IMG/VR virus record: IMGVR_UViG_3300042261_002390
Coordinates: 124,001 to 188,000 of that record
DNA: 64,000 bases
Direction: 5' to 3' (one strand)
Position numbers and translations under genes: made by a program. Positions within the stretch are counted from its first letter, which is position 1. The number at the start of each line of letters is the position of its first letter. The notes below the pieces were generated by a model. The model made no database searches. It had not been told where the DNA came from and saw only the letters and a program-made list of their open reading frames with translations. Below, in pieces: positions 1-64,000 of this stretch.

Positions 1-1
1 C

Positions 2-1567
2 TCTGCATTGATTGAAAAATATAATAAAGAAGAAATGAAGCCACCATTTATGGCTGTTGATGATGATGGTGAATCGTTATCTTGTTTAAATCTCTCTCGT
101 ATTAATTATGCTACATTGGCATTGGAGAAGGATAAAAAAACTGGTGAAATGAAAGAAAAAGTCAAATTAACTGGTAATACTATTAAATCTAAAACGATGC
201 CGGAATATATTGAAGAATTTATTGATAAAGGATTGAATATGATTCTTCACGGACAGGGTAAAGAATTTGTTGAATATTATTATGACTATTGTGATAATAT
301 TCGTTACATGCAAATTCCATTGAAAAAGATTGCTAGTAAGAGTAAAATTAAGACTACATTAGCTGCATACCGTAAACGTGGTAAGGATAAGAATGGTAGA
401 GAAAAAGGTATGCAGGCACACATGGAATTATTGTTGGAGAAACGAGATAAATTGTGTGAAGAATTGTTTGAAAAACATAAAGATAATTTCGATTTAAAAA
501 AATACGAAAAGAAGGGTATTACCATAGAAGATAAAATGAAATTAGTTTCAGACTATATGCCACCAGAACCACCGTTGGATAGCGTAGTGTATTATGTGAA
601 TACTGGTTACAAAAAATCACATGGCGATTCTAGAATGATTACTGATAAATTTACTGGCAAAGAAAGATTTTGTGCAACTTTAATTGATACTGAAGATTTG
701 ATTGAAAATCCAAATATGCTTGGTGGATATAATTATGAAAAATATTTAGATGCATTCAATAAGCGTGTTGAAACACTATTGGCAGGATTTGACGTTGAAA
801 CTCAAAAGAAGGTTTTGGTTAAAATAGCTAAAAAAGATAATGAGAAGTTAGAAATTAATGCTGGTGATTTAATTAAGGAAGACTTCATTTCGAGTGACTT
901 AGTGTTGAGAAATTTTGATGCTGACGATTTTGATGAATCAATGTATTTGGAAGAACTTGAAGTTATGTTTTGGAATAAAACCGGATATGACCCAAGACTT
1001 ATTTGGAATGGTTTTAAGATGCGTGATGATATGCAAGTATATTACGAGATATATGAGAATGCATTGAATCATTTGAACGATTTAATGACTAAATCAGGTA
1101 AACCAAAAATTAAATCAATTAATGAGCAATATGGTGATGGTGATTTGGTCTTAATTAAAGATGGTGGTGAGTATCGTGTTGGATTATTCAACGGAACATA
1201 TCTTCAAATCATCAAAGAAAATGTTAATGTGCCTAAATCCGAAATCGAATTGGAACTTGATAGAAAATATGAAGAGGCATTAAAGAAGATTGAAGATTTA
1301 AAAGAAAATGAGATGTCAGTTAAAAGTGCTGATGATATTAGGTTAGAAGCAATTGAAATTGAGCGTGAAGAATATTATCCTGAATTTTTGAAAAATTTTG
1401 GATTAAATATTGAAAATTATCCTATGGTTAGATTATTTGCTGAAGTACCTGAATCAGTTGGTGCATTAGATACTTTTATCAAGAATGCAAAGAAGGGCGG
1501 TGGCGATTTTGATGACAATGAAGATAATGAAAGTTATCCGGATGTTGATGCTGATAATGAATATTGA
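2..1567 (+). CDS. Family-B DNA polymerase, C-terminal part (5' end outside window)
   Basis: Frame open from the window start. Late palm/thumb-like segments (LSRINYA, KVKLTGNTIKSK, YVNTG, YNYEKYLDAFNKRVETLL) resemble large-phage PolB. Catalytic motifs are not in the window. Confidence 0.7.
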   Translation, partial: SALIEKYNKEEMKPPFMAVDDDGESLSCLNLSRINYATLALEKDKKTGEMKEKVKLTGNTIKSKTMPEYIEEFIDKGLNMILHGQGKEFVEYYYDYCDNIRYMQIPLKKIASKSKIKTTLAAYRKRGKDKNGREKGMQAHMELLLEKRDKLCEELFEKHKDNFDLKKYEKKGITIEDKMKLVSDYMPPEPPLDSVVYYVNTGYKKSHGDSRMITDKFTGKERFCATLIDTEDLIENPNMLGGYNYEKYLDAFNKRVETLLAGFDVETQKKVLVKIAKKDNEKLEINAGDLIKEDFISSDLVLRNFDADDFDESMYLEELEVMFWNKTGYDPRLIWNGFKMRDDMQVYYEIYENALNHLNDLMTKSGKPKIKSINEQYGDGDLVLIKDGGEYRVGLFNGTYLQIIKENVNVPKSEIELELDRKYEEALKKIEDLKENEMSVKSADDIRLEAIEIEREEYYPEFLKNFGLNIENYPMVRLFAEVPESVGALDTFIKNAKKGGGDFDDNEDNESYPDVDADNEY

Positions 1568-1576
1568 TAATTTGTA

Positions 1577-1585
1577 GTATTTATA
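1577..1585 (+). promoter_or_regulatory. Putative phage late promoter GTATTTATA
   Basis: Intergenic, 15 nt before the ATG at 1601. The motif recurs before many genes. Confidence 0.65.
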
Positions 1586-1600
1586 TGAAAATAGTTTGTT

Positions 1601-2218
1601 ATGGAATTTAAAAAGAAAGAACTAACTGAAATTATTGGAAGTGATGGCAATTTGATTGGTAATAGTGGCATCCCAACAAACGGTGCTGACCTTGAATCAC
1701 AAGCCAATAATACTACAGATTATAATGCCAAAATCGGAGTACAACCATTCAGGTATGATATGTTGGGTCGATTTGGTTTTACGCTTATGCCGTTTTTAGA
1801 GGGTAAAGAAAGCCAAGAACAACTTGAACTTTTAAAGGATTTGGATGAAATGTTATCCGATGGATATAAAGAAATTCTCGAACATTATTATAAGAATCCA
1901 AATAAGCTTAAATCAGATTATCGTAAACTTGTTGATGGAAAGGGTGAAATTGACCTTGATGGTAGTTCGATTAATTCTAAGAAAATTGTCAAAATTATTG
2001 AAAAGCACTTCGAAAATGCTTTTGATAAAGAACCAAAAACAATTGATGAAGCAGTCGTTGCTGAAGATAAAATGGTTGATAAATCTGAAGATGAAATGAG
2101 TAGAAAGAGCGAAAATAACGATGTTCGTGAAAAGAAGCTTGAAAAGATTGCCGGGTTGATAAATAAGCTTGATAAAAAAGATATTGATAAGCTTATGACT
2201 TTGCTGGAAGTTAAATAA
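1601..2218 (+). CDS. Hypothetical protein, possibly head-internal
   Basis: 205-aa ORF after the late motif, with acidic/IxE-type segments (TIDEA, VAED). Confidence 0.75.
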   Translation: MEFKKKELTEIIGSDGNLIGNSGIPTNGADLESQANNTTDYNAKIGVQPFRYDMLGRFGFTLMPFLEGKESQEQLELLKDLDEMLSDGYKEILEHYYKNPNKLKSDYRKLVDGKGEIDLDGSSINSKKIVKIIEKHFENAFDKEPKTIDEAVVAEDKMVDKSEDEMSRKSENNDVREKKLEKIAGLINKLDKKDIDKLMTLLEVK

Positions 2219-2246
2219 ATTTTATACGTAAAAACATATAATATTA

Positions 2247-3026
2247 ATGGCAAATTCACAATTATACGGAAATACATATAAAATCCCTTCTGAGGTCTTA
2301 AAAACTATTCAAGCAACACTTGTATCAAAACCATCGGGCGAAGGTGTCAGAAGGGCTAAATTCATGCTTAAAAACGGTGTTATCTCTTATCAGGCAATGA
2401 AGAGATTAAAAAATTATTTTGATTATTATAATCCACAAACTGACGATAAAATTCAATACGCATTAGCAGGAGGTGATTTAATGAAATCATTCATTGATAG
2501 AACATTAAATGCTAATAGGGATGCTGTTCAACGTTCGAAAGATGTACGTCGAGATATGACAACTAATCCAAATTCAGAGTTGAAACCATATCAAACACCC
2601 AGACTTAATGAAAATGAGAAAAAAAAGAAGCCTAAAGAAAACGCTATTGCAGTAATTGTTGACAATGATAATAAAATTTTGTTGTTAAAACGTGCAGATG
2701 AACCCGGGACTTGGATGCCGAATAAATATGCTTTTGTTGGTGGTGGTATTGAAAAGGGTGAAACTCCTGAAGAAGCATGTAAACGTGAAATACAGGAAGA
2801 AACAAAACTAGATATTGATAAATTTATCAAATCGTTCAGTATTCAAAAGCATGAAAGTAGTATTGAGTATGTTTTCGTATGTAGATATACTGGTGAACCT
2901 ACTGATGTTGAATTAAACGATGAGAATACTAATTATGGATGGTTTAGTATTTCTGAAATAGAATATCTTGATATTGTACCTCATTTAATGGAATATTTGA
3001 CAATTATTTTTAAAGAATATGAATAA
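2247..3026 (+). CDS. Nudix hydrolase with N-terminal phage domain
   Basis: Nudix box GGGIEKGETPEEACKREIQEETKL in the C-terminal half. An RLNENE linker precedes the domain. Confidence 0.9.
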   Translation: MANSQLYGNTYKIPSEVLKTIQATLVSKPSGEGVRRAKFMLKNGVISYQAMKRLKNYFDYYNPQTDDKIQYALAGGDLMKSFIDRTLNANRDAVQRSKDVRRDMTTNPNSELKPYQTPRLNENEKKKKPKENAIAVIVDNDNKILLLKRADEPGTWMPNKYAFVGGGIEKGETPEEACKREIQEETKLDIDKFIKSFSIQKHESSIEYVFVCRYTGEPTDVELNDENTNYGWFSISEIEYLDIVPHLMEYLTIIFKEYE

Positions 3027-3029
3027 TGT

Positions 3030-3290
3030 ATGGTTGGAGTTTATTTAATATTAAATATTAATACTAATAAAGTGTACGTCGGAAGCTCAGTTAATATTGA
3101 AAGGAGGATAAGAAAACATTTTAATGGTGAGAAATCGCCGAGAGCTAAATTAACCAATGAAATTGTTTTAAAAATTAGAAAACAGTGGGCTGATAAGGAA
3201 TATAGTTGTAAAGAATTAAGTTTAATGTATAAGATACATGAAAGAACTGTTAAAAAAATAATTTATCGTGAAAGATGGAAACAAATATAA
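3030..3290 (+). pseudogene. Internally deleted GIY-YIG homing endonuclease
   Basis: GVYLI...VYVGSS...RR..KH N-terminus joined directly to a C-terminal HTH (AKLTNEIV...TVKKII.RERW). The segment carrying the catalytic Glu is absent. Confidence 0.65.
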
Positions 3291-3333
3291 TTTGTATTTA
3301 TAATAAATAAATTTAAACTAAAAACGTAATACG

Positions 3334-3573
3334 ATGAGTAGACTTGAAGAAATTAATGCACAATACAGAACTTGTAGTACTGCAAGGAATGATTACAACA
3401 ATAATGACGAATATACCGCAGGTAACCCTGACGCATTATCAACTGGTGATGAAAAAGGTAAGGGTGAAGTGAATGGTCAGGTTGGTAGTGCGACAGACAT
3501 TAAAGTAAGACAAACTTTGATGACCAAAAATAAATTTAATAAGAATAAAGAATACAACGCAGGTACTGCATAA
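3334..3573 (+). CDS. Hypothetical protein
   Basis: 79-aa ORF, GTATTTATA at 3294-3302, coupled to the next gene (TAATG). Confidence 0.75.
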   Translation: MSRLEEINAQYRTCSTARNDYNNNDEYTAGNPDALSTGDEKGKGEVNGQVGSATDIKVRQTLMTKNKFNKNKEYNAGTA

Positions 3574-4523
3574 TGTCAGAAGAAAAGAAAATACTGTTCG
3601 AAAACATTAAAATTTTCCGTCACATAATAAATGAGGCTGTTGGCGGTGATGCTGCTATTCTTGATGCTATTGAGAATCATGAATGGATATATCTATATTA
3701 TGCCGGGGATGAAAATAGTGCAAAAGGATATCGTACAATCAGACCCTATGTTTTAGGTACAAACAAAAGTGGTAATAAGGTATTAAGAGCATGGCAAGAC
3801 AATAAAAAAAATAGCTGGCATTTTGATAATAAACCAACTAGAGATGATAGCAAGTATCATGATTATTGGACTGACCATGAGGGTGAAAAACCGGGATGGA
3901 GAATGTTTCGTGTTGATAAAATATCCCAAATATTACCGATTGGTAGAAAATTTGTGGATAGTAATGGGAATGTCATGATTCCTTCAGGATATCGTGAAGG
4001 TGACGATGATAACATGACATCAATAATTGCATATGTTTCAACAGATAGAGAACCTGAAGAAAAAATAACACATGCATTTGATGCTGCAGTTGGCGAACCT
4101 GAACAAACAAGCGGAATTAATTGGAATAGTATTGCAAGGGGTAATAAAAATCGAAGAAAGATAACCAAATACGATGTTGAAACTTTAAGTAGATTAGCTA
4201 CTAAATTTCATAAAAGAAGTAAAGGAAATTATGTGGTAGTTATTGATGATAAAAACCAATTTCAATTATTAACTCAAAACCAATTAAATAGTTCAGCTAA
4301 AAAGGGCATTACAATTCCAGATAATGCTATTGTTGGTAGATTGTCAAATTTATATGATACTTTAGTTCGAGGAAAAAATGAACCTGTCGATGATACTTGG
4401 TTCAAAAATCAAAAACAAGGCAGTCAAATGCCGGAACGAACAACACAAGAACCTCAAAACGAAATAAAGGAAAATAATTTACCATCAATTCCATTCGATA
4501 AAAAGTCTTTTTTCAAACAATAA
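3573..4523 (+). CDS. WYL-domain protein
   Basis: IYLYY...GYRTIRPYVLG...VLRAWQ...GWRMFRVDKI fits the WYL SH3-like pattern. No HTH seen. Confidence 0.75.
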   Translation: MSEEKKILFENIKIFRHIINEAVGGDAAILDAIENHEWIYLYYAGDENSAKGYRTIRPYVLGTNKSGNKVLRAWQDNKKNSWHFDNKPTRDDSKYHDYWTDHEGEKPGWRMFRVDKISQILPIGRKFVDSNGNVMIPSGYREGDDDNMTSIIAYVSTDREPEEKITHAFDAAVGEPEQTSGINWNSIARGNKNRRKITKYDVETLSRLATKFHKRSKGNYVVVIDDKNQFQLLTQNQLNSSAKKGITIPDNAIVGRLSNLYDTLVRGKNEPVDDTWFKNQKQGSQMPERTTQEPQNEIKENNLPSIPFDKKSFFKQ

Positions 4524-4555
4524 TGTATTTATAAAAAACAATAAAATTTTATAAA

Positions 4556-5218
4556 ATGGCAAATGTTATTAATTTAAATAAACTCAGAGATGAGATAGAT
4601 AATCGAAAGAAAGAAAAAAATATTCCGACAACACCAACAAGTAGTGGTCAGGTAGGTGCGTCGCCACGTCATGCATTTTTAAATGGATTGCTTGAATCGA
4701 TTAATACGGGTAGAGAAACAAATGCAAGTGCATTAATAAAAACTGTTGAAAATAAGGTTGCTGAAAAAAATGGTGAAACACCTAAAATTAGTGCTCCTAG
4801 AAGTATTCAAACTGAACAAGCACCTCGTCATATTCCACAAAGAATTAATGAAGTTGAAATGTCACCAGAAAGGGATGAGCAATTATTTGTTGATTTAGAG
4901 AAAAGAAGAAATAAGACATTGGCTGAGTCGATTGCATCATATTCTCATGCACCAATGGTCGGTGCACCAATGAATAATCAAGTGCAACCCACGAATATCA
5001 ATGAAGGTTATTTGGTTGAAAATGTAAAAAAAATTATCGACAATTATTTGGTTGAAAATTTTGCTCCTGTCATTGAAGAAACAATAAAAAGTACTATTAT
5101 TGAAATGTATGCCGTTGAAAGAATTAAAGAAGTACTTCACGAAAATAAAGATTTGATTCGAACGGTTGTAATTGAAACTATCAGGGAAATACAAGCAAAA
5201 TCAAAAGCAAAAGGATAG
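4556..5218 (+). CDS. Hypothetical protein, possibly head-internal
   Basis: 220-aa ORF after GTATTTATA (4525-4533), with repeated INE/LVE motifs. Confidence 0.75.
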   Translation: MANVINLNKLRDEIDNRKKEKNIPTTPTSSGQVGASPRHAFLNGLLESINTGRETNASALIKTVENKVAEKNGETPKISAPRSIQTEQAPRHIPQRINEVEMSPERDEQLFVDLEKRRNKTLAESIASYSHAPMVGAPMNNQVQPTNINEGYLVENVKKIIDNYLVENFAPVIEETIKSTIIEMYAVERIKEVLHENKDLIRTVVIETIREIQAKSKAKG

Positions 5219-5227
5219 TAATAAACT

Positions 5228-5256
5228 AAAAGCGCAATAAGAATTGCGCTTTTTTT
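5228..5256 (+). terminator. Intrinsic terminator
   Basis: AAAAGCGCAAT-aaga-ATTGCGCT-TTTTTT hairpin plus U-tract. Confidence 0.85.
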
Positions 5257-5259
5257 ATC

Positions 5260-6554
5260 ATTATTGTTTTTCTTTTCATAAATTTTTAGTATTTATGTAT
5301 GTTATTACATACGAAATGTTGAAAGCAATTAAAATAAGATTATATTTAAATCAAGAACAAGTTAATTATGTGAATAATTTGCTTGGTACTTCTCGTTTTA
5401 TCTATAATAATTTACTTGCTTATAGGATTGAAAAATATGATAAAGATAAACGCAGTGTTTCTTTTGGAGAACTAGGTAAAAAACTAGTTGAATTAAAATC
5501 TGAACATGAATGGATAAAAAATAGTCATTCAAAAGTTTTGCAACAATCTATGATTAATTTAGATGTTGCATATAAATCGTTTTATAAAAACGGTAATGGT
5601 TTTCCTAAATTTAAATCAAAAAAAGACAATAAACAAAGTTGTAGATTTCCTTCTGATGCTATTGGTAGAATTAAAGGAAATAGAATAAATATCGTTAAAC
5701 AGCTTAAAGATATTCATTTTAAATGTAGCACTAAAGATGAAATATTTTTAAATTACAATCAAAAATTAATTAAATCTGCAACACTAGCAAAAACCAAATC
5801 TAATTGTTATTATTTGAGCATTTTAATTGAAGATAATAGAACAAAGCAATTACCAAAAACAGATAATATTATTGGTTTAGATTTGGGGATAAAGGATTTT
5901 ATTATAACTAGCGAAGGTGAAGTATTTGAGAATATTAAAATTAGACGAAATAATCAAAAGAAATTAGTTAGACTTAACAGACAATTATCAAAAAAAACTA
6001 ATGGCAGTAAGAACAAAAACAAAGCAAGAATTAGATTAGCAAAATTTCATGAGAAATTAAATAACAAAAAAGAAAATTACTTGCATTTAATTACTAATCG
6101 ATTACTTAATGAAAATCAAGTTATAGTTATTGAAGATTTAAATGTAAAAGGAATGTTAAAAAATCATTGTTTAGCAAAATCAATACAAGAGTTAAGTTTA
6201 AATAGGTTTAAGAATATTTTAGTTTATAAATGTCATTGGTATGGAAGGGATTTAGTCGAGATTGACAGATATTATCCTTCTTCAAAGTTATGTAATTATT
6301 GTGGCTATAAGAATGATGAACTGACATTGAAAGACAGAGAATGGGTTTGTCCAGAATGTAAAACTCATCATGATAGGGACATAAATGCTGCAATTAATAT
6401 AGGAAAAGAAGGAAAAAGAATTTTATTAATTAGAGAAAATAAAATAAATATAGGGTTGAGTTCACCCGAATTAACGCCTTTGGACAGTCGTGGTTACACA
6501 CTGGATGAATTAGGAAAAGAATGTAATTATAACGAATTTATGTGATTACGGAAC
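5260..6554 (+). mobile_element. Non-autonomous IS605/IS1341-like element (tnpB only); ends approximate
   Basis: tnpB with no adjacent tnpA, lying between a terminator and the promoter of the next gene. Confidence 0.6.
5316..6545 (+). CDS. tnpB: IS200/IS605-family RNA-guided endonuclease TnpB
   Basis: N-terminal MLKAIKIRLY HTH, FPKFKSKK, RuvC-I GLDLGIKD, RuvC-II IEDL, zinc finger CNYC/CPEC, RuvC-III DRDINAAINI. Likely start is the ATG at 5316. Confidence 0.95.
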   Translation: MLKAIKIRLYLNQEQVNYVNNLLGTSRFIYNNLLAYRIEKYDKDKRSVSFGELGKKLVELKSEHEWIKNSHSKVLQQSMINLDVAYKSFYKNGNGFPKFKSKKDNKQSCRFPSDAIGRIKGNRINIVKQLKDIHFKCSTKDEIFLNYNQKLIKSATLAKTKSNCYYLSILIEDNRTKQLPKTDNIIGLDLGIKDFIITSEGEVFENIKIRRNNQKKLVRLNRQLSKKTNGSKNKNKARIRLAKFHEKLNNKKENYLHLITNRLLNENQVIVIEDLNVKGMLKNHCLAKSIQELSLNRFKNILVYKCHWYGRDLVEIDRYYPSSKLCNYCGYKNDELTLKDREWVCPECKTHHDRDINAAINIGKEGKRILLIRENKINIGLSSPELTPLDSRGYTLDELGKECNYNEFM

Positions 6555-6575
6555 TATTTATGGTTATATGAAATA
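6445..6575 (+). ncRNA. Probable omega/reRNA overlapping the tnpB 3' end
   Basis: TnpB guide RNAs are known to overlap the gene 3' end. A locally GC-richer hairpin (GGGTTGAGTTCACCC) follows RuvC-III. Boundaries are inferred. Confidence 0.5.
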
Positions 6576-6583
6576 ATTGTGTT

Positions 6584-9500
6584 ATGACATACGAAGAATT
6601 CAGAGAAAAATTTTTACCAGAATTTAGTAAAATCAGGACATTTGCGGGAAAAATTAGATATGCAGACCAATACTTAACTAAAATAGGTGCTGGAACTGGT
6701 CGTGCTGTTTATGATATTGACGGCAGTAAGGTATTAAAAGTTGCTAAAAATCCCAAAGGCGTTGCTCAAAATGAAGTTGAAGCACCACTTGGTGATGATT
6801 ATTATATTAAAGATGTTGTTACTGAAGTATTTGATAGTGCCGATGATGATAGCTGGATAATTGCAGAAAAAGCAAAAAAGGTTAATGAAAGTAGAATTAA
6901 ACAATTAACTGGTATACCAAGTTTGGTTAGATTATATACATTTTTAAAATATGTTTATGAACAAAGTGTAAAACCAAATCGAAATAACCCAACTAGATTA
7001 AATCAAAATGAAATAGATTTTTTTTATGAAAATGAATTTGCTTCTGGTTTGGCTGATTTAATTGGTAGTTATGAACATTCGTATGGTGATATGGGTAGAC
7101 CAAGCAGTTATGGCGAAGTTTTGCGTAATGGTCAACCAACAATAGTTTTAACTGATTATGGATTGAACGATGAGGTATATTCACAACACTATGATAGAAG
7201 TAGAAAAAAAGGGTATCGTATGTATGAATTATATCAGTTTGCTGATGGTAATGATGACATGCTTTCAGATATTGGTAATACCGGGGAAGTTCGTCATGTT
7301 ATGTGGGCACAAGTACCATATAGCGTAGGTGATGGTGATGGCGTTATTAATGAAGAATTTGTACATTTTGTATCGAATCGTGACTATTATCCTGAAAAAC
7401 CTTTGGAAACAATGCCATATTTGGTTGAAAATTTCCACGAATGTATTAATAATTTGAAGGAAGCATTAAATGTTGCAAAGGATAAGAAACATTTTTATAG
7501 TAATTTATTGAAACTCCAAGAATATTTAACTAATCAAGGTTGGTTTAATAGAGAACCACTTGGTGAGTTATACGAGGTTGATAATAAAAAAATTAATGAA
7601 AGTTTAGATATTAAATTAGCTAATGAGGTTGCATTGGAAGTTGCACAGATTAAAGGTTTTAATGAGCCTAAATACTTAGGTTCTGGCAATTTTGGTGTTG
7701 CTTATGATATTGGTGATGGTAAGGTGTTAAAAATTACTACAGACCATACGGAAGCTAATGAAAATATAGGTTTATTAGGTAAACCATTAAAATATATTGC
7801 AAAACCATTTAATGTATATAAAATCGAATCAGAAAGTGGTAGAGTTGATGACGATACTTATGCAATAGTACTTGAAAAACTTCAAACTGATGTTGAAAAA
7901 TTTACTAAATTAAGACAGCGATTAGATTATGCGTTTGGTAAAATATTGGATTTAAGTCTTGCTGATGTTTTGGCTGATTATGTTGCTGATTATATTAATC
8001 CCGGGGATATGAGAAGAATTGAAGCTTATATGAAGAAGAACCCAATAGATGCTGAATTTTTCTATAGTTTGATTCATATTGCTGATGAAGCTAAATCATA
8101 TGGTGTTGATAGTATTGATTACATTAACCCGAAAAATCTCGGCTATATGCCTAGTGGAGCGATTGGTTTTTTTGATGTTGGATTTGGTAATGCATTCGTA
8201 CAACCCGACATACCAAAAATGAGTATTGGCGAAGATGGCGCAGCTAAATTTTCACAGACCGATTCTATTGGTCGTGATGATTTTCCAACATATGACCAAG
8301 ATAACGGCGATGACCCTATTGAGAACAATCTTGACGCTAATTCGGCAAATTATGTTGACGAAAGAGAAATGAAGTTCATGCCAAAAAGTAAGGGTGTTGA
8401 AGTTAAGAAGAAATGTAGATTAGGCGGGTTAGGTAATACTAGTGCAGCATGTAATCAAGGAGATATTAGTAATTTGAATATCAGTAGATTAGATGAAATT
8501 AATATCAGACATAATGAAACCGTTTGGGGTTGGGTATCACCAAATAACGAATTTATACGTGTTCCTAAACTAAATCATAGGGGATATATCATGAGAGTAT
8601 ATAAGGACTATGAATATAGCTGGGATTATGATAGAGTGTTTGATAAAGCAATTGAAGACGGATGGGTTAGAGTAATTTATGAATATTTCTCAGATAAATT
8701 TCGTGGCGAATTATCATTAAACGGATACGATAAAGATAGGGTGATTTCCGTATTTAAAACAATGTTTTATGATTTAGTTAAATATGGTGGTAATAGCATT
8801 TATTTGGAATATGAAAATCCTAAAGGCTATGATAGTTTTTATGCTGGCAATACTGAAGGTAGAAAAAAATTAAATGATTTTATTGGTATTACTGAAACAA
8901 TTAATGAAGAAATCCATGCTGATGATGCTAAGGAATATAACGATGCTATGCAAGCTATGCTTGATGGTAAAAAGGATGTATCAACAATTGCATTTAAAAT
9001 CAGACCTGCTTTGCGTGATGTTGTAACTCAAAATGATTTTGGTTTAATCCCGGTACAACAGGAAAGAAGTAATGTCGATATGAATATCGTTTATCGTAAA
9101 ACTTCAAGGGGTGAAGCTAATGCAAAACGATTGTATCAAATTATGATGAAACATGGTGGTTATGCTGCAGACCAAACACCTGATGAAGCACGTGAGATTG
9201 GTATGTTATTGGATTATAGTAATGATTCGATTAATCAATATATTGAAAATAAGTATGTTAATAAAATAGATGAAGGTATTTTTGACGATTTTGAAACTAG
9301 ATTCAGAGCACATAAAATAAGTAATGTTGAAAATGTGATATACCGTGAGTCTGATGGATATTTTATAATAAAAAATCCGAAATCATTACAACATATTACT
9401 CATAACGTTCGTGGTGTTATTACATCTTCAGGTGATTTATATGTGGAAAATTATGTGAAAAAAGTGCATAGTACTATTTTAATGATACTGAGTGATTTAG

Positions 9501-11950
9501 GTATCATTCAATATGTTGAGGGATGGACACGAGTGCTGCCGAATGAATTTATTACAGTTACACGGTATAAAAACACTAATAATTTTTTTGCTGGTGAATC
9601 AAATATAATGTTAAGCCAAGATGATAAAAGAATTTCAGGAAATTGGAATGGTGTAGCTGATTATCAAGAATCTTTAAGACTGTTTCAAAGTTATATGAAT
9701 AAGGCTAAAGATAAGAATCCTGACATAAATTTTTATCCTGAAAAAATAAACGATTATGATGATTCATACAATGGATTGAAGGGCTTATATTTTGAAGGTG
9801 TCGGTGATACTTATGTTGAAAAGAAATTTGGCATTGAACCTGAATTTTCTGATTTTGAAGATAAATATAATTCAGCACAAAATTATAAAGATAGGGACAA
9901 GGTGGTATATAACGATGGTAAAGGTCTTGTCATAATAAAAAATCCTAAGAATTTAGATAATATCGGATATGGCGTTAGAGGTATTATTGACAAATATGGT
10001 AATTTATATGTTGAACAAAAATCGAAAGTAATACATGATAAGATTTTGAAGATATTAACTGAATTGGGATTAATTAAATATAATATAAATTGGCGATATG
10101 AGATTCCTACTGAGTTTATTACTGTGCATAGAAATTATCACAAGAATCAATTTTTACTTGGTGATTCTAATGACATGATGATTCCTGATGAATATAGGAG
10201 TGAATATCAAAAGGATATTTTGCCTAGTTTTTCTGAAGCAGAACCAGTATTTAATACATTTATTGAAAAAGCAAAACAAGTTAATCCTGATATTGATTTC
10301 AGTACAGACCTTATTGATGGCTATGTAAAATTCAATACTAATGAGGGTGTTGGTGACAAATATGCTGAGAAGAAATTTGGTGTTGAGCCAGAATTTTCTG
10401 ATTTTGAAAAAAGATATGCATCAAAACAGAATGTTGAACAAGAAGAGGTGGTATACCAAGATAATGAATTGATTTTAATTAAAAACCCTAAATCATTGGA
10501 ACATATCGGCTCAAATGTAAGAGGTGTTGTTGATAAAGAAGGTAATTTGTATGTTGAACAAGAAGTTGGAAATATACATGAAGATATTTTAAAAATACTA
10601 AATAGTTTAAACTTAATTAGATATCAAAATAATTGGGAAAGGAAAATTCCTTCAAATTATATAACAGTTCAAAGATATTATAATACTGATTTATTTTATT
10701 TGGGCGAATCAAATGAAACAATGCTCCCTGATGAAGATAGATTTGAAGACCATAATGCAGCTAGATATGTAGATGCAAAACCAGTGTTTCAACAGTTCAT
10801 TCATCGTGCAAAACAAAAGAATCCTAAAATTAAGTTTATTAATGATATGTTGACTGTTTATCAGGATTATAATGAATCAGTGGAAAAATTTGATAATAAT
10901 TTTGGTTTGTATTCAGAAAATACTATCTTTGCTGATGAAAATTTAGATGAAACTTTAGGTGAGTTGGATAAATACTACGTGAAAACTGGTATATATGACG
11001 ACGAAGACCGTGATGTGATTTTATCGATAACGAATGGTGATAATTGGACAAAGCTTATTGCTGACATGTATTATTATCTTGGAGATAGGTATAATAAGCA
11101 AATGGTTGAACCGAGAAAATTAAATGATAATGAAATCACGTATCTTAAAAATACACATGAATTATTGAAGGCGTATGATAAAAATGTATTACCAATTCAT
11201 GACTTATTTGCTCGTGAACATAATGCACATGCTCTTGAAAAAATGAATGACCTTAATACTAGGAATGTTATACTGAAGAAACTTAAACAGATTCCAAGTG
11301 TATATCTTCGTAATTTAAGAGCTGATTTGAGAAAGGAAAGAGACCATTATGAATTTGATAGTTTGTTGAAAAACATTAATTCAATTCTTAATTCAATGAG
11401 AGTTCTGAATAATGTTAATGCTGAAAGAGCTAATTTAATTTTAAAGAAAGTTTTTTCAAATGAGAACGATACTTTTGAAAAGATTAAAGAAAGATTTGAT
11501 AATATATTTATACCATATTTGTCACAAGATGAACCGATTGAGGAAATTTTAGATAATATTAAGTATTGGAAAGATGAAGTGGAATTGTTATATAATAAGA
11601 ACGACGTTGTTGCTGTTAAAATAATGAGTGCTGAAGCAATGACAGCATTTGGTTGTAGTTCACAATGGTGCTTTGCAAGAGATACTGGTTGGTGGGATAA
11701 TTATGCTGAATATGGGTTTGCAACAATTGTATATAACTTTAATTTAGACCCTAGTGACCCTAAAAGAATGGTCGTGGTTTTAGATAATGGTAATGTATAT
11801 AACATGTATAATGAGTACATGGATGAAGGTATTGAATATTTGGAAGAAATTGGTGTATATGATTATATGCCGACATCGGATGAATATGAACACGAGTTTG
11901 ATAGCGAAGTGAATGAAAATATTGAAGAGGCTAGAAAATTAATAATTTGA
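6584..11950 (+). CDS. 1788-aa polyvalent protein: two protein-kinase-like domains, three ~180-aa repeats, C-terminal PcfJ-like domain
   Basis: Kinase 1: IGAGTGRAVY..VLKVAK..E..DMGR..LTDYG. Kinase 2: LGSGNFGVAY..VLKIT..E..DYINPKNLG..FFDVG. C-terminal AMTAFGCSSQWCFA..WWDNY resembles PcfJ-like domains. Confidence 0.8.
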   Translation: MTYEEFREKFLPEFSKIRTFAGKIRYADQYLTKIGAGTGRAVYDIDGSKVLKVAKNPKGVAQNEVEAPLGDDYYIKDVVTEVFDSADDDSWIIAEKAKKVNESRIKQLTGIPSLVRLYTFLKYVYEQSVKPNRNNPTRLNQNEIDFFYENEFASGLADLIGSYEHSYGDMGRPSSYGEVLRNGQPTIVLTDYGLNDEVYSQHYDRSRKKGYRMYELYQFADGNDDMLSDIGNTGEVRHVMWAQVPYSVGDGDGVINEEFVHFVSNRDYYPEKPLETMPYLVENFHECINNLKEALNVAKDKKHFYSNLLKLQEYLTNQGWFNREPLGELYEVDNKKINESLDIKLANEVALEVAQIKGFNEPKYLGSGNFGVAYDIGDGKVLKITTDHTEANENIGLLGKPLKYIAKPFNVYKIESESGRVDDDTYAIVLEKLQTDVEKFTKLRQRLDYAFGKILDLSLADVLADYVADYINPGDMRRIEAYMKKNPIDAEFFYSLIHIADEAKSYGVDSIDYINPKNLGYMPSGAIGFFDVGFGNAFVQPDIPKMSIGEDGAAKFSQTDSIGRDDFPTYDQDNGDDPIENNLDANSANYVDEREMKFMPKSKGVEVKKKCRLGGLGNTSAACNQGDISNLNISRLDEINIRHNETVWGWVSPNNEFIRVPKLNHRGYIMRVYKDYEYSWDYDRVFDKAIEDGWVRVIYEYFSDKFRGELSLNGYDKDRVISVFKTMFYDLVKYGGNSIYLEYENPKGYDSFYAGNTEGRKKLNDFIGITETINEEIHADDAKEYNDAMQAMLDGKKDVSTIAFKIRPALRDVVTQNDFGLIPVQQERSNVDMNIVYRKTSRGEANAKRLYQIMMKHGGYAADQTPDEAREIGMLLDYSNDSINQYIENKYVNKIDEGIFDDFETRFRAHKISNVENVIYRESDGYFIIKNPKSLQHITHNVRGVITSSGDLYVENYVKKVHSTILMILSDLGIIQYVEGWTRVLPNEFITVTRYKNTNNFFAGESNIMLSQDDKRISGNWNGVADYQESLRLFQSYMNKAKDKNPDINFYPEKINDYDDSYNGLKGLYFEGVGDTYVEKKFGIEPEFSDFEDKYNSAQNYKDRDKVVYNDGKGLVIIKNPKNLDNIGYGVRGIIDKYGNLYVEQKSKVIHDKILKILTELGLIKYNINWRYEIPTEFITVHRNYHKNQFLLGDSNDMMIPDEYRSEYQKDILPSFSEAEPVFNTFIEKAKQVNPDIDFSTDLIDGYVKFNTNEGVGDKYAEKKFGVEPEFSDFEKRYASKQNVEQEEVVYQDNELILIKNPKSLEHIGSNVRGVVDKEGNLYVEQEVGNIHEDILKILNSLNLIRYQNNWERKIPSNYITVQRYYNTDLFYLGESNETMLPDEDRFEDHNAARYVDAKPVFQQFIHRAKQKNPKIKFINDMLTVYQDYNESVEKFDNNFGLYSENTIFADENLDETLGELDKYYVKTGIYDDEDRDVILSITNGDNWTKLIADMYYYLGDRYNKQMVEPRKLNDNEITYLKNTHELLKAYDKNVLPIHDLFAREHNAHALEKMNDLNTRNVILKKLKQIPSVYLRNLRADLRKERDHYEFDSLLKNINSILNSMRVLNNVNAERANLILKKVFSNENDTFEKIKERFDNIFIPYLSQDEPIEEILDNIKYWKDEVELLYNKNDVVAVKIMSAEAMTAFGCSSQWCFARDTGWWDNYAEYGFATIVYNFNLDPSDPKRMVVVLDNGNVYNMYNEYMDEGIEYLEEIGVYDYMPTSDEYEHEFDSEVNENIEEARKLII
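9269..10880 (+). repeat. Three tandem diverged ~540-nt domain repeats inside the giant ORF
   Basis: Each copy has IKNPK.L..I...VRG.I...G.LYVE...H..IL..L...W....P...ITV.R...G(E/D)SN. Copies 2 and 3 share EGVGD.Y.EKKFG.EPEFSDFE. Confidence 0.9.
10901..10931 (+). promoter_or_regulatory. Bacteroidota-type promoter embedded in the giant ORF
   Basis: TTTG-N19-TATCTTTG, located in an interdomain linker. Confidence 0.45.
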
Positions 11951-12101
11951 TAAAATTCAAAAAAAGAATATCAATAGAGATTTGAGAAAGTTTAAATACT
12001 TGACATCTATGGGATATACTATATTGTATCTATGGGAATATGATTTAAAACACAATTTAAATGAATGTAAAAATAAATTAAATAGACTGTTATATGAATA
12101 A
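11946..12101 (+). pseudogene. C-terminal relic of a Vsr/DUF559-like endonuclease
   Basis: Start-less frame FDKIQKKNINRDLRKFKYLTSMGYTILYLWEYDLKHNLNECKNKLNRLLYE*. The RD..K...L...GY.IL.LWE.D pattern is typical of Vsr-like nucleases. Not in the ORF track. Confidence 0.75.
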
Positions 12102-13719
12102 GATAAAAAATTTTATAGCTGATTTAAAAACCAAACCGTTTATCAAATCAATGATAAATGATTTGAATGCTGAAGTATATGTTGTTGGTGGTGCAACTAG
12201 AGACCTTATTCTCAATAAAAATAACAAGGATATTGATTTATTAATTAGAAAAATACCAATCGATGTGTTAATATCTCATTTAAAAAATTATGGTAAATTA
12301 GATATTGTGGGTAAATCATTTGGAGTTATTAAGTTTATTGATTCAGATGGCGTTGATTATGATATAGCATTGCCTCGCCGAGAAAAACCAACAGGTGAGG
12401 GTGGACATAAAGACTTTGAAATTCAGAGCGATGAAAATTTACCGATTGAAGTGGATTTGAGTAGAAGGGACGCTAAACTTAATGCAATGGCAATTGATTT
12501 AAACAACGAAAAATTTGTTGACCCTTTGGGTGGTTTGGACGATATTCAAAATAAACAAATATCTGCTGCAAATCCTAATGCATTTTCAGATGACCCACTT
12601 CGTATGTTGAGAATGATTGGTTTTGCAAGTCGATTTGGATTTACGATTGAACCCAGAACAATGGAAATGATTCAAAAAAATGCTGAAAGTATTAAGAGAA
12701 TACCTGCTGAAAGAATTATCGAAGAATTCAAGAAGATTATCGAAAAGGGTAATCCTAGAATTGGTGTTGAACTTTTAGTATCTACCGGGTTATTTAAACA
12801 AATATTTGGTAATGAAATCAAGCAATCACAAATAGATAAGCGTGATTTTGAAAGCGTTAAATCTATGGCTGAGTTTTTATTTTTGATGATGTATGATGTT
12901 GTTCAAAATCCGTCACAATTTTATTTAAGTAAATTTAGTACGGAAGATGCTTTAAGGGATAAAAACTATAAAGAAATAAAAGCATTGGAGTTGGCATTTG
13001 CAAATACCAATAATAATCCAGTGGCTACAAGGTCAGTTGCACATAACATGTATGTAATGTCACCTGTTTCTTTGGAGAGTTCAATTCTTCCTTCTGAGAT
13101 TAAAACTGCAGCACAGGATTTGCTTTCAGGTAGATATCCTAAAACAGTTAATGAATTGGCTGTTAATGGCGGTGATTTAATGCAGTTAGGATTAAAAGGT
13201 AAAGAAGTTGGTGATATGCAAAAGTCATTATTGCTTAAAGTTTATGGCGATAAAGTTCGTAACGATAAGAATAGTTTGCTTGCTGTTGCTAAAGGTGAAG
13301 AACCAAACAACTTAAGTGAGGTTGATGCTAATATTGATAAGAATGTTCTTTATAGTGCAGTTGTGCTTGACGATGAGTCACGTAGCAAATTATTGAAAGT
13401 GGTTCAACCTATGATACCTGATGGTTGGGAAGTTATAGCGCATCACATGACAATCAAAATGGGTGCAATAAACCCCGAAAATCGGGGTGATTTGAATACC
13501 GAAGTAACGCTTGATGTTATTGATTACGCTATCGATGATATGGCATTTGCTGTTGGTGTAAGTGGTTATCCATCCAACAATAAGAAGCCTCATATTACTA
13601 TTGCAATTAATAGACTTGAAGGTGCTAAACCAGTAATGTCTAATAATTTAACTGATTGGAAACCATTAGGTTTTCCATTAAAACTGAAAGGAATTGTTAC
13701 TGAAATTAAACGAAATTAA
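12094..13719 (+). CDS. cca: CCA-adding/poly(A) polymerase-family nucleotidyltransferase fused to a C-terminal 2H phosphoesterase
   Basis: VVGGATRD..KDID, DLSRRD..NAMA, DPLGG..D, FSDDPLRMLR. The C-terminal domain has two HxT motifs (HHMTI, PHITI). Confidence 0.88.
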   Translation: MNKIKNFIADLKTKPFIKSMINDLNAEVYVVGGATRDLILNKNNKDIDLLIRKIPIDVLISHLKNYGKLDIVGKSFGVIKFIDSDGVDYDIALPRREKPTGEGGHKDFEIQSDENLPIEVDLSRRDAKLNAMAIDLNNEKFVDPLGGLDDIQNKQISAANPNAFSDDPLRMLRMIGFASRFGFTIEPRTMEMIQKNAESIKRIPAERIIEEFKKIIEKGNPRIGVELLVSTGLFKQIFGNEIKQSQIDKRDFESVKSMAEFLFLMMYDVVQNPSQFYLSKFSTEDALRDKNYKEIKALELAFANTNNNPVATRSVAHNMYVMSPVSLESSILPSEIKTAAQDLLSGRYPKTVNELAVNGGDLMQLGLKGKEVGDMQKSLLLKVYGDKVRNDKNSLLAVAKGEEPNNLSEVDANIDKNVLYSAVVLDDESRSKLLKVVQPMIPDGWEVIAHHMTIKMGAINPENRGDLNTEVTLDVIDYAIDDMAFAVGVSGYPSNNKKPHITIAINRLEGAKPVMSNNLTDWKPLGFPLKLKGIVTEIKRN

Positions 13720-13755
13720 GTCTAAATAAGTAGTTGAATTCATTAAAGATATTTT

Positions 13756-14394
13756 ATGATTAGCAGAAATATATATTTTGAAGAAAACAAGTTTAAAAGA
13801 TTTGGTGATTATATTGAGTATCATTTACTTAATGAGATAGCTAAGAAATATGGTATAACTAACGAAAATGGCGTTGAAGTAAACGTGTTTAATGTAAATC
13901 GAAAGGGGAAAAAATTTAAGCCATTCGATATTTTTGTTAGGAACATAAAAAAAAGAATTGAAGTAAAAGGTGATTACATGACAGTTCGATTGGGTAATAT
14001 TATTGTTGAAACTTATGGACACGATGGATTTTCAGGGATATCTACCACAAAAGCAGATTATTGGGTTTTTGTTACTGGCTTTTATAAAATTTGGATAACA
14101 CCAAATGAATTAAAAAAATACATTACATTAAGAAATTTAAGCGTCGGAGATGTTAGAGGCAATGGGGATAATTATACAAAAAAAGCATATAAAGTAAGAC
14201 ATGACGATTTTATTGACTATATTTTAAATCTTAACGATAAAAATATTGGACTAGTTGTTCCGATAGATAGAAATAGTCCGTTATATTGGCATAAATGTAT
14301 TCCTTTTAATTATAGTCTTAGAAAATATCATCAAGAGGCTAATATTTTTGAAGAACGTAAGGATGAATTATTTAAAATAAAAAGAAGTAGATGA
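13756..14394 (+). CDS. PD-(D/E)xK endonuclease-like protein
   Basis: E..L...FDIFV...IEVKGD...GNIIVE...SGI.TTKADYW. Confidence 0.7.
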   Translation: MISRNIYFEENKFKRFGDYIEYHLLNEIAKKYGITNENGVEVNVFNVNRKGKKFKPFDIFVRNIKKRIEVKGDYMTVRLGNIIVETYGHDGFSGISTTKADYWVFVTGFYKIWITPNELKKYITLRNLSVGDVRGNGDNYTKKAYKVRHDDFIDYILNLNDKNIGLVVPIDRNSPLYWHKCIPFNYSLRKYHQEANIFEERKDELFKIKRSR

Positions 14395-14420
14395 AAAAAA
14401 GATTAGTAGCATTTGAATGA
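14391..14420 (+). pseudogene. Orphaned original 5' end of the HAD gene (MKKRLVAFE*)
   Basis: ATGA overlap with the upstream stop. The peptide aligns with RKRLIAIDFD at the start of 15493..16098. Confidence 0.65.
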
Positions 14421-14422
14421 TA

Positions 14423-15436
14423 TTAAATATATTTAAAAAAATATCCTTTAGTGTGATTTCTTTCACCACTAATAACTCTTCTAATACATTTGTCTTTAAT
14501 TTTCATAATATCACATAATTCATGTATATTATTGAAAGTGCGAATGTATTGTTTTGTATTATAGTCAAACATTTCTATTTTACGTAGCTTAGATAATCTA
14601 TTATATGTGCCTTGTCGATATTCTCTTAATGTTTGAAATATTTCATATTTTCTGCTTAGTCTTAATGTTTCAGAATCATAATACATTTCATTTTTTATTA
14701 TATTGAGGTCGTGATATGAATAATAAAAAATTTTTGAGATGTAATTATTACTTGACTGATATACTGTATTAGTTAATTTAGTGTTATTCGATATGTGATA
14801 TCTTAAAAAATCATGTTTAATTTGTTTTAATAATGCCTCCGACCCGATTATCTGAAATCTTAGTCTTCCTTTTTTTTGATTTTTTTCGTTAGTAATTGAC
14901 CCGTCACCATCAAAAACACCTCTAATAAAATGCCAAAAATATTCATTAGGTATATTTGGCATTTCACAGGTGAACGATTTGTTGGGATATATGCCCAATT
15001 TATTTAAATCATCAACAATTTCTTTAGATGCTATTTGTAATGAATATCTAGTATATGTTTTATTTGTTCTTTTATCAAAAATATCGTATTTGGCTAATTT
15101 ATGTTCAGACTTGAGTTCTCGTTTAAATATTTCAACAAGCTCACTGTCTTTAGATGTAAAAGTTAATTTAAATTTATTAACATATCCGTCAGATATGATT
15201 AATCCTAGTATGTAAGCTTTATTTTTATTGTTGATTTCTTTAAAAAAATTTATATCAATGCTGTGTTTTCTATTATTGCCGTCGTGAGATTTATTATCTA
15301 ACGTATATCCATATTTTTTCAACCGATTTCCGATTGTTGATGGTGATACGTCACCAATTAAGTTAGCTATTTTATTTAATGAGTATTTATCTTTAAAATA
15401 ATAATTAAATATTTGTTCTATGTTTATGTTTTTCAT
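14423..15436 (-). CDS. Free-standing LAGLIDADG homing endonuclease with HTH/NUMOD1-like domains
   Basis: AYILGLIISDG and HFIRGVFDGDGSI motifs, NUMOD1-like C-terminus (IRTFNNIHE...TKGYFFKY), own minus-strand GTATTTAT at 15455-15462. Confidence 0.9.
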   Translation of the reverse strand: MKNINIEQIFNYYFKDKYSLNKIANLIGDVSPSTIGNRLKKYGYTLDNKSHDGNNRKHSIDINFFKEINNKNKAYILGLIISDGYVNKFKLTFTSKDSELVEIFKRELKSEHKLAKYDIFDKRTNKTYTRYSLQIASKEIVDDLNKLGIYPNKSFTCEMPNIPNEYFWHFIRGVFDGDGSITNEKNQKKGRLRFQIIGSEALLKQIKHDFLRYHISNNTKLTNTVYQSSNNYISKIFYYSYHDLNIIKNEMYYDSETLRLSRKYEIFQTLREYRQGTYNRLSKLRKIEMFDYNTKQYIRTFNNIHELCDIMKIKDKCIRRVISGERNHTKGYFFKYI

Positions 15437-15492
15437 AAATTTGCATTTTTAAAAATAAATACTTTGAGATTTAAAATTATTGGGTTTTGATT

Positions 15493-16098
15493 ATGGAAAA
15501 AAATAAAAATACTCGAAAACGTCTAATAGCCATCGATTTTGACCAATGTTTGGTCAACACCCCTGAAGAAATTCAAGGTAAGAAAACTTGGGAAGAAGTT
15601 AAAGGTGTTCCTTATCCGCATAATGGATGGTGGGGTAGGAAAGAAAGCTTAGATTTGGATGTTTTTGATATAAAACCATATCCTAACGTACTGTCTGTTT
15701 TAAGAAAAGAAAGCAGTAGAAATGATACGTATGTTATTGTTTTAACAGCAAGAATGGAAAAATTGCGTCCATATGTGCAAGCAGTTCTTGATGCAAATAA
15801 CATTAGGGTTGATAAATTGGATATGAAAAGTGATAATAAAACAAAGGGTGAAAGAATATTGGCATATTTAGCTGAGATGCCTGAAATAAAAGAAATTTCA
15901 GTTTTCGATGACCAAGAAAAACATCTTGATTCGTATCGTGAAATTATAGATAAACTACCTAAAGGTGTTAAATTGAATATTTTTAAAACTGATGAGGGTG
16001 TGATTAATTTAGTTGAATCAAAAAATAAACTCAATCATATTATTTCTGATGAAATTGAAAATTTTTTTGATTGTATTTATATTAAAAAAATTCTATGA
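15493..16098 (+). CDS. HAD-family phosphatase (Swiss-Army-knife RNA-repair HAD-like)
   Basis: IDFD..LVNTP, WW...ESL, VLTAR, K, VFDD motifs. Confidence 0.8.
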   Translation: MEKNKNTRKRLIAIDFDQCLVNTPEEIQGKKTWEEVKGVPYPHNGWWGRKESLDLDVFDIKPYPNVLSVLRKESSRNDTYVIVLTARMEKLRPYVQAVLDANNIRVDKLDMKSDNKTKGERILAYLAEMPEIKEISVFDDQEKHLDSYREIIDKLPKGVKLNIFKTDEGVINLVESKNKLNHIISDEIENFFDCIYIKKIL

Positions 16099-16910
16099 TT
16101 GACATGAGATATAAACCACGCTTTCTTCCGCAAGTTTCTGCACCATACAATATTGTATTAGAGAGGCTTGATGAAGAAGGTGTTGACTATCATTTAGTTG
16201 AAGTAGACCCAAATGAATTAAAACCAATACAGGGTATTGTATTTAGTGATGATATTGGTAATGTGAAATTGGATGATTTCACCCCAATTTATATCGATAG
16301 CGAATACAATATACTTGATGGACATCACAGGGCGATGCGTGCTTTATTTGATGGAGTTCCGTTAAAAGCAGTGATGCTTGAATTAAACAGTAAGGATGGT
16401 AGCCGAGTTTTAAATAAAATTCAAGACATTTATGAATATGAAGAAATGCGTGGCTTGGAAGAAGTTGAAATGCAGGATACTATTAATTATTATCAAGGTG
16501 ATGAAAATCAATTTTTAACTTCATTAGATGAAGATAATGCTGCAGTACAGAACGAAAATCCAAGTCTAAATCAACAAAAAATCATTGCTTATCGAAAAGA
16601 ACCAATTAAGGAAAATTCTGTTGTTGGTAATTTCTTCACATTAAACCCTTTAGATGGTTTCAGTAAATATGAGATTGAATTTGATAATCTTCTCGATACT
16701 GATGCATTAGGTGTGATGTATAAAGATAGTCAAGACCCGGTTGACATATTGTCAAAAATTTGGTTTCCTAATGTTAATTTTGAGGAAATTAGTAAACAAT
16801 ATGATGTGCCTGCAGCTAATTTGAAAAGTAAAGCAGTTGCAGAAAAAGCTAATAAAATGGGTTTTGATGGAATTAAATACGGTGATAAATTAATACAAGG
16901 ATTAAAATAA
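16095..16910 (+). CDS. ParB/Srx-like domain plus C-terminal ADP-ribosyltransferase-like domain
   Basis: VDPNELKPIQ..PIYID...ILDGHHR (ParB-like). AYR..GNFFT..Y.I.FDNLLD..GFDGIKY weakly resembles ART-PolyVal. Confidence 0.6.
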   Translation: MIDMRYKPRFLPQVSAPYNIVLERLDEEGVDYHLVEVDPNELKPIQGIVFSDDIGNVKLDDFTPIYIDSEYNILDGHHRAMRALFDGVPLKAVMLELNSKDGSRVLNKIQDIYEYEEMRGLEEVEMQDTINYYQGDENQFLTSLDEDNAAVQNENPSLNQQKIIAYRKEPIKENSVVGNFFTLNPLDGFSKYEIEFDNLLDTDALGVMYKDSQDPVDILSKIWFPNVNFEEISKQYDVPAANLKSKAVAEKANKMGFDGIKYGDKLIQGLK

Positions 16911-16916
16911 TTAACT

Positions 16917-17249
16917 ATGAATACATATAAAATTACAAACATTACAAATCAATTAAATAAACGTGAAAGTCAATATAATAGTAATGTTGATATTCAATAT
17001 GTTGATAATATGATAAAAAAAACAATTACGGTGAAACCCGGAGAAACTGTTTATTTATCTATTGATAAATTACCAACATCAATTCATAAATTAAAAATGA
17101 AGAACTTCATCATTGTATTGTTTATGGATACAGTGGAATTGGAACATCTTATCGATAAATCAAAAGCAAAAACTGTGGAAATTCCTGAGATTGTTGAACA
17201 GCCAATAATTACGAAAAAGAGGAATAAAAAAGAAAACGAATCTAAATAA
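16917..17249 (+). CDS. Hypothetical protein
   Basis: 110-aa ORF in operon, followed by a terminator. Confidence 0.75.
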   Translation: MNTYKITNITNQLNKRESQYNSNVDIQYVDNMIKKTITVKPGETVYLSIDKLPTSIHKLKMKNFIIVLFMDTVELEHLIDKSKAKTVEIPEIVEQPIITKKRNKKENESK

Positions 17250-17266
17250 TTAATATTCAGTCAGAT

Positions 17267-17296
17267 AAAAAGGTCAACAAATGTTGACCTTTTTTT
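17267..17296 (+). terminator. Intrinsic terminator
   Basis: AAAAAGGTCAACA-aa-TGTTGACCTTTTTTT. Confidence 0.85.
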
Positions 17297-17388
17297 ATTA
17301 TATTTTTTATCTATAATATTCAAGATTTATCCAAAAAATACGTATTTATAATAAATTACATTAATTTATAAATTTTTATAAGACGTAT

Positions 17389-18771
17389 ATGGACGGAAAA
17401 ATTAGAATATTATTCTACAATCTTGATGGTGCAGGGGTTAATTATTTTAGAACATTAACACCAGCAATGGAACTTGAAAGAAATCACTCTGATGATTTTC
17501 ATGTGGAAATTAATCCTGAGTTAGATTTAAATGACCCAAATTTAATTGACTATTTAAAAACATTTCACATTATTCATTATCATCGTCAATTTTTACCTGA
17601 TACTCGAAAAATGTTGAATTTAGCTGACGAGTTAAAAAAAGCTGGTACAACATTGATTGTCGATATTGACGACTATTGGCATTTGCATAAAAAACATCCA
17701 TTTTATGATGTAAGTGTTGCAAATAAGTTATATTTACCAATTATTCAAAATCTTAAAATTGCTGATTATGTGACAACGACCTCGGAATTATTTGCTGAAG
17801 AAATTCGTAAAATTACGGGGAAAGATAATGTCATGGTTTATTATAATTCAATTGACCCAACATGGATGAAGCAATTTCAAAATAATTGGAAGCCAGACCC
17901 TGATGGTCGTGTAAGAATAACATATATGGCTGGTTCATCACATATGGGCGATATTGAACAACTTAAAGGCGTAGTCAATTATTTGAAAGCTGATTATCGT
18001 TTAAAAGATAAGTATAAGATTATTATCGCCGGATGGGATACTGAAGGTAATACTACTGACGTTAAATTTAATCAGGAATTTGGAGTTGAATTACAAAAAA
18101 GAGGTCTGTGGACAACAGATATAGTTAAGAGCATTAATAATTCAAGAGGTGATGTAGATGCTATTGTTAAATTACCTAACGATTTGAAGGAAAAATACAG
18201 GAATAAGGTTTTCGACGTGAAACAAAGAGATATTAAGTCTGAAGAAAGTGTTTATTATTTCTATGAGAAAATTTTAACTGATAATCATAAAATAATTGAT
18301 AATCCTGACTACTTACAATGGCTGATGAATTTCGAAAGAAATGTGAAATATGATGATGAGGGTAATTTTGGTAGACGTTGGACTCAAAAAGCAAACACAT
18401 ATGCTCAGGTTTTGGATGAAACTGATGTTGTTATTGCTCCTTTAGCTGATAACGAATTTAATAGAATGAAATCTAATTTGAAGCAAGTTGAATGTTGGAC
18501 AAGAAAACTCCCAATTATTTGTTCGGATATTCCACCATATAATGTTCATGGTAGACACATGGAAAATTGTGTATTAATCCCCGTAAAAAAAGACTCATAT
18601 AAAGATTGGCAGAAAAATTTGAAAAAACTTATTCTTGATGCTGATTTACGAAAGAAATTAGGCGAACAATTGTATGAGGATTTTAAAGAAGAATATAATT
18701 TAGCAAACGTTACAAAAAAACGTGCTGAATTTTATAAGTCAGTTGTGGCTAAAACATTAGAATTAGCATAA
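17389..18771 (+). CDS. Glycosyltransferase, GT-B fold (GT4-like)
   Basis: GVNYFR..P, VDIDDYW, ADYVTTTS, NSID, GSSH..D, IAPL..N.FN..KSNLK..E....LPIICSD. Confidence 0.85.
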   Translation: MDGKIRILFYNLDGAGVNYFRTLTPAMELERNHSDDFHVEINPELDLNDPNLIDYLKTFHIIHYHRQFLPDTRKMLNLADELKKAGTTLIVDIDDYWHLHKKHPFYDVSVANKLYLPIIQNLKIADYVTTTSELFAEEIRKITGKDNVMVYYNSIDPTWMKQFQNNWKPDPDGRVRITYMAGSSHMGDIEQLKGVVNYLKADYRLKDKYKIIIAGWDTEGNTTDVKFNQEFGVELQKRGLWTTDIVKSINNSRGDVDAIVKLPNDLKEKYRNKVFDVKQRDIKSEESVYYFYEKILTDNHKIIDNPDYLQWLMNFERNVKYDDEGNFGRRWTQKANTYAQVLDETDVVIAPLADNEFNRMKSNLKQVECWTRKLPIICSDIPPYNVHGRHMENCVLIPVKKDSYKDWQKNLKKLILDADLRKKLGEQLYEDFKEEYNLANVTKKRAEFYKSVVAKTLELA

Positions 18772-18782
18772 TATTATCTGCT

Positions 18783-19319
18783 ATGAAAAAAATAATTTAC
18801 AAGGTGAAAAATTGGTTTAATGAAAATTATTTGAAACGATATTTAGCTGGTGTTCATGTTATTTTTATTAACTATTTTACATTTTCATATAGTCAGAATA
18901 GGATTGTTAGTTCTCGCAGTAATGCAAAATATAGGACGATTATGAAGCAACTTAATAGTGAAAAATATAAGAAATATTTTTACAATGCTGTTAAATATAA
19001 ACTTTCAAATCGTAATAAACCCATTCCCATTCCATTTACTAATAGTTTTATTGATAGAATTAAATCATTTATCTCATTAACATATATTTATTTTTTTGAG
19101 AGAGAATTGTTTAATTCAATAAAACAATTTAGAGGATGGAAAAAAACTGTGTGTGTGTTAGATGACAAAATTGATAATTATTTCGAAAACACTACTGTTC
19201 TTGAAAGAAATGATAGACGTTTAGAATATAAGATAATTAATAAAATCAATCACGATGCTCTAATAAGATTAGGTAAAATTAAAACAAGACGAGTATTACA
19301 AATTAAGTTAAATGAGTAA
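18783..19319 (+). CDS. Hypothetical protein
   Basis: 178-aa basic ORF in operon. Confidence 0.65.
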   Translation: MKKIIYKVKNWFNENYLKRYLAGVHVIFINYFTFSYSQNRIVSSRSNAKYRTIMKQLNSEKYKKYFYNAVKYKLSNRNKPIPIPFTNSFIDRIKSFISLTYIYFFERELFNSIKQFRGWKKTVCVLDDKIDNYFENTTVLERNDRRLEYKIINKINHDALIRLGKIKTRRVLQIKLNE

Positions 19320-20229
19320 TAAATTTAAAAAAGCAATATTTTGGTTATATCTTAAATTTCATATGCTGATGACATACATCAGCATATCTTTATATAATAC
19401 TGAAATTGATATTTTAAAAGCAGACCCAAATGACTTGAAAGAAAGCGATAAGAAGATTCAACGAATGCGACATCGCAATCAAACTCTTGAAAAATTTTAC
19501 GCCGGACAGCGAGATGAGAAATATGTTCAGGATTATTATGAAATATTGAAAAAAGCAGATAAATTTATTAGGACAGCAACGCCACATAAAATGGCAGTTG
19601 CTGCCGATAAGCATGGCTCAAACTACGGTCAAAAGGACATATATGGTAGAAGATATGAGCATTATGGATTTTTCGATGAAAAGCATAAACATTCAGGAAA
19701 AACTTTGGGTGAAGTTCTTGAACGTGAATATATGGAAAGAAGAACCGATGATGATGAATATGAATTATTATATATCTTTAATAATAAACCCATTGAAACT
19801 GGTTTTGTTAAAGTATTGGATGTGCTTGAGGAAACAAAAAAAGAAGATGCTGATTTTGAGTATGAAGTTGTCGATATATTCAGGAAGTCAAAACAATTTG
19901 AATTTCCAATTAAAGCTTACAGGGATATTGATGTTGAAAATAAAATTGAGCAACTTACTGAGTTTTTACACGTTAAAAAAATTGGTTTTGAACACAGACA
20001 ATTAGAATTTTTCATTCCATTAAAATTTAAAACAAATGAAATTGAAGAAAATTCTGAAATATTCTTTGAGATTACGAATATTAGAACTATCTTTGTCAAG
20101 AATGAATATGGTGAACTAATGGGTTTTGGCGTTAATCGATTCATGAAAAAAATAATACATAATAACACTCATGAAGTATGGAAATTCGAAGGAATTGAAA
20201 TGGAAACAATGAGTGAATATAAAAGTTAA
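19312..20229 (+). CDS. Hypothetical protein
   Basis: 305-aa ORF overlapping the upstream stop. Confidence 0.75.
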   Translation: MSNKFKKAIFWLYLKFHMLMTYISISLYNTEIDILKADPNDLKESDKKIQRMRHRNQTLEKFYAGQRDEKYVQDYYEILKKADKFIRTATPHKMAVAADKHGSNYGQKDIYGRRYEHYGFFDEKHKHSGKTLGEVLEREYMERRTDDDEYELLYIFNNKPIETGFVKVLDVLEETKKEDADFEYEVVDIFRKSKQFEFPIKAYRDIDVENKIEQLTEFLHVKKIGFEHRQLEFFIPLKFKTNEIEENSEIFFEITNIRTIFVKNEYGELMGFGVNRFMKKIIHNNTHEVWKFEGIEMETMSEYKS

Positions 20230-20233
20230 AGAA

Positions 20234-20659
20234 ATGAGTAGTTTTTTAGATAATTTGAAAAAAGCTGTTGAGACTGGTGAATTTAATTCGGATGCTGCCA
20301 AAAAAATTAATGAAATTTCCGAATTGGCTAGTAATATTACAAAGAGTGAAAAAGAACTTGAAGAATCACTTAACGAGAGATTGCTTAATAGCGGTATTAA
20401 AACAGTTACTGAGGAAGAAGTAAAAACATTTAATTCTGAACATGATGAGAAAATGTCAGCAATTAGAAAACAAGATGCAATTAATCTTGAAATTAAAACA
20501 TTGATTGAAGTTGAAGAAATGGTGGCTTTAACTATTGGTGATATGTTTGAACATCTTAAGTCAGTAAAAGAAAGAAATTCATTGGATGACCCAGCCAACA
20601 GTGATTTGGCTAAGAAAATTGAAGAAATTGAGTTAAAATACAAGTCATTTATTAATTAA
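20234..20659 (+). CDS. Hypothetical coiled-coil protein
   Basis: Helical acidic ORF, likely start ATG 20234. Confidence 0.75.
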   Translation: MSSFLDNLKKAVETGEFNSDAAKKINEISELASNITKSEKELEESLNERLLNSGIKTVTEEEVKTFNSEHDEKMSAIRKQDAINLEIKTLIEVEEMVALTIGDMFEHLKSVKERNSLDDPANSDLAKKIEEIELKYKSFIN

Positions 20660-20673
20660 TATTTATTACATTT

Positions 20674-21150
20674 ATGAAAAATCATTTAGAAGAAGCTTCA
20701 GACCATGTTGAAAATTTGTTCGATTTGGTGAGAAACAGTCAAACAATTCCACAGTGGATTGAGTTTAAAGTATTGTGTAACAACAAACTGAAGGAGGTTT
20801 GTAAAATTCAAAAAGCCACAGATGTTCTCGAAACATTAACAAGTTACAATTATGTTGTAATAATCAATGAAAGTATTTTCGATGGGTTGCCTGAAGATTT
20901 GCAGAAAATGGCTATTGAGAATACTTTAGCTGGCGTGTGTGTGAGTGAAAGTGATTCGTTATCGATTGGTAAGCCTGATTTTACCGCACACACTGGTATG
21001 TTGAAGAAATTTGGATACGAAAAGATTGATATGATGCGTGAGTCTATTAAGAGCTTATTCGTAGCACAGAAACAAAAAGAAGATGAGGAAAAAGCTTTGA
21101 CGAAGGGTAAGAAAGGTAGGAGAGGGAACAATAGTTCCGGTGGAGAATAA
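20674..21150 (+). CDS. Phage metallopeptidase-like protein, apparently inactive
   Basis: YVVIINE.IF..L....Q.MAI...KPD pattern of the putative phage metallopeptidase family, but HELxH is replaced by NTLAG. Confidence 0.5.
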   Translation: MKNHLEEASDHVENLFDLVRNSQTIPQWIEFKVLCNNKLKEVCKIQKATDVLETLTSYNYVVIINESIFDGLPEDLQKMAIENTLAGVCVSESDSLSIGKPDFTAHTGMLKKFGYEKIDMMRESIKSLFVAQKQKEDEEKALTKGKKGRRGNNSSGGE

Positions 21151-21166
21151 AGAACTACAAGTTTTG

Positions 21167-21199
21167 AAAATCCTGACTAAGTTTAGTCAGGATTTTTTT
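21167..21199 (+). terminator. Intrinsic terminator
   Basis: AAAATCCTGACTAA-gt-TTAGTCAGGATTTTTTT. Confidence 0.85.
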
Positions 21200-21231
21200 G
21201 TTTATTAGTATTTATAGTAAAATTTGTTATA

Positions 21232-21630
21232 ATGGTATCATATAATATTAATTTTCCTTTAAGGGATGATGTTTCAACAAATACATTTTTTTTAACCACT
21301 AAAGTTACTAAAGATGCATTTAGTTCCGATTTATTGTTATTGTTGCTCACTCAAAGGGGTGAAAGATATTATGAACCAGACTATGGAACAAATTTATTGA
21401 AATATATTTTTGAGCCGAATGATAACATTACAGCAACTGATGTTGAGCAAGAGATAAAAAGAACCGTATCGTTATATATTCCAGCACTTACTATCAATAA
21501 AGTGTCATTTAATTGGAATTTCGACGATAACGGTAAGCCAATATCAGACAACCAATTAAATGTAAATATTATGTTCACATATACTGAAGATGCATTTAGC
21601 GAAACTGGTTCATTAGATTTAAATTTTTAA
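21232..21630 (+). CDS. Baseplate wedge subunit, T4 gp25/GPW-like
   Basis: LLLLLTQRGERYYEPDYGTNLLKYIFEP signature. GTATTTATA at 21208. Confidence 0.9.
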   Translation: MVSYNINFPLRDDVSTNTFFLTTKVTKDAFSSDLLLLLLTQRGERYYEPDYGTNLLKYIFEPNDNITATDVEQEIKRTVSLYIPALTINKVSFNWNFDDNGKPISDNQLNVNIMFTYTEDAFSETGSLDLNF

Positions 21631-21643
21631 TTAAAATACAAAT

Positions 21644-23491
21644 ATGGCAGCAGAAACAACAAATATTATTAAGTACGGAAGTAGAACATTTGGTGAAATA
21701 CGTACTGATTTAATTTCATTTATCAGACAAACATATCCAACAATATTAAGTGATTTTACCGATTCTAGTATTGGGTCGATGTTGATTGACTTAAATGCTG
21801 GTGTTGGTAATAATCTTAGCGTTAATACTGATAGAGCATTTCAGGAAACACAACTAGAATATGCCCAACAAAGAGCATCAATATTAAATATTGCAAAAAA
21901 TATGGGATTCAATATCCCGGCAAAAAGACCATCAGTTACTGTTGTTGATTTTACTGTACTGATTCCTGTATTGGGTGATAAACCAGATGCATCATATTAT
22001 CCTGTTTTAGATGCAGGAGCACAAATTATCGGCGGTGGTAAAGTATTTGAAACACAAAATGTTATTGATTGGAGTTCTCCATATAGTAGCTTAGGTGACC
22101 CAAATCGCTCAATAATTCCAAATTTGGATTCGAATGGTGTGATTGTGAGCTATAATGTTACCAAGAGAGAAGTTGTTGTTAATGGCACGTCTAGTATATA
22201 TAAGACAATAATTACCAGTAATAATGTTGTTCCCTTTTTCAGCATAACATTACCTGACCCGGATGTTATTGAGATTGAAAGTATAATTCTTCTTGAAGGC
22301 ACGAATTATAACACTAACCCAACTGCTAGTGAATTTAATAATTCCGCTAACAGATATTATGAGGTGGATTACCTAGCGCAACAGAAAGTTTTCGTTGAAA
22401 ATACACAATCGTCACAATTAAATGTTCAAGCAAATGGCGTAAAGGCAGCTCAATGGATTGACGTTACAAAAAAATTCATAAAAGAATTTACTTCGAATGG
22501 TTATTGTAAAGTCACATTTGGTTCGGGGGATTCTGATATTGATGCATTTAAAAGTGGGTTTTTAAAAGAAGGTGTTAGTAATAAATATTTTCTCGAAAAT
22601 TTCTTAAATAATACAGCACTTGGTGAAAAATTGAAAGCAGGTTATACTTTATTTGTTAAATACCGTACTGGTGGTGGTTCAAGTTCAAATATTGGAGCAA
22701 GAGCATTAACTCAATTAGGTAATTATACACTTACTTCAAATGGTTCTCGTCAAGATTATCGACAAAATGTTGTAAGAAGTTTAAAAGTAAATAACCCAAT
22801 CCCGGCAATTGGTGGTAATGATGGTTTAAGTGTAGAACAAATAAGACAATTGATTAAATATAATTTTTCATCACAAATGAGAGATGTTACGTTAACTGAT
22901 TATTTGTTGCAAATATATAAAATGCCGGGTAAGTTTGGTTCGCCATTTAGAGCAAATGCATTAAAATTAGACAACAAGGTAATTATACCAATTTTAGATA
23001 TTGGTGCTGATGGAAAATTGTCAAATACTAGCAATAGTTTATTAAAAGAAAATATTGCAGAATATCTTAGTCAGTATAGAATGATTAATGACTATATTGA
23101 AATCAGAGATGGTAAAATATTTAATCTCGCATTTGATATTGATGTTTATGTTGAAAACATTGCCGATAATCAAATTGCTAATAGTATTATTACAATTGTA
23201 AGAAACTATTTGGATATCAATAATTATGAAATGAATGAGGACATATTTCTCGGAAGATTACAGAAAGAAATTTTAGCAGCAAACGGTGTTATTAACGTTA
23301 TTGAAATTAAGGTATATAATAAACAAGGCGGTAATTACTCCAACAATGTTGTATCACAGGATATTTTAAATACCTCAACAGGTCAAATTAAAATTATTAA
23401 TAACACAATTTATTCGACAGAAGATTCGATGTTTGAAATCAAATATCCTGAAAAGGATATTAGAGTTTTCTTACGTAAAAAGACTGTATAA
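21644..23491 (+). CDS. Baseplate wedge subunit, T4 gp6/baseplate J-like
   Basis: RTF.EIR..L, DF..SSIG.MLID, D....E..L..AQ.R.S..NIAK..G, VTFGSG, YRTGGG, AIGG.D, R.VTL.DY. Confidence 0.9.
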   Translation: MAAETTNIIKYGSRTFGEIRTDLISFIRQTYPTILSDFTDSSIGSMLIDLNAGVGNNLSVNTDRAFQETQLEYAQQRASILNIAKNMGFNIPAKRPSVTVVDFTVLIPVLGDKPDASYYPVLDAGAQIIGGGKVFETQNVIDWSSPYSSLGDPNRSIIPNLDSNGVIVSYNVTKREVVVNGTSSIYKTIITSNNVVPFFSITLPDPDVIEIESIILLEGTNYNTNPTASEFNNSANRYYEVDYLAQQKVFVENTQSSQLNVQANGVKAAQWIDVTKKFIKEFTSNGYCKVTFGSGDSDIDAFKSGFLKEGVSNKYFLENFLNNTALGEKLKAGYTLFVKYRTGGGSSSNIGARALTQLGNYTLTSNGSRQDYRQNVVRSLKVNNPIPAIGGNDGLSVEQIRQLIKYNFSSQMRDVTLTDYLLQIYKMPGKFGSPFRANALKLDNKVIIPILDIGADGKLSNTSNSLLKENIAEYLSQYRMINDYIEIRDGKIFNLAFDIDVYVENIADNQIANSIITIVRNYLDINNYEMNEDIFLGRLQKEILAANGVINVIEIKVYNKQGGNYSNNVVSQDILNTSTGQIKIINNTIYSTEDSMFEIKYPEKDIRVFLRKKTV

Positions 23492-24687
23492 TGGAAGTTA
23501 TAAAAAAAACTATATTACAAGCGTTAATTACAGGTACTACTATTGTGAGTGGTGTCACAAAATATGTTATCATACCTAATCCGGATGCTGTTTATCATAT
23601 GAAAATTGGATTGGACTCAAATTCTGAAGATATTGGTTTTTTTGATGTAATTACTGATTATGTGAGTGGTAGTACAACAACCACAACCAGTACAACAACC
23701 AGTACCAGTACAACTACCACAACTAGTACAACAACCAGTACCAGTACAACTACCACTAATTCACCTAGCTGTAATTTGAACATGACATTAAATATTGGTG
23801 ATGAAAATCTAAATTGGGGTGGTTATTTAGGTAATTACAATAGTAATTATGGTAATATAATTGTTAATTATGGGGATGGAAGTCCATTAGAAACTATAGA
23901 AGCATATGATGATGGAGGAACATGGTTCTATTACATAGAAAAGACTTATGGAAGTACTGGAATATATAATGTATCTATACAACTCCCTATTTGTGACTTA
24001 CCATTTATTAGTTTTGTTAATGCTAATATATCTCAACTAAATATAATAGATTTTCCTAATATTGAGCATTTCGAATTAGTAAATCAATTGGTAGAGTTAA
24101 ACATTCCTGATTTAAACAATTTTAAATCTTTAAAACACTTCTACTTAAATGGTGGTGTATATGAAACTACAGATTTTACAGTATTGCCTTTACTAGAAGA
24201 ATTAAGTATTGGAAGTTCGGATATTACTGGTTTAAATATTAATAATATGGGTTCTTTGTTAATGCTTAGTATAACACAATGTACTGGTATAGCGACTATA
24301 GATGTTGCTGGTTTATATAATCTTCTTGATATAGACATAGTAGATACGCCCATATCTATAAATAATCTTAATGAGTTGACATCAATAACAATTCTACGTT
24401 TAGAGAATGTTAATATGTCTAATATAGACTTAAGTGTAATTCCTTCTCTTGAAATATTCATAGTAGTGAATGGAACGTCTTTTACTGATGTTTTTGATTT
24501 TTCACAATCTCCAAATTTGTATCAAATAGCAATATCTAGTACATCTTTAACTGCGGGAGAAATTGAAACATCCATCTATTCTGTTTATGATAGAACATCA
24601 TTAACACAGGGAAGTGTGTCATTTGCAGAATTCCCATATACACCAACAATACTTAGTTATTTAGCATCCGTAAATTGGACAATATAA
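23491..24687 (+). CDS. Virion structural protein with Thr/Ser linker, PKD-like and LRR-like domains
   Basis: Baseplate operon. ~30-residue T/S tract, VNYGDGS...TYGSTGIYNVSI (PKD-like), repeated LxxLxxLxI units. Confidence 0.7.
   Translation: MEVIKKTILQALITGTTIVSGVTKYVIIPNPDAVYHMKIGLDSNSEDIGFFDVITDYVSGSTTTTTSTTTSTSTTTTTSTTTSTSTTTTNSPSCNLNMTLNIGDENLNWGGYLGNYNSNYGNIIVNYGDGSPLETIEAYDDGGTWFYYIEKTYGSTGIYNVSIQLPICDLPFISFVNANISQLNIIDFPNIEHFELVNQLVELNIPDLNNFKSLKHFYLNGGVYETTDFTVLPLLEELSIGSSDITGLNINNMGSLLMLSITQCTGIATIDVAGLYNLLDIDIVDTPISINNLNELTSITILRLENVNMSNIDLSVIPSLEIFIVVNGTSFTDVFDFSQSPNLYQIAISSTSLTAGEIETSIYSVYDRTSLTQGSVSFAEFPYTPTILSYLASVNWTI
23671..23757 (+). repeat. Thr/Ser-coding tandem repeat (36-nt unit duplicated at 23689-23724 and 23725-23757)
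   Basis: AGTACAACAACCAGTACCAGTACAACTACCAC(AACT) x2. Confidence 0.9.
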
Positions 24688-24698
24688 TATTTAATATA

Positions 24699-25139
24699 AT
24701 GATTATAACCGGAAATACTGAAAGTAGATTAATTGAGCTTAGAAAATATAAGGTAACTAATGTTTTTGAGCAAATGTACGTTAGCGGTGGTACGTTAAGT
24801 AAAGATGGTGTTGATTATTCAGTATCAACATCTAATAGTATTGTTTATTATTTAGGGGGAATTAGGTATTGTGATACAATCACTGGAAGTACGTCCGGAA
24901 CTAGTTATTCATTTACTAGTCAAAGTTATGGAAGTCCTGATTTTATTGATTTACCTTATTATAAAAATCCTAATAAAGAAAATATCATCAGTAATCCAAA
25001 AATAGATGATGATGTATTTATTATAAGACAAGAATCATCAGCGTTTGAAAATAACTATAGGCTTGAGTATGTGAAAAATCTCAATGATTTAATTACATAT
25101 GCTGGTGGTAATTACTTTAAAATTGTAAATAATTCATAA
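24699..25139 (+). CDS. Putative virion structural protein
   Basis: S/T/G-rich ORF in the baseplate operon. Confidence 0.7.
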   Translation: MIITGNTESRLIELRKYKVTNVFEQMYVSGGTLSKDGVDYSVSTSNSIVYYLGGIRYCDTITGSTSGTSYSFTSQSYGSPDFIDLPYYKNPNKENIISNPKIDDDVFIIRQESSAFENNYRLEYVKNLNDLITYAGGNYFKIVNNS

Positions 25140-25140
25140 T

Positions 25141-26049
25141 ATGAGTATTGGAACATATGGTATAGTTAGAGCATCTGATGTCAGTATCAATGATATTGAG
25201 GTATATTATAATTACACGCCGGATAGGTATACTGCAAATAATACTATTTTAAAAATAGATGATGCTACGAGTGTACTTGATTATTGCTATCTCCCAACAA
25301 ATGACCCGAATGCTGTAGGTACTGAAAATTTGTTAGAGGGAATGTATGATTTGAGATTACCAGCATCTATATTTAATCAATTGGGTATATATACAATATA
25401 TATTAAGCCTAAAACAGTTAATTCAGTTATTGTTGATTGCAGTGTTTTATCTGCATTACCATCTATAAGGGGTATTGTTTTAGATATTAATTCATTGCCG
25501 GAAGATTTAAGAGCAAATAATGCAATGCAGGGATATAGAATTGAATATATTAATGCAGATGGAACTAAATTAAGAAATGTTGTACGTTACGTGGTAACTG
25601 CTAATAAAGTATCACCAGTTAGTGAAAATGTCGGTGATACGAATCAAAAAGCAATACGATATAGATTTGATGATTCCGGAACATTGATGTTTTTACAATT
25701 AACACCAAGTAGTTCGTCTGATGTGAAAGCAAACGTAAAGCCATTTATTGGTAATGTTGGGCAAACAATATTAATTACAAATACTTATTTTTCACCAGTT
25801 GTCCTCGAAGTTGAATTAGTTGAAAATACTATTGATACTTTATCAAATATTATTGCAGGGGAACAAATTAAAGACGTAAGTAACGGCATATTAACATATT
25901 ATGATTCAAATAGAGTTATAACAAAACAATTTAATTTGTTTGAAATTAAGGATGATGTTACTAATGTTTCATTATATGAAGTAAAAGAAAAACGGACATA
26001 TATCGATGAAAGTCAAAATTTTGATGATATCGTTAATGAGGTATCTTAA
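25141..26049 (+). CDS. Putative baseplate structural protein
   Basis: 302-aa beta-rich ORF in the baseplate operon. Confidence 0.7.
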   Translation: MSIGTYGIVRASDVSINDIEVYYNYTPDRYTANNTILKIDDATSVLDYCYLPTNDPNAVGTENLLEGMYDLRLPASIFNQLGIYTIYIKPKTVNSVIVDCSVLSALPSIRGIVLDINSLPEDLRANNAMQGYRIEYINADGTKLRNVVRYVVTANKVSPVSENVGDTNQKAIRYRFDDSGTLMFLQLTPSSSSDVKANVKPFIGNVGQTILITNTYFSPVVLEVELVENTIDTLSNIIAGEQIKDVSNGILTYYDSNRVITKQFNLFEIKDDVTNVSLYEVKEKRTYIDESQNFDDIVNEVS

Positions 26050-26076
26050 ACCATATTATATTGACAATTAACTTGA

Positions 26077-26109
26077 GAAAAATCCCGATGTAAAATATTG
26101 GGATTTTTC
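26077..26109 (+). terminator. Intrinsic terminator
   Basis: GAAAAATCCCGAT...ATTGGGATTTTTC. Confidence 0.7.
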
Positions 26110-26143
26110 ATTTTATAGGTATTTATAATAAAAATTTAAGCTT

Positions 26144-29100
26144 GTGGCAAAAGTTAAAGTTATAAATAACAATCTCGACCAAAATTTAAACGGGAACACA
26201 TTCACTAACGTACCATCTGAAACAATATTTTCATTTGGTAAATTTTCGATTACGTCTAATTTTGATGGACGAAAATATATCAATTATTCTGATACTTTAA
26301 GTTCATTCGTTCGTCCAGTAACATTGGAAAATATAGGCATTTCGGATGTTGAATCAGAAATTATCTATCAGTACAATACCAATGCAGTTTTAAATTTAGA
26401 CAAATCAGATTTAAACACTTTCATTAGATTTGGTTCGGCATATGAATTTTTAAGAGTATGTATTGAGAACATTATCCTTACATATCCCGGAAGTATTTTT
26501 ATGAATTCTCAATTGTCGAGAAATAATAATATAACGTATTTTGATTATATATATGACCCGGTAAGTAATTCATCAACATTTAAGATTCCGATGAATTGTG
26601 TTATGAATACATTTGGGTTGGTTTATAATTATGGGAATAATAGTATTCCAGACAATAACGAGCTTAAGAATCTAAATTTTTCGTATGAGAATTATGTGGT
26701 GTGGACATCAATGAATCCTGATGATAATACTAGTAATGTTATCGGTTTCACTGGAAATACCACAGGGAGAAACTATTTAACACTTACTGTTCATGGTAAT
26801 CCGTTTAGTATGATTACTACTGATTCAGCACCGCTTGATTTTCACATCAAGCCTAATAATTATGTTTTTGAAAAATTTAGGGCGGTCTTAAATGAATTTG
26901 AAAAATATATTGTTTCATCTAGAGTGGGTATGAATGGTTTTGAATTTGTTTTGAAAGACCCGACCTTGTTGGATGATGGTAACATTACATATTCGGATAT
27001 TAAATTATTGTGGAATACGTCAGACAAATATAATATTGACATAAACACACCTAACTATCAGAAATTTTTGGAAATTGTTTTAACTGTTGGGGTAAAATAC
27101 GATAAAATTAAAACAGACTTAATTGCAAGATTTTTAACTCCTTCGTCAATTAAGGCATATGACCTTACAGATGAGGGAAAAATGACTAAATTGCTTAGAA
27201 TTTACGGTAGAGAATTCGACCAAATTCGTGAATTTATTGATTCGTTGGTTTATATTAATAAGGTGACGTATGATAAAGTAAACAATGTCCCCGACCAAGT
27301 TGTAAGAAATTTATCAAGAACATTCGGATGGGATTATTTCTCATTGGTTAATGAAACTGAATTGATTGAAAGTTTTTTAACTGTTGATGAAAATGAGAGA
27401 GATTTGAATTCTGATTTATTGCCTGCTGAGATTGATATTGAATTGTGGAGAAGGATTATCATGAACACCAATTATTTTTGGAAAAGTAAAGGCACTAGAG
27501 AAGCCATTAAATCGATGTTTTTATTAATTGGTATTCCCGAGCCATTTATAAATATTACTGAATATGTGTATACTGTTGATGGAAAGATAAATCCAAATAC
27601 TGTACCGTTTTCAATAAATGATTTCCCAACACAATCATTACCATACGATACTGAAGGTTATCCTAAAGCACCAATCGAAGGTAATAATTATTATTTTCAA
27701 ATATCCGGGGATACTGATAACGGTCAAACATATTTTGACTTATTTAGAAAAGTTGGATTTAATTTGATGAGAACGCCAGATAATAAAAAATCTTGGGTTG
27801 AAAGTGGTGCAACTTATCGAATAGACGATTCAACGCCACAATATTATCAATTGGATAGTAAACTTGTCCTTAATACTAAGGAAGTTGATGTTGCTCTTGA
27901 TACTGCAAGAGGTATTGAGTATGATGTATATAACTATATTCAAAAGGATTATGCAATTAATTCTAGTGGATATACATTGCCATACTCATATGTAAATATA
28001 TCATTAGGCGTTAGTGGTTCACAAAACACATTTCCACTTCCATTAAATTATTCTTCTGAGAAGGTTATGGGCGACCTTGAAGTTCGTTTTAATGGTATAT
28101 TATTAAATGCTCCGAAAACAGGAACAACAACCGGAATCACATACCAAGCTGATTATAGTATTGACGAAGTTAGTAAGACATTTACCATCCTTAATGGAAT
28201 ATATGCTAAAAATAATACGTTGAGAAGGGATGTTATACAAGCTACATTTATTTATTCTGGTGGTACTCATTCACTTTCAGGATTATCAGTAAATTATGTT
28301 GTAACTAGGGTTAAGGCTGATGTAAATGGAACTGTAATACCATTGCCGACATATCCACGTGGTGATGTTCAAGTAACTATTAACGGTATTGCATTAACTA
28401 AAGGTACACCACAATTTATCGCAGATTATACACTCGACCCAAATAATTCAACAGGTAGTACAAATAATCAAATTATTATTCAAAATCCTGAAGTTATTGC
28501 ATATTTACAAATAAATCCCGAAATTCAAATTGCATATGTTGAGGTTGAAGGCAGTAATGATATTTATGCAAGAAGTGAAATTGTTAGAGTAGATAGTTTT
28601 AATTCAAGTAAAATATATTTGAATCAATCTGCAAATAAATATGTTTATAGATTGAATTATAAGGCAAATAATGCTTCTGACATTAAAGTGTTAATTGATG
28701 GGATTGCACTTGAACCAAATACCGATTATTCAATAAATGTACAAAATCTATATGAGGTTTTCTTACCAAGAGGTATAAAATACGGAAGTGTGATAAGCGT
28801 CTATTATCTTGTTGGTGCGAATGCGTTGTTTAACCCGGTGATATCTGATGTATTTGGTATTGGTGATATTAGCAATTTATCGTTTTTAGAATTTATTGAT
28901 TTGATTCAAAAAAGATTGGTTAATAGTAGAAATAGAAAAACAATTAGTGATTTTAAGGGTGGTTGGTATCCTACTTTATTGAGAGTATATACCGAATACT
29001 TGAAACGTGCAACATTGCCGGAAGATAATCCATTGCATTCAAATGGTTACACATTTGCTAATTTATATCCATTCTTAAGTAAATATAATGCATTTTTCCA

Positions 29101-30826
29101 AAGATTTGTTGACCAATTGTTATCAGCAACAATTATCTTACGAAGGGGTGGATTAATGGTCAGAAACAGCGTATTTACTAAACAAAAATTTATGTATAGA
29201 AGAGGCGTTAATTTATATGCCAATAATTCAACAACTACTGACAAAAGAGGAAACCCAATGTATGAATATCTTGGCGATGATGATGTGATTTTTAAAATTG
29301 TACAAGATATATTACCTCCTGAACCACCTAATCCACCAACATTATATGTCGATACTATTACAGGTGGTATTGGTAGTATTATTACTGGTGGTGAGAATAT
29401 TTTAGGTATTGAAGTAATTAATAAATATGGCGTTGATTATAGAAAGTGGAACGGTAGCTCTTGGGATACTTGGGTTCGAATAAGCGAATCAGGAACGCTA
29501 ATTTCTGATAGCTATTCAACAACAATATCTGATGTAACCCCAGATACTATGTATGAGTATCGAGCATTTGTTCAATCACCATATACTGGATACACTGGTC
29601 AATCAAAAACAATTACAACACCAGTAGTAGTACCAGACCCGGAAATATTTACAAAGAATGCTTCGGTAACTCAAACAACATTAGCTAGTGGTGGTGAAAA
29701 TATTGTTCGATATGCTGATGCTGATTATTATGGTATGCAATATAGAGTGCTTTACACAAGTACTTGGACTACAGTTCCAGCACCGTTATTGTCCACACCA
29801 TTGGTTACTAATAATTATGATTATCTTATAACTGGTTTGTCGCCGGAAACAGCATATGAATATCGTGCATATATGACCGTTGATGGCGTTCCATATTATG
29901 GTAATACTAAAACGACAGTAACGTCAGCAATTGCACCGACAATACCAACAGTAATTACTGGTGGTGCTCACGATGTGACTGATATTTGTATGCAAATTGG
30001 CGATAATTACGTTAGTGATAAGGGAAATGCTTGCATCACTGAATATGGCGTATTATACACTCAAAATCCCGCATATAGCTGTGCGTCATGTTTGGTCTAT
30101 GGTAATACACCTACATATGTGTGCAAAAAATCAATATCAAGTGATATTGGGGTGGGAACATGTTATTTCCCCGATGGTGTTCAATCAATTATTAATTTAG
30201 ACCCAAACACTCAAACATATTATAGAGCATATGCCACAAATAGTGTGGGCGTTGGATATGGATGTGTTAATTCTCAAGCTACATGCGTGTCATCAACAGT
30301 TCATACAGTATATTTAAGTGACGGTAATTACAATTCGTGTTCGATTTCAGCAGTTAATTCGTGTGCTAAAATTGTTATTGAGCCACCATTAACCCCGGGA
30401 CAAAGTTTTACATTATCTTACAGTAATAATGCATGCTCGACTACAGATACTGTAACTAGATTAATGTCAACATGCTCTTTTGTTTGTTGTGGTATTAATA
30501 AATTAGATTGTGCCAGTACAAATATCCCAGATAATTATAGTGCTTGTTCGTGTGATGTATCTGATAATAAGGTAGGAACAATAAATATCGACTATGCTAC
30601 TAATTTAAGTGATATTACATTTTATACGATAGCAAATAGTCACACATCGAACGCTTGTTTAGATTATAATAATTGTGCATCGACATGCATTACATCAATA
30701 AGCAATCCTGTTAATGGTACATTCCAAATTTCAGGAGATTTAAACAATCAATATATGTGCATTTATACCGCCAGTAATTTCACCGGAAATGAAAGTGGTG
30801 GTTTTGTACCATTTGAGATTGCATGA
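26144..30826 (+). CDS. Large baseplate/tail protein with FN3-like repeats and Cys-rich C-terminus
   Basis: IWRR-like ELWRRI..N..YFWKSKGTREAI (wedge/P2 gpI-like motif), three FN3-like units (TPDTMYEYRAF, LSPETAYEYRAY, LDPNTQTYYRAYATNSVG). GTG start after GTATTTATA. Confidence 0.8.
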   Translation: MAKVKVINNNLDQNLNGNTFTNVPSETIFSFGKFSITSNFDGRKYINYSDTLSSFVRPVTLENIGISDVESEIIYQYNTNAVLNLDKSDLNTFIRFGSAYEFLRVCIENIILTYPGSIFMNSQLSRNNNITYFDYIYDPVSNSSTFKIPMNCVMNTFGLVYNYGNNSIPDNNELKNLNFSYENYVVWTSMNPDDNTSNVIGFTGNTTGRNYLTLTVHGNPFSMITTDSAPLDFHIKPNNYVFEKFRAVLNEFEKYIVSSRVGMNGFEFVLKDPTLLDDGNITYSDIKLLWNTSDKYNIDINTPNYQKFLEIVLTVGVKYDKIKTDLIARFLTPSSIKAYDLTDEGKMTKLLRIYGREFDQIREFIDSLVYINKVTYDKVNNVPDQVVRNLSRTFGWDYFSLVNETELIESFLTVDENERDLNSDLLPAEIDIELWRRIIMNTNYFWKSKGTREAIKSMFLLIGIPEPFINITEYVYTVDGKINPNTVPFSINDFPTQSLPYDTEGYPKAPIEGNNYYFQISGDTDNGQTYFDLFRKVGFNLMRTPDNKKSWVESGATYRIDDSTPQYYQLDSKLVLNTKEVDVALDTARGIEYDVYNYIQKDYAINSSGYTLPYSYVNISLGVSGSQNTFPLPLNYSSEKVMGDLEVRFNGILLNAPKTGTTTGITYQADYSIDEVSKTFTILNGIYAKNNTLRRDVIQATFIYSGGTHSLSGLSVNYVVTRVKADVNGTVIPLPTYPRGDVQVTINGIALTKGTPQFIADYTLDPNNSTGSTNNQIIIQNPEVIAYLQINPEIQIAYVEVEGSNDIYARSEIVRVDSFNSSKIYLNQSANKYVYRLNYKANNASDIKVLIDGIALEPNTDYSINVQNLYEVFLPRGIKYGSVISVYYLVGANALFNPVISDVFGIGDISNLSFLEFIDLIQKRLVNSRNRKTISDFKGGWYPTLLRVYTEYLKRATLPEDNPLHSNGYTFANLYPFLSKYNAFFQRFVDQLLSATIILRRGGLMVRNSVFTKQKFMYRRGVNLYANNSTTTDKRGNPMYEYLGDDDVIFKIVQDILPPEPPNPPTLYVDTITGGIGSIITGGENILGIEVINKYGVDYRKWNGSSWDTWVRISESGTLISDSYSTTISDVTPDTMYEYRAFVQSPYTGYTGQSKTITTPVVVPDPEIFTKNASVTQTTLASGGENIVRYADADYYGMQYRVLYTSTWTTVPAPLLSTPLVTNNYDYLITGLSPETAYEYRAYMTVDGVPYYGNTKTTVTSAIAPTIPTVITGGAHDVTDICMQIGDNYVSDKGNACITEYGVLYTQNPAYSCASCLVYGNTPTYVCKKSISSDIGVGTCYFPDGVQSIINLDPNTQTYYRAYATNSVGVGYGCVNSQATCVSSTVHTVYLSDGNYNSCSISAVNSCAKIVIEPPLTPGQSFTLSYSNNACSTTDTVTRLMSTCSFVCCGINKLDCASTNIPDNYSACSCDVSDNKVGTINIDYATNLSDITFYTIANSHTSNACLDYNNCASTCITSISNPVNGTFQISGDLNNQYMCIYTASNFTGNESGGFVPFEIA

Positions 30827-30865
30827 TTTATAAAATAAATTGTATTTATAGTAAAATAATATAAA

Positions 30866-32665
30866 ATGGCATTTATTGAAAAAGAAAACCCTGTTGTGTT
30901 GAATATAATGTTAACTTCTAAGGGTAGAGAACAATTATCTACTGGAAATTTAACATTCAGTTATTTTGCTATTGGTGATAGTGAAATGGATTATAATTTT
31001 ATTCGAGAAGTTAATGCTGACCCAAATGTTGACCCTAAATACGTGTCGTTTGATTCTAGCATATTAAGACCAAAAGATAAGAATCCTAAAATCATTTCAT
31101 TTGTGCCAAGAAATTTGAGTGGTGACCCATATAATGAGATAGCAACAATATCGCCCATATCATATGATGTGGTAAATACAGCAAACCCAATTGGATTTTT
31201 TAGTGGAAATACTTTTATAATCGATGCATTACATGTTAAGCAGCCGGACATGATGATATACATGAGTGGTGCTACAGGTGGAACATCGTTATCAATACGA
31301 AAAGCACCTACTTTCGGTGCTAGTGGGAATGAACCAGCAATAAATGATTTATTGTTTGTGAAATGGAGTGCTGATGTCGATACTACCGGGCACACAATTA
31401 ATGATAATCTACCAACACCATATTTGATGTATCAAATTGTTGATAAAACGGGTACTTTGGCTGCAAATACATTAAAGGTTATTGTTGATAGAGAACTGCC
31501 TGATTTTAGTGCGTTTTCTCCTTCAAATGTTTCTGGGGCATTGTTATATTATAGTGGTTTAACATCACCTCATCAAATGTCACCCGATTATTTAACAGAA
31601 AGTGTTTTAGATTTTTTTAATAACTACCAATGTACAATTGATGCATATCCTTTTTGGAATATGACAATGGTGTATACTGAAGAATTAGCTGGGATACAAG
31701 CTGCCGATAGAAAATATACTCAATTTAATAGTAGGACATATGGTGGGTTTGTATCATACATTCAAAATCAATCACCAGTATATAAAAAATTGGGTATCAT
31801 ACACTATACAAATAATTCTCCGGCGAATACGTATGGTGAAGAATTTTATTTAAATACACCAACCATAACTATCCCAACAATTATGTGGCATAAAGCAAGT
31901 ACAACTAAATTAGGTGTTAGTTTTAGTGCGATTGGGAATGTTAAATTATTAACTGGCGATACTGTATCATTAAACATTGAATATTATGATTTGGGTGATA
32001 CTGATGGTAATATTATTGGTAAAGTATTCCCGGGACTTAAAATATTTGTCATTGAAGACCAAGAATTGTTGTTTGCTATGTCGTATAAGTCAAATAGGTC
32101 TTGGACACTACCAAATTATTTAGTGGGTGGTGGTAGTGGTATTATTCCTTGCCCAACTACAAGTACAACAACTACAACAACTACGGCAGGTCCTGTTATC
32201 CCGACAACTACTACAACTAGTACAACTACTACAAGCACAACTAGTACAAGTACAACTTCTACTAGTACAAGCACAACTAGTACAACTTCTACAAGTACTA
32301 GTACGACCTCTACAAGTACAACAACAACATTACCACCCGTAAAAACATTGGATGTTGTTAGCGTTGGAACACCTGATACTACATTAGATTATGGTATTAC
32401 ATTATCAAATACTACTGGCTCACCGATAACATTTAGATTACAAATATCGAATGAAACGCAAGCTGCTGGTGTATTCCATAATAGTGGTCAAATTATTGTA
32501 CCTGCTGGTACAGTTAATCAATATTATAGTGGTACGATTACTGGTTTCCCATTCTCTAATGCAAATGGCGATACAATTGATGCTAATTTGAGTGATGATG
32601 ATGGTGTGACATGGACTGCTTCATTTAATTTTGACCCACCATATACTTTGCCATATGGTGCATAA
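30866..32665 (+). CDS. Tail/baseplate protein with tail-collar-like N-terminus and long mucin-like Thr/Ser tract
   Basis: MLTSKGREQL...YFAIGDSE N-terminus, ~55-residue T/S tract, small beta-rich terminal domain. Confidence 0.75.
   Translation: MAFIEKENPVVLNIMLTSKGREQLSTGNLTFSYFAIGDSEMDYNFIREVNADPNVDPKYVSFDSSILRPKDKNPKIISFVPRNLSGDPYNEIATISPISYDVVNTANPIGFFSGNTFIIDALHVKQPDMMIYMSGATGGTSLSIRKAPTFGASGNEPAINDLLFVKWSADVDTTGHTINDNLPTPYLMYQIVDKTGTLAANTLKVIVDRELPDFSAFSPSNVSGALLYYSGLTSPHQMSPDYLTESVLDFFNNYQCTIDAYPFWNMTMVYTEELAGIQAADRKYTQFNSRTYGGFVSYIQNQSPVYKKLGIIHYTNNSPANTYGEEFYLNTPTITIPTIMWHKASTTKLGVSFSAIGNVKLLTGDTVSLNIEYYDLGDTDGNIIGKVFPGLKIFVIEDQELLFAMSYKSNRSWTLPNYLVGGGSGIIPCPTTSTTTTTTTAGPVIPTTTTTSTTTTSTTSTSTTSTSTSTTSTTSTSTSTTSTSTTTTLPPVKTLDVVSVGTPDTTLDYGITLSNTTGSPITFRLQISNETQAAGVFHNSGQIIVPAGTVNQYYSGTITGFPFSNANGDTIDANLSDDDGVTWTASFNFDPPYTLPYGA
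32155..32329 (+). repeat. Low-complexity Thr/Ser-coding repeat
   Basis: Repeated ACTAGTACAA(C/G) units encoding TTSTTTTTTT...TTTTTSTTTTSTTSTSTTSTSTSTTSTTSTSTSTTSTSTTT. Confidence 0.9.
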
Positions 32666-32669
32666 AATC

Positions 32670-32701
32670 CTTGCAAATTAGCTAATTATTTTGTAGTTTT
32701 G
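32670..32701 (+). promoter_or_regulatory. Bacteroidota sigma-type promoter for the glycosylation cassette
   Basis: CTTG-N20-TAGTTTTG, with the ATG only 4 nt downstream. Confidence 0.7.
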
Positions 32702-32705
32702 TATT

Positions 32706-33707
32706 ATGAAAGAATTAAGATTTGTAAGTGCTCAACCTGCTACGGACTATTATGCGTGGCAGGTTGAAGTAATGATTAATAATTTCCTTGAAATGGGAAT
32801 TAATGGAAATTATATCGATATAATTTGTATGATAAATAATAACGTGATTCCCGAAAAATGGTCGAAATTAGCTAATCATTATAATTTTGTTCGTTTCTTT
32901 TTTTATAATGATACTAGAAAATTAAAATTCTATCCATCTTCAACAAGACCAAATGCATTAAAACAACATTGGTTAACAAGACCAGAATTATTAGAGAATC
33001 ATATATTTTATCATGATTGTGATATTGTATTTACTAAGCCAATAGATTGGTCTAAGTTTTTGGATGACGATAATAAATGGTATGGGTCTGATACTCGTTG
33101 GTATATTTCTCATGATTATATCATATCAAAAGGTGAGGATATATTGGATAAAATGTGTGGAATTGTTGATATTGACAAGCAAATTGTAAAAGATAACGAA
33201 TTAAATAGTATTGGCGCACAATATTTAATGAAAGATATTGATTGGCAATTTTGGGATAGGGTTGAGCGTGATTCAGAACGATTATTTAAAGAAATTACCG
33301 ACATTAACAATTACAAAATATTCCTAGATAATCAAAGAATTGCTGATGAAAAAGCTAAAGGCATTAATGGATTACCACCATATCATCCATTACAAATATG
33401 GTGTGCTGACATGTGGGCAGTATTATGGAATGGATGGAAAATGGGTAAAGAAACGATTTGTAGTGAAGAATTACAATTTGCATGGGCAACGTCAGGTGAG
33501 GATGATTGGCATAAATTCAATATTTTTCATAATGCAGGAGTCACTGAAGAAATAAAAGCTACTGCGGAAAAGGAAGGATTATTTTATAAAGCAGATTATA
33601 TGAATAAACTACCATATAATGAAGAATTAAAAATTAAACCCCGCACTACAAGTTTAAAGTATTGGGAAATAATTAAGAAAACCGCAAAAAAATCAGTTTT
33701 ATTGTAA
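32706..33707 (+). CDS. GT-A glycosyltransferase resembling plant peptidyl-serine galactosyltransferase (SERGT1, GT96)/HPAT (GT95)
   Basis: Ordered motifs DYYAWQ, YPSSTRPNAL..HW, IFYHDCDIVF.KP (DxD), WCADMWA. Confidence 0.65.
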   Translation: MKELRFVSAQPATDYYAWQVEVMINNFLEMGINGNYIDIICMINNNVIPEKWSKLANHYNFVRFFFYNDTRKLKFYPSSTRPNALKQHWLTRPELLENHIFYHDCDIVFTKPIDWSKFLDDDNKWYGSDTRWYISHDYIISKGEDILDKMCGIVDIDKQIVKDNELNSIGAQYLMKDIDWQFWDRVERDSERLFKEITDINNYKIFLDNQRIADEKAKGINGLPPYHPLQIWCADMWAVLWNGWKMGKETICSEELQFAWATSGEDDWHKFNIFHNAGVTEEIKATAEKEGLFYKADYMNKLPYNEELKIKPRTTSLKYWEIIKKTAKKSVLL

Positions 33708-33708
33708 T

Positions 33709-34362
33709 ATGGAAAGAATAATACACCAAATTTGGGTTGGTTCTTATGAAATGCCCGAGAGAGAAAAATATTTTATGAAAAGGGTTAAAGAATTAAACCC
33801 TACATTTCAACATATGTTGTGGAATGATAATAATTTACCAAACCTACCTGATAAAATTAAAACACTTTGTGATGCGTTTAGAAAACAAAAAGATTATGCT
33901 CATATTGCTGATGTTTTGAGAATATTCCTCGTTAAAGAGTATGGTGGATTGTATATTGATGTGGATTTTAAACCGATGAAACCATTTACATTGTTTGATA
34001 ACAACAATAACTCAATGTTTGTATGTTATCATGGTGGTAATGATTATACTATGCCTAATGGTGTATTCGGTGGCAAAAAAAATTCAGAACAAGTAAATTT
34101 TATATATGAGTTAGTTGATATTGGAAAAAGTGGATGGTATGGACCTAGTTGGCTGGGTGGTGCAGTAAAACAATATTTAAAACTAGATTATGAAACAAAT
34201 CATGATATAGTTAAAATAAAATGTGCTGAAAACAATATCGATTACTGTTTATTTCCTGAGTTTGAGACATATTTCAAGCATTTAGCATTATATTCTTGGT
34301 CACCGGAAAATAAGAGAAATTTTGAAAATGGAAATATAAATTATTTAGAATGGACGAGATAG
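33709..34362 (+). CDS. Glycosyltransferase family 32 (Och1-like, DxD)
   Basis: RIIHQIWVG, LWND, YAHIADVLR, EYGGLYIDVD. Confidence 0.9.
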   Translation: MERIIHQIWVGSYEMPEREKYFMKRVKELNPTFQHMLWNDNNLPNLPDKIKTLCDAFRKQKDYAHIADVLRIFLVKEYGGLYIDVDFKPMKPFTLFDNNNNSMFVCYHGGNDYTMPNGVFGGKKNSEQVNFIYELVDIGKSGWYGPSWLGGAVKQYLKLDYETNHDIVKIKCAENNIDYCLFPEFETYFKHLALYSWSPENKRNFENGNINYLEWTR

Positions 34363-34970
34363 AAAAGATATTTTCTGGTGATAATCATTTATATGGTAGA
34401 ACCGATATTGATAATTTTAGCGTATCTGGATGTGGGTCTCAAATGGATGACTCCACATTAAACGTTAGAAATAATTTATATCAATTTTTAAATAAACATG
34501 GGATTAATAGTATTGCTGATATACCGTGTGGTGATTACTGGTGGATGAGGCATGTTAAATTATTTGAGATTGAATATATTGGTGGTGATATAATAACACC
34601 ACAAATTCAAAAAATGAAAAAAAACTTTCCATACGTTGATTTTAGAAGAATTGATATTCGATTAGACAAACTACCAACTGTCGATTTATTATTTTGTCGA
34701 GATTGTTTATTTCATTTTAGCTCAGTTGATAAGAAAATGGCATTACATAATTTTATAAATTCAGACATCAAATACATTCTAATGAGTAATCACCCTCTTT
34801 CAAATAAAAATAACGACATTGTTACGGGTGATTTTACACATATTAACTGGCGACTAGAACCGTGGAATTTTGGATTACCGATTGATATATTATATGATAG
34901 TAATGTAGGATATGATACTAAAGAATTACAACTTTACACAAAAAATCAAATTATTGAATTTTTATTATGA
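34350..34970 (+). CDS. Class I SAM-dependent methyltransferase
   Basis: SGCGS, SIADIPCGD..W, YIGGDI, DLLFCRDCLFHF. Confidence 0.88.
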   Translation: MDEIEKIFSGDNHLYGRTDIDNFSVSGCGSQMDDSTLNVRNNLYQFLNKHGINSIADIPCGDYWWMRHVKLFEIEYIGGDIITPQIQKMKKNFPYVDFRRIDIRLDKLPTVDLLFCRDCLFHFSSVDKKMALHNFINSDIKYILMSNHPLSNKNNDIVTGDFTHINWRLEPWNFGLPIDILYDSNVGYDTKELQLYTKNQIIEFLL

Positions 34971-35773
34971 ATAAAAGAGTTAGTTTTGTTTGTACAACAT
35001 ATAGAAGGTTTAGATGTGTTGAAAGAATTTTATTGCAATGCCGGGCACAAACATATCAAAATAAAGAATTGATTATCTTTAACACTGATGTTGAATATCC
35101 AATTACAATTGGATTTGATGATGTAAATATTGTGATTGTTAATAATAATACTGATTATCAAACCGGGAAACCTTATGAAAATAGAGGTCAAATTTGTCGT
35201 GATGCTGTAACACATGCAACAGGTGATTATTTCATGCTTGCAGATGATGATGATATTTATTTGCCTTGGCATCTTCAACAAGCTGTTGAGGGGATTGAAG
35301 AATTAGGTACTGATGCATGGAAACCGCAAAAGAGCTTATTCGCTACAAAGGAAAAGATTGAGTTATGCCAGAATACATTAGAAGCGAGTGTGATTGTTAA
35401 AATGCCTAGAATCAGGCAAATTGGGTTTAGAAGTGATATTACCGGATATGAGGGGTTAAGCTGGTATACTAAATTAAGAGATGAAGGTCAGTTGAATGAA
35501 AACAATTTGAATTATGTCCCATCATATTGTTTTAATTGGAGCGACCCACATGAACTTGCAGGACATAAGCAAAGCGGTGATATTAACAACCCCAATAATT
35601 TTGAAAACCATAAAAATGCCTCAAAGGATGTTGCTACGAAACCGTTGGAAATTAAATGCTTATGTGAATTAAATAATGTGTATGATAAATATTATGACTG
35701 GTTACAATCGAACTCAAATATTTTGAACACCGATTACTATGAAAGATATGTGAGGCAATTTATAACTAATTAA
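34967..35773 (+). CDS. Glycosyltransferase family 2
   Basis: VSFVCTTYRR, QTYQNKELII, ATGDYFMLADDDDIYLPWHL. Confidence 0.9.
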   Translation: MNKRVSFVCTTYRRFRCVERILLQCRAQTYQNKELIIFNTDVEYPITIGFDDVNIVIVNNNTDYQTGKPYENRGQICRDAVTHATGDYFMLADDDDIYLPWHLQQAVEGIEELGTDAWKPQKSLFATKEKIELCQNTLEASVIVKMPRIRQIGFRSDITGYEGLSWYTKLRDEGQLNENNLNYVPSYCFNWSDPHELAGHKQSGDINNPNNFENHKNASKDVATKPLEIKCLCELNNVYDKYYDWLQSNSNILNTDYYERYVRQFITN

Positions 35774-35806
35774 AATTATCAGTATTTATAGTAAATTTGA
35801 TTAACA

Positions 35807-36553
35807 ATGGCAATTGGTTATACAGTATTTACATCATATCTTTTAGAATCATATAGTGGATACAGCACTGCAGTTCACTGTAACTATATTAATTCATTAT
35901 TTTTAGATACAGCATATCCACAAATGCAAGAAGTATCGATTAGCTTTACAAATCCAAATGATTTTAAGTTTCTAAGTAATGATATTAATGCTGGAACTGG
36001 ATTTACTGCAAATAAAATCTATGCACTTATTCAGGTGGTTGATAATTTATTATTTGATAGTGTATCAAATGTTAAACCAACTGCTTCAGGGTGGACTAAA
36101 TATGATATTACTAATCAAATCACCGGGTATGTTTCAGGTAGTTTATTAACTGCAACGGGATTAACAAATCAAGTATTTAAAATTCCGTTACAACATTATT
36201 ATGATGACCCTGCAACATTATTTACTGCATATAACTTACATGACTATATTCAATATCCAACCAAAGAGGCATCTGATGATAATGATTTATGCTTTGGCGA
36301 TGAATTATTTTTCATGGGAAATGTTTCAACACAAATTAAAGCTGTTGCATATACTACTGATTTATCAATCAATTTACCTTTAAATGAATTCAATTCTTCC
36401 ACTAATGCAACATGGAATGAGGATAAGGTTTCAATTACTGAAATCGGCATTTATGACGCTAATAAAAACCTCGTTGCAATCGGAAAATTGAATAATCCAA
36501 TTGAAAAAGATTCAACAATTGCTAGGACTATTGTATTCTCTTTAGATTTCTAA
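35807..36553 (+). CDS. Tail/baseplate protein with tail-collar-like C-terminal motif
   Basis: ITEIGIYDANKNLVAIGKLNNPIEK...VFSLDF. GTATTTATA at 35782. Confidence 0.75.
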   Translation: MAIGYTVFTSYLLESYSGYSTAVHCNYINSLFLDTAYPQMQEVSISFTNPNDFKFLSNDINAGTGFTANKIYALIQVVDNLLFDSVSNVKPTASGWTKYDITNQITGYVSGSLLTATGLTNQVFKIPLQHYYDDPATLFTAYNLHDYIQYPTKEASDDNDLCFGDELFFMGNVSTQIKAVAYTTDLSINLPLNEFNSSTNATWNEDKVSITEIGIYDANKNLVAIGKLNNPIEKDSTIARTIVFSLDF

Positions 36554-36633
36554 TAAAAAAATCATAATTTTTTATACTTTTTTATAGTTTCTTAGTATTT
36601 ATTATAAATTACAATACTAATTAATTATAATAT

Positions 36634-36828
36634 ATGAAAGATGTTATGACTGAAGTTGAAAATAAACCCAAATCGATAATTATCGATGGTAGATTGCATA
36701 ATAGGTTTAAAATATTTTGCAAGGGAAAAAGCATGAAAATTGGAGGTGTTATCGAAGACCTGATTCGTTTATATTTGAACAATCCTAAAACCATGCAAAA
36801 AATGATTGATGAACAAAATGAAAACTAA
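36634..36828 (+). CDS. Ribbon-helix-helix DNA-binding protein
   Basis: KSIIID..LH.RFK..C....MKI..VIE.LI..YL. Confidence 0.7.
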   Translation: MKDVMTEVENKPKSIIIDGRLHNRFKIFCKGKSMKIGGVIEDLIRLYLNNPKTMQKMIDEQNEN

Positions 36829-36835
36829 TAATAGT

Positions 36836-37447
36836 ATGGAACAATATATCTGGTCACTTGATATAAGTACAACTAATATTGGTTGTGCATTGTGGGATTC
36901 AAATGGAAAACTTATTGAATTAAAGCATTTAGCATTGAAATTAAAAAAAGATGTCCCTATTGAAGACAGGGAAATTCACAAAGCTGAAATTTTTCGAAAA
37001 TATGTTTTAGAATTTAAAGAACGATTGTTAAATGAATTGAACGGTGAATTAATTCATGTTATTGTCGAAGAACCATTGGGCGGTAGTAATAATCCAACTA
37101 CTGCGTCATTATTGTTTGGCTTTAATGGTATATGTAGATACATAATATTTCAAGCATTTGATGTTCACCCAATGAAAATAAGTGTATATGATTCCAGAAA
37201 ATTGTTCTGTCCTGAATTGGTTCACGTTGCATACACTAAGAAAGGTGAGAAAAAAGAAACTCTTTCATTCCCCAAAGAATATATTGACAAAAAAAAGCTT
37301 TATATATGGAAAAAAGTTTGTAAATTAGAACCGCAAATCGAATGGTTTTATAAGAAAGATTCTACAGAACCAAAAGATGAGTGTTTTGACATGTCAGATA
37401 GTTATGCTGTTGGATATGCAGGACTTAAAGTTTTAAATGTTAAATGA
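36836..37447 (+). CDS. RuvC-like Holliday junction resolvase
   Basis: SLDISTTNIGCALW, IVEEP, DMSDSYAVG. Confidence 0.8.
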   Translation: MEQYIWSLDISTTNIGCALWDSNGKLIELKHLALKLKKDVPIEDREIHKAEIFRKYVLEFKERLLNELNGELIHVIVEEPLGGSNNPTTASLLFGFNGICRYIIFQAFDVHPMKISVYDSRKLFCPELVHVAYTKKGEKKETLSFPKEYIDKKKLYIWKKVCKLEPQIEWFYKKDSTEPKDECFDMSDSYAVGYAGLKVLNVK

Positions 37448-37752
37448 ATAAAATATACCTAATACAATCAACCGATGATAGCTGTTATAAGATAGGTGTG
37501 TCTAAACATCCACAAAAACGACTTGCCGAACACCAGACTGGCAATCCATCGCCATTAAAACTCATTGATACGTATCCATCCGATATAGCATATGAAATAG
37601 AAAAGGTATTACATCGAAAATATTCGTATGCAAAAAAAGAAGGCGAATGGTTTGATTTGGGGGTTCTTAATGAAGTGACATTTAAAAGTGAATGCCAAAA
37701 AATTGAGGAAAATCTGAAGTTTTTGAAAAAAAATGGTAATGTATTTATATAA
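37444..37752 (+). CDS. GIY-YIG/T5orf172-domain protein
   Basis: IYLI...YKIGVS..P.KRL...QTGNP...E..LH.......GEWF. Confidence 0.88.
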   Translation: MNKIYLIQSTDDSCYKIGVSKHPQKRLAEHQTGNPSPLKLIDTYPSDIAYEIEKVLHRKYSYAKKEGEWFDLGVLNEVTFKSECQKIEENLKFLKKNGNVFI

Positions 37753-37755
37753 AAG

Positions 37756-37787
37756 CTTGTGTTTTTGATATTTTCAAGTTAATTTTG
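37756..37787 (+). promoter_or_regulatory. Bacteroidota sigma-type promoter (tandem with late motif at 37741)
   Basis: CTTG-N20-TAATTTTG. Confidence 0.65.
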
Positions 37788-37814
37788 AAAATTATTTATA
37801 ATAAATATACGACT

Positions 37815-39263
37815 ATGAATAAAGAAAGAATTGAAAAAGCTGTAGAAATTATTAATTATGCTATTGATAATGGGGTGTCGGTTAAACATGCTTCGGTGAT
37901 ATGTGGTAGAAGTAATACCTATGTTAAAAACGTTAAAGCTGATTTAATGTTCAGACACTTAAGTGGTAATCTCGATAAAAATTTGTTTGAATTGTTTCAA
38001 AATGCATATAAACGTTATGCTGACTCTAATGACGAAACAACTCAAAAAATAATTGAGGAAAATAAACCCGCAGATATACCGAGTAGCAATGGTCAAACAT
38101 TGATTTATCAAGAAGATGGTAATAATGCCGATATTGAGTGGAAAAGCGGGTCTAACTATAGTTCAGACCATATTAAAACTCTTGATGAATTGCTCGATGC
38201 GACTAAGGTTGATAAAAACGTTTGGAATGTTAAAAACTATGTCGTTAATAAATGGGATGTGACTTCATGGAAAAAAGGACTTCCCGAAACAGTACAAAAT
38301 TTCCAAGTAAAAGCATGGCTCGAAAAAAATACAAAAACCGTTAAAGAACGTGCTGTAGGCGAAATCTTCCGTGAAATGACACAAGACTATGAACCACCAG
38401 TGTTTACTCCTAAAATCGACTATCTTCCATTAAATAACGGTGAAAATAATTTGCTTGAAATTACATTGTTCGATTTGCATATAGGTAAATTGGCATGGGG
38501 CGGTGAAACTGGTGAAAACTACGATACTAAAATAGCACGTAGCCGTTTTCTACTGGCAATTGAAAAATTGATTCAAAGAGCATCAGGATTTCAATTTTCA
38601 AGAATTGTATTTCCTGTAGGTAGTGATTTCTTCAACAGTGATACAATCTATAATACAACAACAAAAGGTACACCACAAGATGAAGATTTGCGTTGGCAGA
38701 AAACATTCCAAGTTGGTGTAAGGTTGTTGGTAGATGCAATTAACATACTTAAAAGTTTGGGTGTTCCTATTGATGTTATTGTTATTCCCGGGAATCATGA
38801 TTTTGAACGTAGTTATTATATGGGCGAATATTTGTGTGCTTGGTATAATAATGACCCACAAGTAGCTGTAAATAACGGAGCATCACCAAGAAAATATTAC
38901 CGATTTGGCAAAGTATTGATTGGTTACACTCACGGTAGTGAAGAAAAGGAAGGTAATCTTCCAATGATAATGGCTAACGATATCGAATCAAAACCAATGT
39001 GGAGTGAAACAGTATTCCACGAATGGCATTTAGGACACATTCATAGAAAACGTAATGTGAAACATGCCATTGTTGATAAAAATATGATGGTGAATGAAGA
39101 TTTGGGTGTTACTGTGAGATATTTATCAAGTCTTACTGGAACTGAAGAATGGCATCATAAAAAAGGATTTATTGGCTCACTTAAAGCAGGTGAAGCATTT
39201 ATATGGAATGATGAAACTGGTTTAATAGCACACTTAAATGCAAATATTTCAATTGAAGAATAA
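37815..39263 (+). CDS. Calcineurin-like metallophosphoesterase with N-terminal extension
   Basis: DLHIG, GSDFFN, PGNHD, THG, GHIH. Confidence 0.85.
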   Translation: MNKERIEKAVEIINYAIDNGVSVKHASVICGRSNTYVKNVKADLMFRHLSGNLDKNLFELFQNAYKRYADSNDETTQKIIEENKPADIPSSNGQTLIYQEDGNNADIEWKSGSNYSSDHIKTLDELLDATKVDKNVWNVKNYVVNKWDVTSWKKGLPETVQNFQVKAWLEKNTKTVKERAVGEIFREMTQDYEPPVFTPKIDYLPLNNGENNLLEITLFDLHIGKLAWGGETGENYDTKIARSRFLLAIEKLIQRASGFQFSRIVFPVGSDFFNSDTIYNTTTKGTPQDEDLRWQKTFQVGVRLLVDAINILKSLGVPIDVIVIPGNHDFERSYYMGEYLCAWYNNDPQVAVNNGASPRKYYRFGKVLIGYTHGSEEKEGNLPMIMANDIESKPMWSETVFHEWHLGHIHRKRNVKHAIVDKNMMVNEDLGVTVRYLSSLTGTEEWHHKKGFIGSLKAGEAFIWNDETGLIAHLNANISIEE

Positions 39264-39265
39264 TT

Positions 39266-39856
39266 ATGAGTGATAAATTAGCAAAATTAGCAAAAGGAAA
39301 TGTTGGGGGTAAGAAATCACCAGCATCTGCAACAAAACAAGTAAAACCAACTGAAAAGCAGCAGACTACTGTTAAGCAAAAACCAGTGGTAAAACCTGTT
39401 GAAGAAAAAGTTTTAACTCCTGAAGAAGAACGTGATTTGAAAGCCAAACAAATGGTTGAAGAATTGTTGTCTGATGTTGAGTTTTTACCTAAATCTGAAG
39501 AAATTGTTGCTGTTGAAAAAACTGTTGTTGAAGCTAAAACATCGGGAGAGGGTGTTGAATGGCTCGAAGAACAGGTAAATTTATTGACTGAAGAAAATTC
39601 AGCACTTAAAATTCAGCTACAGCAAGCTAAAGATGATTACAGCCGATTGTTTAATCAATATCGGGAAAAATCTGAAAATTCTGAAATGTTTAGTAAAACA
39701 CCGGAAAATAATATTATGTTACTTTTCGATGAGTTTCAAAACAATTATCTTGGACGTAATGCTGAAAATCAGAGATATGATTTTATTTATATGGATAAAT
39801 TGCTGAGAAAAATGTTATCAGTATTTCCATTTTTAGATAAATATCGAAGATTTTAA
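39266..39856 (+). CDS. Hypothetical coiled-coil protein
   Basis: 196-aa ORF in operon. Confidence 0.75.
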   Translation: MSDKLAKLAKGNVGGKKSPASATKQVKPTEKQQTTVKQKPVVKPVEEKVLTPEEERDLKAKQMVEELLSDVEFLPKSEEIVAVEKTVVEAKTSGEGVEWLEEQVNLLTEENSALKIQLQQAKDDYSRLFNQYREKSENSEMFSKTPENNIMLLFDEFQNNYLGRNAENQRYDFIYMDKLLRKMLSVFPFLDKYRRF

Positions 39857-39885
39857 TATATTTAATTTAAATTGCCTCAAAACAT

Positions 39886-39917
39886 TTTGTTATTGGGGCA
39901 ATTTTTTTATATATTTG
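39886..39917 (+). promoter_or_regulatory. Bacteroidota sigma-type promoter overlapping a terminator hairpin
   Basis: TTTG-N20-TATATTTG, ATG 4 nt downstream. An AATTGCCTCAA...TTGGGGCAATT hairpin overlaps it. Confidence 0.7.
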
Positions 39918-39921
39918 TACC

Positions 39922-40995
39922 ATGATAAAGGGATTAGAATTTCATAGTATCATTCAAAACATCTTTGTGGATGTTAATGGATATGAAGTTTCGGAACAAT
40001 TACAGGTGAATTGTCCGAGATGTCAGGAAAGGGAAGGTTTGCCACATCCTGATGGAAAATTTAATCTTGAAATCAACACCAATCGTAAAGTGTTTAGGTG
40101 TTGGAAATGTGATGAACCTCGTTTTACTGGTTCATTACGAAAACTTGTTCGGATGTATGGTTCATATGCTGATTATGAAATATATAAAGCATATGCAGGT
40201 ACACACGATTTTTATGAAAATAATGATGATGATGATGAGTATGATGTTCAGGTTAAATTACCTGATGAAATGATACTGTTTTCCGAAATGAACCCAAGCA
40301 ATCTTCAACATTTTGAAGCGTATAATTATTTAGTTAATGACAGAAAAATTTCTCGTGACATTATATTGAAATATCGGCTTGGATTTTGTACTACTGGAAA
40401 ATATGCCAATCGAGTAATCATACCATCGTATGGTGTGAACGGTGATGTTAATTATTTTGTAGCTAGAACCTACGACCCCACCATTAAAAATAAAAAATAT
40501 GATAATCCTAAATCTGATAAGGATAAGATTATTTTTAATGAAGGTTATATTAATTGGGATTCTACGATATACTTAGTTGAAGGTGCGTTTGAAATGTTAT
40601 CTTTTCCGGTAAATACAATACCTATGTTAGGAAAGACTATTTCGTCCACGTTATTTATGAAACTGAAAGAATTATTGCCTGAAGTAGTTATAATACTAGA
40701 CCCGGATGCTTATAAAAATAGTGTTGAATTATTTTATACATTACAATCTATTTATGTTGAGTGTGAAGAAAGGGTAAAAATAGTTAAACTTCCAACAAAT
40801 GATGACTTAGATGAATTAAGAAGGAATCATGGTATTGATGAAGTAATCAAAGCATTATATACTGCTAGAAGTTTAACTGTCGATGATTATTTTATACATA
40901 AATTGCAAAATCCGTATGACAGAAAAGGACGATACGATTCTTATTCAAGAAACAATAAATGGGAATCAGGGAGCACAAAAAATTTTATACGATAA
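39922..40995 (+). CDS. DNA primase (DnaG-like, Zn finger + TOPRIM)
   Basis: CPRC...CWKC, YL..RKI, RVIIP, YFVAR, KYDNP, LVEG.F, LDPDA. Confidence 0.9.
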   Translation: MIKGLEFHSIIQNIFVDVNGYEVSEQLQVNCPRCQEREGLPHPDGKFNLEINTNRKVFRCWKCDEPRFTGSLRKLVRMYGSYADYEIYKAYAGTHDFYENNDDDDEYDVQVKLPDEMILFSEMNPSNLQHFEAYNYLVNDRKISRDIILKYRLGFCTTGKYANRVIIPSYGVNGDVNYFVARTYDPTIKNKKYDNPKSDKDKIIFNEGYINWDSTIYLVEGAFEMLSFPVNTIPMLGKTISSTLFMKLKELLPEVVIILDPDAYKNSVELFYTLQSIYVECEERVKIVKLPTNDDLDELRRNHGIDEVIKALYTARSLTVDDYFIHKLQNPYDRKGRYDSYSRNNKWESGSTKNFIR

Positions 40996-41518
40996 ATATA
41001 AAAAGATTGTTAAAGATTATTTACGAAATAAATATAGACAACATATTGATATTGAAGATGATATTTCAGAAATAATGATTAATGTTTTTTTGAATTTATC
41101 TTCTTTCGATGAAAGTAAATCTAAGTTCAAAACTTGGGTGTTATTTGTGGCACGAAACCATATGATTGATAAATGGAGAAGTAATTCAATAACACTTACA
41201 TCATTCAACAGTGGTGAAATAAGCACCGATTCAGTTACTTGTACTAATTTTGAATATGAGAGTAGTATTACACTAACCAATTCATTATCATATTCATCGA
41301 CCAATACTGCTAATTTTGAAAATAATAATTCGTTAAATTATCTTTCATCACAAATCTCCCCTAGCGAATATATGATGTTGGATATGAAATATTTGCAAGG
41401 TTTTAATTATGATGAGATAGGTAAGGAATTTAATTTAACTAGTAGTACTGTTAGCAATAAAGTTAATTACATTAAAACAAAACTGAAGAAAAATTATTCT
41501 GAAATATTTGAAGAATAA
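40916..41518 (+). CDS. Sigma-70 family (ECF-like) RNA polymerase sigma factor
   Basis: LYDKY, EDDISE, FDESKSKFKTWV..VARNHMID, region-4 HTH GFNYDEIG...TVSNKV. Confidence 0.88.
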   Translation: MTEKDDTILIQETINGNQGAQKILYDKYKKIVKDYLRNKYRQHIDIEDDISEIMINVFLNLSSFDESKSKFKTWVLFVARNHMIDKWRSNSITLTSFNSGEISTDSVTCTNFEYESSITLTNSLSYSSTNTANFENNNSLNYLSSQISPSEYMMLDMKYLQGFNYDEIGKEFNLTSSTVSNKVNYIKTKLKKNYSEIFEE

Positions 41519-41546
41519 AAAAAGGCGGTTATTACCGCCTTTTTTT
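41518..41546. terminator. Bidirectional terminator between convergent genes
   Basis: AAAAAAGGCGGT-tatt-ACCGCCTTTTTTT. Confidence 0.88.
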
Positions 41547-41940
41547 ATTTAATCTCGATTTTCTTCGCCGTCAATTTCTTTTTCTCTTGTTGTTTTGGTA
41601 CTGAAACTTTTAAAATACCATCTTCGTATACAGCATCAATATTTTCTTTATCGATAATATCACCTAGAGAGAATTTAAGCTCATATTTACCTTTAAATAT
41701 CTGCTGTTTAAGGTATTTAACGTCTTTATTTTTTTTATGTTCAGCAGTGATGATTAATTCATTCTTATTGATTTCAGTATTGATGTCGTTTTTATTTACG
41801 CCCGGCAACGATACCTCAACAACATACCCTTCAGTTGTCTCAATAATGTCATGTGTTGGATAAGTAAATTCAAGTGAATCATTAATAGATTCTAAAAGAA
41901 ATTCATGAAATAAGTCTAAATTGTTAAATGTTCTAAGCAT
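41545..41940 (-). CDS. Small heat-shock protein (Hsp20)
   Basis: DIIET..GY.VEV.LPGV.K.DI, I.A.YEDGILKV.VPK...KKIEIK. Confidence 0.92.
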   Translation of the reverse strand: MLRTFNNLDLFHEFLLESINDSLEFTYPTHDIIETTEGYVVEVSLPGVNKNDINTEINKNELIITAEHKKNKDVKYLKQQIFKGKYELKFSLGDIIDKENIDAVYEDGILKVSVPKQQEKKKLTAKKIEIK

Positions 41941-42070
41941 ACTATTTAAATTTTAAGTTTGTTATTATTTTTTTTATGCGCATATATTATCGAATTTTAT
42001 ACCAATTTAATAATACTGCCAAAATGTTAGTTCTATTGTTTATTATATGACAAATTAACAATTAAAAATC

Positions 42071-42102
42071 CTTGTATTTAAGAATAAAATTACATAGTTT
42101 TG
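42071..42102 (+). promoter_or_regulatory. Bacteroidota sigma-type promoter
   Basis: CTTG-N20-TAGTTTTG, 17 nt before ATG 42120. Confidence 0.7.
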
Positions 42103-42119
42103 TGAAAAATATTGAAAAG

Positions 42120-45100
42120 ATGAATAAAGTTTCGACTATAGCTCATATTGCTGACATCCATATTCGAAAAACACCAACAAGAAATGCTGAATATGAATAT
42201 GTGTTTAAGAACCTAATAAAATCACTGAAAGAAAAAAAACCGAGTCGTATTGTAGTTGCTGGTGATTTAGTACATGATTATCTTGATTTGCAGGGTGAAC
42301 AATTAATCCTTGTATCTTTTTTTCTTAATGAATTAAGCAAAATTGCACCTGTTCGAGTTACTCGTGGTAATCATGATTGTCGAAAAAAGAATTTGAATCG
42401 TGTGGATTCGGTTAAGGCAATTATTGAAGTGTTACAGAATCCAAATATCGTCTATTACGATAAGACTGATTTTTATTTTGATGATAATGTGATTTGGGCA
42501 GTTTGGCATCATGGTGAACAGAAAAATAATCCTTGGAAAAGTAAAGCAGCTAAAAGTATTGAAGCAAACAAAGCTGAAAATGGCTATACTGTAATTGATA
42601 TTTTTCATGACCCGGTAAGCGGATGTAAATCAACTAGTGGTTTCGAAATGAACAGCAAATCGTACTATAGGATTTCAGATTTTAAAGGCGATTTCTCATT
42701 GTTTGGTGACATTCATAAGATGCAGTATTTTGATGCTGCTAAAACTAAAGCATATTGTGGTTCATTAGTTGCACAAGATTTTAGTGAGGGTGATGATAAT
42801 TTTCATGGATATTTATTATGGGATATTGAAGCCAAAAGTGTTGAAGAAGTATCTGTTAAAAGTGAATATTCTTTTAAAAATGTATTGATTACACCGTATA
42901 CTGATTTTGATGATTTGGATTTCGAAATACCGAATCCAACGAAATTTATGAAGGTGAGGTTTGTGTGGGGTACTCTTCCACAAGTTAGAAATAAGGATTC
43001 TGAAAGAAAACTTGCTACTTATCTTAAAAGCAAGTATAATAATGTTACTATTTCTCATATTAACAAATTCCTTGAAGTAGATAAAGTTCAAGTAAATGAA
43101 AATGTTACATTACAAAACATTACCGATGCTGCAGTCCAACATGAAATTTTTAAGGAATATCTTGAAAAAATCGGTGTTGATGCTAACATGATTAATGATG
43201 TTATTGCACTTGATGAAGAAATCCTAAAGGAAATTGATGTTAGTAATGATGAAAGTATTGAATGGGATGTTATTAAATTCGGTGGCGTTAATTTTATGTC
43301 GTATGCTAAATTAGACATTGATTGGCGAGATATGGATGGATTATTCCAGATAACTGGTGATAATACTGCAGGCAAAACGACAATCATGAAAATTATTTCA
43401 TATGTTTTATTTAATAAGACATTGGAAACTGAATTTAGAATGAAATATGGTGATAAACGTTTTGTTAATAATCGTAATGGTGCTAGTTTTTGTGAAGCTT
43501 ATTTAGTGATTCAAGGTAATGGCGAATATTATGGCATTAAAAGACGTACTGAACTTACTAGGTCTAAAGATGGGGAAATTTCAGGTGCACCAACAACATT
43601 AAACTATTATTTGTTATCTAATCCTGATGAGGAAATGGATGTGAAAACATCGTTAGAAACATTAGATAGCGACCGGAGAGTAAAAACACAAAAAAATATT
43701 GATGCTATTGTTGGAACATACGATAATTTCATGCGTATTGTTATGACAACATCTGATACACTTAACCGGATATTATCTAATGATATGGCAACGTTTATTG
43801 ATTCATTGTTGTTTGATAGTGGTTTGGATATTTTCGATAAAAAACTCGAAGGTTTTAAGACCTATCAGAAGCGAGTAAATGAAAAACCTAGAGTTAGTTG
43901 TAATGTTGAGTTTACTACAACGCAAAATAGTACATATACTCAGGAAATTAATGATTTAGACGCAGAAATAAAGGAAATTGAAACCGTTAAGATTCCCGAT
44001 ATTGAAACTAGGATTGGTACTGGTAGAACATATGTTGAAAACTTATTGAAAAAGCTATATAAGATTGACCCTGATATTTATAACTTAGATGTTGATAAAA
44101 CCAAAAACACTGTGAATGTCCATAATGCAAATATTGGCGATTTTAAAGCACGCCAAGTCGTTTTAAAGAATAGTATTGATGTTTTAAGGGAAACATATGA
44201 TTCTGAAAGATTGAGTGAATTAAATCAGAAAAAAGAGCAGCATAAGTCGATTGAATATTCCAATAAGATAAAAATAAAAAATCTTGAGCAGGTTAGGATG
44301 AATCATGACCATACGATTGAAATATTGAAAGGTAATGTTGTTCGATTGAAAGAACAAGGTCTTAAATATAAGAATGAAATTGTTGAGTTGAAGAAAAGTA
44401 AAACATGTCCGACTTGTGGTCAGGCATTAACATCTGAACATCAACAACATATTGGAGAAAATATAGTGAAAATTGAAGCCGAGATGTTTTCAATTGCAGA
44501 TAAAATAAAAAACATTAATGATGTACAAATTCTCGATGAACTGAAAAAAATCACTGAGATTGATGAAGAAATTAATCAAATTAATACATTGATTGATACT
44601 CAAACATTAGAAATGGATGATGTTTTAACTGAGATTGGAAAACTTACTAATGAGAAGAACGATGTTGATAGACGTAGAGAATTGCTGGTTGAATATGAGC
44701 AAATTCCCACTAAAATACAAAATGAAGAACTGAAAACAACTATTTTAAAACAAAAACTTGATAATCATGAAAATAGCTTAAAACAAATCGAGCAAAATCA
44801 TAAGATTGAAGCTGCTATTGAATTAGCAAAACAAAAAATACATCGACTTGAATTGGACTTAAATGATGAGAACGAAAATATCTTCATTAAAAAGACTGCA
44901 ATTGGTGATAAACAAATAAAAATAAAGAATAATGAATTATTAATTACTGAATTTAAAGTACAAGAATATTGTGATAATGTTATGTCGCTATATAAAAAAT
45001 GTGTACACCGAGATGGTATTCCAAAACAGATGTTAAGTAATTATATTTTACCTAAAATCAATGTTACGTTGGAAAATATTTTATCAGTAGCACCTTTTAA

Positions 45101-45452
45101 AGTATGGCTTGACCCTGATGATTTAAGACCAAAATTGGCTTATAATAATAGACCAACTGCAATTATTGATTGTATTAGTGCATCCGGGAAAGAAAGAACG
45201 TTCTCAAGTGTTGTGTTAAAGTTTGCATTGAATCAAATCAATGTTAAGACAAAACCAACAATATTTTTGTTAGATGAAGTAATGGGTAAACTTGATGAAA
45301 ACAGTGTCGAAGAATTTATTGAAATGCTTCAATTGATTAAGCAAAACATGAAAAAAGTATTAGTTATTGAACATAAATATGAAATATCTCCGGATTATCT
45401 TTTAAGCGTAAGTTTGAATGAAGACGGCATATCTTCAGTAGTGATTGAATAA
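42120..45452 (+). CDS. Fused Mre11/SbcD nuclease - Rad50/SbcC ATPase (gp47-gp46-like)
   Basis: ADIH, GDLVH, GNHD, GDIH, then Walker A GDNTAGKTT, zinc hook CPTCGQ, signature ASGKE, Walker B FLLDE, H-loop IEH. Confidence 0.92.
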   Translation: MNKVSTIAHIADIHIRKTPTRNAEYEYVFKNLIKSLKEKKPSRIVVAGDLVHDYLDLQGEQLILVSFFLNELSKIAPVRVTRGNHDCRKKNLNRVDSVKAIIEVLQNPNIVYYDKTDFYFDDNVIWAVWHHGEQKNNPWKSKAAKSIEANKAENGYTVIDIFHDPVSGCKSTSGFEMNSKSYYRISDFKGDFSLFGDIHKMQYFDAAKTKAYCGSLVAQDFSEGDDNFHGYLLWDIEAKSVEEVSVKSEYSFKNVLITPYTDFDDLDFEIPNPTKFMKVRFVWGTLPQVRNKDSERKLATYLKSKYNNVTISHINKFLEVDKVQVNENVTLQNITDAAVQHEIFKEYLEKIGVDANMINDVIALDEEILKEIDVSNDESIEWDVIKFGGVNFMSYAKLDIDWRDMDGLFQITGDNTAGKTTIMKIISYVLFNKTLETEFRMKYGDKRFVNNRNGASFCEAYLVIQGNGEYYGIKRRTELTRSKDGEISGAPTTLNYYLLSNPDEEMDVKTSLETLDSDRRVKTQKNIDAIVGTYDNFMRIVMTTSDTLNRILSNDMATFIDSLLFDSGLDIFDKKLEGFKTYQKRVNEKPRVSCNVEFTTTQNSTYTQEINDLDAEIKEIETVKIPDIETRIGTGRTYVENLLKKLYKIDPDIYNLDVDKTKNTVNVHNANIGDFKARQVVLKNSIDVLRETYDSERLSELNQKKEQHKSIEYSNKIKIKNLEQVRMNHDHTIEILKGNVVRLKEQGLKYKNEIVELKKSKTCPTCGQALTSEHQQHIGENIVKIEAEMFSIADKIKNINDVQILDELKKITEIDEEINQINTLIDTQTLEMDDVLTEIGKLTNEKNDVDRRRELLVEYEQIPTKIQNEELKTTILKQKLDNHENSLKQIEQNHKIEAAIELAKQKIHRLELDLNDENENIFIKKTAIGDKQIKIKNNELLITEFKVQEYCDNVMSLYKKCVHRDGIPKQMLSNYILPKINVTLENILSVAPFKVWLDPDDLRPKLAYNNRPTAIIDCISASGKERTFSSVVLKFALNQINVKTKPTIFLLDEVMGKLDENSVEEFIEMLQLIKQNMKKVLVIEHKYEISPDYLLSVSLNEDGISSVVIE

Positions 45453-45463
45453 AAATAAAAACT

Positions 45464-45631
45464 ATGAATGAAGCTGTTGAAAGAGAAAGAGCCAGACTTA
45501 TTAAAGAAGGTCTGAAAGTCGCTGACGCATTGGCTAATGTCGATATCGATGATATTGATAAGGATGAATTGGAAACTTTGATTGAAAAGGCGAAGAAATT
45601 AAAGTCTAGTATATATTGGAAATTAAGTTAA
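45464..45631 (+). CDS. Small hypothetical protein (55 aa)
   Basis: MNEAVERERARLIKEGLKVADALANVDIDD...IYWKLS*. Fills the gap exactly and is shorter than any ORF in the track. Confidence 0.7.
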   Translation: MNEAVERERARLIKEGLKVADALANVDIDDIDKDELETLIEKAKKLKSSIYWKLS

Positions 45632-45633
45632 TT

Positions 45634-46092
45634 ATGGAAAAAACAGATTGGAATTTAAGGTTTATGCAACTTGCCGACCATGTAGCACAATGGAGTAAGG
45701 ATAGAAGTACAAAAATCGGTGCGGTAATCGTTCGAGAACGAGACCCATTATCAATTGGGTATAATGGTTTTCCTCGTGGATGTGAGGATGATTCGGAAGA
45801 AAGACATCAGCGTCCATTGAAATATGATTGGGTGTTACATGCCGAAGAAAATGCTATTATAAATGCTGCACGTCAAGGTAATAAAACAATGGGTGCTGAT
45901 ATGTATGTAAATTGGTTTCCATGTGCTAAATGTGCTGGTATGATAATTAATGCAGGAATTAAGCGAGTGTTTTGCGATAAAGAACCTGATTTTAATCACC
46001 CAACATTTGGGGCAAGTTTTAAACTATCATTACAAAAATTAACCGAAGGTGGTGTTGAAATTATTTACATGAATTATGATGCACATAGATAA
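45634..46092 (+). CDS. dCMP deaminase
   Basis: SKD.STKIGAVI, GYNGFPRG, HAEENAI, PCAKC. Confidence 0.93.
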   Translation: MEKTDWNLRFMQLADHVAQWSKDRSTKIGAVIVRERDPLSIGYNGFPRGCEDDSEERHQRPLKYDWVLHAEENAIINAARQGNKTMGADMYVNWFPCAKCAGMIINAGIKRVFCDKEPDFNHPTFGASFKLSLQKLTEGGVEIIYMNYDAHR

Positions 46093-46681
46093 AACGATAT
46101 TTAAGGTTCAGGAGTTCAACCACTATAAAACAGAAAGTCCTAAAACTCAAATTGTCATCGGTAGTAGTATGAGAAAAAGCAACTATCATATTGTAAGATT
46201 GCAACATAAGGATTTTGGAAAGACTAAAAGATGGAATACATATACAATTACCCGGGATGGAGTAATATATCAACACTACGACCCTAAATATCATTCAGAT
46301 TTTATGGGAATTAAAGAAGGCGATAAACAATCAATTTCAATTGTTTTAGAAAACATGGGATATTTAATTGAATCGCCATCTGGCAAATATATTAATTGGC
46401 TTGATGAGGAATGTGATGGTACATTGGTTGGAAAAAAGAAATGGCTGGGATATAATTATTGGGAAAAGTATAGCAAAGAACAAATTGAAAACTGTGCTGA
46501 ATTATGTAGACAGCTTTGTGATGAATTTGGAATCCCTAAAGTTGTAATTGATTTCCGGAATTATCACAAAGATATTGTAAAGTTTAGGGGAATTGTTTTT
46601 AGAAGCAATTATTTTGAAGACAGTAATGATATTAATCCATTGATTGATATTAATAAATTAAATGAATTAGTAAATAAATAA
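46076..46681 (+). CDS. N-acetylmuramoyl-L-alanine amidase-like protein, catalytically degenerate
   Basis: Colinear with 53006..53758 but lacks the Zn-binding His residues and the catalytic Glu. Confidence 0.75.
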   Translation: MMHIDKTIFKVQEFNHYKTESPKTQIVIGSSMRKSNYHIVRLQHKDFGKTKRWNTYTITRDGVIYQHYDPKYHSDFMGIKEGDKQSISIVLENMGYLIESPSGKYINWLDEECDGTLVGKKKWLGYNYWEKYSKEQIENCAELCRQLCDEFGIPKVVIDFRNYHKDIVKFRGIVFRSNYFEDSNDINPLIDINKLNELVNK

Positions 46682-46688
46682 AGTATTT

Positions 46689-46868
46689 ATGAATAACAAA
46701 TATAAAATAAAAATTGAAGCACCGCTTATTCGTCCCGGTATTACTATTGAAACAGAATGTAGCGAAAGGTATGTCGTTAAAGTAGTAAATAAGATGATGG
46801 AAATTGTGCGTGAAATAAATGAAGAGTCAAAAACACCACAAAATGGGGAAAGTAACCAACATAATTAA
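46689..46868 (+). CDS. Small hypothetical protein (59 aa)
   Basis: MNNKYKIKIEAPLIRPGITIETECSERYV...QHN*. Fills the gap and is shorter than any ORF in the track. Confidence 0.55.
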   Translation: MNNKYKIKIEAPLIRPGITIETECSERYVVKVVNKMMEIVREINEESKTPQNGESNQHN

Positions 46869-47469
46869 TGAGGAAATTTCGGCAATAACTCAAGATAAGA
46901 AAAAAGAAATTTTTGATTATCATAATATAACTGAAAGTGCTTGGAGGGATATTGTCGATGAAGCACAAGATTTTCAAGGTATTTCATTTGATTTTGAGAA
47001 TAATGACACTACTGGTCAGAAGAAAATATTTTATATTCATAAAGATTTGAGAAAGAATCAACCTATCAAATATCAAATCAATGCTGAATTATTTGAAGCC
47101 GGGGGTGATTGGGAAAATCCTGTAATGTATTTTAGACTTCAATTTGTTCGTGATTATGGTATTGTACATAGCGTTGATGAAAATAAAGATAATGAACCTG
47201 AATATGTTTGGGACATTAAACGGAAAATCAAAAATAGTGGATTGCGCAATTGTTACTGTATTATTCCACCCGTTGAGGCTGGTAATAAATTAAAAGAAGC
47301 TGATAAGAGTAATAAAAAATATAAATGGTTCGCATATCAGAGTAGTGAAATGACGAAAGAAGAAGATAAATTAGCTAGAATTACTCCTGAAGATAAAAAG
47401 AATTGTTGGAAGTGGCTTCAAGAATTATTAGCTAAAGTTGTTGATGAAAGACATAAAATGCTTGATTAG
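46843..47469 (+). CDS. Hypothetical protein, possibly head-internal
   Basis: N-terminal KVTNIINEEI...ITES motif. Confidence 0.75.
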   Translation: MGKVTNIINEEISAITQDKKKEIFDYHNITESAWRDIVDEAQDFQGISFDFENNDTTGQKKIFYIHKDLRKNQPIKYQINAELFEAGGDWENPVMYFRLQFVRDYGIVHSVDENKDNEPEYVWDIKRKIKNSGLRNCYCIIPPVEAGNKLKEADKSNKKYKWFAYQSSEMTKEEDKLARITPEDKKNCWKWLQELLAKVVDERHKMLD

Positions 47470-47490
47470 TATTTATTATAAAAAACAGAT

Positions 47491-47976
47491 ATGAACGATA
47501 TAAATAAAAAGAATGCATCAAATCAAATGCGAACATTTATAGGCAGAATGCGTAAGGGTTATACTGCAGCAAATGAATCAGTAACTGAGAAAAAAGACTT
47601 AAATGTGCGTGATATGTTAAAAATAACACGTAAATTAAATGAAGAAGTTAGTAATAACCCAATTGACAAAAAAACAGCATATGACCAAGAAAATGAAGAA
47701 AAAAAGCTGTTGAATTATTTTAAGGATATGAATGTAAATATTCGGTTCATACCTCTTGAAGTTTATGATAATTTTGTTTTTTGGGGCGGGACTGTTGATG
47801 GAATGATTCAGTTCGTATTTAAAGTGACTCCTAATGAAAATACTAGTAATGTTGAATTTAATTACTTAGAAGATTTTTCACCGGATAATCCTGAAAACGA
47901 TGAGATTGTGAATAGACTTGAAGCTTATTATGATATTTTTTCAAAATTTTGGCAAGAAAACATGGTTCAACATTAA
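47491..47976 (+). CDS. Hypothetical protein
   Basis: After GTATTTAT at 47469, with ANES/LNEE motifs. Confidence 0.75.
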   Translation: MNDINKKNASNQMRTFIGRMRKGYTAANESVTEKKDLNVRDMLKITRKLNEEVSNNPIDKKTAYDQENEEKKLLNYFKDMNVNIRFIPLEVYDNFVFWGGTVDGMIQFVFKVTPNENTSNVEFNYLEDFSPDNPENDEIVNRLEAYYDIFSKFWQENMVQH

Positions 47977-47987
47977 ATAATTTGATT

Positions 47988-48767
47988 ATGAATAAAAGTG
48001 TTAATATTAATTTAAGTACGTTAATTTTAATTGGCATCATCACATTCTTATTGATTGGTGGTGGATGGACATATTATCAAAATAGGGTTGATAATTTGAA
48101 AAAAGAACTTGCTACTGAAACAAAGCTAAAAAACGCATTATTGGATAGTGTTGAATATTATCAGAATAAGGAAAAAGAATGGGTTGCTGAAAAGCTGACT
48201 ATTCAAACATCAGTTGAAAATTTGAAAAATCTTAACAATAAACTAACTGAAAACCAGAAAGAATTGGTTAAGAGAATTGAAGAAATAGGGAAAGATTATA
48301 AAATTATTGCTGCTGCTTTAATTAAAACTCAGGTAAAGGTAGATTCTTTATTATTACGAACTAAGCCAACAATAGATACATTAAAAAAGACGGTAGCTTT
48401 TGCTGATACATATAAGGAAGGTAAAAAAGAAATGAGTTTTAGTTTCACCATTGGTAATGTATTGCCAGCATTTAAAAACATTGACCCTTATCTAAGGATA
48501 GATTCACTTTCTTTCCCCAATAAACAGTTTGTTAATTTTAATTGGAAAAACGATAAGAAGGAGGGTTATCCTGTTTCATTTAGTGTTTCAAATTCAAACG
48601 ATTTTTTTAAAACAGTTAACATTGATAGCTATATTATACCCGAAGTTAATAAGTCTGAATTAAAACCAAATAATTGGCAAAAATTTGGAAAATTCATTAA
48701 AGGTAGCGGTAAAACATTAATAACAATAGGCGTTGCAGGATTTGCTGGTTGGTATATTGCCAAATAA
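47988..48767 (+). CDS. Membrane-anchored coiled-coil protein (possible spanin-like)
   Basis: N-terminal TM (TLILIGIITFLLIGGGW), coiled coil, hydrophobic C-terminus. Confidence 0.55.
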   Translation: MNKSVNINLSTLILIGIITFLLIGGGWTYYQNRVDNLKKELATETKLKNALLDSVEYYQNKEKEWVAEKLTIQTSVENLKNLNNKLTENQKELVKRIEEIGKDYKIIAAALIKTQVKVDSLLLRTKPTIDTLKKTVAFADTYKEGKKEMSFSFTIGNVLPAFKNIDPYLRIDSLSFPNKQFVNFNWKNDKKEGYPVSFSVSNSNDFFKTVNIDSYIIPEVNKSELKPNNWQKFGKFIKGSGKTLITIGVAGFAGWYIAK

Positions 48768-48862
48768 ATTAAATCGAACATACTAATATTGTATGTTCTT
48801 TTTATTTATTATCGTTTTTTTGCTTCATCTAAGTATTTATAAACAACTGAATAAATAGTGAA

Positions 48863-49069
48863 ATGGATGAAAATCGTGTAAAAAAATTAATTGGTGATGA
48901 AATCGACAAGTTTGTTAAGGATTCACTAGATAAGGAAATAAAAAAAGTCTTACATTCTTCAAATAGTCAAACTAGGGAAGAAATGATTAGCACCATTAAA
49001 AATGCTATGGAAGCAGTTTATAAAATGCTTTGGGTTAAAAAAGATTTTTGGCGTTCAGACATTAAATAA
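48863..49069 (+). CDS. Hypothetical protein
   Basis: 68 aa after GTATTTATA at 48833. Confidence 0.7.
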   Translation: MDENRVKKLIGDEIDKFVKDSLDKEIKKVLHSSNSQTREEMISTIKNAMEAVYKMLWVKKDFWRSDIK

Positions 49070-49075
49070 TTTAGT

Positions 49076-49822
49076 ATGCGTAGAAAACCATCAGGATATT
49101 GGACTAAAGAACGTTGTGGTGAAGTTGCTTCATTGTGTAATTCAAGAAGTGAATTCAGATTAAAATATATTTCAGCATATAATAATTCGTGGGAGTTTGG
49201 ATGGCTTGATGAAATATGTACACATATGAATATTGCTGGAAATTTAAGAAAAAGATTAGTTTATTCATATGAATTTTCAGATAATTATGTGTATGTCGGT
49301 ATTACTTGTAATATGAATAGGAGAAATAAACAACATTTTGAGATTGGTGGTGCGGTGTTTGAACACATACATGAATCAAAATTATTGCCGATAAACAAAA
49401 TATTATCTGATGGTATTGTTGATGTGGAAAATGCATGTGAATTAGAGAGTTTTTGGGTTAATAAATATTTGATTGACGGTTGGAATATTTTAAATAAAAT
49501 TAAAACAGGTGGGTTGGGTGGAAATATATTGAAGTGGGATAAGATTAATTATTCAAAAGTGGCTATTCTATGTGAAACGAGAAAAGAATTTTCGATTCGA
49601 TTTGTTTCAGCATATATTAATGCTCGTAAAAATGGTTGGCTGGATGATATATGTTCACACATGATTTCTCGAAGAAAGCCGAAAAATTATTGGGATTTTG
49701 ATAGCTGTCGTGATGCAGCAAAAAAGTATAATACAAGATATGACTTTTCACATAAATGTAGCGGTGCATATTTTGTGTCGAAAAAAAATAATTGGTTGGA
49801 TATTTTTTATCCTAAATATTAA
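49076..49822 (+). CDS. GIY-YIG-type homing endonuclease with three W...C...R.EF...SAY...WLD repeats
   Basis: LVYSYEF...VYVGIT....RR..QH...E..W...Y...GW.ILN...GG core flanked by DNA-binding repeats. Confidence 0.8.
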   Translation: MRRKPSGYWTKERCGEVASLCNSRSEFRLKYISAYNNSWEFGWLDEICTHMNIAGNLRKRLVYSYEFSDNYVYVGITCNMNRRNKQHFEIGGAVFEHIHESKLLPINKILSDGIVDVENACELESFWVNKYLIDGWNILNKIKTGGLGGNILKWDKINYSKVAILCETRKEFSIRFVSAYINARKNGWLDDICSHMISRRKPKNYWDFDSCRDAAKKYNTRYDFSHKCSGAYFVSKKNNWLDIFYPKY

Positions 49823-49827
49823 TACAA

Positions 49828-52305
49828 ATGATTGTGAAAAAAATAAATGAAACATCAATAAAACCAACATCAGACAAGCCAGTGAGTGACCAGTCGAGGA
49901 GATTTGAAAAAAAATTTAATAGTACTATGAATCAGTATAATATTAAATTGGATGAAGTGGATGATTTATTAAACGAAGCTGAGTTGTCGCTTAAAAAGAA
50001 AATCTTTAGCTTACCTAAAATGGAAGCATTAGTTTTTTCTGACCCTAAACTTACTACCGTTTATGATGAAATGGCTGAGAATGGTGAAGAACGTTTTGGC
50101 TATCACTATAATGAAACCATTATGAATATGATATTTAACGATTGGGTATTAAACAGTCCTAAATATCTTCAAAAATATAAAATGGCGATTCCAAAGAAAA
50201 AGAAGAGAAGAGATAAAAGTGGTATTAACCAACTCAAAAAAATGGCTAAAACACCTACTCCTTCAATTCAACCACAAACGACTGATGAAACGACTGGTGC
50301 AGCATCATCGGGTGCGTATGCAGGTCCTGCTGCATGGAAAAAAGGTGGCGATTTAATGGAAGAACCAAATAAAGTTGAAGAAACTAGTACATCAGCATCA
50401 TCAGGAGCATATGTTACTCCTGCAGCTTGGGGTTCTGGCGATTTAATGAAAGCCAAAGGTAAAAGTCAAGCAATGCGTAAACCAATATGGCAAGGTGGTA
50501 AGATAATACAAGAAAGTAATTATTTAACTGACCCTGCAGGATTTATGAAATTTATTGATGCATTGAATGAGCAAATAGGTATTGAAGAACCACAAATGGC
50601 TCAAAATCCTAACGTTAAGCCTGATAGTCGTTCTGACGTTAATCGTAAGATTATTGATGGAACTTCTGCTTTTAATAGTGATACTATTAAGGGTTGGGGA
50701 AAGGATGACACTAATATTCAGTATAATACGATGAAAACTGGTAAAGTAGACAACCCTAATTTTCAACATATGGAAGAAGAAATAATGGATGAAAAGGCAA
50801 AATCAAAAGCACAACAACGTTTATTCGGTATGGCTCATGCTGTGCAAAAAGGCGAATTAAGTCCGAGTAAGGTTGGCGGTGATGTTAAAAAAATTGCAAA
50901 AACAGTGAGTGCAAAAGATGTTGAAGATTTTGCATCAACAAAACATAAAAAATTACCTGAAAAGGTCGATGAATTAGCGTTAAATGAATTTCTAAGTCTA
51001 CATGATATTGTTGAATATGTATCAGATAGAAATGGTGAAGAACCTTTCGAAATGCATGGCGATAAATGGCAGTTTGTTAACGGTAAATATCCTAATGGTA
51101 AGGTGGATATTGCTGTTTATCGATACGGCACTGATTTAGCATATGATTATGAAAGATGGAGAGAAGAAATGAACATTAATGAAACAGACCAATCAATGAT
51201 AGGAGATACACAAAGTACTATGGCAAATAAACCACAAGCAACAGGTACAGTTACTACTGGTGGTGTTCCAGTAGGATTGACCGACATGAAAGAAAATTAT
51301 AATTTGTTGGAAGAAATTGATAATGAATTGAATGCATACTCAATTCATCAGAATAAACTAAAGAAAATTGCTGAAGATAGGAAACCATCAGCATTAGTAT
51401 TAAAAGACCGTCTGGGTGCTGAAAATGCAACTAATTTCAAAAAAGATTTAGGTCAGAGCGGTACTAAAGACATTATTAATGTTGAAAAAGAATTGATGTA
51501 CAAAGACCAGCAAACAGATGTAGGGGATGACCCACAAAAACTTGGTCAGGATATTGAAAAGAAAGCATTACAGGTAACCAAAGGTAAGTCATTCGATAAT
51601 GTTGGAGACTCAACTAATGATAAGGGTAATGAAATTCCTAAGCGTAATTTGACTAGTGAGGAACAAGACGAAGTTAATATGTATCGTTTAGGACAGCAAG
51701 ATTTGGTTTATGATAATAAACCAAGTGAACGTTTTGAAGAACGTATGAAAGCTGATATGGGTGATACTTTATATAAACAAAGACAAGAAAAACTTGATTT
51801 CAGAGCTAAAGCACCAATGTATAACAAAGATACACAACCAACTGAAGAAGGTATTGAAAAATCACAATTTGATAAAAATAAATCTGGCTGGAATGAAAGA
51901 ACTGGATTGGAAGAATCTATGGTTACTGGTAGATATCGTGATGCTTTGAATAAGAGTCATATTATTGACTTCACAATAAACGAAGCATTAGCTATGACCC
52001 CGGGAAGCGAAGAATCATTATTTAAATTAGATTTTACTGGTTTGGGTAATATGTATATGAGCAAAACTGAAAACTATAAAGTAAGTATGAATGAAGGCGT
52101 AGTTGAGGTACTTAATTTGCATGATTTTTATACTGATGGGAAGAATGTTTATTTCGTAAAAAATAATGCACAGAATTTGAGCGAAAGTGAAGTAAAATCG
52201 ACAAATGTAGTTAACGAAAATGTTGAAAAAATGAAACATTTATTGGGTTACAATCCAAATAGGTTTGTTAATACTAATAATATAAAAAAGAATAGAGGTT
52301 TTTAA
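49828..52305 (+). CDS. Large putative head-internal protein containing a DUF3008-like module
   Basis: AKSKAQQRLFGMAHAVQKG...DVEDFASTKHKKLP, duplicated ETT.A.SSGAY..PAAW, many (L/I)xE linkers. Confidence 0.7.
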   Translation: MIVKKINETSIKPTSDKPVSDQSRRFEKKFNSTMNQYNIKLDEVDDLLNEAELSLKKKIFSLPKMEALVFSDPKLTTVYDEMAENGEERFGYHYNETIMNMIFNDWVLNSPKYLQKYKMAIPKKKKRRDKSGINQLKKMAKTPTPSIQPQTTDETTGAASSGAYAGPAAWKKGGDLMEEPNKVEETSTSASSGAYVTPAAWGSGDLMKAKGKSQAMRKPIWQGGKIIQESNYLTDPAGFMKFIDALNEQIGIEEPQMAQNPNVKPDSRSDVNRKIIDGTSAFNSDTIKGWGKDDTNIQYNTMKTGKVDNPNFQHMEEEIMDEKAKSKAQQRLFGMAHAVQKGELSPSKVGGDVKKIAKTVSAKDVEDFASTKHKKLPEKVDELALNEFLSLHDIVEYVSDRNGEEPFEMHGDKWQFVNGKYPNGKVDIAVYRYGTDLAYDYERWREEMNINETDQSMIGDTQSTMANKPQATGTVTTGGVPVGLTDMKENYNLLEEIDNELNAYSIHQNKLKKIAEDRKPSALVLKDRLGAENATNFKKDLGQSGTKDIINVEKELMYKDQQTDVGDDPQKLGQDIEKKALQVTKGKSFDNVGDSTNDKGNEIPKRNLTSEEQDEVNMYRLGQQDLVYDNKPSERFEERMKADMGDTLYKQRQEKLDFRAKAPMYNKDTQPTEEGIEKSQFDKNKSGWNERTGLEESMVTGRYRDALNKSHIIDFTINEALAMTPGSEESLFKLDFTGLGNMYMSKTENYKVSMNEGVVEVLNLHDFYTDGKNVYFVKNNAQNLSESEVKSTNVVNENVEKMKHLLGYNPNRFVNTNNIKKNRGF

Positions 52306-52679
52306 TGACTGATTATAAAACAATAACCAAAGAAGAATTTGATGCTGCATATAAACTTTATCCACCTAATAAGTGGATAAAGTTTGGATATAAATATTTC
52401 TCAAAAGGAACTGAGATGAAAGACATGTATTTGAAAAATATTCTAACATATGTGCTATTGAGTTTTTTTATTTTTGGTTTTATTGGTACAATATTGAATC
52501 TATCAAGAAAACTTATATTAATACCAACAATTATTTACACCATCGCAGTGTTTTTATTTGTAGGGTATATGTTTAGTGTTGTTTTATTGAATAATAGGAG
52601 AGTTGCTAAAGTTGCAAAAGAACTTGGGGTAACGCTTGAAGAATATAATTATATAGTAAATACATATTATCCACAATGA
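52305..52679 (+). CDS. Two-TM membrane protein
   Basis: Two hydrophobic segments, near the endolysin (holin-like role possible, unproven). Confidence 0.7.
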   Translation: MTDYKTITKEEFDAAYKLYPPNKWIKFGYKYFSKGTEMKDMYLKNILTYVLLSFFIFGFIGTILNLSRKLILIPTIIYTIAVFLFVGYMFSVVLLNNRRVAKVAKELGVTLEEYNYIVNTYYPQ

Positions 52680-52930
52680 GTAATTTTAAAGATAAATGGA
52701 GAAAATTTTGGGGATATACATATCTCCTAAATATTAATACTGGTGAAATTCATGATACGAAAAACGCTAAGAGTAGATGTCATATTGAAGATATTAGTAA
52801 AAAGAATAAGAAATATTTGACAAAAAAACAATCTGAGAAAATACTTGGCACTACTGTAAATAAAAAAGAAGTAAATGGCTGTAGATTTTGTAATCCGAAT
52901 AAAAATACTGACGATAGATTTAAAAAATAA
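52676..52930 (+). CDS. Small putative Zn-binding protein
   Basis: EIH...C...GCRFC. Confidence 0.65.
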   Translation: MSNFKDKWRKFWGYTYLLNINTGEIHDTKNAKSRCHIEDISKKNKKYLTKKQSEKILGTTVNKKEVNGCRFCNPNKNTDDRFKK

Positions 52931-52946
52931 TCGAGAATTACCAGTG

Positions 52947-52972
52947 AATAGGGGCATTTAGCCCCTATTTTT
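52947..52972 (+). terminator. Intrinsic terminator
   Basis: AATAGGGGC-attta-GCCCCTATTTTT. Confidence 0.85.
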
Positions 52973-53005
52973 ATTTTAGGAGTATTTATGTGAAAAATAC
53001 GAATA

Positions 53006-53758
53006 ATGTTTAGTTTAAATAAATTTACCTACGGATTATTAAACGATAGTAATGCATATGCTCTAGATATGAAAAAAAATGAATCATTAGCATATGGTAC
53101 ATTAGATTTGAATGAGATTATTGATGTTGATTTTCCAGATAATCAGTATTTCAAAATACAAACTCCTAAAAAACAGATAGTTTTACATCATACTGTTAGC
53201 GGAGTTGGTGTTGATGGTGATATATCGTGGTGGAGACAAACATCTGACCGTATTGGCACTGCTGTTATTATTGGAGCGGATGGTAAAATATATCAATGTT
53301 TTTCTTCGATATATTGGGCATATCATTTGGGATTGAAAACTGATAACAATACAGCACTAAATAAAGGCAGTATTGGTATTGAAATTGATTCATGGGGTGG
53401 GTTGATTGAATCAAATGGTAAATGGTATCCAGCTAAATGGGATAGTAATTTAAATAGTTTTATACCTAATATTCGAGTTTCTTCAATAGCAAATGTTACG
53501 AAATATCCTAAAGGATATAAAGGCTTTTATGGATACGAATCGTATTCTGATGAACAAATTGATGCAGTATATAAATTATTGAAATATTGGGGTGGAAAAT
53601 ATAATATTCCACTAAACTATAATGAAGATATGTTTAACGTTAGTAATAGAGCGTTAAATGGTACTCCGGGCGTTTGGTCACACACTTCATTCAGAGCAGA
53701 TAAGAGTGATTGCCATCCACAACCTGAAATAATTGAAATGCTTAAATCATTAATGTAG
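53006..53758 (+). CDS. N-acetylmuramoyl-L-alanine amidase (Amidase_2), probable endolysin
   Basis: IVLHHT, DGKIYQ, WAYHLG, SIGIEI, Y..EQ, SH...R.DKSDCHP. Late motif at 52982. Confidence 0.9.
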   Translation: MFSLNKFTYGLLNDSNAYALDMKKNESLAYGTLDLNEIIDVDFPDNQYFKIQTPKKQIVLHHTVSGVGVDGDISWWRQTSDRIGTAVIIGADGKIYQCFSSIYWAYHLGLKTDNNTALNKGSIGIEIDSWGGLIESNGKWYPAKWDSNLNSFIPNIRVSSIANVTKYPKGYKGFYGYESYSDEQIDAVYKLLKYWGGKYNIPLNYNEDMFNVSNRALNGTPGVWSHTSFRADKSDCHPQPEIIEMLKSLM

Positions 53759-54186
53759 TGAATAATAAAAGCGAACAAAAATTTATTATAGTGAAAAGCA
53801 GGGTGGAATTATATAAAGATTTCGCAATGAATTTATTATATTATATTGACCGCTATTATATTGACTTTGAAAGTCTTAACACCAAGGAAGACATATTTAA
53901 TCATTTTTCATTTTGTTATAATAAGGTTTGCGATGAGTTTTTAAAAGAAGAAATTAATTTCAAAGAAAATGCTGAATTGAAGGAATATTTTCATACATAT
54001 TATTATCATCAATATTATATGATGCAAAATAATGCCCATCCATTAGATTATTATGAAAAATTTTGGAAAACAATATTCGATATCGATAAGCATAAAAATA
54101 GAAATATCGTTAACATACTAATCGAAATTTATCAAATTTACGATAAATCGATAAATCATGAAAAAAATATATTGGAAATAGTGTAA
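53758..54186 (+). CDS. Hypothetical protein
   Basis: 142-aa ORF coupled to the amidase. Confidence 0.7.
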   Translation: MNNKSEQKFIIVKSRVELYKDFAMNLLYYIDRYYIDFESLNTKEDIFNHFSFCYNKVCDEFLKEEINFKENAELKEYFHTYYYHQYYMMQNNAHPLDYYEKFWKTIFDIDKHKNRNIVNILIEIYQIYDKSINHEKNILEIV

Positions 54187-54263
54187 AACTCTTGCACATA
54201 TTAAAATTTTTGAATATATTTACGACCGCAAAAAATAATATAAGATATTTAATAAATCACTTT

Positions 54264-54518
54264 ATGGCAAATTTAAAGTTAGACCTTTTGAACAAAATTC
54301 AGAATGACAAGTATTTTGAAGAAATGGAATTAGTACGTCTTGCACAAGACCCAAACATTAATTACAGAGAAAAAATCGATGCTATGTCGTACCGATTACA
54401 ATCAATTGCAATTATCAATGCACAGTTGGGATTGGTTGAGCAATATTTTAACGAACAAGCACCACAACAGGCTGCACCGCAAGGTCAGGTTCATCAAGGT
54501 CAATCTCACGGAGAATAA
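54264..54518 (+). CDS. Hypothetical protein
   Basis: Likely start ATG 54264. Upstream CTTG-N20-TATATTTA (54191-54222). Confidence 0.75.
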   Translation: MANLKLDLLNKIQNDKYFEEMELVRLAQDPNINYREKIDAMSYRLQSIAIINAQLGLVEQYFNEQAPQQAAPQGQVHQGQSHGE

Positions 54519-54521
54519 TTT

Positions 54522-54716
54522 ATGGAAATAATAACTGAAATATATCAGTTTTTATTCATTTCTTCCATCATCTATATATTTTATGTCTTGTTTGATTTGA
54601 GTATTAAGATGTATGGAAGATTTGTTTTAAAAACAGATGCACGATTTAAAATCGGGGTTTCTGGAAAAATTATATTTTGGATATCCTTGGGGATAATTTT
54701 TACTTATTTAATATGA
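54522..54716 (+). CDS. Small membrane protein
   Basis: Two hydrophobic stretches. Confidence 0.7.
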   Translation: MEIITEIYQFLFISSIIYIFYVLFDLSIKMYGRFVLKTDARFKIGVSGKIIFWISLGIIFTYLI

Positions 54717-55207
54717 CAAAGGTAGTACAAGAAGCATTTGCACCTATTGCTGAATACTTTATTAGCATGTCGGTAGACACAGTAACAGGATTCCATATAC
54801 TTGAAATTGGTATTCCAGATAAATGGGCATTTAGTGACAGTCGTGACATTAAATGTGAAGTTCTGGCTGAAAGTGAAGAAGGAAAGGTTTTAAAAATTTC
54901 ATCACATGATGAACAAATCGTTATTGATGATTTGATTGAATTTGTTTGTATAATAGTCGATACTAACATTAAGATTGTTATGAAAGAAGAAGAGTTTAAA
55001 GAAAAAATGAATGAAATGAAAAAAATGTTAGAGGATGAAGCTAATAAATTTTATGCTGAACTTGATATGCTTAAAGACAATTCATTCAAAAGATTAGCCG
55101 AAGAATTAAACCCGAATCCTAATGACTCGAATACGGGTCAAAAAAAAAGAACGTATAATAAGAAAGCAACATATAAACCCATAACATTAACTGGTACTAC
55201 TTCTTAA
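54713..55207 (+). CDS. Hypothetical protein
   Basis: ATGA overlap with the upstream gene. Confidence 0.75.
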   Translation: MTKVVQEAFAPIAEYFISMSVDTVTGFHILEIGIPDKWAFSDSRDIKCEVLAESEEGKVLKISSHDEQIVIDDLIEFVCIIVDTNIKIVMKEEEFKEKMNEMKKMLEDEANKFYAELDMLKDNSFKRLAEELNPNPNDSNTGQKKRTYNKKATYKPITLTGTTS

Positions 55208-55217
55208 TTTTCGCAAT

Positions 55218-55559
55218 ATGAGTAAAAATCTAAAATCTATTGATTTTGATGATGATTACGAAGACTATGAGAATTTTAGTAAGCATATGGATGATGATAC
55301 TGAAAGAAATAAGAAAAAATTTGCAAGAATTCTTGGTTCTCAGTCGGAAATGCTTCTAGCCGAAATTGAGCAAAAAAAAGAAAGTCAAAAACATTTAAGA
55401 AAAAAATATGTGAGATATATCTTAAAACATGAAAAGAATAGGTATAGTGAAAATTCACTTAATTCCTTATCGTTTGAAGATGTTGTGTCAATATATGAGG
55501 ATGTAAAATTGAATAGAAATGTTTTTAGTAAAATTTTTGACTTTTTCTTTGGTGGTTAA
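55218..55559 (+). CDS. Hypothetical protein
   Basis: 113-aa ORF. Confidence 0.7.
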   Translation: MSKNLKSIDFDDDYEDYENFSKHMDDDTERNKKKFARILGSQSEMLLAEIEQKKESQKHLRKKYVRYILKHEKNRYSENSLNSLSFEDVVSIYEDVKLNRNVFSKIFDFFFGG

Positions 55560-55578
55560 CATTTTTTGAATAATTTTG
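55548..55578 (+). promoter_or_regulatory. Bacteroidota sigma-type promoter
   Basis: TTTG-N19-TAATTTTG. Confidence 0.6.
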
Positions 55579-55603
55579 TGGTATTAATTTTAAATATAGC
55601 GTA

Positions 55604-56401
55604 ATGAAAGGTTTATATGATGAGATTTTTAATAAAGTATCGATTTATGACATGCTTTTTTTTAGTATAAAGGCGGTATTAATTCACCCGACCTTAGAAG
55701 ACTTGGAAGCAAATGATATGCCCATGTATAATCAATGGAAGTATGTCTCAAAAACTAAGTATGATTGTGATTTAGATGTGGATAGTTCCAATGCTAAATC
55801 CGGTCAGAAGATTTATGAAGACAATGCGGTATATCACCCGGAGTATTGTAAAATTGTTGCTATCACATATGCTTCAATCTATCTTGAAGATGGTAATATG
55901 AAGAGAAACTTTAAGAAAATTATTAATCAGGATGAACGAGTTCTTCTTGAAACTTTTATGAGTGAATTGACATATTTGTCGAATGCCTCATTAAAATTAA
56001 CGCCTCAATTTTTTCCTACGTTATGTGGTCATAATGTTTTTGGTTACGACATTCCATTTTTAATTAAAAGGTTTATCTTATTGCACTCACAATTTGAAAC
56101 CCCAATGCAATTGCCGTTATTATTAAAACGGACGCTTAATAGTAAGCCTTGGGAAACCATTGTTGTTGATACTAGTGTTGTTTGGAAGTTTAATGGCTTT
56201 GATAGTGCATCGTTAATGATGATTTCGGATTTTTTGAAATTGGAGAGAACAGTAGACATCATGCCACATAATGAATTATCAAAATATTATTGGGAAAATA
56301 TTGATGAAAACTCAAAACAAACTTTAGAGTATATTGGATTGCAAGCAGCAAATCAAACCAATCTTGTTATTAAACTCATTAATATACTTAGATTGTTGTA
56401 A
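55604..56401 (+). CDS. PolB-related 3'-5' exonuclease-like protein, degenerate active site
   Basis: PEYCKIVAI, LCGHN..GYDIPFL.KR, KPWE...DT..WKF, SL are typical of the family. ExoI DxE reads SIK. Confidence 0.75.
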   Translation: MKGLYDEIFNKVSIYDMLFFSIKAVLIHPTLEDLEANDMPMYNQWKYVSKTKYDCDLDVDSSNAKSGQKIYEDNAVYHPEYCKIVAITYASIYLEDGNMKRNFKKIINQDERVLLETFMSELTYLSNASLKLTPQFFPTLCGHNVFGYDIPFLIKRFILLHSQFETPMQLPLLLKRTLNSKPWETIVVDTSVVWKFNGFDSASLMMISDFLKLERTVDIMPHNELSKYYWENIDENSKQTLEYIGLQAANQTNLVIKLINILRLL

Positions 56402-56472
56402 TTGATATTTCTGTTTTATTATATGGGAGTCGGTTTTAATATAAACTGACTCCTTTGTATTTATATTATATT

Positions 56473-57408
56473 ATGAGACGTGGATTACTAATATCAGGTA
56501 ATGGTTCTTGGGATTCGTATGGAAATGGTACATTAGCTAGGATTAATGGAAATTACGATGTTGTTGTCGGCATGTCAACAGGAAGTTTAAGTGCACCTAT
56601 GGTTGCATTAAATCAATGGGAAATGTTGAGAAACGGTAATGAATTGATTAAAATATCAGATGTTTTTGATATTCGTTGGTATAAAATTAAACCAGTAGAC
56701 AAGTATGGGAGAATTCGAAAATTCCCTATAATAATCACACTAATACTTGGAAATAAAACAATATATACTTCAAATAAACTTCGAAAAAGTCTTGATTATT
56801 ATATAAATGAAGATTATTTTTATGAACTTCGTAGTGAAAATAAAGAGATATTGGTGGGGTCACAAAATTATTCTAGGATACCACCTAAGATTCAATTTTT
56901 TAGCTCAATGGTTGAAACTTGTGAAGAATTTAAGGATTGGATGTGGTGTAGTGCTAATTTTCCTTTTTACGGGTCACTGGTGAAAAAAAGTTGGCGTGAT
57001 TCATATGGTAATTTTCATGTTGGTAGGTGGAATGGTGGTGTTTTGACCGATTTAGATGGATTGAATCAATTGATAGATAGAGATTTAGATGAGATTGATA
57101 TTGTACTGCATCGCCCACGATTAGAAGAAAAACTTGAAGGAAATCATATACATAGCTTAATAGAGTATGTCTCAAGTAGTATTCAGTCATTACGTAATGA
57201 CTATGAAACTCAATATTTTTATGAGAAGATACACGAATTAAATAAAAACGGTACTAAAGTTAGAGTGTTTTGGCTGCCTCGAAAATTGAGTTTAAATCCG
57301 ATGGCGTATGATAATAGTGAAATGGACGCTTGGTGGGATGAAGGTTATGCTACCGCATTTGAACCACGACGTTTAGAAATATTTGAACCAATATCTAGGA
57401 AGTTTTGA
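56473..57408 (+). CDS. Patatin-like phospholipase, degenerate
   Basis: LLISGNGS, VGMSTGSL (GxSxG), SANFP, NGG in place of DGG, WWDEGY. Confidence 0.75.
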   Translation: MRRGLLISGNGSWDSYGNGTLARINGNYDVVVGMSTGSLSAPMVALNQWEMLRNGNELIKISDVFDIRWYKIKPVDKYGRIRKFPIIITLILGNKTIYTSNKLRKSLDYYINEDYFYELRSENKEILVGSQNYSRIPPKIQFFSSMVETCEEFKDWMWCSANFPFYGSLVKKSWRDSYGNFHVGRWNGGVLTDLDGLNQLIDRDLDEIDIVLHRPRLEEKLEGNHIHSLIEYVSSSIQSLRNDYETQYFYEKIHELNKNGTKVRVFWLPRKLSLNPMAYDNSEMDAWWDEGYATAFEPRRLEIFEPISRKF

Positions 57409-57460
57409 GACCATTTTAAACGTTTATAGCCATTCTTCAATTAATTGATAAAAGATATTG

Positions 57461-57504
57461 TAATTAGGCTAAATGTCGCTATAAATTGAAATTTAGCCTA
57501 ATTA
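57461..57504. terminator. Inverted repeat between convergent gene blocks
   Basis: TAATTAGGCTAAAT...ATTTAGCCTAATTA (14-bp stem). Confidence 0.65.
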
Positions 57505-57510
57505 TCGATA

Positions 57511-57816
57511 TTATACCCACTTCAGCCAGTCTTTGAACGTACCATCAATAAACTCGGCATCATATTGATTGTCGAAATCATCTTCTTCGACATATGCTCT
57601 TTTCATTTTAGTTGAACCATATAGCATATAATCAATCATATCAACTATTGTTTCGAAGAAAATATACATTTTGTCCTTATAGATGTAAATAAAGCTATCT
57701 TTCCAATTTATTGATTCCGGGTCTATTGAATAGTTTAATAATACCCCAACTATCTTATTCCCCTTTTCGCCATGCATATGTGTTTCTTCATGGACTGTTT
57801 TAATTTTGGTTTTCAT
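57511..57816 (-). CDS. Hypothetical protein
   Basis: 101-aa ORF. Confidence 0.7.
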   Translation of the reverse strand: MKTKIKTVHEETHMHGEKGNKIVGVLLNYSIDPESINWKDSFIYIYKDKMYIFFETIVDMIDYMLYGSTKMKRAYVEEDDFDNQYDAEFIDGTFKDWLKWV

Positions 57817-57820
57817 ATTG

Positions 57821-58369
57821 TTAATTTAAGATATAGTTGATATATTTTTGTTTTCTAGTTGGTATGGTATTTTTATTATTAATTACATTACCGATGCCTT
57901 CATTATATGAACGAACGGCTAAAGTCCATACTGAATTGCCCTCATTCACCCAAGCATTATGCATTTCTTTTAAATAAAACATTCCAGCAAATATGTATTT
58001 CTGATTTATATCAAGTTCATCCCAATTGTCGGGAATTATTTTTTTAAATTCAGGGTTCAATAATATTTTATTGTATGTTGTAGTTTTTACTTGCATAAAA
58101 CCGATACAGGTTTTATTTATTGCATTATGTTTAAATTTCGATTCCCAATTAATTAATCTAAAAATCAGTCTGATTGGTAACTCAAATGCATTAGCTGTAA
58201 TATATATGAATTTAACATATTTTGCATCAACATAATTTGGTATTTTTAAGTCTGAAATTATTTCAATTTTGTTTTTGATTTCGTTATAGCTTTCGTCTTC
58301 AATTTGATTGTTTGGATATACAGTAATTGCAAACAACAATAAAATCATTAGTACTGTTTTTTTCATCAT
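57821..58369 (-). CDS. Lytic transglycosylase (SLT domain) with signal peptide
   Basis: LI.WESKF...A, IGFMQV, AG..YL, A.RSYNEG.G, hydrophobic N-terminus. Confidence 0.85.
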   Translation of the reverse strand: MMKKTVLMILLLFAITVYPNNQIEDESYNEIKNKIEIISDLKIPNYVDAKYVKFIYITANAFELPIRLIFRLINWESKFKHNAINKTCIGFMQVKTTTYNKILLNPEFKKIIPDNWDELDINQKYIFAGMFYLKEMHNAWVNEGNSVWTLAVRSYNEGIGNVINNKNTIPTRKQKYINYILN

Positions 58370-58532
58370 ATTTTTTGATTTAAATTGTGATTATTTTTGA
58401 CTACCAATTAGTTGGGTAGTTTAAAAAGAATAAAATGCCCGGAAAATTGTGATTTCCCGGGTATTTTATAAAATTTATTTGAAGTATATTGTATATTTGT
58501 TAGTTTTCTTATATGATTCATTCTTTTGTCTG

Positions 58533-58541
58533 TATAAATAC
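58533..58541 (-). promoter_or_regulatory. Putative late promoter GTATTTATA (minus strand) for the SLT gene
   Basis: TATAAATAC on + strand, upstream of 58369. Confidence 0.6.
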
Positions 58542-58577
58542 TATAAAATATGGTTTTCTGTACAATGTACGTTTTTA

Positions 58578-59348
58578 TTAGTTTTCAATTCTTGGTATCT
58601 CATATTTACTTAGCAATCGATTTACTGTTTTAGTTGGGGAGAATTTAAATATATGTGTATCTCCGATTCTATTAAAACCGCATCTAGTCGCTACCGAAAA
58701 TAATTTATATTCGTTAATTTCAGTATCGTCTTTTGTTTCAAAATCTTTGAGCGAATAATAATCACTAGCTGTTATATTTTCAAAATTATTCGTATCTTTA
58801 ACTGCACTTAACAGTTTAAGTAGCTTCTCTTCGTAATATTCTTTATCGTTTCCGTTATTTTGATATGGCTTTACTAATGCTAAAATTGCGACCCCATCAT
58901 CGTAATAATCCCTATATATCGATTCGATATATTCTTCAGTAACGAACATTTTACGGTAATCAGCATGAACTACTAAAGAATGTAGTAAAACTATCTTTTT
59001 ATATTTCATCATGTCGAATAACCCTGAATCAACTATTGATTTCAATTCATCATAAGTATCTTCACTATGAAATTTTTTCAACAATTTATATAGGTCAAAT
59101 TTTAACATATTAGCCAATTCGATATTCCAGATTGAAAAAGCATATTCACCAATTATAAGCGGATGCTTTTTTTCCTTTAATCTGAGAACCGATATTGTTC
59201 CTTCACATTCGGTAATAATATTCTCATCTTGAGTGATGAAATCGTAATTTTTCCTATATGCTGTTGTTTTAAATGTTAATTTAGATAAAAATCTAATATC
59301 ATTATACATCGTTTCATTAATTTTTGCAAAATTAGTTATTAATTCCAT
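58578..59348 (-). CDS. Hypothetical protein, possible GNAT-fold
   Basis: LLHSLVVHADYRK resembles GNAT motif A. RCGF near the C-terminus. Confidence 0.5.
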   Translation of the reverse strand: MELITNFAKINETMYNDIRFLSKLTFKTTAYRKNYDFITQDENIITECEGTISVLRLKEKKHPLIIGEYAFSIWNIELANMLKFDLYKLLKKFHSEDTYDELKSIVDSGLFDMMKYKKIVLLHSLVVHADYRKMFVTEEYIESIYRDYYDDGVAILALVKPYQNNGNDKEYYEEKLLKLLSAVKDTNNFENITASDYYSLKDFETKDDTEINEYKLFSVATRCGFNRIGDTHIFKFSPTKTVNRLLSKYEIPRIEN

Positions 59349-59363
59349 ATTAACAAGATAAAA

Positions 59364-59792
59364 TTATAACAATTCATGTGATTTATCCATTTTAGCTAGT
59401 AAATCGACGTAATATTGACGAATATTCTCATTGTTGAGGTATTCTTGTGGTTCAAAATTTTCGTCAATCCAATCGCCCCAATATAACTGAACATTGTACT
59501 TACACATGTCATTTATAAATTCATTGAGCGATTTAGGAAATGGTAGTGTTTGTTTTATCTTATTATATGGAAGTAGTATATTATATTCGTTTGAATAAAA
59601 CTCCAATACGACATTATCGTCACTGGTATATCTATACCAAGTTCCCATGTCTTTCCCTCTCCAACCATCAAACAAAACAATAATATTGCTATCTGATTTT
59701 TGAAATAACATATTAATGTTAAATGGTTGTGTGAGAAACTTTTTATATTTCTCACACCCAATTGTTTCAATATATGACGATACCTTAATCAT
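59364..59792 (-). CDS. Hypothetical protein
   Basis: 142-aa ORF in the minus-strand operon. Confidence 0.7.
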   Translation of the reverse strand: MIKVSSYIETIGCEKYKKFLTQPFNINMLFQKSDSNIIVLFDGWRGKDMGTWYRYTSDDNVVLEFYSNEYNILLPYNKIKQTLPFPKSLNEFINDMCKYNVQLYWGDWIDENFEPQEYLNNENIRQYYVDLLAKMDKSHELL

Positions 59793-60018
59793 CGGTCAAA
59801 TTAAATTCACCAACAGCAATAACTAGTACTGATTTAGGTAATTCTTTGTTTTTCAACTCGTTTCGAATTATAGTGTTTGCAACATAATCACTGAAAATTT
59901 CTCCGACGTTCATGATGTTTCTATCTTTAATTTCGAACAATGTTTCATCAGTTTCATTATCGATAAATTTGACAGTGATTCTTGGCGTTTCTTTGATATA
60001 TCTTTGATTATCGCTCAT
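59785..60018 (-). CDS. Hypothetical protein
   Basis: Likely start MSDNQRY. Confidence 0.7.
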   Translation of the reverse strand: MSDNQRYIKETPRITVKFIDNETDETLFEIKDRNIMNVGEIFSDYVANTIIRNELKNKELPKSVLVIAVGEFNLTDD

Positions 60019-60253
60019 CGTTATTCGTTTTATTTTTTTCTTTATCTGCATCAATCATTGCAGCAAATTTGAATACATCAAAAAAGATAACTTTAATCAT
60101 CCAAATAATCAGTACCCAATGAATATACAGTATTTCAAAGTTAAATTTGGGTGCGAAAAAGAACTTCCAAATCAAATTTATTGGAGTTGCTGATATGATT
60201 GACTCAATAAAGTAATATAACATTACTGGAATTATATAAAATAATTGCTTCAT
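60008..60253 (-). CDS. Small membrane protein
   Basis: Two hydrophobic segments. Confidence 0.7.
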   Translation of the reverse strand: MKQLFYIIPVMLYYFIESIISATPINLIWKFFFAPKFNFEILYIHWVLIIWMIKVIFFDVFKFAAMIDADKEKNKTNNDER

Positions 60254-60263
60254 ACGTTTTTAT

Positions 60264-60782
60264 TTATTTCGTGTTAATTTTTAATCCCATTTCTTTCATT
60301 CTGAGCAATGCTTCTGCATTGCCTTTAGCGTCATCTATAGGGTGATGAGTATGTTTTGTCGTTCTAAGATGTTTCCATTTAGCGAAAGTATCTTTAACCA
60401 TTCCACAATATAGGTCACCAATCCGTCTTGAAGTCCAATTAAAAGGATTTGAGCCATAATAAACATGGAAATAGTAGTTTATCCATGAAGCATCAAATCC
60501 ATTATTGTCTGCGAATAAAACAGGTTTTCCTTTAGAGTTTTCAATAACCCATTTAGCAAAATTAGCCATAACGATTGAAGGTTCATCGAATGTAAGATGC
60601 TCTTCCCTACTAATACCACTAATGGCAAGCGTTTCAGGGTCATATTTATCTGAAATTGGCTTTATTTTACCGTAGAACATAGTATCGAGTTTTGGCGTTA
60701 GTTTTACAACGCCAAAACATACCATACTATTCATCCCAATAATTTGACCATCAGTTTCAATATCGATTACAAAGTTACTCAT
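60264..60782 (-). CDS. DEDDh 3'-5' exoribonuclease (Rv2179c/RNase T-like)
   Basis: VIDIETDG, DNNGFD, HHPIDDAKG. Confidence 0.88.
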   Translation of the reverse strand: MSNFVIDIETDGQIIGMNSMVCFGVVKLTPKLDTMFYGKIKPISDKYDPETLAISGISREEHLTFDEPSIVMANFAKWVIENSKGKPVLFADNNGFDASWINYYFHVYYGSNPFNWTSRRIGDLYCGMVKDTFAKWKHLRTTKHTHHPIDDAKGNAEALLRMKEMGLKINTK

Positions 60783-60783
60783 C

Positions 60784-61032
60784 CTATACTTTCAGTGCTA
60801 ATTTCTGTAGATTAGCTTTGAATGTTTTTCTTGCAAAGATAAATAAAAATATTTCATACAAGGTATGCATTAAAGCAAAAATATAGTGAAATAATGAAAC
60901 ACATATTGCAACCAATAACCCAAATGTGAATTTATTGAGCCAACCTTCAAATTTTTCGAACATTGTGCCAATTCGTTTCCAGTGATTTACCTCTTTTTTC
61001 CAGAGGATATTTAATAATGTTACTTTTTTCAT
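60784..61032 (-). CDS. Small membrane protein
   Basis: Long hydrophobic segment. Confidence 0.65.
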   Translation of the reverse strand: MKKVTLLNILWKKEVNHWKRIGTMFEKFEGWLNKFTFGLLVAICVSLFHYIFALMHTLYEIFLFIFARKTFKANLQKLALKV

Positions 61033-61033
61033 G

Positions 61034-61660
61034 TTAATAAGGTGCTTTATGAATTAATGAATCAGGTATAGCTGCATATAGACTAGGTGGGAGATAAATG
61101 ATGTCAATTGTTGAAATGCTTGGCATACTTAAGTCAAATGTCCATCTATTGTCTATCACATAGTCTAATTCCTTTTTACAATAATACGCAACGCTGTCGT
61201 TTAAACTGTTCTCAATATAAACATCATTTAAATATGATGTATATCTAGAATCATCACTAACAAATCCTAGTTTTAGTTTATTATAATTACTTTTATCAAT
61301 ATAGATTATAAATTTAACTGGAATTTGATGTTTATCTTTTTTATTTAACTTGAATTTATCTAATTTCCCATCAGTAAAATCAAAGTTTTTAATAATGTCG
61401 ATATTTGGAAGTGAATCCGAGCCGTAGACATAATATTTAAGTGAATCTTGAATATAAAATGTCGAAAACTCAGATTTATCGTAAACAACTGTTTTAGTTA
61501 ATTGTTTATTGCGTAAGCTGTAGTTAACGGTAAGGGTGGCAATTAATGCCACACCTGTCCCGGTAACCAATATCATGTAACGATATTCCCAAAATCTTTT
61601 TTTTACGAAACACATCCATATGAAAGAAACAAGAAGTATTGAAATTATAAAAGTATACAT
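61034..61660 (-). CDS. Membrane protein (two N-terminal TMs)
   Basis: Hydrophobic N-terminal segments followed by a soluble domain. Confidence 0.7.
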   Translation of the reverse strand: MYTFIISILLVSFIWMCFVKKRFWEYRYMILVTGTGVALIATLTVNYSLRNKQLTKTVVYDKSEFSTFYIQDSLKYYVYGSDSLPNIDIIKNFDFTDGKLDKFKLNKKDKHQIPVKFIIYIDKSNYNKLKLGFVSDDSRYTSYLNDVYIENSLNDSVAYYCKKELDYVIDNRWTFDLSMPSISTIDIIYLPPSLYAAIPDSLIHKAPY

Positions 61661-61689
61661 AGTTTTAAAGTCTTAAAAGTTAATAATAA

Positions 61690-63084
61690 TTATTTTTCGT
61701 CGTCAGTATCTGCCCATTCAAGACCCGGACAGTAATCGGTGTAACTAGCACTAAAATATTCACCAAAAATACCTGTACTACCATAAATTCCACGACCGAT
61801 TGCACACAATCCACGCCAAACAGCCAATGCCAATGGTACTATAATTTTCATAGCAAACCAAATTGCAGGTTTAATCAAGATGTATAGGAAGCTGTATGCA
61901 ATACCCAATGCAACATATTTTATTGGGTAATATAACCAAATTAATGGCTCAACATACCAAACCTTTTTACCTGTTTTATACTTATTTACAATTTTTTGCC
62001 CGAAACCAATAATAAAGAAACCGATTAGATATGCAATACCAACAATTGATAATCCCGCTAAAACATAAACATACAATAACCAATTAGTTGCTGACCAGTC
62101 AATAACAATTGTTAATAGGTGTGCAATTAAATTCACTATAAAGAATGAGGCTGTGAGAAAAAATAACGTAATCAATCCACCAACGAACTGTTTAGTTCTT
62201 CTGATGATGTTCTTCCAATCTAAATCAAATGTGAATGCATCAACAAAAAAATCAATTAGTTTATTCAATGCATTATTAATTGGTTTCATTCTAGCATCCC
62301 ATTTTTCTTTCTTGATTGCTTCTTTACGTTCAATTTCTCGTTGTTTAAGAAGACGTTTTTGGTAATCTTCTCGTTTTTTCGCATTAATTTGCGTACTCCA
62401 TGCGTTCCACTTTAATTCAAGTTCTTTTCTTTTTCCCAAGTATTCTTTTTGATTAGTACCATATTCTAAGCCATACTTTTCAAGCAGAAAATAATTTAGA
62501 ATATCGGTGTCTTTGTTTTTTAAATAAAACTTGGCTGTTGTAGGCAATTTTAAATTACCCCTGTAATAGTACTCGTAGACTTCTTCTTCTTCAATACTTA
62601 ACAACCAGCTATTAATGAATTTTTCCAGTGACCAGATTAAAATTCTTGGGAAAAGCATGATTAGCGAATATATAACTTCCCCAATCACTTTAAATGGAAC
62701 AACTAAAACTGAAAAAATCAGCAACCAAAAGTACGGACAGCCATTTTGCATAGTTTTAGGTGTCGGAGCATTTGAGCCAAGCACGTATTTCACCAAACGA
62801 TAGTGCCATGATTTCATGCTTACACGCATCAATTTAGGCTTTTCTGCCTGAACAATGTACGCATCATCGCCAGTTTGAAGGTAAATTTTACTGTTTAATG
62901 ATAACGAACCAACAATAGTTTCAACTACTTTAATATAGTAGCCTTCATAGTCTTTGTAAAGGAAGCCTTTACAATACAAGATGTTAGGTTTGTTGAATTC
63001 AACAACCTTATTCATCAATAACTCTAATTTTTCAAGTTTGTCGGTAATGTTTCCGACAACAGCTTTTTTAGTTATTTTTCCCAT
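61690..63084 (-). CDS. Multi-pass membrane protein
   Basis: Several TM segments, SWHYRL..., CPYFW, C-terminal YCP. Confidence 0.75.
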   Translation of the reverse strand: MGKITKKAVVGNITDKLEKLELLMNKVVEFNKPNILYCKGFLYKDYEGYYIKVVETIVGSLSLNSKIYLQTGDDAYIVQAEKPKLMRVSMKSWHYRLVKYVLGSNAPTPKTMQNGCPYFWLLIFSVLVVPFKVIGEVIYSLIMLFPRILIWSLEKFINSWLLSIEEEEVYEYYYRGNLKLPTTAKFYLKNKDTDILNYFLLEKYGLEYGTNQKEYLGKRKELELKWNAWSTQINAKKREDYQKRLLKQREIERKEAIKKEKWDARMKPINNALNKLIDFFVDAFTFDLDWKNIIRRTKQFVGGLITLFFLTASFFIVNLIAHLLTIVIDWSATNWLLYVYVLAGLSIVGIAYLIGFFIIGFGQKIVNKYKTGKKVWYVEPLIWLYYPIKYVALGIAYSFLYILIKPAIWFAMKIIVPLALAVWRGLCAIGRGIYGSTGIFGEYFSASYTDYCPGLEWADTDDEK

Positions 63085-63580
63085 TTTGAAATTGATTTAA
63101 TTTATTAATAATTTTATCTTTAATTCCTGTTTGTTTAATACCTTCAAGAGCACGTGGTGTTCTGACAAAATTCTCATCCGGGAGAAAATTCGATAGATTT
63201 AAATCATCGACAGCCACATAATGTTGAACATTGTTCGTTTTAACATATTCAAGTATTTCACTTGCACGACAATTTTCTAATTCACTCAAACTTTTGAACA
63301 ATGTACCCCAATGATTGGGTGTGATGTCTGATATTGTACAATTAATGTTATTAACTGCAAATATCTGATTCAACATGTTCAAATCATATTCATTTTTCCA
63401 ATCACTACTTAAAACAACAATAGGATTGGTTGCTTCAATAATTTCGTTAAAAACTTTAACACATTTCGCATCAAACAAGTATGAATTGTACAATGGACAC
63501 CACTTCTTAGGGTTCACGTTAAATTGAATCAATGTGGCTAAAACACCATCGATGTCGAGCATGAGGTATGGTTTATTCAT
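63068..63580 (-). CDS. HAD-family protein (Swiss-Army-knife RNA-repair HAD type 2)
   Basis: LDIDGVL, VVLSSDWK, RASEI..Y, YVAVDD. Confidence 0.85.
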   Translation of the reverse strand: MNKPYLMLDIDGVLATLIQFNVNPKKWCPLYNSYLFDAKCVKVFNEIIEATNPIVVLSSDWKNEYDLNMLNQIFAVNNINCTISDITPNHWGTLFKSLSELENCRASEILEYVKTNNVQHYVAVDDLNLSNFLPDENFVRTPRALEGIKQTGIKDKIINKLNQFQNGKNN

Positions 63581-63998
63581 CGAGTTCATTTAATAATTTT
63601 CTTACATTGTCCAGATGTTTATTATCCATCGGCTTACCGCAAGTGTTCAATTTAATGAAGGTTTCGTAAATGTCTTTTTTCGACGGATTTCTTAATGTTC
63701 CATATACGATTCCGTGTTCTTCAAATTTATGTCTATCTCTGAAAGATAATTCAGAAAACTTATAACCTTTGTATTTGAATCGGTCTTCATAGAACTCACA
63801 AATTGCGGTAAGTCGTTGTTTACCGTCGATAATTTCAAATGCTTCGGCACGTTTATCGGAATATGGTCGCTCAACGAAAACAAATTTACCAATATCAACA
63901 TTGTTGAAAATGCTATCGATTAACGCAATCTTATCGCTGAGTTCCCAAACATGTTCACGCTGATACTCAACGTCAAAATCAACACCATTAAAATGTAC
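63573..63998 (-). CDS. DUF262 (GmrSD N-terminal/ParB-like) protein, 5' end outside window
   Basis: Own translation: YQREHVW..DKIALIDSI...EIIDGKQRLTAI..F...IYETFIKLNTCGKP. Not in the ORF track because it lacks a start in the window. Confidence 0.85.
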   Translation of the reverse strand, partial: VHFNGVDFDVEYQREHVWELSDKIALIDSIFNNVDIGKFVFVERPYSDKRAEAFEIIDGKQRLTAICEFYEDRFKYKGYKFSELSFRDRHKFEEHGIVYGTLRNPSKKDIYETFIKLNTCGKPMDNKHLDNVRKLLNELDE

Positions 63999-64000
63999 CA

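What the first reader, a model, noticed from the sequence alone, without database searches (positions are those of the whole stretch)
14391..15560. Homing endonuclease inserted into the HAD gene's DxD codons and supplied a replacement N-terminus
Seen: a micro-ORF MKKRLVAFE* (14391-14420), translationally coupled to the upstream gene by ATGA, stops where the antisense LAGLIDADG gene ends. Beyond the endonuclease the HAD gene restarts with a paraphrase, RKRLIAIDFDQCL, in different codons and with QC where HADs usually have GT. Inferred: intron-less homing into a catalytic motif, with a recoded 5' end that both rescues the gene and destroys the cleavage site.
Basis: partly seen in the sequence, partly recalled or inferred. 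Interest (0 to 1): 0.65.

Follow-up and report, generated by a model that had tools for sequence, protein, structure and literature searches.

The report
Homing endonuclease cassette overwrote phage phosphatase gene
A selfish homing-endonuclease gene entered this uncultured jumbo phage together with a foreign copy of its neighbouring RNA-repair phosphatase gene, leaving the first 26 bases of the old gene as a stranded micro-ORF; related phages show independent stubs of the same kind and the stages of the endonuclease's decay, so it is a clear new example of a known process.

Summary
At 14391-14420 a 9-codon ORF (MKKRLVAFE*) overlaps the stop of the upstream 212-aa gene by ATGA. Its first 26 nt are the 5' end of a HAD_SAK_1 phosphatase gene. 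In HEG-free relatives (L005/L006) the same upstream gene runs straight into an intact HAD gene, and homology to the window stops at 14416, inside the first Asp codon of DxD. An intact antisense LAGLIDADG gene follows (14423-15436), then a 56-nt spacer and a complete HAD gene (15493-16098).

This HEG family sits head-to-head with a HAD gene in 12 of 13 distinct loci from other uncultured phages. Four other loci carry independent resident-gene stubs, three of them broken at the same Asp codon. Others show HEG decay to 24 codons, to a short stub, or to nothing. HEG-linked HAD genes are mosaics: about 100 nt of foreign 5' end on a resident-type body. In the window nearly the whole HAD gene looks imported.

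Best explanation: intronless homing with one-sided, illegitimate repair. Cleavage at or near the DxD codons is inferred, not shown. The long N-terminus is a natural allele class, not a bespoke recoding.

The closest known analogues are fungal mitochondrial endonuclease ORFs that carry foreign gene termini.

The parts
13756..14394 (+). Resident upstream gene (212 aa, phrog_13596, function unknown). Its TGA stop overlaps the micro-ORF start (ATGA at 14391-14394).
   Evidence: It is 84% aa and 85% nt identical to the upstream gene of HEG-free loci L005/L006, where the same ATGA leads into an intact HAD gene.
14391..14416 (+). Remnant of the resident HAD gene: 8 codons plus GA of the first Asp codon.
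   Evidence: It matches the L005 HAD start at 23 of 26 nt, but matches the paralogous stretch of the window's own HAD gene at only 14 of 26 (hand count from the sequences printed). The blastn alignment with L005 ends at 14416.
14391..14420 (+). Micro-ORF MKKRLVAFE*, probably still translated by stop-start coupling. No function is proposed for it.
   Evidence: It is the only match to the family's N-terminal pattern in six frames of the window.
14417..14422 (.). Left junction filler ATGATA between the remnant and the HEG stop. Similar ATGA or ATGATT strings abut the HEG stop in L009, L010 and L015.
   Evidence: Its origin is not resolved; it may be a leftover of an earlier insertion.
14423..15436 (-). 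Free-standing double-motif LAGLIDADG homing endonuclease, 337 aa: N-terminal HTH, two LAGLIDADG domains, C-terminal NUMOD-like DNA-binding tail.
   Evidence: Pfam PF14528 at 35.4 bits (cut-off 22.5); PF22083 at 24.5 bits, just under its cut-off of 27. phrog_4645 'endonuclease' at 3e-43. Both motif Asp residues are invariant in 20 homologues. The AF2 model has pLDDT 87.7. Foldseek top hits are LAGLIDADG enzymes. dN/dS against orthologues is 0.17-0.26.
15437..15492 (.). Divergent HEG-HAD spacer. 15437-15463 is the window's degenerate copy of a conserved near-palindromic box that in relatives contains TATAAATACT. 15482-15510 is a conserved leader, read here as the N-terminal extension.
   Evidence: Conserved across L008, L009, L011, L013, L015, L107, L110, L112 and L113. 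TATAAATACT occurs 5 times in the window against 0.82 expected. Its role as a promoter is inferred.
15493..16098 (+). Complete, apparently functional HAD_SAK_1 phosphatase gene of foreign origin. DxD codons are at 15535-15543.
   Evidence: PF10307 at 30.6 bits (cut-off 25.6). All 13 invariant family residues are present. The AF2 model has pLDDT 92.6, and its fold matches HAD phosphatases including Pnkp1 and the T4 Pnkp 3' phosphatase. Against L002/L004/L005 dS is 1.3-1.45 and dN 0.20-0.23, against 0.58-0.83 and 0.05-0.10 in the flanks.
16049..16098 (+). Right edge of the divergent block. From here on the window is nearly identical to L004. The T-run 16062-16068 is one T shorter than in relatives, which removes the usual stop and adds 9 residues up to the ATGA overlap with the next gene.
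16095..16910 (+). Resident downstream gene (271 aa), 85-93% aa identical to its counterparts in L002 and L004.

Best explanation
The window records a homing event by a free-standing LAGLIDADG homing endonuclease gene (HEG). In related uncultured jumbo phages this HEG normally lives in the spacer just upstream of, and divergent from, a HAD_SAK_1 phosphatase gene in an RNA-repair gene cluster.

Shown:
- The HEG is present or absent at this one locus across relatives.
- It travels with the spacer, a leader and the 5' part of the adjacent HAD gene.
- In this genome the resident HAD gene, formerly start-stop coupled to the 212-aa upstream gene, survives only as its first 26 nt.
- The working HAD gene is a more divergent, imported allele.

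Inferred: during a mixed infection the enzyme cut the HEG-free HAD allele in its 5' end, at or close to the DxD codons. The downstream end was resected and found homology only near the 3' end of HAD, so almost the whole gene was copied from the donor together with the spacer and the HEG. That left the micro-ORF.

The imported allele differs from the remnant at 12 of 26 aligned positions. At the positions 4-12 nt upstream of the first Asp codon it carries the states typical of HEG-linked alleles, which plausibly makes it immune to its own endonuclease.
For: Empty site: L005/L006 have the same upstream gene and ATGA followed by an intact HAD gene. Homology to the window ends at 14416 and resumes at 15524 at lower identity.

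Linkage: HEG orthologues (47-69% identity) lie head-to-head with a HAD_SAK_1 gene in L008-L015, L019-L022, L107 and L110-L113, next to at least four different upstream gene types.

Independent stubs of the resident gene, each in a different upstream context:
- L013/L014: MKRLAVFD.
- L086: MKRLAVYD.
- L029: MTKIKRLIAFDF.
- L112: MIKRL.
L086 and L029 align contiguously into the intact HAD start of HEG-free loci (L092, L027). For L013 and L112 the alignment to a HEG-free locus (L052, L038) covers the upstream gene and stops 7-40 nt before the stub end.

HEG decay series: the full HEG is in L107, only 24 codons remain in L053, and a short stub remains in L029, which comes from the same sample as L107.

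Co-conversion: L008 (HEG+) against L037 (HEG-free) is 57% and 50% identical over the first 120 nt, then 100%, 86%, 76% and 84%. L110 against L038 is 55% and 52%, then 88%, 83%, 89% and 78%. HEG-linked alleles are scattered over the HAD tree, needing 12 changes, at least 5 of them forced by supported branches.

Window mosaic.

HEG under purifying selection with catalytic residues intact.

Site differences: HEG-linked and HEG-free alleles differ most at -12, -10, -9 and -4 relative to the first Asp codon (Fisher p 1e-4 to 2e-3). All four stubs that reach these positions carry the HEG-free states at -12 and -4.

Precedent: one-sided homing with illegitimate repair at microhomology is documented for T4 (PMC2988022, citing Parker et al. 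1999).
Against: Neither the donor of the window's HAD allele nor a HEG-free genome of the same strain is sampled. The nearest HAD relatives are only 72% identical and all are HEG-free, so the extent of the import rests on relative divergence alone.

Left junctions are not all at DxD. L112 breaks 15 nt into the gene, and L008, L009, L107, L110 and L113 break at or before the start. The L029 junction lies in a patch of microhomology. The clustering at the Asp codon could therefore reflect microhomology rather than the cut site.

The codon association is phylogenetically underpowered: only 4 well-supported independent contrasts, sign test median p 0.25.
Confidence: 0.8

Rival explanations
1. The HEG cassette arrived by homing or recombination, but the breakpoints at the first Asp codon mark a microhomology hotspot for illegitimate joining (TTGAT-like strings next to the HEG stop and in the leader), not the cleavage site. 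The real cut site would lie elsewhere in or near HAD.
For: ATGA or ATGATT strings abut the HEG stop in L009, L010, L015 and the window. The L029 junction lies in a 14-nt patch of near-identity between the HAD DxD region and HEG codons 6-10. L112 and the stub-free loci have other left junctions. Free-standing T4 endonucleases often cut at a distance from their genes (PMC2988022).
Against: A stub cannot extend past the break, so the cut must lie at or downstream of the longest stub. The foreign 5' tracts in L008 and L110 end about 100 nt further on. That still brackets the cut within roughly codons 9-40 of HAD. The allele differences concentrate directly beside the breakpoints.
Confidence: 0.3
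2. An in-situ tandem duplication of the HAD 5' end came first, and the HEG inserted between the copies later. The two copies then diverged in place, so nothing was imported.
For: L086 has a stub, a leader and an intact gene with no HEG between them. It could be read as a pre-insertion state.
Against: The stub is 88% identical to L005, like the upstream gene (85%), but only 54% identical to the paralogous part of the working gene. The working gene's synonymous divergence from relatives is twice that of both flanks. HEG-linked 5' ends in different phages resemble each other more than they resemble the bodies they are attached to.
Confidence: 0.05
3. The interruption is an intron (group I or II), so that MKKRLVAF is joined to DFDQCL... 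at the RNA level.
For: Joining 14416 to 15537 would formally restore an open frame.
Against: No Rfam intron model matches 13700-16200 even at E <= 1. The stretch that would be removed contains a paraphrase of the N-terminus preceded by its own ATG and a conserved leader. An uninterrupted relative (L004) uses exactly that long start.
Confidence: 0.02
4. The LAGLIDADG protein is domesticated, for example as a WhiA-like regulator of the divergent HAD promoter, and no longer acts as a mobile nuclease. The stubs would then be old scars.
For: The architecture of an HTH plus LAGLIDADG domains resembles WhiA, which appears among the fold hits. The gene is conserved next to one promoter region and has dN/dS about 0.2.
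Against: Both catalytic Asp residues are invariant, whereas WhiA has lost them (own knowledge). Presence/absence polymorphism, truncated copies and 5'-end mosaics are the signature of an active gain-decay-loss cycle.
Confidence: 0.08

Closest known systems
Free-standing homing endonucleases of T4-like phages and 'intronless homing' (SegF, SegG, SegB, MobE); one-sided homing with illegitimate double-strand-break repair (PMC2988022; Parker et al. 1999 as cited there)
   Same: A stand-alone HEG between genes, present or absent among related phages. Flanking gene sequence is co-converted with it. Immunity comes from sequence differences in the neighbouring gene rather than from disruption of the site. 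When one flank lacks homology, junctions form at microhomology.
   Different: The enzyme is LAGLIDADG, whereas T4's are GIY-YIG or HNH. It is antisense and shares a divergent spacer with its target gene. A translated stub of the overwritten gene is left behind. The host is an uncultured jumbo phage. Cleavage has not been demonstrated.
Mitochondrial mobile endonuclease ORFs (mORFs) that carry a foreign gene terminus: Allomyces macrogynus atp6; Glomus atp6, atp9, cox2 and nad3 (PMC3630166)
   Same: The endonuclease ORF (LAGLIDADG in three of the four Glomus cases) arrives with a foreign copy of one end of the host gene, which takes over. The native end stays behind as a remnant that is closer to the gene of sister taxa than the inserted copy is.
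   Different: Here it is the mirror image: the 5' end rather than the 3' end. The HEG is on the opposite strand and is not fused in frame. In the window almost the whole gene was replaced, not only a terminus. The genome is a phage, not a mitochondrion.
HEG-split phage genes (Aeh1 nrdA/mobE, T4 gene 60/mobA, phage 25 gene 43; PMC2988022) and nuclease genes at recombination boundaries in ICP1 phages (PMC10448857)
   Same: A HEG lies at a functionally critical, conserved part of an enzyme gene and marks a boundary of genetic exchange.
   Different: The HAD gene is not split into two working halves. One complete copy works and the 26-nt stub is dead.
The homing-endonuclease gain, degeneration and loss cycle (Goddard and Burt model; own knowledge)
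   Same: The related loci show every stage: empty site, intact HEG, C-terminally truncated HEG (267 aa in L020), a 24-codon stub, a shorter stub, and a leader-only scar.
   Different: The cycle is seen across metagenomic phage contigs rather than in a dated host phylogeny, so no rates or order of events can be given.

Membership tests
LAGLIDADG homing endonuclease (monomeric, two-motif) | Two LAGLIDADG motifs, each ending in a conserved acidic residue | tested here: met
   The motifs ILGLIISDGY and IRGVFDGDGS are present. D83 and D178 are invariant in 20 homologues.
LAGLIDADG homing endonuclease (monomeric, two-motif) | Profile match above the curated cut-off | tested here: met
   PF14528 scores 35.4 bits against a cut-off of 22.5, in two stretches.
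LAGLIDADG homing endonuclease (monomeric, two-motif) | Tandem alpha-beta-beta-alpha-beta-beta-alpha fold | tested here: met
   The AF2 model has pLDDT 87.7 and the expected order of helices and strands. Foldseek hits include the TliVMA intein endonuclease, I-Tsp061I, bI3 maturase, I-SceI, I-OnuI and I-DmoI, at E 1e-8 to 1e-5.
LAGLIDADG homing endonuclease (monomeric, two-motif) | Site-specific cleavage of an 18-22 bp site leaving 4-nt 3' overhangs | not testable with these tools
   Needs an in vitro assay.
Free-standing (intronless) homing element | Own ORF, not inside an intron or intein | tested here: met
   The ORF is antisense with its own start. There is no Rfam intron hit and no Hint/intein domain.
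Free-standing (intronless) homing element | Presence/absence polymorphism at a fixed locus among relatives | tested here: met
   The HEG-free allele is in L005/L006. Orthologues lie at the same place in 12 other loci. On the HAD tree the HEG state needs 12 changes.
Free-standing (intronless) homing element | Co-conversion of flanking sequence with the HEG | tested here: met
   There are sharp 5'-end mosaics in L008 against L037 and in L110 against L038. The window's HAD is about 70% identical to relatives against 85-93% in the flanks.
Free-standing (intronless) homing element | The enzyme cuts the HEG-free allele and spares its own genome | not testable with these tools
   There is only indirect support: allele differences at -12 to -4, and stubs that carry the HEG-free states.
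Mitochondrial-type mORF gene hybrid | Endonuclease ORF plus a foreign copy of a gene end, with the displaced native end retained | tested here: met
   The stub is at 14391-14416 and the foreign HAD at 15493-16098. This is the 5'-end mirror image of the cases in PMC3630166.
Mitochondrial-type mORF gene hybrid | The mORF lies on the same strand as the host gene and is often fused in frame with it | tested here: not met
   The HEG is on the opposite strand.
HAD_SAK_1 (PF10307) / HAD phosphatase | Profile match above the cut-off, and a HAD Rossmann-like fold | tested here: met
   PF10307 scores 30.6 bits against a cut-off of 25.6. The AF2 model has pLDDT 92.6. Foldseek hits are HAD phosphatases, including Pnkp1 of the Pnkp1/Rnl/Hen1 RNA-repair complex and the T4 Pnkp 3' phosphatase.
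HAD_SAK_1 (PF10307) / HAD phosphatase | Motif I DxDx(T/V) and the other catalytic motifs | tested here: met
   D15 and D17 and all 13 family-invariant residues are present. The Thr position is Cys, as it is in several intact relatives (P0004, P0019, P0080, P0091, L084, L089, L097).
HAD_SAK_1 (PF10307) / HAD phosphatase | Phosphatase activity on RNA 3' or 2',3' ends | not testable with these tools
   This is inferred from the family name, the fold neighbours and the adjacent CCA-adding / 2H-phosphoesterase gene.
Group I/II intron or intein | Ribozyme core, or an in-frame Hint domain | tested here: not met

The most novel reading that the evidence does not exclude
The HEG, the spacer and the first 35-40 codons of HAD form a recurrent mobile module. 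It repeatedly overwrites motif I and the stretch just after it in a phage RNA-repair phosphatase. In HAD enzymes that stretch is where the substrate-specifying cap is inserted. The endonuclease would then be more than a parasite: it would be the vehicle that shuffles active-site and cap variants of an RNA-repair, possibly anti-defence, enzyme among jumbo phages. Its 22-bp target would be written in the codons for the catalytic nucleophile.
Probability: 0.2. Interest if true: 0.7.

Novelty: new variant of a known kind. Interest (0 to 1): 0.55.

Why it matters
- It gives a sequence-level, multi-genome record of how a free-standing homing endonuclease enters a genome that lacks homology on one side. 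One-sided homing of this kind is documented experimentally in T4 (PMC2988022); my four literature searches turned up no described natural phage example with such a stub, though they were not exhaustive.
- It extends the 'mobile ORF with a foreign gene end' pattern from fungal mitochondria to phages, and to the 5' end of a gene.
- It warns annotators that short ORFs coupled to a preceding gene can be scars of overwritten genes.
- It shows that a phage enzyme gene can be a chimera whose N-terminal catalytic motif has a different history from its body.
- It nominates a new LAGLIDADG enzyme family with a narrowly bracketed candidate target, which can be tested directly.

Tried and rejected
There is no population or transcript evidence.
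- Closer HEG-free relatives of the window: searches with the 212-aa upstream protein in viral contigs and metagenome contigs gave only distant relatives, at most 48% identity over a core domain. A second sample (L115) holds the identical HEG-bearing sequence.
- GenBank phages: blastn found nothing. tblastn found only relatives at 35% identity or less for the HEG and 31% or less for the HAD, the latter only in uncultured huge phages.
- PDB by sequence: nothing significant for either protein. Fold searches were needed.
- Sigma-70 promoter and terminator scan: no enrichment over shuffles.
- Rejected idea: that HEG-linked alleles differ in the DxD codons themselves. Those columns are the same in both classes, and the exact string TTTGATTTTGA is kept in 3 of 12 HEG-linked alleles.
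- Weakened idea: that the stub ends (TTTGA to TTTGACTTT) directly report a 4-nt 3' overhang cut. The L029 junction sits in microhomology and L112 breaks elsewhere.
- Not followed: the exceptional loci L016, L017, L018 and L023, where a 58%-identical HEG with spacer and leader lies about 4.8 kb from the HAD gene.
Full report
**What is in the window.**
- The window lies in a 246-kb IMG/VR virus record, part of a 340-kb JGI contig. It is AT-rich, and all genes around the finding are on the + strand except one.
- Gene 12094-13719 encodes a CCA-adding/poly(A)-polymerase-type nucleotidyltransferase with a weak 2H-phosphoesterase-like tail.
- Gene 13756-14394 encodes a 212-aa protein of unknown function (phrog_13596).
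- Its TGA stop overlaps an ATG at 14391. That ATG opens a 9-codon ORF, MKKRLVAFE, which stops at 14418-14420.
- Two bases later the antisense ORF 14423-15436 ends.
- After a 56-nt spacer, a 201-aa ORF starts at 15493.

**The two proteins.**
- The antisense protein is a two-motif LAGLIDADG enzyme. PF14528 scores above its cut-off, and an I-HmuI NUMOD-like tail scores just under its cut-off (24.5 against 27 bits). There is also a weak N-terminal HTH and a match to phrog_4645 'endonuclease'.
- In an alignment of 20 homologues both motif aspartates are invariant.
- A confident AlphaFold model (pLDDT 87.7) matches solved LAGLIDADG endonucleases and maturases.
- Pairwise dN/dS against seven orthologues is 0.17-0.26, so the protein is maintained by selection.
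- The downstream protein is a HAD_SAK_1 phosphatase (PF10307). It keeps all 13 family-invariant residues.
- Its model (pLDDT 92.6) matches HAD phosphatases, among them Pnkp1 of the bacterial Pnkp1/Rnl/Hen1 RNA-repair complex and the T4 Pnkp 3' phosphatase.
- The motif-I sequence DFDQC is unusual only at first sight. Relatives show G, A, S, D, K or Q at the fourth position, and several intact ones have Cys for Thr.

**The micro-ORF is a scar of the resident gene.**
- The word search found 108 HAD homologues. Two of the three closest start MKKRLIAFDFD and MKKRLVAFDFD.
- On contigs L005/L006 the same 212-aa upstream gene (84% aa identity) is followed, through the same ATGA overlap, by an intact 186-aa HAD gene.
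- blastn aligns L005 to window 13749-14416 at 85% and stops there, inside the first Asp codon. L005 then realigns from 15524 at 73%, so 13 nt of L005 match twice.
- Counting from the sequences printed, the stub matches L005 at 23 of 26 positions. It matches the paralogous part of the window's own HAD gene at only 14 of 26.
- The family's N-terminal pattern occurs once in six frames of the window, at 14391.
- No Rfam family, intron or otherwise, matches the region meaningfully.

**How much was imported.**
- Against L002, L004 and L005 the window's HAD gene is 65-77% identical along its whole length. The upstream gene is 85% identical and the downstream genes 83-93%.
- Synonymous divergence is 1.3-1.45 in HAD against 0.58-0.83 in the flanks. 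Non-synonymous divergence is 0.20-0.23 against 0.05-0.10.
- Among the three relatives, HAD is no more protein-divergent than its flanks: dN is 0.07-0.09 in both.
- High identity to L004 resumes near 16049, in the last 15 codons or so.
- The foreign block is therefore about 14417-16040: the HEG, the spacer and nearly the whole HAD gene, not only an N-terminus.
- On a protein tree the window's HAD is sister to the L002/L004/L005 clade (support 100), so the donor was a related lineage. It has not been sampled.

**The same element elsewhere.**
- The HEG has 163 homologues.
- In every orthologue locus I could read except one group, it lies head-to-head with a HAD_SAK_1 gene. These are L008, L009/L010, L011/L012, L013/L014, L015, L019/L022, L020, L021, L107-L109, L110/L111, L112 and L113.
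- The exception is L016, L017, L018 and L023, where the HAD gene is about 4.8 kb away.
- The gene on the other side of the HEG differs between loci: a 196-aa type, a 2H-phosphoesterase, a 167-aa type, and CCA fusions.
- The spacer between the HEG and HAD starts holds a conserved near-palindrome containing TATAAATACT. That 10-mer is enriched in the window (5 occurrences against 0.82 expected). A leader follows.
- In the window, L004, L013 and L020 the leader is read as an N-terminal extension. In L009 and L015 it is untranslated.
- The leader resembles the last codons of the 167-aa-type upstream gene, so the cassette may also carry a scrap of its original neighbour.
- L004 has the long N-terminus and the spacer but no HEG. 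The long start is therefore a natural allele class.

**Independent scars and decay stages.** Four other loci keep stubs of a resident, ATGA-coupled HAD gene next to the HEG or its remains.
- L013/L014: MKRLAVFD, abutting the HEG stop.
- L086: MKRLAVYD, followed directly by the leader and an intact gene, with no HEG.
- L029: MTKIKRLIAFDF, followed by a short 5' stub of the HEG.
- L112: MIKRL.
- The upstream genes differ between these loci.
- L086 and L029 align contiguously into the intact HAD start of HEG-free loci (L092 and L027). For L013 and L112 the alignment to a HEG-free locus (L052, L038) covers the upstream gene and stops 7-40 nt short of the stub end.
- L053 keeps only the first 24 HEG codons, identical to the full-length P0119. 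P0119 itself sits on L107, from the same sample as L029.
- Together with the 267-aa truncated copy in L020, the loci span the stages of empty site, intact HEG, truncated HEG, stub and scar.

**The N-terminus does travel with the HEG.**
- HEG-linked HAD alleles are scattered over the HAD tree: 12 changes, at least 5 of them forced by supported branches.
- Two HEG-linked genes have HEG-free sisters with near-identical bodies but unrelated 5' ends.
  - L008 against L037: 57% and 50% identity over the first 120 nt, then 100%, 86%, 76% and 84%.
  - L110 against L038: 55% and 52%, then 88%, 83%, 89% and 78%.
- L008's 5' end is 80% identical to those of L112 and L113.
- The crossover falls at the codons for the conserved GWWGRPES block.

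**Where the enzyme cuts (inference).**
- A stub cannot extend beyond the break, and the foreign tracts end about 100 nt into the gene. The cut is therefore bracketed to roughly codons 9-40 of HEG-free alleles.
- Four of five stubs end within 10 nt of each other, at or just after the first Asp codon.
- Across 15 HEG-linked and 54 HEG-free distinct alleles the DxD codons are identical in both classes. The strongest differences lie at -12, -10, -9 and -4 relative to the first Asp codon (p 1e-4 to 2e-3).
- For example, the Leu codon of (K/R)RL is CTN in 10 of 11 HEG-linked alleles and TTR in 32 of 46 HEG-free ones.
- The four stubs that reach these positions carry the HEG-free states at -12 and -4.
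- Phylogenetically independent contrasts all point the same way or show no difference, but there are too few to reach significance.
- Some junctions lie in microhomology.
- I therefore give about 0.55 to 'cleavage within about 12 bp of the first Asp codon', and about 0.8 to the overall homing-with-one-sided-repair account.

**Comparison with what is known.**
- Mechanistically this is intronless homing as defined for the T4 Seg and Mob enzymes. The one-sided, illegitimate repair is the kind shown experimentally for the td intron (PMC2988022).
- Structurally it mirrors the fungal mitochondrial mORFs that bring a foreign 3' end and strand the native one (PMC3630166).
- HEGs at exchange boundaries in phages have been surveyed (PMC10448857).
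- Four features are new here. The enzyme class, LAGLIDADG, is free-standing and antisense in a jumbo phage. The end affected is the 5' end, which includes the catalytic nucleophile codons. A stub that probably remains translationally coupled is left behind. And the record across many genomes is unusually complete.
- No isolated or annotated phage carries a close relative.
- I rate it a new variant of a known kind.

**Limits.**
- The donor and a same-strain empty site are not sampled.
- All related loci are metagenomic contigs.
- The promoter role of the spacer box is inferred.

Noticed in passing
window 16062-16098: The HAD gene's T-run has 7 T where L004, L005 and L002 have 8. This removes the usual TGA and adds 9 residues (DCIYIKKIL), ending in an ATGA overlap with the next gene. 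The former spacer is otherwise conserved. A contig from a second sample (L115) is identical, so this is probably not a sequencing error.
   Followed up: partly
window 1576-1585, 21207-21216, 35781-35790, 48832-48841 (all minus strand) and 58533-58542 (plus strand): TATAAATACT occurs 5 times against 0.82 expected. It resembles the T4 late-promoter box, and in related phages it sits inside the near-palindromic HEG-HAD spacer. It is a candidate promoter motif of this phage lineage.
   Followed up: partly
L008 626-1612; L009 1350-2162; L113 1-298: A second, distantly related LAGLIDADG ORF (about 29% identity to the window's HEG) lies two or three genes downstream of HAD in several related phages. 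The RNA-repair neighbourhood appears to be a hotspot for homing endonucleases.
   Followed up: no
L071 and L104 (upstream of the DxD at locus positions 2519 and 2513): In these phages the HAD domain is the C-terminal end of an open frame of more than 1000 residues that also holds the CCA-adding and 2H-phosphoesterase parts. This is a fused 'Swiss-army-knife' version of what are separate genes in the window.
   Followed up: no
window 16095-16910: The 271-aa downstream protein contains ILDGHHRAMRA, a ParB/sulfiredoxin-like DGHHR motif. It has no Pfam hit and only a weak PHROG match (phrog_2859).
   Followed up: no
window 13756-14394; L002 1159-1845; L004 45-548: The three different upstream gene types share SG..T(K/E).DYW and E.K motifs (phrog_13596). 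This suggests a common nuclease-like core, possibly PD-(D/E)xK. The core has many distant relatives in marine viral contigs.
   Followed up: no
L016, L017, L018, L023 (HEG at 3001-4005): Here a 58%-identical HEG keeps the spacer and a leader-like string but is not next to HAD, which lies about 4.8 kb away on the same contigs (L031-L034). The 3 kb on the spacer side has almost no ORF of 80 aa or more under table 11. This may be an ectopic copy or a rearrangement.
   Followed up: partly
L107 1678-2046 and 4545-6788; L010 2918-4663: In some related phages a response-regulator receiver-domain gene overlaps the end of HAD, and large ART-PolyVal-domain proteins lie upstream of the HEG.
   Followed up: no
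window 14417-14422; L009, L010, L015 and L112 left junctions: Short ATGA, ATGATT or TTAAATATAT-like strings lie between the upstream gene and the HEG stop. They could be nested leftovers of earlier insertions (start codons of older HAD alleles, or duplicated HEG 3' ends). This is unresolved.
   Followed up: partly

What the first reader, a model, noticed from the sequence alone, without database searches (positions are those of the whole stretch)
23491..36553. Two structural genes appear split at the point where a T/S linker plus accessory domain was grafted on
30866 starts with the N-terminal half of a tail-collar-like motif (LTSKGREQL..FAIGD). The matching C-terminal half (ITEIGIYD..LVAIGK..PI.K) is in 35807, on the other side of the glycosylation cassette and with its own late promoter. 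Similarly, 23491 has ~60 aa of structural-looking sequence, then a T/S tract and a PKD/LRR module, and 24699 resumes structural-type sequence. Inference: display modules on glycosylatable stalks were inserted twice, splitting ancestral single genes.
Basis: inference. Interest (0 to 1): 0.6.

Follow-up and report, generated by a model that had tools for sequence, protein, structure and literature searches.

The report
Two phage baseplate genes split in two
In this large uncultivated phage, two tail-baseplate proteins that relatives encode as single genes are each encoded as two genes, cut at a surface loop where extra display domains get attached; the pieces are predicted to snap back together.

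Summary
Both gene pairs are halves of proteins that relatives encode as one ORF.

Pair 2 (23491 + 24699): many relatives have one 205-305 aa ORF. It joins the conserved first ~55 residues of 23491, through a short variable linker, to all of 24699. In split relatives the N-terminal piece carries varied cargo or none. The fused/split state changes at least 4 times among 14 loci.

Pair 1 (30866 + 35807): 108 of the 150 best cluster representatives are single 630-930 aa ORFs covering both. An AlphaFold2 model of a fused homologue (pLDDT 90) aligns to small phage fibre-adaptor proteins across both its termini.

The causal claim is only partly right. The 30866/35807 split is shared by the window's whole clade. 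50 of 120 clade members have no extension, and only 5 of 54 extensions have a strong T/S tract. The T/S stalk, the display domain and the glycosyltransferase cassette are later additions at an already split site. One clade member has re-fused.

Both protein families are uncharacterised, and binding and function remain predictions.

The parts
21232..21630 (+). gp25-like baseplate wedge subunit; first gene of the transcription unit holding pair 2.
   Evidence: phrog_261 at 4.5e-17 and phrog_43 at 5.1e-11. A promoter-like motif lies at 21208-21221.
21644..23491 (+). gp6 / gpJ-like baseplate wedge subunit (615 aa), directly upstream of pair 2.
   Evidence: phrog_219 at 1.4e-20. Weak Pfam Gp6-like_1st match. 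73-83% identical in relatives.
23491..23655 (+). Conserved N-terminal piece (aa 1-55) of ORF 23491. It equals the N-terminal segment of the single fused gene in relatives.
   Evidence: It aligns to residues 1-~55 of the fused ORFs of L010, L011, L020, L026 and L030. About 100 of the 120 best database hits are fused.
23662..23769 (+). T/S tract (aa 58-93) of ORF 23491.
   Evidence: At least 10 of 12 residues are S/T across the tract.
23770..24687 (+). Accessory module of ORF 23491: a PKD-like motif, then leucine-rich repeats, then the stop codon.
   Evidence: NYGDGS motif at aa 126-131. PF23952 LRR_EndoS at E 6e-4 to 1.7e-3, below the cut-off. The module is absent from fused relatives.
24699..25139 (+). 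ORF 24699 (146 aa). It equals the C-terminal part of the single fused gene in relatives.
   Evidence: 53-70% identical to the C-terminal 146 aa of fused ORFs and to stand-alone 145-151 aa ORFs. The ATG at 24699 matches the start of stand-alone homologues.
25141..30826 (+). Two conserved structural genes (302 aa and 1560 aa) lying between the two split pairs. They are syntenic in all relatives.
   Evidence: A promoter-like motif lies at 26119-26132.
30866..32119 (+). Conserved core (aa 1-418) of ORF 30866. It equals the N-terminal ~450 aa of the fused family and carries the N-terminal motif half at aa 16-38.
   Evidence: More than 1500 homologues at 56-92% identity. It aligns to residues 1-447 of the fused L013 protein. 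The interface with 35807 was predicted.
32150..32335 (+). T/S tracts (aa 429-442 and 445-490) of ORF 30866.
32336..32665 (+). C-terminal accessory domain of ORF 30866 (~110 aa); no family match.
   Evidence: No Pfam family. The position is occupied by fn3, Ig-like or other domains, or by nothing, in relatives.
32706..35773 (+). Four-gene cassette between the halves of pair 1: an unknown 333-aa protein, a DXD glycosyltransferase, a weak methyltransferase-like protein and a GT2 glycosyltransferase.
   Evidence: PF04488 at 1.9e-13, PF00535 at 2.9e-7 and PF13649 at 0.0022. The cassette is absent in L009, L010, L011 and the 89-kb JGI contig, where the halves are adjacent.
35782..35795 (+). Promoter-like motif upstream of 35807.
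   Evidence: Exact copy of GTATTTATAGTAAA. It is present before the 35807 homologue only where a cassette intervenes (L004, L007, L008). It is absent where the halves are adjacent (L009-L011).
35807..36553 (+). ORF 35807 (248 aa). It equals the C-terminal ~245 aa of the fused family and carries the C-terminal motif half at aa 210-234.
   Evidence: More than 400 stand-alone homologues of 235-288 aa. Residues 63-248 align to residues 531-713 of the fused L013 protein. Interface predicted.

Best explanation
Both pairs are true gene fissions of baseplate-module proteins. In each case the cut lies in a permissive, variable loop between two conserved parts.

Pair 1 (30866 + 35807):
- The ancestral form within this family is one ~650-750 aa protein.
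- Its first ~50 and last ~80 residues appear to fold together into one small beta-sandwich domain. That domain resembles phage fibre-adaptor and whisker proteins.
- At the base of the window's clade the gene was cut at about residue 450.
- The two products are predicted to reassemble into the same body through a very large interface.
- The cut left a free C-terminus on the first half. Lineages then repeatedly hung different extensions on it: nothing, fn3 or Ig-like domains, or giant extensions. Here the extension is a T/S stalk plus a ~110-aa domain.
- The new intergenic gap became a landing site for paralogues and glycosyltransferase genes. With that, 35807 acquired its own promoter.

Pair 2 (23491 + 24699):
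- The common form is one ~215-aa protein encoded just after the gp6-like wedge gene.
- It has a ~55-aa N-terminal segment, a variable linker and a 146-aa domain.
- The linker is a hot spot. In different, sometimes very closely related, phages it is short, long, or interrupted.
- Interruptions include a module that ends in a stop codon, a whole extra gene, or just a stop and restart.
- In the window the N-terminal segment therefore acts as an anchor for a T/S stalk plus PKD-like/LRR cargo. The 146-aa domain is made separately.

What is shown and what is inferred:
- Shown: fused homologues exist, the cut positions are as described, and the states are distributed on the trees as reported.
- Predicted: the fold and the re-association.
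- Inferred: location in the baseplate, the display or adhesion role of the cargo, and glycosylation of the stalks.
For: Pair 2:
- Single ORFs of 214-270 aa in L010, L011, L020, L026 and L030 cover 23491[1-55] and 24699[2-146].
- About 100 of the 120 best hits to a fused query are full-length fused. Nine are stand-alone 147-148 aa.
- A tree of the flanking gp6 and 302-aa proteins needs at least 4 state changes in 14 loci. L025 (split with an Ig-like module) and L026 (fused) are nearly identical in their flanks.
- L025 has ~395 extra nt exactly between residue 52 and the start of the second gene.

Pair 1:
- 108 of the 150 best 50%-cluster representatives are fused end to end, as in L013 4812-6953.
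- The E-part tree, rooted on the L016/L017 homologues, puts the split clade (20 rows, SH 100) nested inside fused lineages.
- AF2 of the fused protein gives pLDDT 90.2 and pTM 0.85.
- Small phage proteins align to a range of the model spanning both termini:
  - 8jou_a: Z 6.6, 113 aligned.
  - 9euf_b: Z 6.5, 110 aligned.
  - 9xpg_A: Z 6.2, 131 aligned.
  - 9c39_K: Z 5.5, 93 aligned.
- The complex model of 30866(1-430) + 35807 scores ipSAE 0.77 against a best control of 0.00. That mark was reached by 58 of 80 solved complexes and 2 of 110 mismatched pairs. The runs share at least 66% of contacts and the partner pLDDT is at least 77.
- In that model, residues 32-35 touch 214-216, and residues 415-419 touch 25-27 and 45-47.
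- A second, independent fission with extensions on both sides occurs in L036.
- Fused relatives P0442 and P0449 carry ~300-aa inserts at the same boundary.
- P0032 is a re-fused form nested in the split clade.
Against: - No experiment supports any of this. Binding and fold are model outputs.
- The complex score used my own alignments, so its calibration holds only roughly.
- The fold matches have middling Z scores of 5.5-6.6, and only first and last aligned residues are reported.
- The E-part trees are FastTree only, because the mixture-model search did not finish.
- The outgroup phages L016/L017 themselves encode the two parts as separate genes. The deeper ancestral state may therefore have been 'separate'.
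- For pair 2 the direction of change cannot be rooted.
- The AF2 model of the fused pair-2 protein is poor outside residues 70-145 (pLDDT 66.8). Whether the 55-aa piece touches the 146-aa domain is unknown.
- The assignment to the baseplate rests on gene order next to the gp25-like and gp6-like genes only.
Confidence: 0.72

Rival explanations
1. One reading: each fission was caused by insertion of a T/S stalk plus display module that brought its own stop codon. On this view graft and split are one event.
For: - The cut point and the graft point coincide in both pairs.
- In pair 2, four lineages carry different modules ending in a stop right before the second gene: the window, L001, L019 and L025.
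- L025 differs from its near-twin L026 by exactly such a segment.
- L036 shows a pair-1 fission with extensions on both sides of the cut.
Against: - The pair-1 fission is clade-wide. It is present in 50 of 120 members without any extension, and only 5 of 54 extensions are strongly T/S-rich.
- Adjacent core-only pairs exist.
- Fused proteins tolerate ~300-aa inserts at the same site without splitting (P0442, P0449).
- Bare splits of pair 2 exist in L027 and L029.
Confidence: 0.25
2. Reversed polarity: the two-gene state is ancestral for both pairs, and the single ORFs of relatives are secondary fusions.
For: - The most distant homologues found (L016, L017) encode the two pair-1 parts as separate adjacent genes.
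- One clear secondary fusion exists: P0032, nested in the split clade.
- Adjacent halves are separated by only ~23 nt in L009 and L010, so fusion by a small indel is easy.
Against: - With L016/L017 as outgroup, all basal in-group lineages are fused and the split clade is nested. Reversal would therefore need many independent fusions.
- For pair 2, the fused linker is short and the split forms carry unrelated cargos. That fits several independent interruptions of one gene better.
Confidence: 0.15
3. Artefact: the splits are sequencing or assembly frameshifts, or pseudogenes, in single genes.
For: - One relative (L035) does look like a frameshift inside the second part.
- The IMG/VR copy of this locus (L018) has the gp6-like gene in two pieces, whereas the window has it intact.
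Against: - The halves of pair 1 are 3.1 kb apart, with four genes and a promoter motif between them.
- Hundreds of independent contigs have the same two-gene arrangement with proper starts.
- Stand-alone 147-148 aa homologues of 24699 come from several sources.
- Both halves remain 55-70% conserved.
Confidence: 0.02
4. The halves are rejoined after transcription or translation, for example by an intron, a split intein or a programmed frameshift, so the virion still contains single chains.
For: In L029 the two pair-2 ORFs are only 3 nt apart in different frames, so a frameshift is conceivable.
Against: - In the window the pair-1 gap holds expressed-looking genes and a promoter.
- In the pair-2 gap of L027 all frames are closed by stops.
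- I saw no intein-like sequence in the translations at either junction, but ran no dedicated intein or intron search.
Confidence: 0.03

Closest known systems
Phage tail-collar fibre N-terminal domain (Pfam DUF3751, as in P2 gpH); this comparison rests on my recollection of the family's motifs.
   Same: An N-terminal strand-helix motif ending in G-D, and a later 'GIYD...LIAIGK..P..K'-type motif, that together make one small sandwich used to attach fibres.
   Different: There is no Pfam match for either half or for ten fused homologues. Here ~580 residues of other domains lie between the two motif halves. In the window they are on two polypeptides.
Small solved phage fibre-adaptor, whisker and baseplate proteins: 8jou_a (GP4 fiber-tail adaptor entry), 9c39_K (Sf14 neck), 9euf_b (phi812 baseplate), 9xpg_A (phiKZ gp139).
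   Same: They align structurally to the fused model with 93-131 residues aligned, and the aligned range runs from the first ~25 residues to the last residue. The Sf14 neck entry holds whisker and adapter proteins that anchor fibres (PMC11821841).
   Different: Z is only 5.5-6.6 and sequence identity 13-17%. Those proteins are contiguous single domains. No function of the present family is known.
Conserved contractile-tail baseplate wedge core: T4 gp25, gp6, gp7 and gp53; P2 gpW, gpJ and gpI (from general knowledge of these systems).
   Same: Gene order. A gp25-like gene, then a gp6-like gene, then the small pair-2 protein in the position where P2 has gpI.
   Different: The pair-2 protein has no sequence or fold match to anything: no Pfam or PHROG family and VIA Z of at most 4.
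Gene fission and fusion, and modular C-terminal exchange, in phage tail-fibre and tailspike genes (general knowledge).
   Same: Conserved N-terminal anchoring parts with swapped distal domains. There are tandem paralogues with different distal parts, such as 472 and 2461 aa in L001.
   Different: Here the fission cuts through a globular body, so that one domain appears to be built from two chains. The same site is seen fused, fused with an insert, split, and re-fused within one family.

Membership tests
Gene fission (two adjacent or nearby genes derived from one) | Homologues exist as one ORF covering both parts colinearly. | tested here: met
   Pair 2: L010, L011, L020, L026, L030 and ~100 database proteins. 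Pair 1: L013 and 108 of 150 representatives.
Gene fission (two adjacent or nearby genes derived from one) | Both parts are kept as intact, conserved, separately startable ORFs in many independent genomes. | tested here: met
   More than 1500 and more than 400 homologues for pair 1. Stand-alone 145-151 aa ORFs and 72-860 aa N-terminal pieces for pair 2.
Gene fission (two adjacent or nearby genes derived from one) | The split state is derived relative to the fused state. | tested here: inconclusive
   Pair 1: the split clade is nested inside fused lineages in an outgroup-rooted FastTree. However, the outgroup itself is two genes, and the careful search did not finish. Pair 2: at least 4 changes on an unrooted tree.
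Gene fission (two adjacent or nearby genes derived from one) | The products re-associate. | tested here: inconclusive
   Pair 1: the model supports binding, with ipSAE 0.77 against a best control of 0.00. That mark was reached by 58 of 80 solved complexes and 2 of 110 mismatched pairs. This is a prediction only.
Pfam DUF3751 phage tail-collar fibre domain | A match to the family profile. | tested here: not met
   No Pfam family at E up to 0.1 for 30866 or 35807. None at E up to 1 for ten fused homologues.
Pfam DUF3751 phage tail-collar fibre domain | One small sandwich domain built from an N-terminal and a later segment. | tested here: inconclusive
   Small phage adaptor-type chains align across both termini of the fused model at Z 5.5-6.6. 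No DUF3751 structure was among the listed matches.
T4 gp6 / P2 gpJ baseplate wedge (ORF 21644) | A profile match. | tested here: met
   phrog_219 at 1.4e-20. Pfam PF21379 reached only 15.5 bits, below its cut-off of 27.
P2 gpI / T4 gp7-N / TssG-type wedge protein (pair 2) | A sequence or fold match to the family. | tested here: not met
   No Pfam or PHROG family. The best structural Z is 4.0, to unrelated folds, and the model is poor. Only the gene position fits.
Leucine-rich repeat domain (module of 23491) | A profile match above the curated cut-off. | tested here: inconclusive
   PF23952 at 19-20.4 bits against a cut-off of 27.9. The repeat pattern is visible in the translation.
PKD domain (module of 23491) | A profile match. 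| tested here: not met
   No PKD family reported. Only the NYGDGS-type motif is present.
Glycosyltransferases (cassette) | A profile match above the curated cut-off. | tested here: met
   PF04488 at 51.3 bits (cut-off 23) for 33709-34362. PF00535 at 31 bits (cut-off 23.3) for 34967-35773. ORF 32706 has no family and ORF 34350 only a weak methyltransferase match.

The most novel reading that the evidence does not exclude
The fissions are not accidents but a reusable display system. The ~55-aa N-terminal piece of pair 2 and the ~420-aa core of pair 1 would act as docking tags that place any C-terminally attached cargo on the baseplate. Observed cargos include LRR, cadherin-like, Ig-like and fn3 domains, giant adhesin-like extensions and glycosylated stalks. 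The separately made partner chain would complete the fold. The conserved sequences on either side would serve as recombination arms for swapping cargo cassettes between co-infecting phages. This would be a natural split-protein 'plug-and-display' scaffold.
Probability: 0.3. Interest if true: 0.7.

Novelty: new variant of a known kind. Interest (0 to 1): 0.55.

Why it matters
**A rare natural series.** One protein family shows the same site in every state:
- fused;
- fused with an insert;
- split;
- split with cargo;
- re-fused.

This shows how a tail-machine protein can be cut at a surface loop without losing its assembly. It also shows how that frees an end for new host-binding or display domains.

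**Annotation.** The small ORFs next to gp6-like genes, and the 240-250 aa ORFs near these fibre-anchor genes, are halves of larger proteins. They should be analysed together.

**Engineering.** The predicted two-chain domain, and the 55-aa piece if it does dock in the baseplate, are candidate handles for attaching foreign domains to a phage baseplate.

**Limits.** Both families are widespread in uncultivated large phages; related contigs reach 320-370 kb. Neither has any known function or solved structure.

Tried and rejected
**Searches that found nothing**
- tblastn of both pair-1 proteins against 50,697 deposited phage genomes gave no match.
- Sequence searches of the PDB with single proteins and with the fused-family profile gave no match.
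- Pfam and PHROGs found no family for 24699, for the 30866 core, or for the fused proteins. For 35807, Pfam found nothing and PHROGs gave only weak hits to families of unknown function, the best at E 0.0012.
- Foldseek of the fused model against the PDB found nothing at E below 1e-3.
- BFVD gave only an uncharacterised fused homologue, with TM 0.80.
- AF2 of the fused pair-2 protein gave a poor model (pLDDT 66.8). Its fold search gave only Z of 4 or less, to unrelated folds.

**Steps that failed**
- The mixture-model tree of 137 E-part rows did not finish in two runs, so FastTree was used instead.

**Ideas considered and rejected**
- T4-type TATAAATA late promoters: the hits are scattered, and those near these genes are simply the reverse complement of the real motif.
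- Intron, intein or frameshift rejoining: see the rival explanations.
- Assembly artefact: see the rival explanations.

**Not done**
- Read mapping and run searches.

Full report
**Setting**

The window is ~30% G+C and reads as part of a large tailed phage.
- ORF 21232 is a gp25-like baseplate wedge subunit, and ORF 21644 a gp6-like one.
- Downstream, all on the + strand, lie 23491 (398 aa), 24699 (146 aa), 25141 (302 aa), 26144 (1560 aa) and 30866 (599 aa). Four genes follow at 32706-35773, and then 35807 (248 aa).
- Related contigs reach 320-370 kb.
- None of the proteins in question matches deposited phage genomes.

**The observation**

- The two motif halves lie at aa 16-38 of 30866 and aa 210-234 of 35807.
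- The T/S tracts lie at nt 23662-23769 and 32150-32335.
- In 23491 the conserved N-terminal stretch is ~55 aa.
- The LRR call is weak, below the Pfam cut-off. The PKD call rests on a motif only.
- Two of the four cassette genes are Pfam-supported glycosyltransferases.
- The promoter idea holds as a sequence fact. GTATTTATAGTAAA occurs 7 times, all on the + strand, against 0.16 expected. Copies lie before 21232, 26144, 30866 and 35807.

**Pair 2 (23491 + 24699)**

A survey of related loci shows a single ORF in many relatives.
- L011 (215 aa), L030 (215), L026 (214), L020 (255) and L010 (270) each have one ORF.
- That ORF begins with the same ~55 residues as 23491. After a variable linker it continues with the whole of 24699.
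- A database search with the fused L011 protein found 324 relatives. About 100 of the best 120 are full-length fused forms of 204-305 aa. Nine are stand-alone 147-148 aa forms.

Where the gene is split, what follows the 55-aa piece differs from phage to phage.

| Locus | What follows the 55-aa piece |
|---|---|
| Window | T/S tract plus LRR module |
| L001 | T/S tract, then a separate 407-aa protease-like ORF |
| L019 | 860-aa protein with a cadherin-like domain |
| L025 | Ig-like domain, also found in the 1560-aa protein |
| L021, L022, L032 | A separate gene (DUF6734 by Pfam in L021) |
| L027, L029 | Nothing |

On a tree of the flanking proteins the state changes at least 4 times among 14 loci.
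- L025 (split) and L026 (fused) are near-twins.
- L025 has ~395 extra nt exactly between residue 52 and the start of the second gene.

The site is a recurrent hot spot. The direction of each change cannot be rooted, and bare splits show that a module is not required.

The identity of this protein stays open.
- It has no family and no fold match.
- AF2 is confident only for residues 70-145 of the fused form.
- Only its position after the gp6-like gene suggests a wedge component.

**Pair 1 (30866 + 35807)**

In the window's own clade the two are separate genes.
- The core of 30866 (aa 1-~425) has more than 1500 homologues at 56-92% identity.
- Of the 120 best homologues, 50 are core only and the rest carry varied extensions.
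- 35807 has more than 400 homologues. The 120 best are all 235-288 aa.
- In relatives with no extension and no cassette the genes are adjacent but separate: 435+239, 442+242 and 439+242 aa. They are ~23 nt apart with no promoter motif between them.

A more distant branch, at ~33% identity, encodes both parts in one ORF, as in L013 4812-6953 (713 aa).
- An exhaustive profile-free search with that protein found 511 representatives.
- 108 of the best 150 cover it end to end.
- Some of these carry ~200-300 aa inserts. In P0442 and P0449 the insert is exactly at the boundary.

A FastTree of the first part was rooted on the still more distant L016/L017 homologues.
- It puts the window's split clade as one clade (SH 100) nested within fused lineages.
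- L036 is a second, independent fission, with extensions on both sides of the cut.
- P0032 is a fused form nested inside the split clade, sister to a split form at SH 98. This is a secondary re-fusion with a 22-aa linker.

**Do the halves form one domain?**

- AF2 of the fused protein is confident: pLDDT 90.2 and pTM 0.85.
- In a search of 48,161 solved chains, several small phage proteins aligned with 93-131 residues. The aligned range ran from about residue 9-25 to residue 711-713 of the model:
  - GP4 fibre-adaptor entry;
  - Sf14 neck;
  - phi812 baseplate;
  - phiKZ gp139.
- That pattern is what a domain built from both termini would give.
- The Z scores are middling (5.5-6.6), so this is a lead, not proof.
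- The complex model of the window's own 30866(1-430) and 35807 supports binding.
  - ipSAE is 0.77 over three runs, against a best control of 0.00.
  - That mark was reached by 58 of 80 solved complexes and 2 of 110 mismatched pairs.
  - The runs share at least 66% of contacts, and the partner pLDDT is at least 77.
  - I supplied my own alignments, so the calibration holds only roughly.
Residues 415-419 of 30866 also contact residues 25-27 and 45-47 of 35807. The cut ends therefore sit together.
- There is no Pfam match to the tail-collar family, so membership there is not supported.

**Order of events**

For pair 1 the evidence favours this sequence:
1. Fission at the base of the clade.
2. 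Repeated decoration of the freed C-terminus, and tandem duplication of the first half (472+2461 aa in L001, 937+724 in L004).
3. Insertion of glycosyltransferase genes into the gap, with a promoter for the now distant second half.

The T/S stalk is a minority feature: 5 of 54 extensions. It remains possible, but unproven, for pair 2.

**Caveats**

- All function is inferred.
- The trees for pair 1 are FastTree only.
- The outgroup is itself two genes, so the deep ancestral state is open.
- The pair-2 pieces were not modelled together.
- No reads tools and no alternative genetic codes were used.

Noticed in passing
window 3294, 16073, 17342, 21208, 26119, 30842, 35782 (all + strand): A 14-nt promoter-like motif, GTATTTATAGTAAA (1 mismatch allowed), lies 15-25 nt before the start codons of structural genes. 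There are 7 hits against 0.16 expected. It also occurs in related loci.
   Followed up: partly
L001 10001-18829; L004 1072-6106; L007 2334-6767: The 30866-type core is tandemly duplicated in relatives. Each copy has a different C-terminal extension, one reaching 2461 aa.
   Followed up: partly
L001 2150-3849; L023 903-4158: A T-rich linker ending in NTLF[TI]HIP plus a stop codon is followed by a 407-420 aa ORF with a GDSGS serine-protease-like motif. In L001 this sits behind the pair-2 N-terminal piece. In L023 it sits behind a 30866-type core. It looks like a cassette shared between the two anchors.
   Followed up: no
L021 5126-5998; also L022 and L032: A whole ~290-aa gene sits between the two pair-2 halves in three relatives. 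The L021 copy matches DUF6734 at 2.7e-17; the L022 and L032 ORFs look similar by eye but were not scanned.
   Followed up: partly
window 29300-30826; L011 7152-9986; L025 5408-5998: Domains of the C-terminal part of the 1560-aa protein recur elsewhere. They form the extension of the 30866 homologue in L011 and the cargo of the pair-2 piece in L025. Modules are thus shared among three baseplate genes.
   Followed up: no
L018 2331-4149 against window 21644-23491: The IMG/VR copy of this locus has the gp6-like gene in two overlapping ORFs (516 and 124 aa). In the window it is one intact 615-aa ORF. This is probably an indel error in one assembly.
   Followed up: no
window 5244-6545, 12094-13719, 17389-18771: Other genes in the window: a transposase-like gene (phrog_506, 4.8e-118), a tRNA nucleotidyltransferase (2.7e-56) and a further glycosyltransferase-like protein (1.5e-34).
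   Followed up: no
L008 7993-9975: In one relative the homologue of the first cassette gene (32706) is part of a 660-aa fusion protein. It lies between a core-only 30866 homologue and the 35807 homologue. The cassette can therefore be present without any extension on the core.
   Followed up: no

What the first reader, a model, noticed from the sequence alone, without database searches (positions are those of the whole stretch)
30866..36553. Candidate phage-encoded mucin-type protein O-glycosylation system for virion proteins
Seen: a four-gene cassette (32706-35773) sits inside the tail/baseplate module, directly after a structural gene with a ~55-residue Thr/Ser tract. A second Thr/Ser tract is in the structural gene at 23491. 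The cassette encodes a DxD GT-A enzyme, a GT32, a SAM methyltransferase and a GT2. Known: GT32 and GT2 enzymes extend glycans, methyltransferases can cap them, and virion glycosylation is described in some actinobacteriophages. Inferred: initiator + extenders + methyl cap decorate the T/S tracts, giving a mucin-like glycan coat on the baseplate/tail. Possible roles are stiffening linkers, protease shielding, or a glycan lure for a glycan-foraging Bacteroidota host.
Basis: partly seen in the sequence, partly recalled or inferred. Interest (0 to 1): 0.9.

Follow-up and report, generated by a model that had tools for sequence, protein, structure and literature searches.

The report
Phage sugar-tagging system for poly-threonine tracts
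An uncultured jumbo phage carries a four-enzyme cassette next to tail/baseplate proteins with long threonine/serine tracts; its first enzyme belongs to a large unnamed family that sits beside poly-threonine virion proteins in phages of several bacterial phyla, which suggests that phages sugar-coat their particles far more widely than the one known case in mycobacteriophages.

Summary
Both Thr/Ser tracts and all four enzyme genes are at the stated coordinates. ORF 32706-33707 has no Pfam match but folds as a GT8/GT24-like GT-A glycosyltransferase with an invariant DxD (here called "GTx"). It is followed by a GT32, a SAM methyltransferase and a GT2.

- In 78 related jumbo-phage baseplate modules, S/T runs of 8 or more occur in 15 of 20 loci with GTx and in 1 of 58 without.
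- In relatives of Enterococcus phage phiFL1A's major tail protein, 12 of 12 with GTx carry a C-terminal poly-Thr tag and 15 of 15 without GTx lack it.
- In about 30 Bacillota prophages, capsid-sized (~400 aa) and major-tail-protein-sized (~210 aa) proteins end in poly-Thr, with GTx next door.

The conserved core is GTx plus a poly-Thr tract. The GT32 and GT2 travel with GTx in several other phage backbones. The methyltransferase has a homologue in a mycobacteriophage glycosyltransferase/methyltransferase cassette.

Best reading: cytoplasmic O-glycosylation of Thr/Ser linkers in virion proteins, started by GTx, then extended and methylated. No biochemistry exists, and the sugar and its biological role are unknown. 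I found no paper describing this pairing. I rate it a new variant of phage virion glycosylation.

The parts
21232..21630 (+). gp25-like baseplate wedge/sheath-initiator protein (context: start of the baseplate module)
   Evidence: Pfam GPW_gp25 1.1e-11; PHROG 261/43 baseplate wedge
21644..23491 (+). gp6-like baseplate wedge subunit (context)
   Evidence: PHROG 219 baseplate wedge subunit 1.4e-20
23491..24687 (+). 398-aa baseplate-module protein: conserved 55-aa N-terminal domain, Thr/Ser linker, then a weakly LRR-like distal domain. Second predicted acceptor protein.
   Evidence: Translation. The N-domain is conserved in relatives, while GTx-negative relatives have Pro-rich linkers or short tails after it. 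Weak LRR_EndoS hit.
23665..23769 (+). Thr/Ser tract 1 (about 33 residues, 29 unbroken), predicted O-glycosylation acceptor
   Evidence: tandem repeat of period 18/36 at 23671-23756
26144..30826 (+). 1560-aa structural protein with weak FN3-like matches, conserved partner upstream of the 599-aa protein
   Evidence: Weak FN3 hits below the Pfam cut-off; homologue upstream of the 599-aa family in 77 of 78 related loci
30866..32665 (+). 599-aa baseplate-module protein: conserved N-terminal domain (aa 1-~420), Thr/Ser linker, ~110-aa variable distal domain. Main predicted acceptor protein.
   Evidence: Translation. 78 relatives share the N-domain, while the C-terminal extension varies: none, directly attached domains, a Pro/Thr linker, or a poly-T/S linker. 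No Pfam, PHROG or PDB match. The N-domain model was of low confidence.
32156..32329 (+). Thr/Ser tract 2 (about 58 residues, including an unbroken 42-residue run), predicted O-glycosylation acceptor and linker
   Evidence: tandem repeats of period 9-30
32706..33707 (+). GTx: GT-A fold, GT8/GT24-like glycosyltransferase of an unnamed family (PHROG 4417). Predicted initiating protein O-glycosyltransferase for poly-Thr/Ser tracts.
   Evidence: PHROG 4417 4.7e-59. No Pfam or NCBIfam hit. At least 2573 homologues, all unnamed. Model pLDDT 90.8. Foldseek hits to WbbM, UGGT, XXYLT1, glycogenin and LgtC. Invariant DxD and HNAGV motifs. Co-occurrence with tracts.
33709..34362 (+). GT32-type glycosyltransferase (DxD at residues 84-86, inside the sequence YIDVDF), predicted glycan extender
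   Evidence: Pfam Gly_transf_sug 1.9e-13. Found directly after GTx in at least 9 other loci on different phage backbones.
34350..34970 (+). Class I SAM-dependent methyltransferase, predicted sugar O-methyltransferase
   Evidence: PHROG 3382 4.8e-34; Pfam below the cut-off. Homologue (38.6% identity, 1e-18) inside a glycosyltransferase/methyltransferase cassette (three GT genes, two MT genes, one more GT) of Mycobacterium phage prophiGD91-2, and in a cyanophage glycan cluster.
34967..35773 (+). GT2-type glycosyltransferase, predicted glycan extender
   Evidence: Pfam Glycos_transf_2 2.9e-07; weak NCBIfam PglI/WcaA-like hits. 66-78% identical copies 0-1.2 kb downstream of GTx on other phage backbones.
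35807..36553 (+). 248-aa conserved module protein. In relatives without a GT gene at this junction it directly follows the 599-aa family, so the cassette is an insertion between the two.
   Evidence: In relatives lacking a GT gene here its homologue starts within about 100 nt of the stop of the 599-aa family ORF (offsets of 1.3-3.3 kb from that ORF's start, matching its variable length), against 4.9 kb here

Best explanation
This is a phage-encoded system for cytoplasmic O-glycosylation of virion proteins. Its acceptor is a homopolymeric Thr/Ser tract.

GTx (32706-33707) is a soluble, probably metal-dependent and probably retaining GT-A enzyme. I propose it transfers a first sugar from a nucleotide sugar onto the hydroxyls of the poly-Thr/Ser tracts of the 599-aa and 398-aa baseplate-module proteins. 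The GT32 and GT2 enzymes then add further sugars, and the SAM methyltransferase O-methylates the glycan.

The tracts sit exactly at junctions between a conserved particle-attached domain and a variable distal domain. The likely consequence is therefore a stiff, extended, protease-resistant 'bottle-brush' linker that holds the distal domain away from the baseplate and coats the particle with glycan.

Shown here:
- the gene content, the GTx fold and its conserved catalytic motifs;
- the lack of strongly hydrophobic (membrane-like) segments in the four enzymes;
- the location inside a structural gene string;
- the tight evolutionary coupling of GTx with poly-Thr tracts in several phage lineages whose relatives and carriers span Bacillota and Bacteroidota-labelled genomes (plus one phage isolated on an actinobacterium).

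Inferred, not shown:
- that the tract itself is the acceptor and that GTx is the initiator;
- the order of action of the other three enzymes;
- the sugar, the linkage and the biological role.
For: 1. Position. In 76 GTx-anchored viral loci, the gene immediately upstream carries an S/T tract (at least 10 of 12 residues) in 50. The gene immediately downstream carries one in 0 of 71. Nearly all tracts within 10 kb on either side lie upstream on the same strand.

2. Presence and absence within one lineage. In 78 jumbo-phage loci sharing the baseplate module, S/T runs of 8 or more occur in 15 of 20 GTx+ loci and 1 of 58 GTx- loci (Fisher 5e-11, not corrected for relatedness). The single exception is a contig that ends 658 nt after the N-domain. 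On the tree GTx needs at least 8 changes. In 6 independent pairs the tract changes the same way 3-5 times and never the opposite way.

3. A second lineage. Among phiFL1A major-tail-protein relatives, 12 of 12 with GTx have a C-terminal poly-Thr tag and 15 of 15 without GTx lack it. The two states are interleaved at 66% identity.

4. Breadth.
- Staphylococcus SA2, Enterococcus phiFL1A, Clostridium phiCTP1 and Arcanobacterium TPWB06: poly-Thr at the major tail protein C-terminus, directly before GTx.
- Lacticaseibacillus R3.3: a 305-aa protein directly upstream of GTx (unannotated; capsid-like by position) and a 209-aa protein resembling phiFL1A's major tail protein both end in poly-Thr.
- Enterococcus VPE25: a poly-Thr tag on the major tail protein, 2.3 kb away.
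- Lactobacillus LpeD and Chryseobacterium MA9V-3: poly-Thr ORFs upstream.
- 37 of 42 loci in bacterial genomes, including about 30 Bacillota prophages with stereotyped tags at the ends of a ~400-aa, a ~105-aa and a ~210-aa protein (sizes and positions expected of capsid, a small head or neck protein, and major tail protein).

5. Enzyme. Confident GT-A model. Best structural matches include glycosyltransferases that act on proteins or protein-bound sugars: the UGGT catalytic domain, XXYLT1, glycogenin and COLGALT1. D104, D106 and H275-N-A-G-V are invariant down to 28% identity.

6. Minimal system. The 38.7-kb phage phiFL1A has no other annotated glycosyltransferase. GTx alone next to the tagged tail tube protein is therefore the simplest form, which fits an initiator.

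7. Partners. The GTx-GT32-GT2 trio recurs on phage backbones that lack the 599-aa, 1560-aa and 248-aa proteins, with GT2 66-78% identical. The methyltransferase is homologous to one in a mycobacteriophage glycosyltransferase/methyltransferase cassette. Cassettes of that composition are reported to modify capsid and tail tube proteins (PMC11600133, citing Freeman et al. 2023).

8. Linker logic. At the same domain junctions, GTx-negative relatives have Pro/Thr/Ala or PxP linkers, or no extension at all.

9. The four enzymes show no strongly hydrophobic, transmembrane-like segment. No terminator-like site above chance level lies within 30866-36553.
Against: - There is no experimental evidence of glycosylation for any member of this family. 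Everything rests on co-occurrence and fold.
- About a third of the closest GTx loci (26 of 76) have no tract in the adjacent gene. Where enough upstream sequence exists, only short T6-T9 runs in a small protein 2.7-9.4 kb away are seen.
- Two GTx+ loci in the baseplate-module set (L095, L144) have no S/T run of 5 or more. L144 has only interrupted Thr clusters (TTTEPPTTTEAPTTTT) and L095 has none.
- The phylogenetically independent comparison is underpowered (sign test p 0.06-0.25).
- The 599-aa and 398-aa proteins are called structural only from synteny with baseplate genes. The 599-aa N-domain model was of low confidence (pLDDT 59) and had no PDB, Pfam or PHROG match.
- The GT2 Pfam match is short. 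The methyltransferase is below Pfam's cut-off.
- The assignment of initiator versus extender roles is inference.
- My literature search covers only open-access papers and bioRxiv, so a prior description could exist elsewhere.
Confidence: 0.7

Rival explanations
1. The cassette modifies a host envelope glycan (LPS/O-antigen, capsule, or teichoic acid in Gram-positive hosts). This could serve superinfection exclusion or help release. The Thr/Ser tracts would then be ordinary flexible linkers that are unmodified or modified by host enzymes.
For: Phage glycosyltransferases of the GT2 type are classically involved in serotype conversion (general knowledge; Markine-Goriaynoff 2004 as cited in PMC12619734). 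The GT2 gives weak NCBIfam hits to PglI, WcaA, TuaG and EpsE, which act on lipid-linked glycans. Thr/Pro-rich linkers are common in secreted carbohydrate-active proteins.
Against: This does not explain why poly-Thr tracts appear and disappear together with GTx within the same protein families. It does not explain why GTx sits directly after the tagged gene inside structural operons in phages of hosts with very different envelopes, from Bacillota to Bacteroidota-associated. None of the four enzymes has a transmembrane-like hydrophobic segment, and no flippase or polymerase gene is nearby. phiFL1A has GTx as its only glycosyltransferase.
Confidence: 0.08
2. GTx does act on the poly-Thr tract but does not add a simple sugar. 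It might transfer a phospho-sugar or another nucleotide-activated group. Alternatively, GTx is an extender that needs a host enzyme to place the first sugar.
For: The GT-A fold is shared by enzymes with varied donors. The nearest structures include XXYLT1 and the UGGT catalytic domain, which extend existing protein-bound glycans rather than initiate. Elsewhere GTx is often followed by, or fused to, a radical SAM/SPASM enzyme, which hints at unusual chemistry.
Against: The DxD and His motifs are typical of nucleotide-sugar GT8-like enzymes. The minimal GTx-only arrangement occurs in phages of many host genera. That makes dependence on one particular host initiator less likely.
Confidence: 0.12
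3. The glycosyltransferases and methyltransferase modify phage DNA (glycosylated hydroxymethyl bases) to evade restriction.
For: DNA glucosylation is the best-known role of phage glycosyltransferases (PMC12619734; Pyle 2024 as cited there). This jumbo phage has at least one more glycosyltransferase (17389-18771).
Against: GTx is placed in structural modules, not among nucleotide-metabolism genes. It occurs in small temperate siphophages in which no base-hypermodification gene is annotated. It co-varies with a protein feature. No hydroxymethylase is seen next to the cassette.
Confidence: 0.03
4. The association is a by-product of shared ancestry or mobile-module hitch-hiking. GTx and the tract-bearing genes would simply be inherited together, with no enzyme-substrate relation.
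For: Many loci are near-duplicates. The tree-based independent-pair test is not significant on its own.
Against: The tract-bearing proteins are unrelated to each other: tail tube proteins, capsid-sized proteins, baseplate-module proteins and giant 1500-1900-aa proteins. The tract is the only shared feature. Within single protein families the tract is present only when GTx is. The position of GTx relative to the target varies: directly after it, before it, or 2-9 kb away.
Confidence: 0.05

Closest known systems
Mycobacteriophage virion glycosylation (Che8, Corndog/cluster O, Myrna; Freeman et al. 2023, Cell Host Microbe; paper not held, known to me through PMC11600133, PMC12619734 and PMC12894461 and from memory)
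   Same: Phage-encoded tandem glycosyltransferases plus an O-methyltransferase that modify virion proteins. In Bacillota relatives of GTx the predicted acceptors are C-terminal tags on capsid-sized and tail-tube-sized proteins, as in the mycobacteriophages. The window's methyltransferase has a homologue in a mycobacteriophage glycosyltransferase/methyltransferase cassette.
   Different: GTx has no detectable homologue in Mycobacterium phages: 77 phage records matched at E<=1e-5 and none was mycobacterial. The acceptor here is a long homopolymeric Thr/Ser tract, internal to baseplate-module proteins rather than a capsid or tail-tube C-terminus. The cassette sits inside the structural module. 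The likely host phylum differs. Nothing here is shown experimentally.
GT8/GT24 retaining GT-A glycosyltransferases (LgtC, glycogenin, XXYLT1, the UGGT catalytic domain, the WbbM GT domain)
   Same: GT-A fold, DxD motif and a conserved downstream His-containing motif. Several of these act on proteins or protein-bound sugars.
   Different: No sequence-level membership: no Pfam Glyco_transf_8 hit and no PDB sequence hit even with a profile. TM-scores are only 0.3-0.5. A long helical insertion (residues ~180-217) is specific to this family.
Eukaryotic mucin-type O-glycosylation and glycosylated Ser/Thr/Pro linkers of fungal and bacterial cellulases
   Same: Dense Ser/Thr acceptor tracts placed between folded domains. 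The expected physical effect is an extended, protease-resistant linker (established knowledge for mucins and cellulase linkers).
   Different: No GT27 polypeptide GalNAc-transferase and no lectin domain. The enzymes lack signal- or membrane-anchor-like hydrophobic segments, so a cytoplasmic site is likely, not a secretory pathway. The resemblance is functional analogy only.
Serine-rich repeat adhesin glycosylation in Gram-positive cocci (GtfA/GtfB initiation, then GT8-type and other extenders)
   Same: Cytoplasmic O-glycosylation of long Ser/Thr-rich repeat regions by a gene-linked set of glycosyltransferases that includes GT8-fold enzymes (from my own knowledge).
   Different: No GT4 GtfA/B-type initiator is in the cassette. 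The tracts are Thr-dominated rather than Ser-dominated. The targets are virion proteins that are not exported. Not tested beyond Pfam.
General O-glycosylation of Bacteroidota (D-S/T-A/I/L/V/M/T motif, periplasmic)
   Same: O-glycosylation of Ser/Thr in the phylum that may host this phage (from my own knowledge).
   Different: That system acts on exported proteins at a three-residue motif. The tracts here are homopolymeric, lack the Asp-containing motif, and belong to proteins assembled in the cytoplasm.

Membership tests
Actinobacteriophage-type virion glycosylation cassette | Phage-encoded cluster of several glycosyltransferases with an O-methyltransferase | tested here: met
   Three glycosyltransferases plus a SAM methyltransferase at 32706-35773
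Actinobacteriophage-type virion glycosylation cassette | Enzymes homologous to those of the mycobacteriophage cassettes | tested here: inconclusive
   The methyltransferase has a homologue (38.6% identity, 1e-18) in the prophiGD91-2 glycosyltransferase/methyltransferase cassette. GTx has no hit in Mycobacterium phages. GT32 and GT2 were not compared.
Actinobacteriophage-type virion glycosylation cassette | Acceptors are the C-termini of the major capsid and tail tube subunits | tested here: not met
   In the window the tracts are internal linkers of baseplate-module proteins. In Bacillota relatives the poly-Thr tags are at the C-termini of capsid-sized and tail-tube-sized proteins.
Actinobacteriophage-type virion glycosylation cassette | Glycans demonstrated on virion proteins by mass spectrometry or glycostain | not testable with these tools
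   Uncultured phage. No report found for any GTx-carrying phage.
GT8/GT24-like retaining GT-A glycosyltransferases (for GTx) | GT-A nucleotide-sugar-binding fold | tested here: met
   Model pLDDT 90.8. Foldseek probability 1.0 to WbbM, UGGT, XXYLT1, glycogenin and LgtC and to viral GT8 proteins.
GT8/GT24-like retaining GT-A glycosyltransferases (for GTx) | DxD metal/nucleotide-binding motif and a conserved distal His | tested here: met
   D104, D106 and H275 are invariant in 27 close and 13 distant homologues.
GT8/GT24-like retaining GT-A glycosyltransferases (for GTx) | Sequence match to the family's profile (Pfam Glyco_transf_8 or CAZy assignment) | tested here: not met
   No Pfam or NCBIfam hit at E<=0.1. 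No PDB sequence hit with a profile at E<=10.
GT32 (Pfam PF04488, for ORF 33709-34362) | Profile match above the gathering score, with a DxD | tested here: met
   51.3 bits against a cut-off of 23; DxD at residues 84-86, inside the sequence YIDVDF
GT2 (Pfam PF00535, for ORF 34967-35773) | Profile match above the gathering score | tested here: met
   31 bits against a cut-off of 23.3, but only residues 80-117 align. Weak PglI/WcaA-like NCBIfam hits far below their cut-offs.
Class I SAM-dependent methyltransferase (for ORF 34350-34970) | Profile match to a SAM-methyltransferase family | tested here: inconclusive
   Pfam Methyltransf_25 at 19 bits, below the cut-off of 27. PHROG 3382 'methyltransferase' at 4.8e-34. 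Homologues are annotated as class I SAM methyltransferases.
Eukaryotic mucin-type O-glycosylation | GT27 polypeptide GalNAc-transferase initiator with a lectin domain | tested here: not met
   No such Pfam domain in any cassette protein

The most novel reading that the evidence does not exclude
GTx plus a poly-threonine tract is a portable, two-part protein O-glycosylation system: an enzyme and a genetically encodable tag. It would be used by phages associated with at least Bacillota and Bacteroidota hosts to glycosylate capsids, tail tubes and baseplate appendages. Phage virion glycosylation would then be a common feature of tailed phages, not an actinobacteriophage curiosity. This jumbo phage would show an elaborated form, with two extenders and a methyltransferase acting on linker tracts.
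Probability: 0.6. Interest if true: 0.85.

Novelty: new variant of a known kind. Interest (0 to 1): 0.78.

Why it matters
- **Scope of the phenomenon.** Virion glycosylation by phage-encoded enzymes has, to my knowledge, been shown only for a few mycobacteriophages, where it alters antibody recognition. If the GTx/poly-Thr pairing is what it appears to be, glycosylated particles are common among phages of lactic acid bacteria, enterococci, staphylococci, clostridia and bacilli. They would also be common among freshwater phages whose closest GTx relatives lie in Bacteroidota-labelled genomes.
- **Practical consequences.** This would bear on phage therapy (immune recognition, stability, pharmacokinetics) and on dairy phage biology. 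It would also affect how cryo-EM maps and virion mass spectra of these phages are interpreted.
- **Annotation.** It would give a function to a family of more than 2500 proteins that are currently all 'hypothetical' and have no Pfam model.
- **Tool potential.** It would offer a very simple tag-plus-enzyme pair for making O-glycoproteins in bacterial cytoplasm.

Tried and rejected
- **DNA-level search** of the region against 50,697 phage records found only one 167-nt match. It was the Thr-coding repeat of Staphylococcus phage SA2. It was useless as homology but led to the key observation.
- **Profile search of GTx against PDB sequences:** nothing.
- **phmmer of the 599-aa N-domain and the 248-aa protein against PDB:** nothing.
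- **AlphaFold model of the 599-aa N-domain:** pLDDT 59, too poor for fold search, so not searched. The 'structural protein' status therefore rests on synteny.
- **Model coordinates** are not exposed to scripts, so the spatial clustering of D104, D106 and H275 could not be checked.
- **Promoter and terminator scan:** promoter-like sites are only slightly above the shuffle mean (95 found vs 77.1 ± 8.6 expected) and non-specific in this AT-rich DNA, and terminator-like sites are at chance level. The only strong hairpin is at 26077-26109, outside the cassette.
- **Literature:** ten full-text searches found no paper linking poly-Thr tracts to a phage glycosyltransferase. Freeman et al. 2023 is not in the held library.
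- **The ~290-aa protein that follows GTx in 43 of 80 loci:** no Pfam or PHROG match and no similarity to the window's GT2. It is left unexplained.
- **Toxin-family hits for the GT32:** I considered and rejected reading the GT32's weak Pfam/NCBIfam hits to large-toxin glycosyltransferase domains as meaningful. They cover only the ~30-40 residues around the shared DxD motif and lie far below the NCBIfam cut-off.

Full report
**1. What is in the sequence**

The window is part of a 246-kb viral contig, IMGVR_UViG_3300042261_002390. It is about 30% G+C, and nearly all genes are on the + strand up to ~57 kb.

The gene order in and around the finding, all on the + strand, is:
- a gp25-like protein at 21232-21630 (Pfam GPW_gp25, 1.1e-11);
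- a gp6-like baseplate wedge at 21644-23491 (PHROG 219);
- a 398-aa protein at 23491-24687;
- a 154-aa ORF and a 302-aa ORF;
- a 1560-aa protein at 26144-30826, with weak FN3 matches;
- a 599-aa protein at 30866-32665;
- four enzyme genes at 32706-35773;
- a 248-aa protein at 35807-36553.

After that the genes turn to DNA metabolism (RuvC-like, exonuclease, primase).

The 599-aa protein has a ~58-residue Thr/Ser tract that includes an unbroken 42-residue S/T run. The 398-aa protein has a 33-residue tract. These are the only S/T runs of 5 or more in the whole window, and composition predicts 0.0008 runs of 8 or more. Both tracts are encoded by imperfect tandem repeats.

**2. The enzymes**

- ORF 33709-34362 is a GT32 (Pfam Gly_transf_sug, 1.9e-13).
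- ORF 34967-35773 matches GT2 above Pfam's cut-off, although over a short stretch.
- ORF 34350-34970 is a SAM methyltransferase by PHROG 3382 (4.8e-34), but it is below Pfam's cut-off.
- ORF 32706-33707, here called GTx, has no Pfam or NCBIfam match. It belongs to PHROG 4417, 'unknown function'.

GTx has at least 2573 homologues in the protein collection. None carries a name or a Pfam domain.

An AlphaFold model built on 27 homologues is confident (pLDDT 90.8). It is a GT-A fold. Its best PDB neighbours are WbbM, the UGGT catalytic domain, XXYLT1, COLGALT1, glycogenin and LgtC. Among viral models its neighbours are uncharacterised Caudovirales proteins, Lactobacillus phage LP65 Orf49 and viral GT8 enzymes.

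D104-x-D106, H275-N-A-G-V and several other positions are invariant, even in homologues only 28-34% identical from Gram-positive phages.

None of the four enzymes has a hydrophobic segment of transmembrane strength. No terminator-like site above chance level lies between 30866 and 36553. They look like soluble enzymes expressed together with the late structural genes.

**3. The lead from relatives**

tblastn of GTx against 50,697 phage genomes gave 77 records. Nearly all were phages of Lactobacillus, Enterococcus, Staphylococcus, Lactococcus and Clostridium, plus one Chryseobacterium and one Arcanobacterium phage. I inspected ten of them.

In each case a poly-Thr tract lies next to the GTx homologue:
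- SA2, phiFL1A, phiCTP1 and TPWB06: the major tail protein ends in poly-Thr, and GTx is the very next gene, ahead of the tail chaperones and tape measure.
- R3.3: the 305-aa protein directly upstream of GTx (unannotated; capsid-like by position) and a 209-aa protein resembling phiFL1A's major tail protein both end in poly-Thr.
- VPE25: the tagged tail protein is 2.3 kb away.
- LpeD and MA9V-3: two poly-Thr ORFs precede GTx. One LpeD ORF had even been annotated 'glycoprotein' by similarity to a herpesvirus mucin-like protein.

phiFL1A, at 38.7 kb, has no other annotated glycosyltransferase.

**4. Systematic tests of co-occurrence**

*a. GTx-anchored viral loci.* In the 80 closest IMG/VR loci plus three phage-genome loci (58-100% identity for the IMG/VR set):
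- the gene immediately upstream has a tract (at least 10 of 12 S/T) in 50 of 76 loci with enough sequence;
- the gene immediately downstream has one in 0 of 71;
- almost every tract within 10 kb is upstream on the same strand.

The tract-bearing proteins range from 226 to 1963 aa and are mutually unrelated.

*b. The scan found 78 loci with the same baseplate module.
- In relatives without a GT gene at this junction, the 248-aa protein directly follows the 599-aa family. The cassette is therefore an insertion.
- S/T runs of 8 or more occur in 15 of 20 GTx+ loci and in 1 of 58 GTx- loci (Fisher 5e-11; run-density Mann-Whitney 1.3e-8). The one exception is a 5.6-kb contig that ends just past the tract.
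- These counts ignore relatedness. On a tree of the N-domain, GTx needs at least 8 changes. Among 6 independent contrasts the tract changes in the same direction 3-5 times and never in the opposite direction. The sign test cannot reach significance with so few pairs.

*c. Relatives of the phiFL1A major tail protein.* Twelve of 12 with GTx carry the C-terminal poly-Thr tag, and 15 of 15 without GTx lack it. Both states occur among proteins about 66% identical to the query.

*d. Bacterial genomes.* There are 45 loci.
- The closest to the window lie in metagenome-assembled genomes labelled Chitinophagaceae, Flavobacteriaceae, Flavobacteriales, Bacteroidetes and Dysgonomonas. A Rhodobacterales, a Gammaproteobacteria and a deltaproteobacterial bin, and some unclassified bins, also appear among them.
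- The rest are prophages of about 30 Bacillota genera.
- 37 of 42 have an S/T run of 6 or more within 3 kb upstream.
- In the Bacillota prophages a ~400-aa, a ~105-aa and a ~210-aa protein (sizes and positions expected of capsid, a small head or neck protein, and major tail protein) each end in poly-Thr within 1-4 residues of the stop codon.

**5. Anatomy of the acceptors in this phage**

The 599-aa family has a conserved N-terminal domain that ends in ...SYKSNRSWTLPNY. What follows differs between relatives:
- nothing at all;
- a directly attached distal domain;
- a Pro/Thr/Ala linker, as in the closest GTx-negative relative at 70% identity;
- in GTx-positive phages, a pure Thr/Ser tract followed by a distal domain.

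The 398-aa family behaves the same way. A conserved 55-aa N-domain ends in GFFD. In GTx-negative relatives it is followed by PxP-type linkers or short tails. In the window it is followed by the Thr/Ser tract and a weakly LRR-like domain.

The tracts are therefore linkers at domain junctions. Where the enzyme is absent, proline-rich (intrinsically extended) linkers often take their place, and other relatives have no extension or a directly attached domain. This favours a stiffening and protecting role for the predicted glycan. That is inference from analogy with mucins and cellulase linkers.

**6. The rest of the cassette**

- Only one other phage shares all four genes: L092, a 327-kb contig from the same sample, with GTx 58% identical and an 84-residue tract.
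- GTx-GT32-GT2 in the same order recurs in several groups of loci that lack the 599-aa, 1560-aa and 248-aa proteins. There the GT2 is 66-78% identical. These three genes therefore move as a module with tract-bearing genes.
- The methyltransferase has homologues in a glycosyltransferase/methyltransferase cassette (three GT genes, two MT genes, then one more GT) just upstream of the terminase of Mycobacterium phage prophiGD91-2, and in a glycan-synthesis cluster of Synechococcus phage ACG-2014f.
[quoted passage not shown] 2023).
- Elsewhere GTx has other partners: an unknown ~290-aa protein (43 of 80 loci), a small methyltransferase-like protein (25 loci) and a radical SAM/SPASM enzyme (11 loci, and fused to GTx in L095 and L098).

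**7. Interpretation**

The simplest account of all this is an enzyme-substrate pair. GTx recognises poly-Thr(/Ser) and O-glycosylates it in the cytoplasm before or during assembly.
- In small siphophages GTx acts alone on tags at the C-termini of major tail proteins and of proteins in the capsid position.
- In this jumbo phage the same enzyme, with two extenders and a methyltransferase, decorates linkers of two baseplate-module proteins.

I put about 0.85 on a functional coupling between GTx and the tracts. I put about 0.7 on the full statement that it is O-glycosylation of the tracts initiated by GTx. I put about 0.55 on the specific roles of GT32, GT2 and the methyltransferase.

Weak points:
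- There is no biochemistry for any member.
- A third of close GTx loci have no adjacent tract. Only short T6-T9 runs in a small protein 2.7-9.4 kb away are seen where enough sequence is available.
- Two GTx+ module loci have no S/T run of 5 or more. One of them, L095, has no Thr cluster at all.
- The structural nature of the two acceptor proteins rests on synteny alone, because the N-domain model was poor.

**8. Rivals**

- *Host-envelope modification and DNA glycosylation.* Neither explains why a protein feature co-varies with the enzyme within single protein families, in phages whose hosts have very different envelopes. Neither explains the enzyme's fixed place in structural operons.
- *Hitch-hiking without function.* This is unlikely, because the tract is the only thing the diverse neighbouring proteins share.
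- *GTx adds something other than a plain sugar, or extends a host-initiated glycan.* This variant remains open.

**9. Comparison with known systems and novelty**

The closest known system is mycobacteriophage virion glycosylation.
- Same: the cassette composition (glycosyltransferases plus a methyltransferase), the methyltransferase homology, and the capsid/tail-tube-position C-terminal targets in Bacillota relatives.
- Different: the key enzyme family, the homopolymeric acceptor, the internal-linker targets in baseplate-module proteins, and the host range.

GTx works like a GT8/GT24 enzyme but fails sequence-level membership. 'Mucin-type' is an analogy only.

Ten full-text searches of about 8.4 million open papers and preprints found no description of a poly-Thr/glycosyltransferase pairing in phages. 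Subscription literature was not covered.

A paper on freshwater jumbo 'moraphages' predicted to infect Bacteroidota lists four core glycosyltransferase groups and mentions virion glycosylation only as a possibility (PMC12619734). I did not test whether this phage belongs to that lineage.

I rate the finding a new variant of a known kind.

**10. Verdict**

The refinement is that the conserved unit is GTx plus a poly-Thr tract and that it reaches well beyond this phage. The proposed ecological roles remain speculation. The linker role has some comparative support. The 'glycan lure' has none.

Noticed in passing
L098:12548-14539 and L095:11330-13312; separate gene e.g. L025:12001-13035: In some related phages GTx is fused at its C-terminus to a radical SAM/SPASM domain (Pfam Radical_SAM 4e-11, SPASM 2e-07). 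In 11 other loci a separate radical SAM/SPASM gene follows GTx. This suggests further chemistry on the glycan or the tract. L095, one of the fusion carriers, has no Thr/Ser tract nearby.
   Followed up: partly
L081:5117-5930 (Staphylococcus phage SA2) and L165:3164-3926 (Arcanobacterium phage TPWB06): The major tail protein ends in poly-Thr. A short overlapping ORF in another frame continues with a much longer poly-Thr tract plus a C-terminal tail. This looks like a programmed frameshift inside the Thr-coding repeat that would give a long-tagged minor form of the tail tube protein.
   Followed up: no
L146:6409-8880: A relative of the 599-aa protein ends in a HINT (intein-like, Pfam PT-HINT 3.3e-09) domain after Thr-rich linkers and a Gly/Ser stretch. 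This suggests autoproteolytic processing of a baseplate appendage.
   Followed up: partly
window 17389-18771 (+): A further glycosyltransferase (PHROG 7162, 1.5e-34; weak GT-B/Glycos_transf_1 match) lies 2.4 kb upstream of the baseplate genes. I did not test whether it belongs to the same pathway, to DNA modification or to something else.
   Followed up: no
window 14423-15436 (-): A LAGLIDADG-type homing endonuclease with a NUMOD-like DNA-binding tail (Pfam LAGLIDADG_3 1.3e-08). It is one of very few long ORFs on the minus strand within the + strand gene array that fills the first ~57 kb of the window.
   Followed up: partly
window 5244-6545 (+): A TnpB/IS605 OrfB-type protein (Pfam OrfB_IS605 2e-20, Cas12f1-like TNB 4e-23; PHROG 506 5e-118) inside the phage genome, directly before a 1788-aa ORF of unknown function (6584-11950).
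   Followed up: partly
window 12094-13719 (+): A phage-encoded CCA-adding enzyme/poly(A) polymerase family protein (Pfam PolyA_pol 1.3e-20), although ARAGORN finds no tRNA gene in the 64-kb window.
   Followed up: partly
L003:10982-11854 and 42 other loci: A conserved ~290-aa protein with no Pfam or PHROG match follows GTx in 43 of the 80 closest loci. It is the commonest partner of GTx and is completely uncharacterised.
   Followed up: partly
window 26077-26109 (+): A 15-bp-stem hairpin followed by a T-rich tail lies between the 302-aa ORF and the 1560-aa ORF. It is the only strong terminator-like site in the baseplate module, so the 1560-aa gene to the 248-aa gene may form one transcription unit that includes the cassette.
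   Followed up: no
L184-L197 etc. (Bacillota prophages): Besides the ~400-aa (capsid-sized) and ~210-aa (major-tail-protein-sized) proteins, a ~105-aa protein between them also ends in poly-Thr in many Bacillota prophages. This would be a third tagged protein of unknown role.
   Followed up: no
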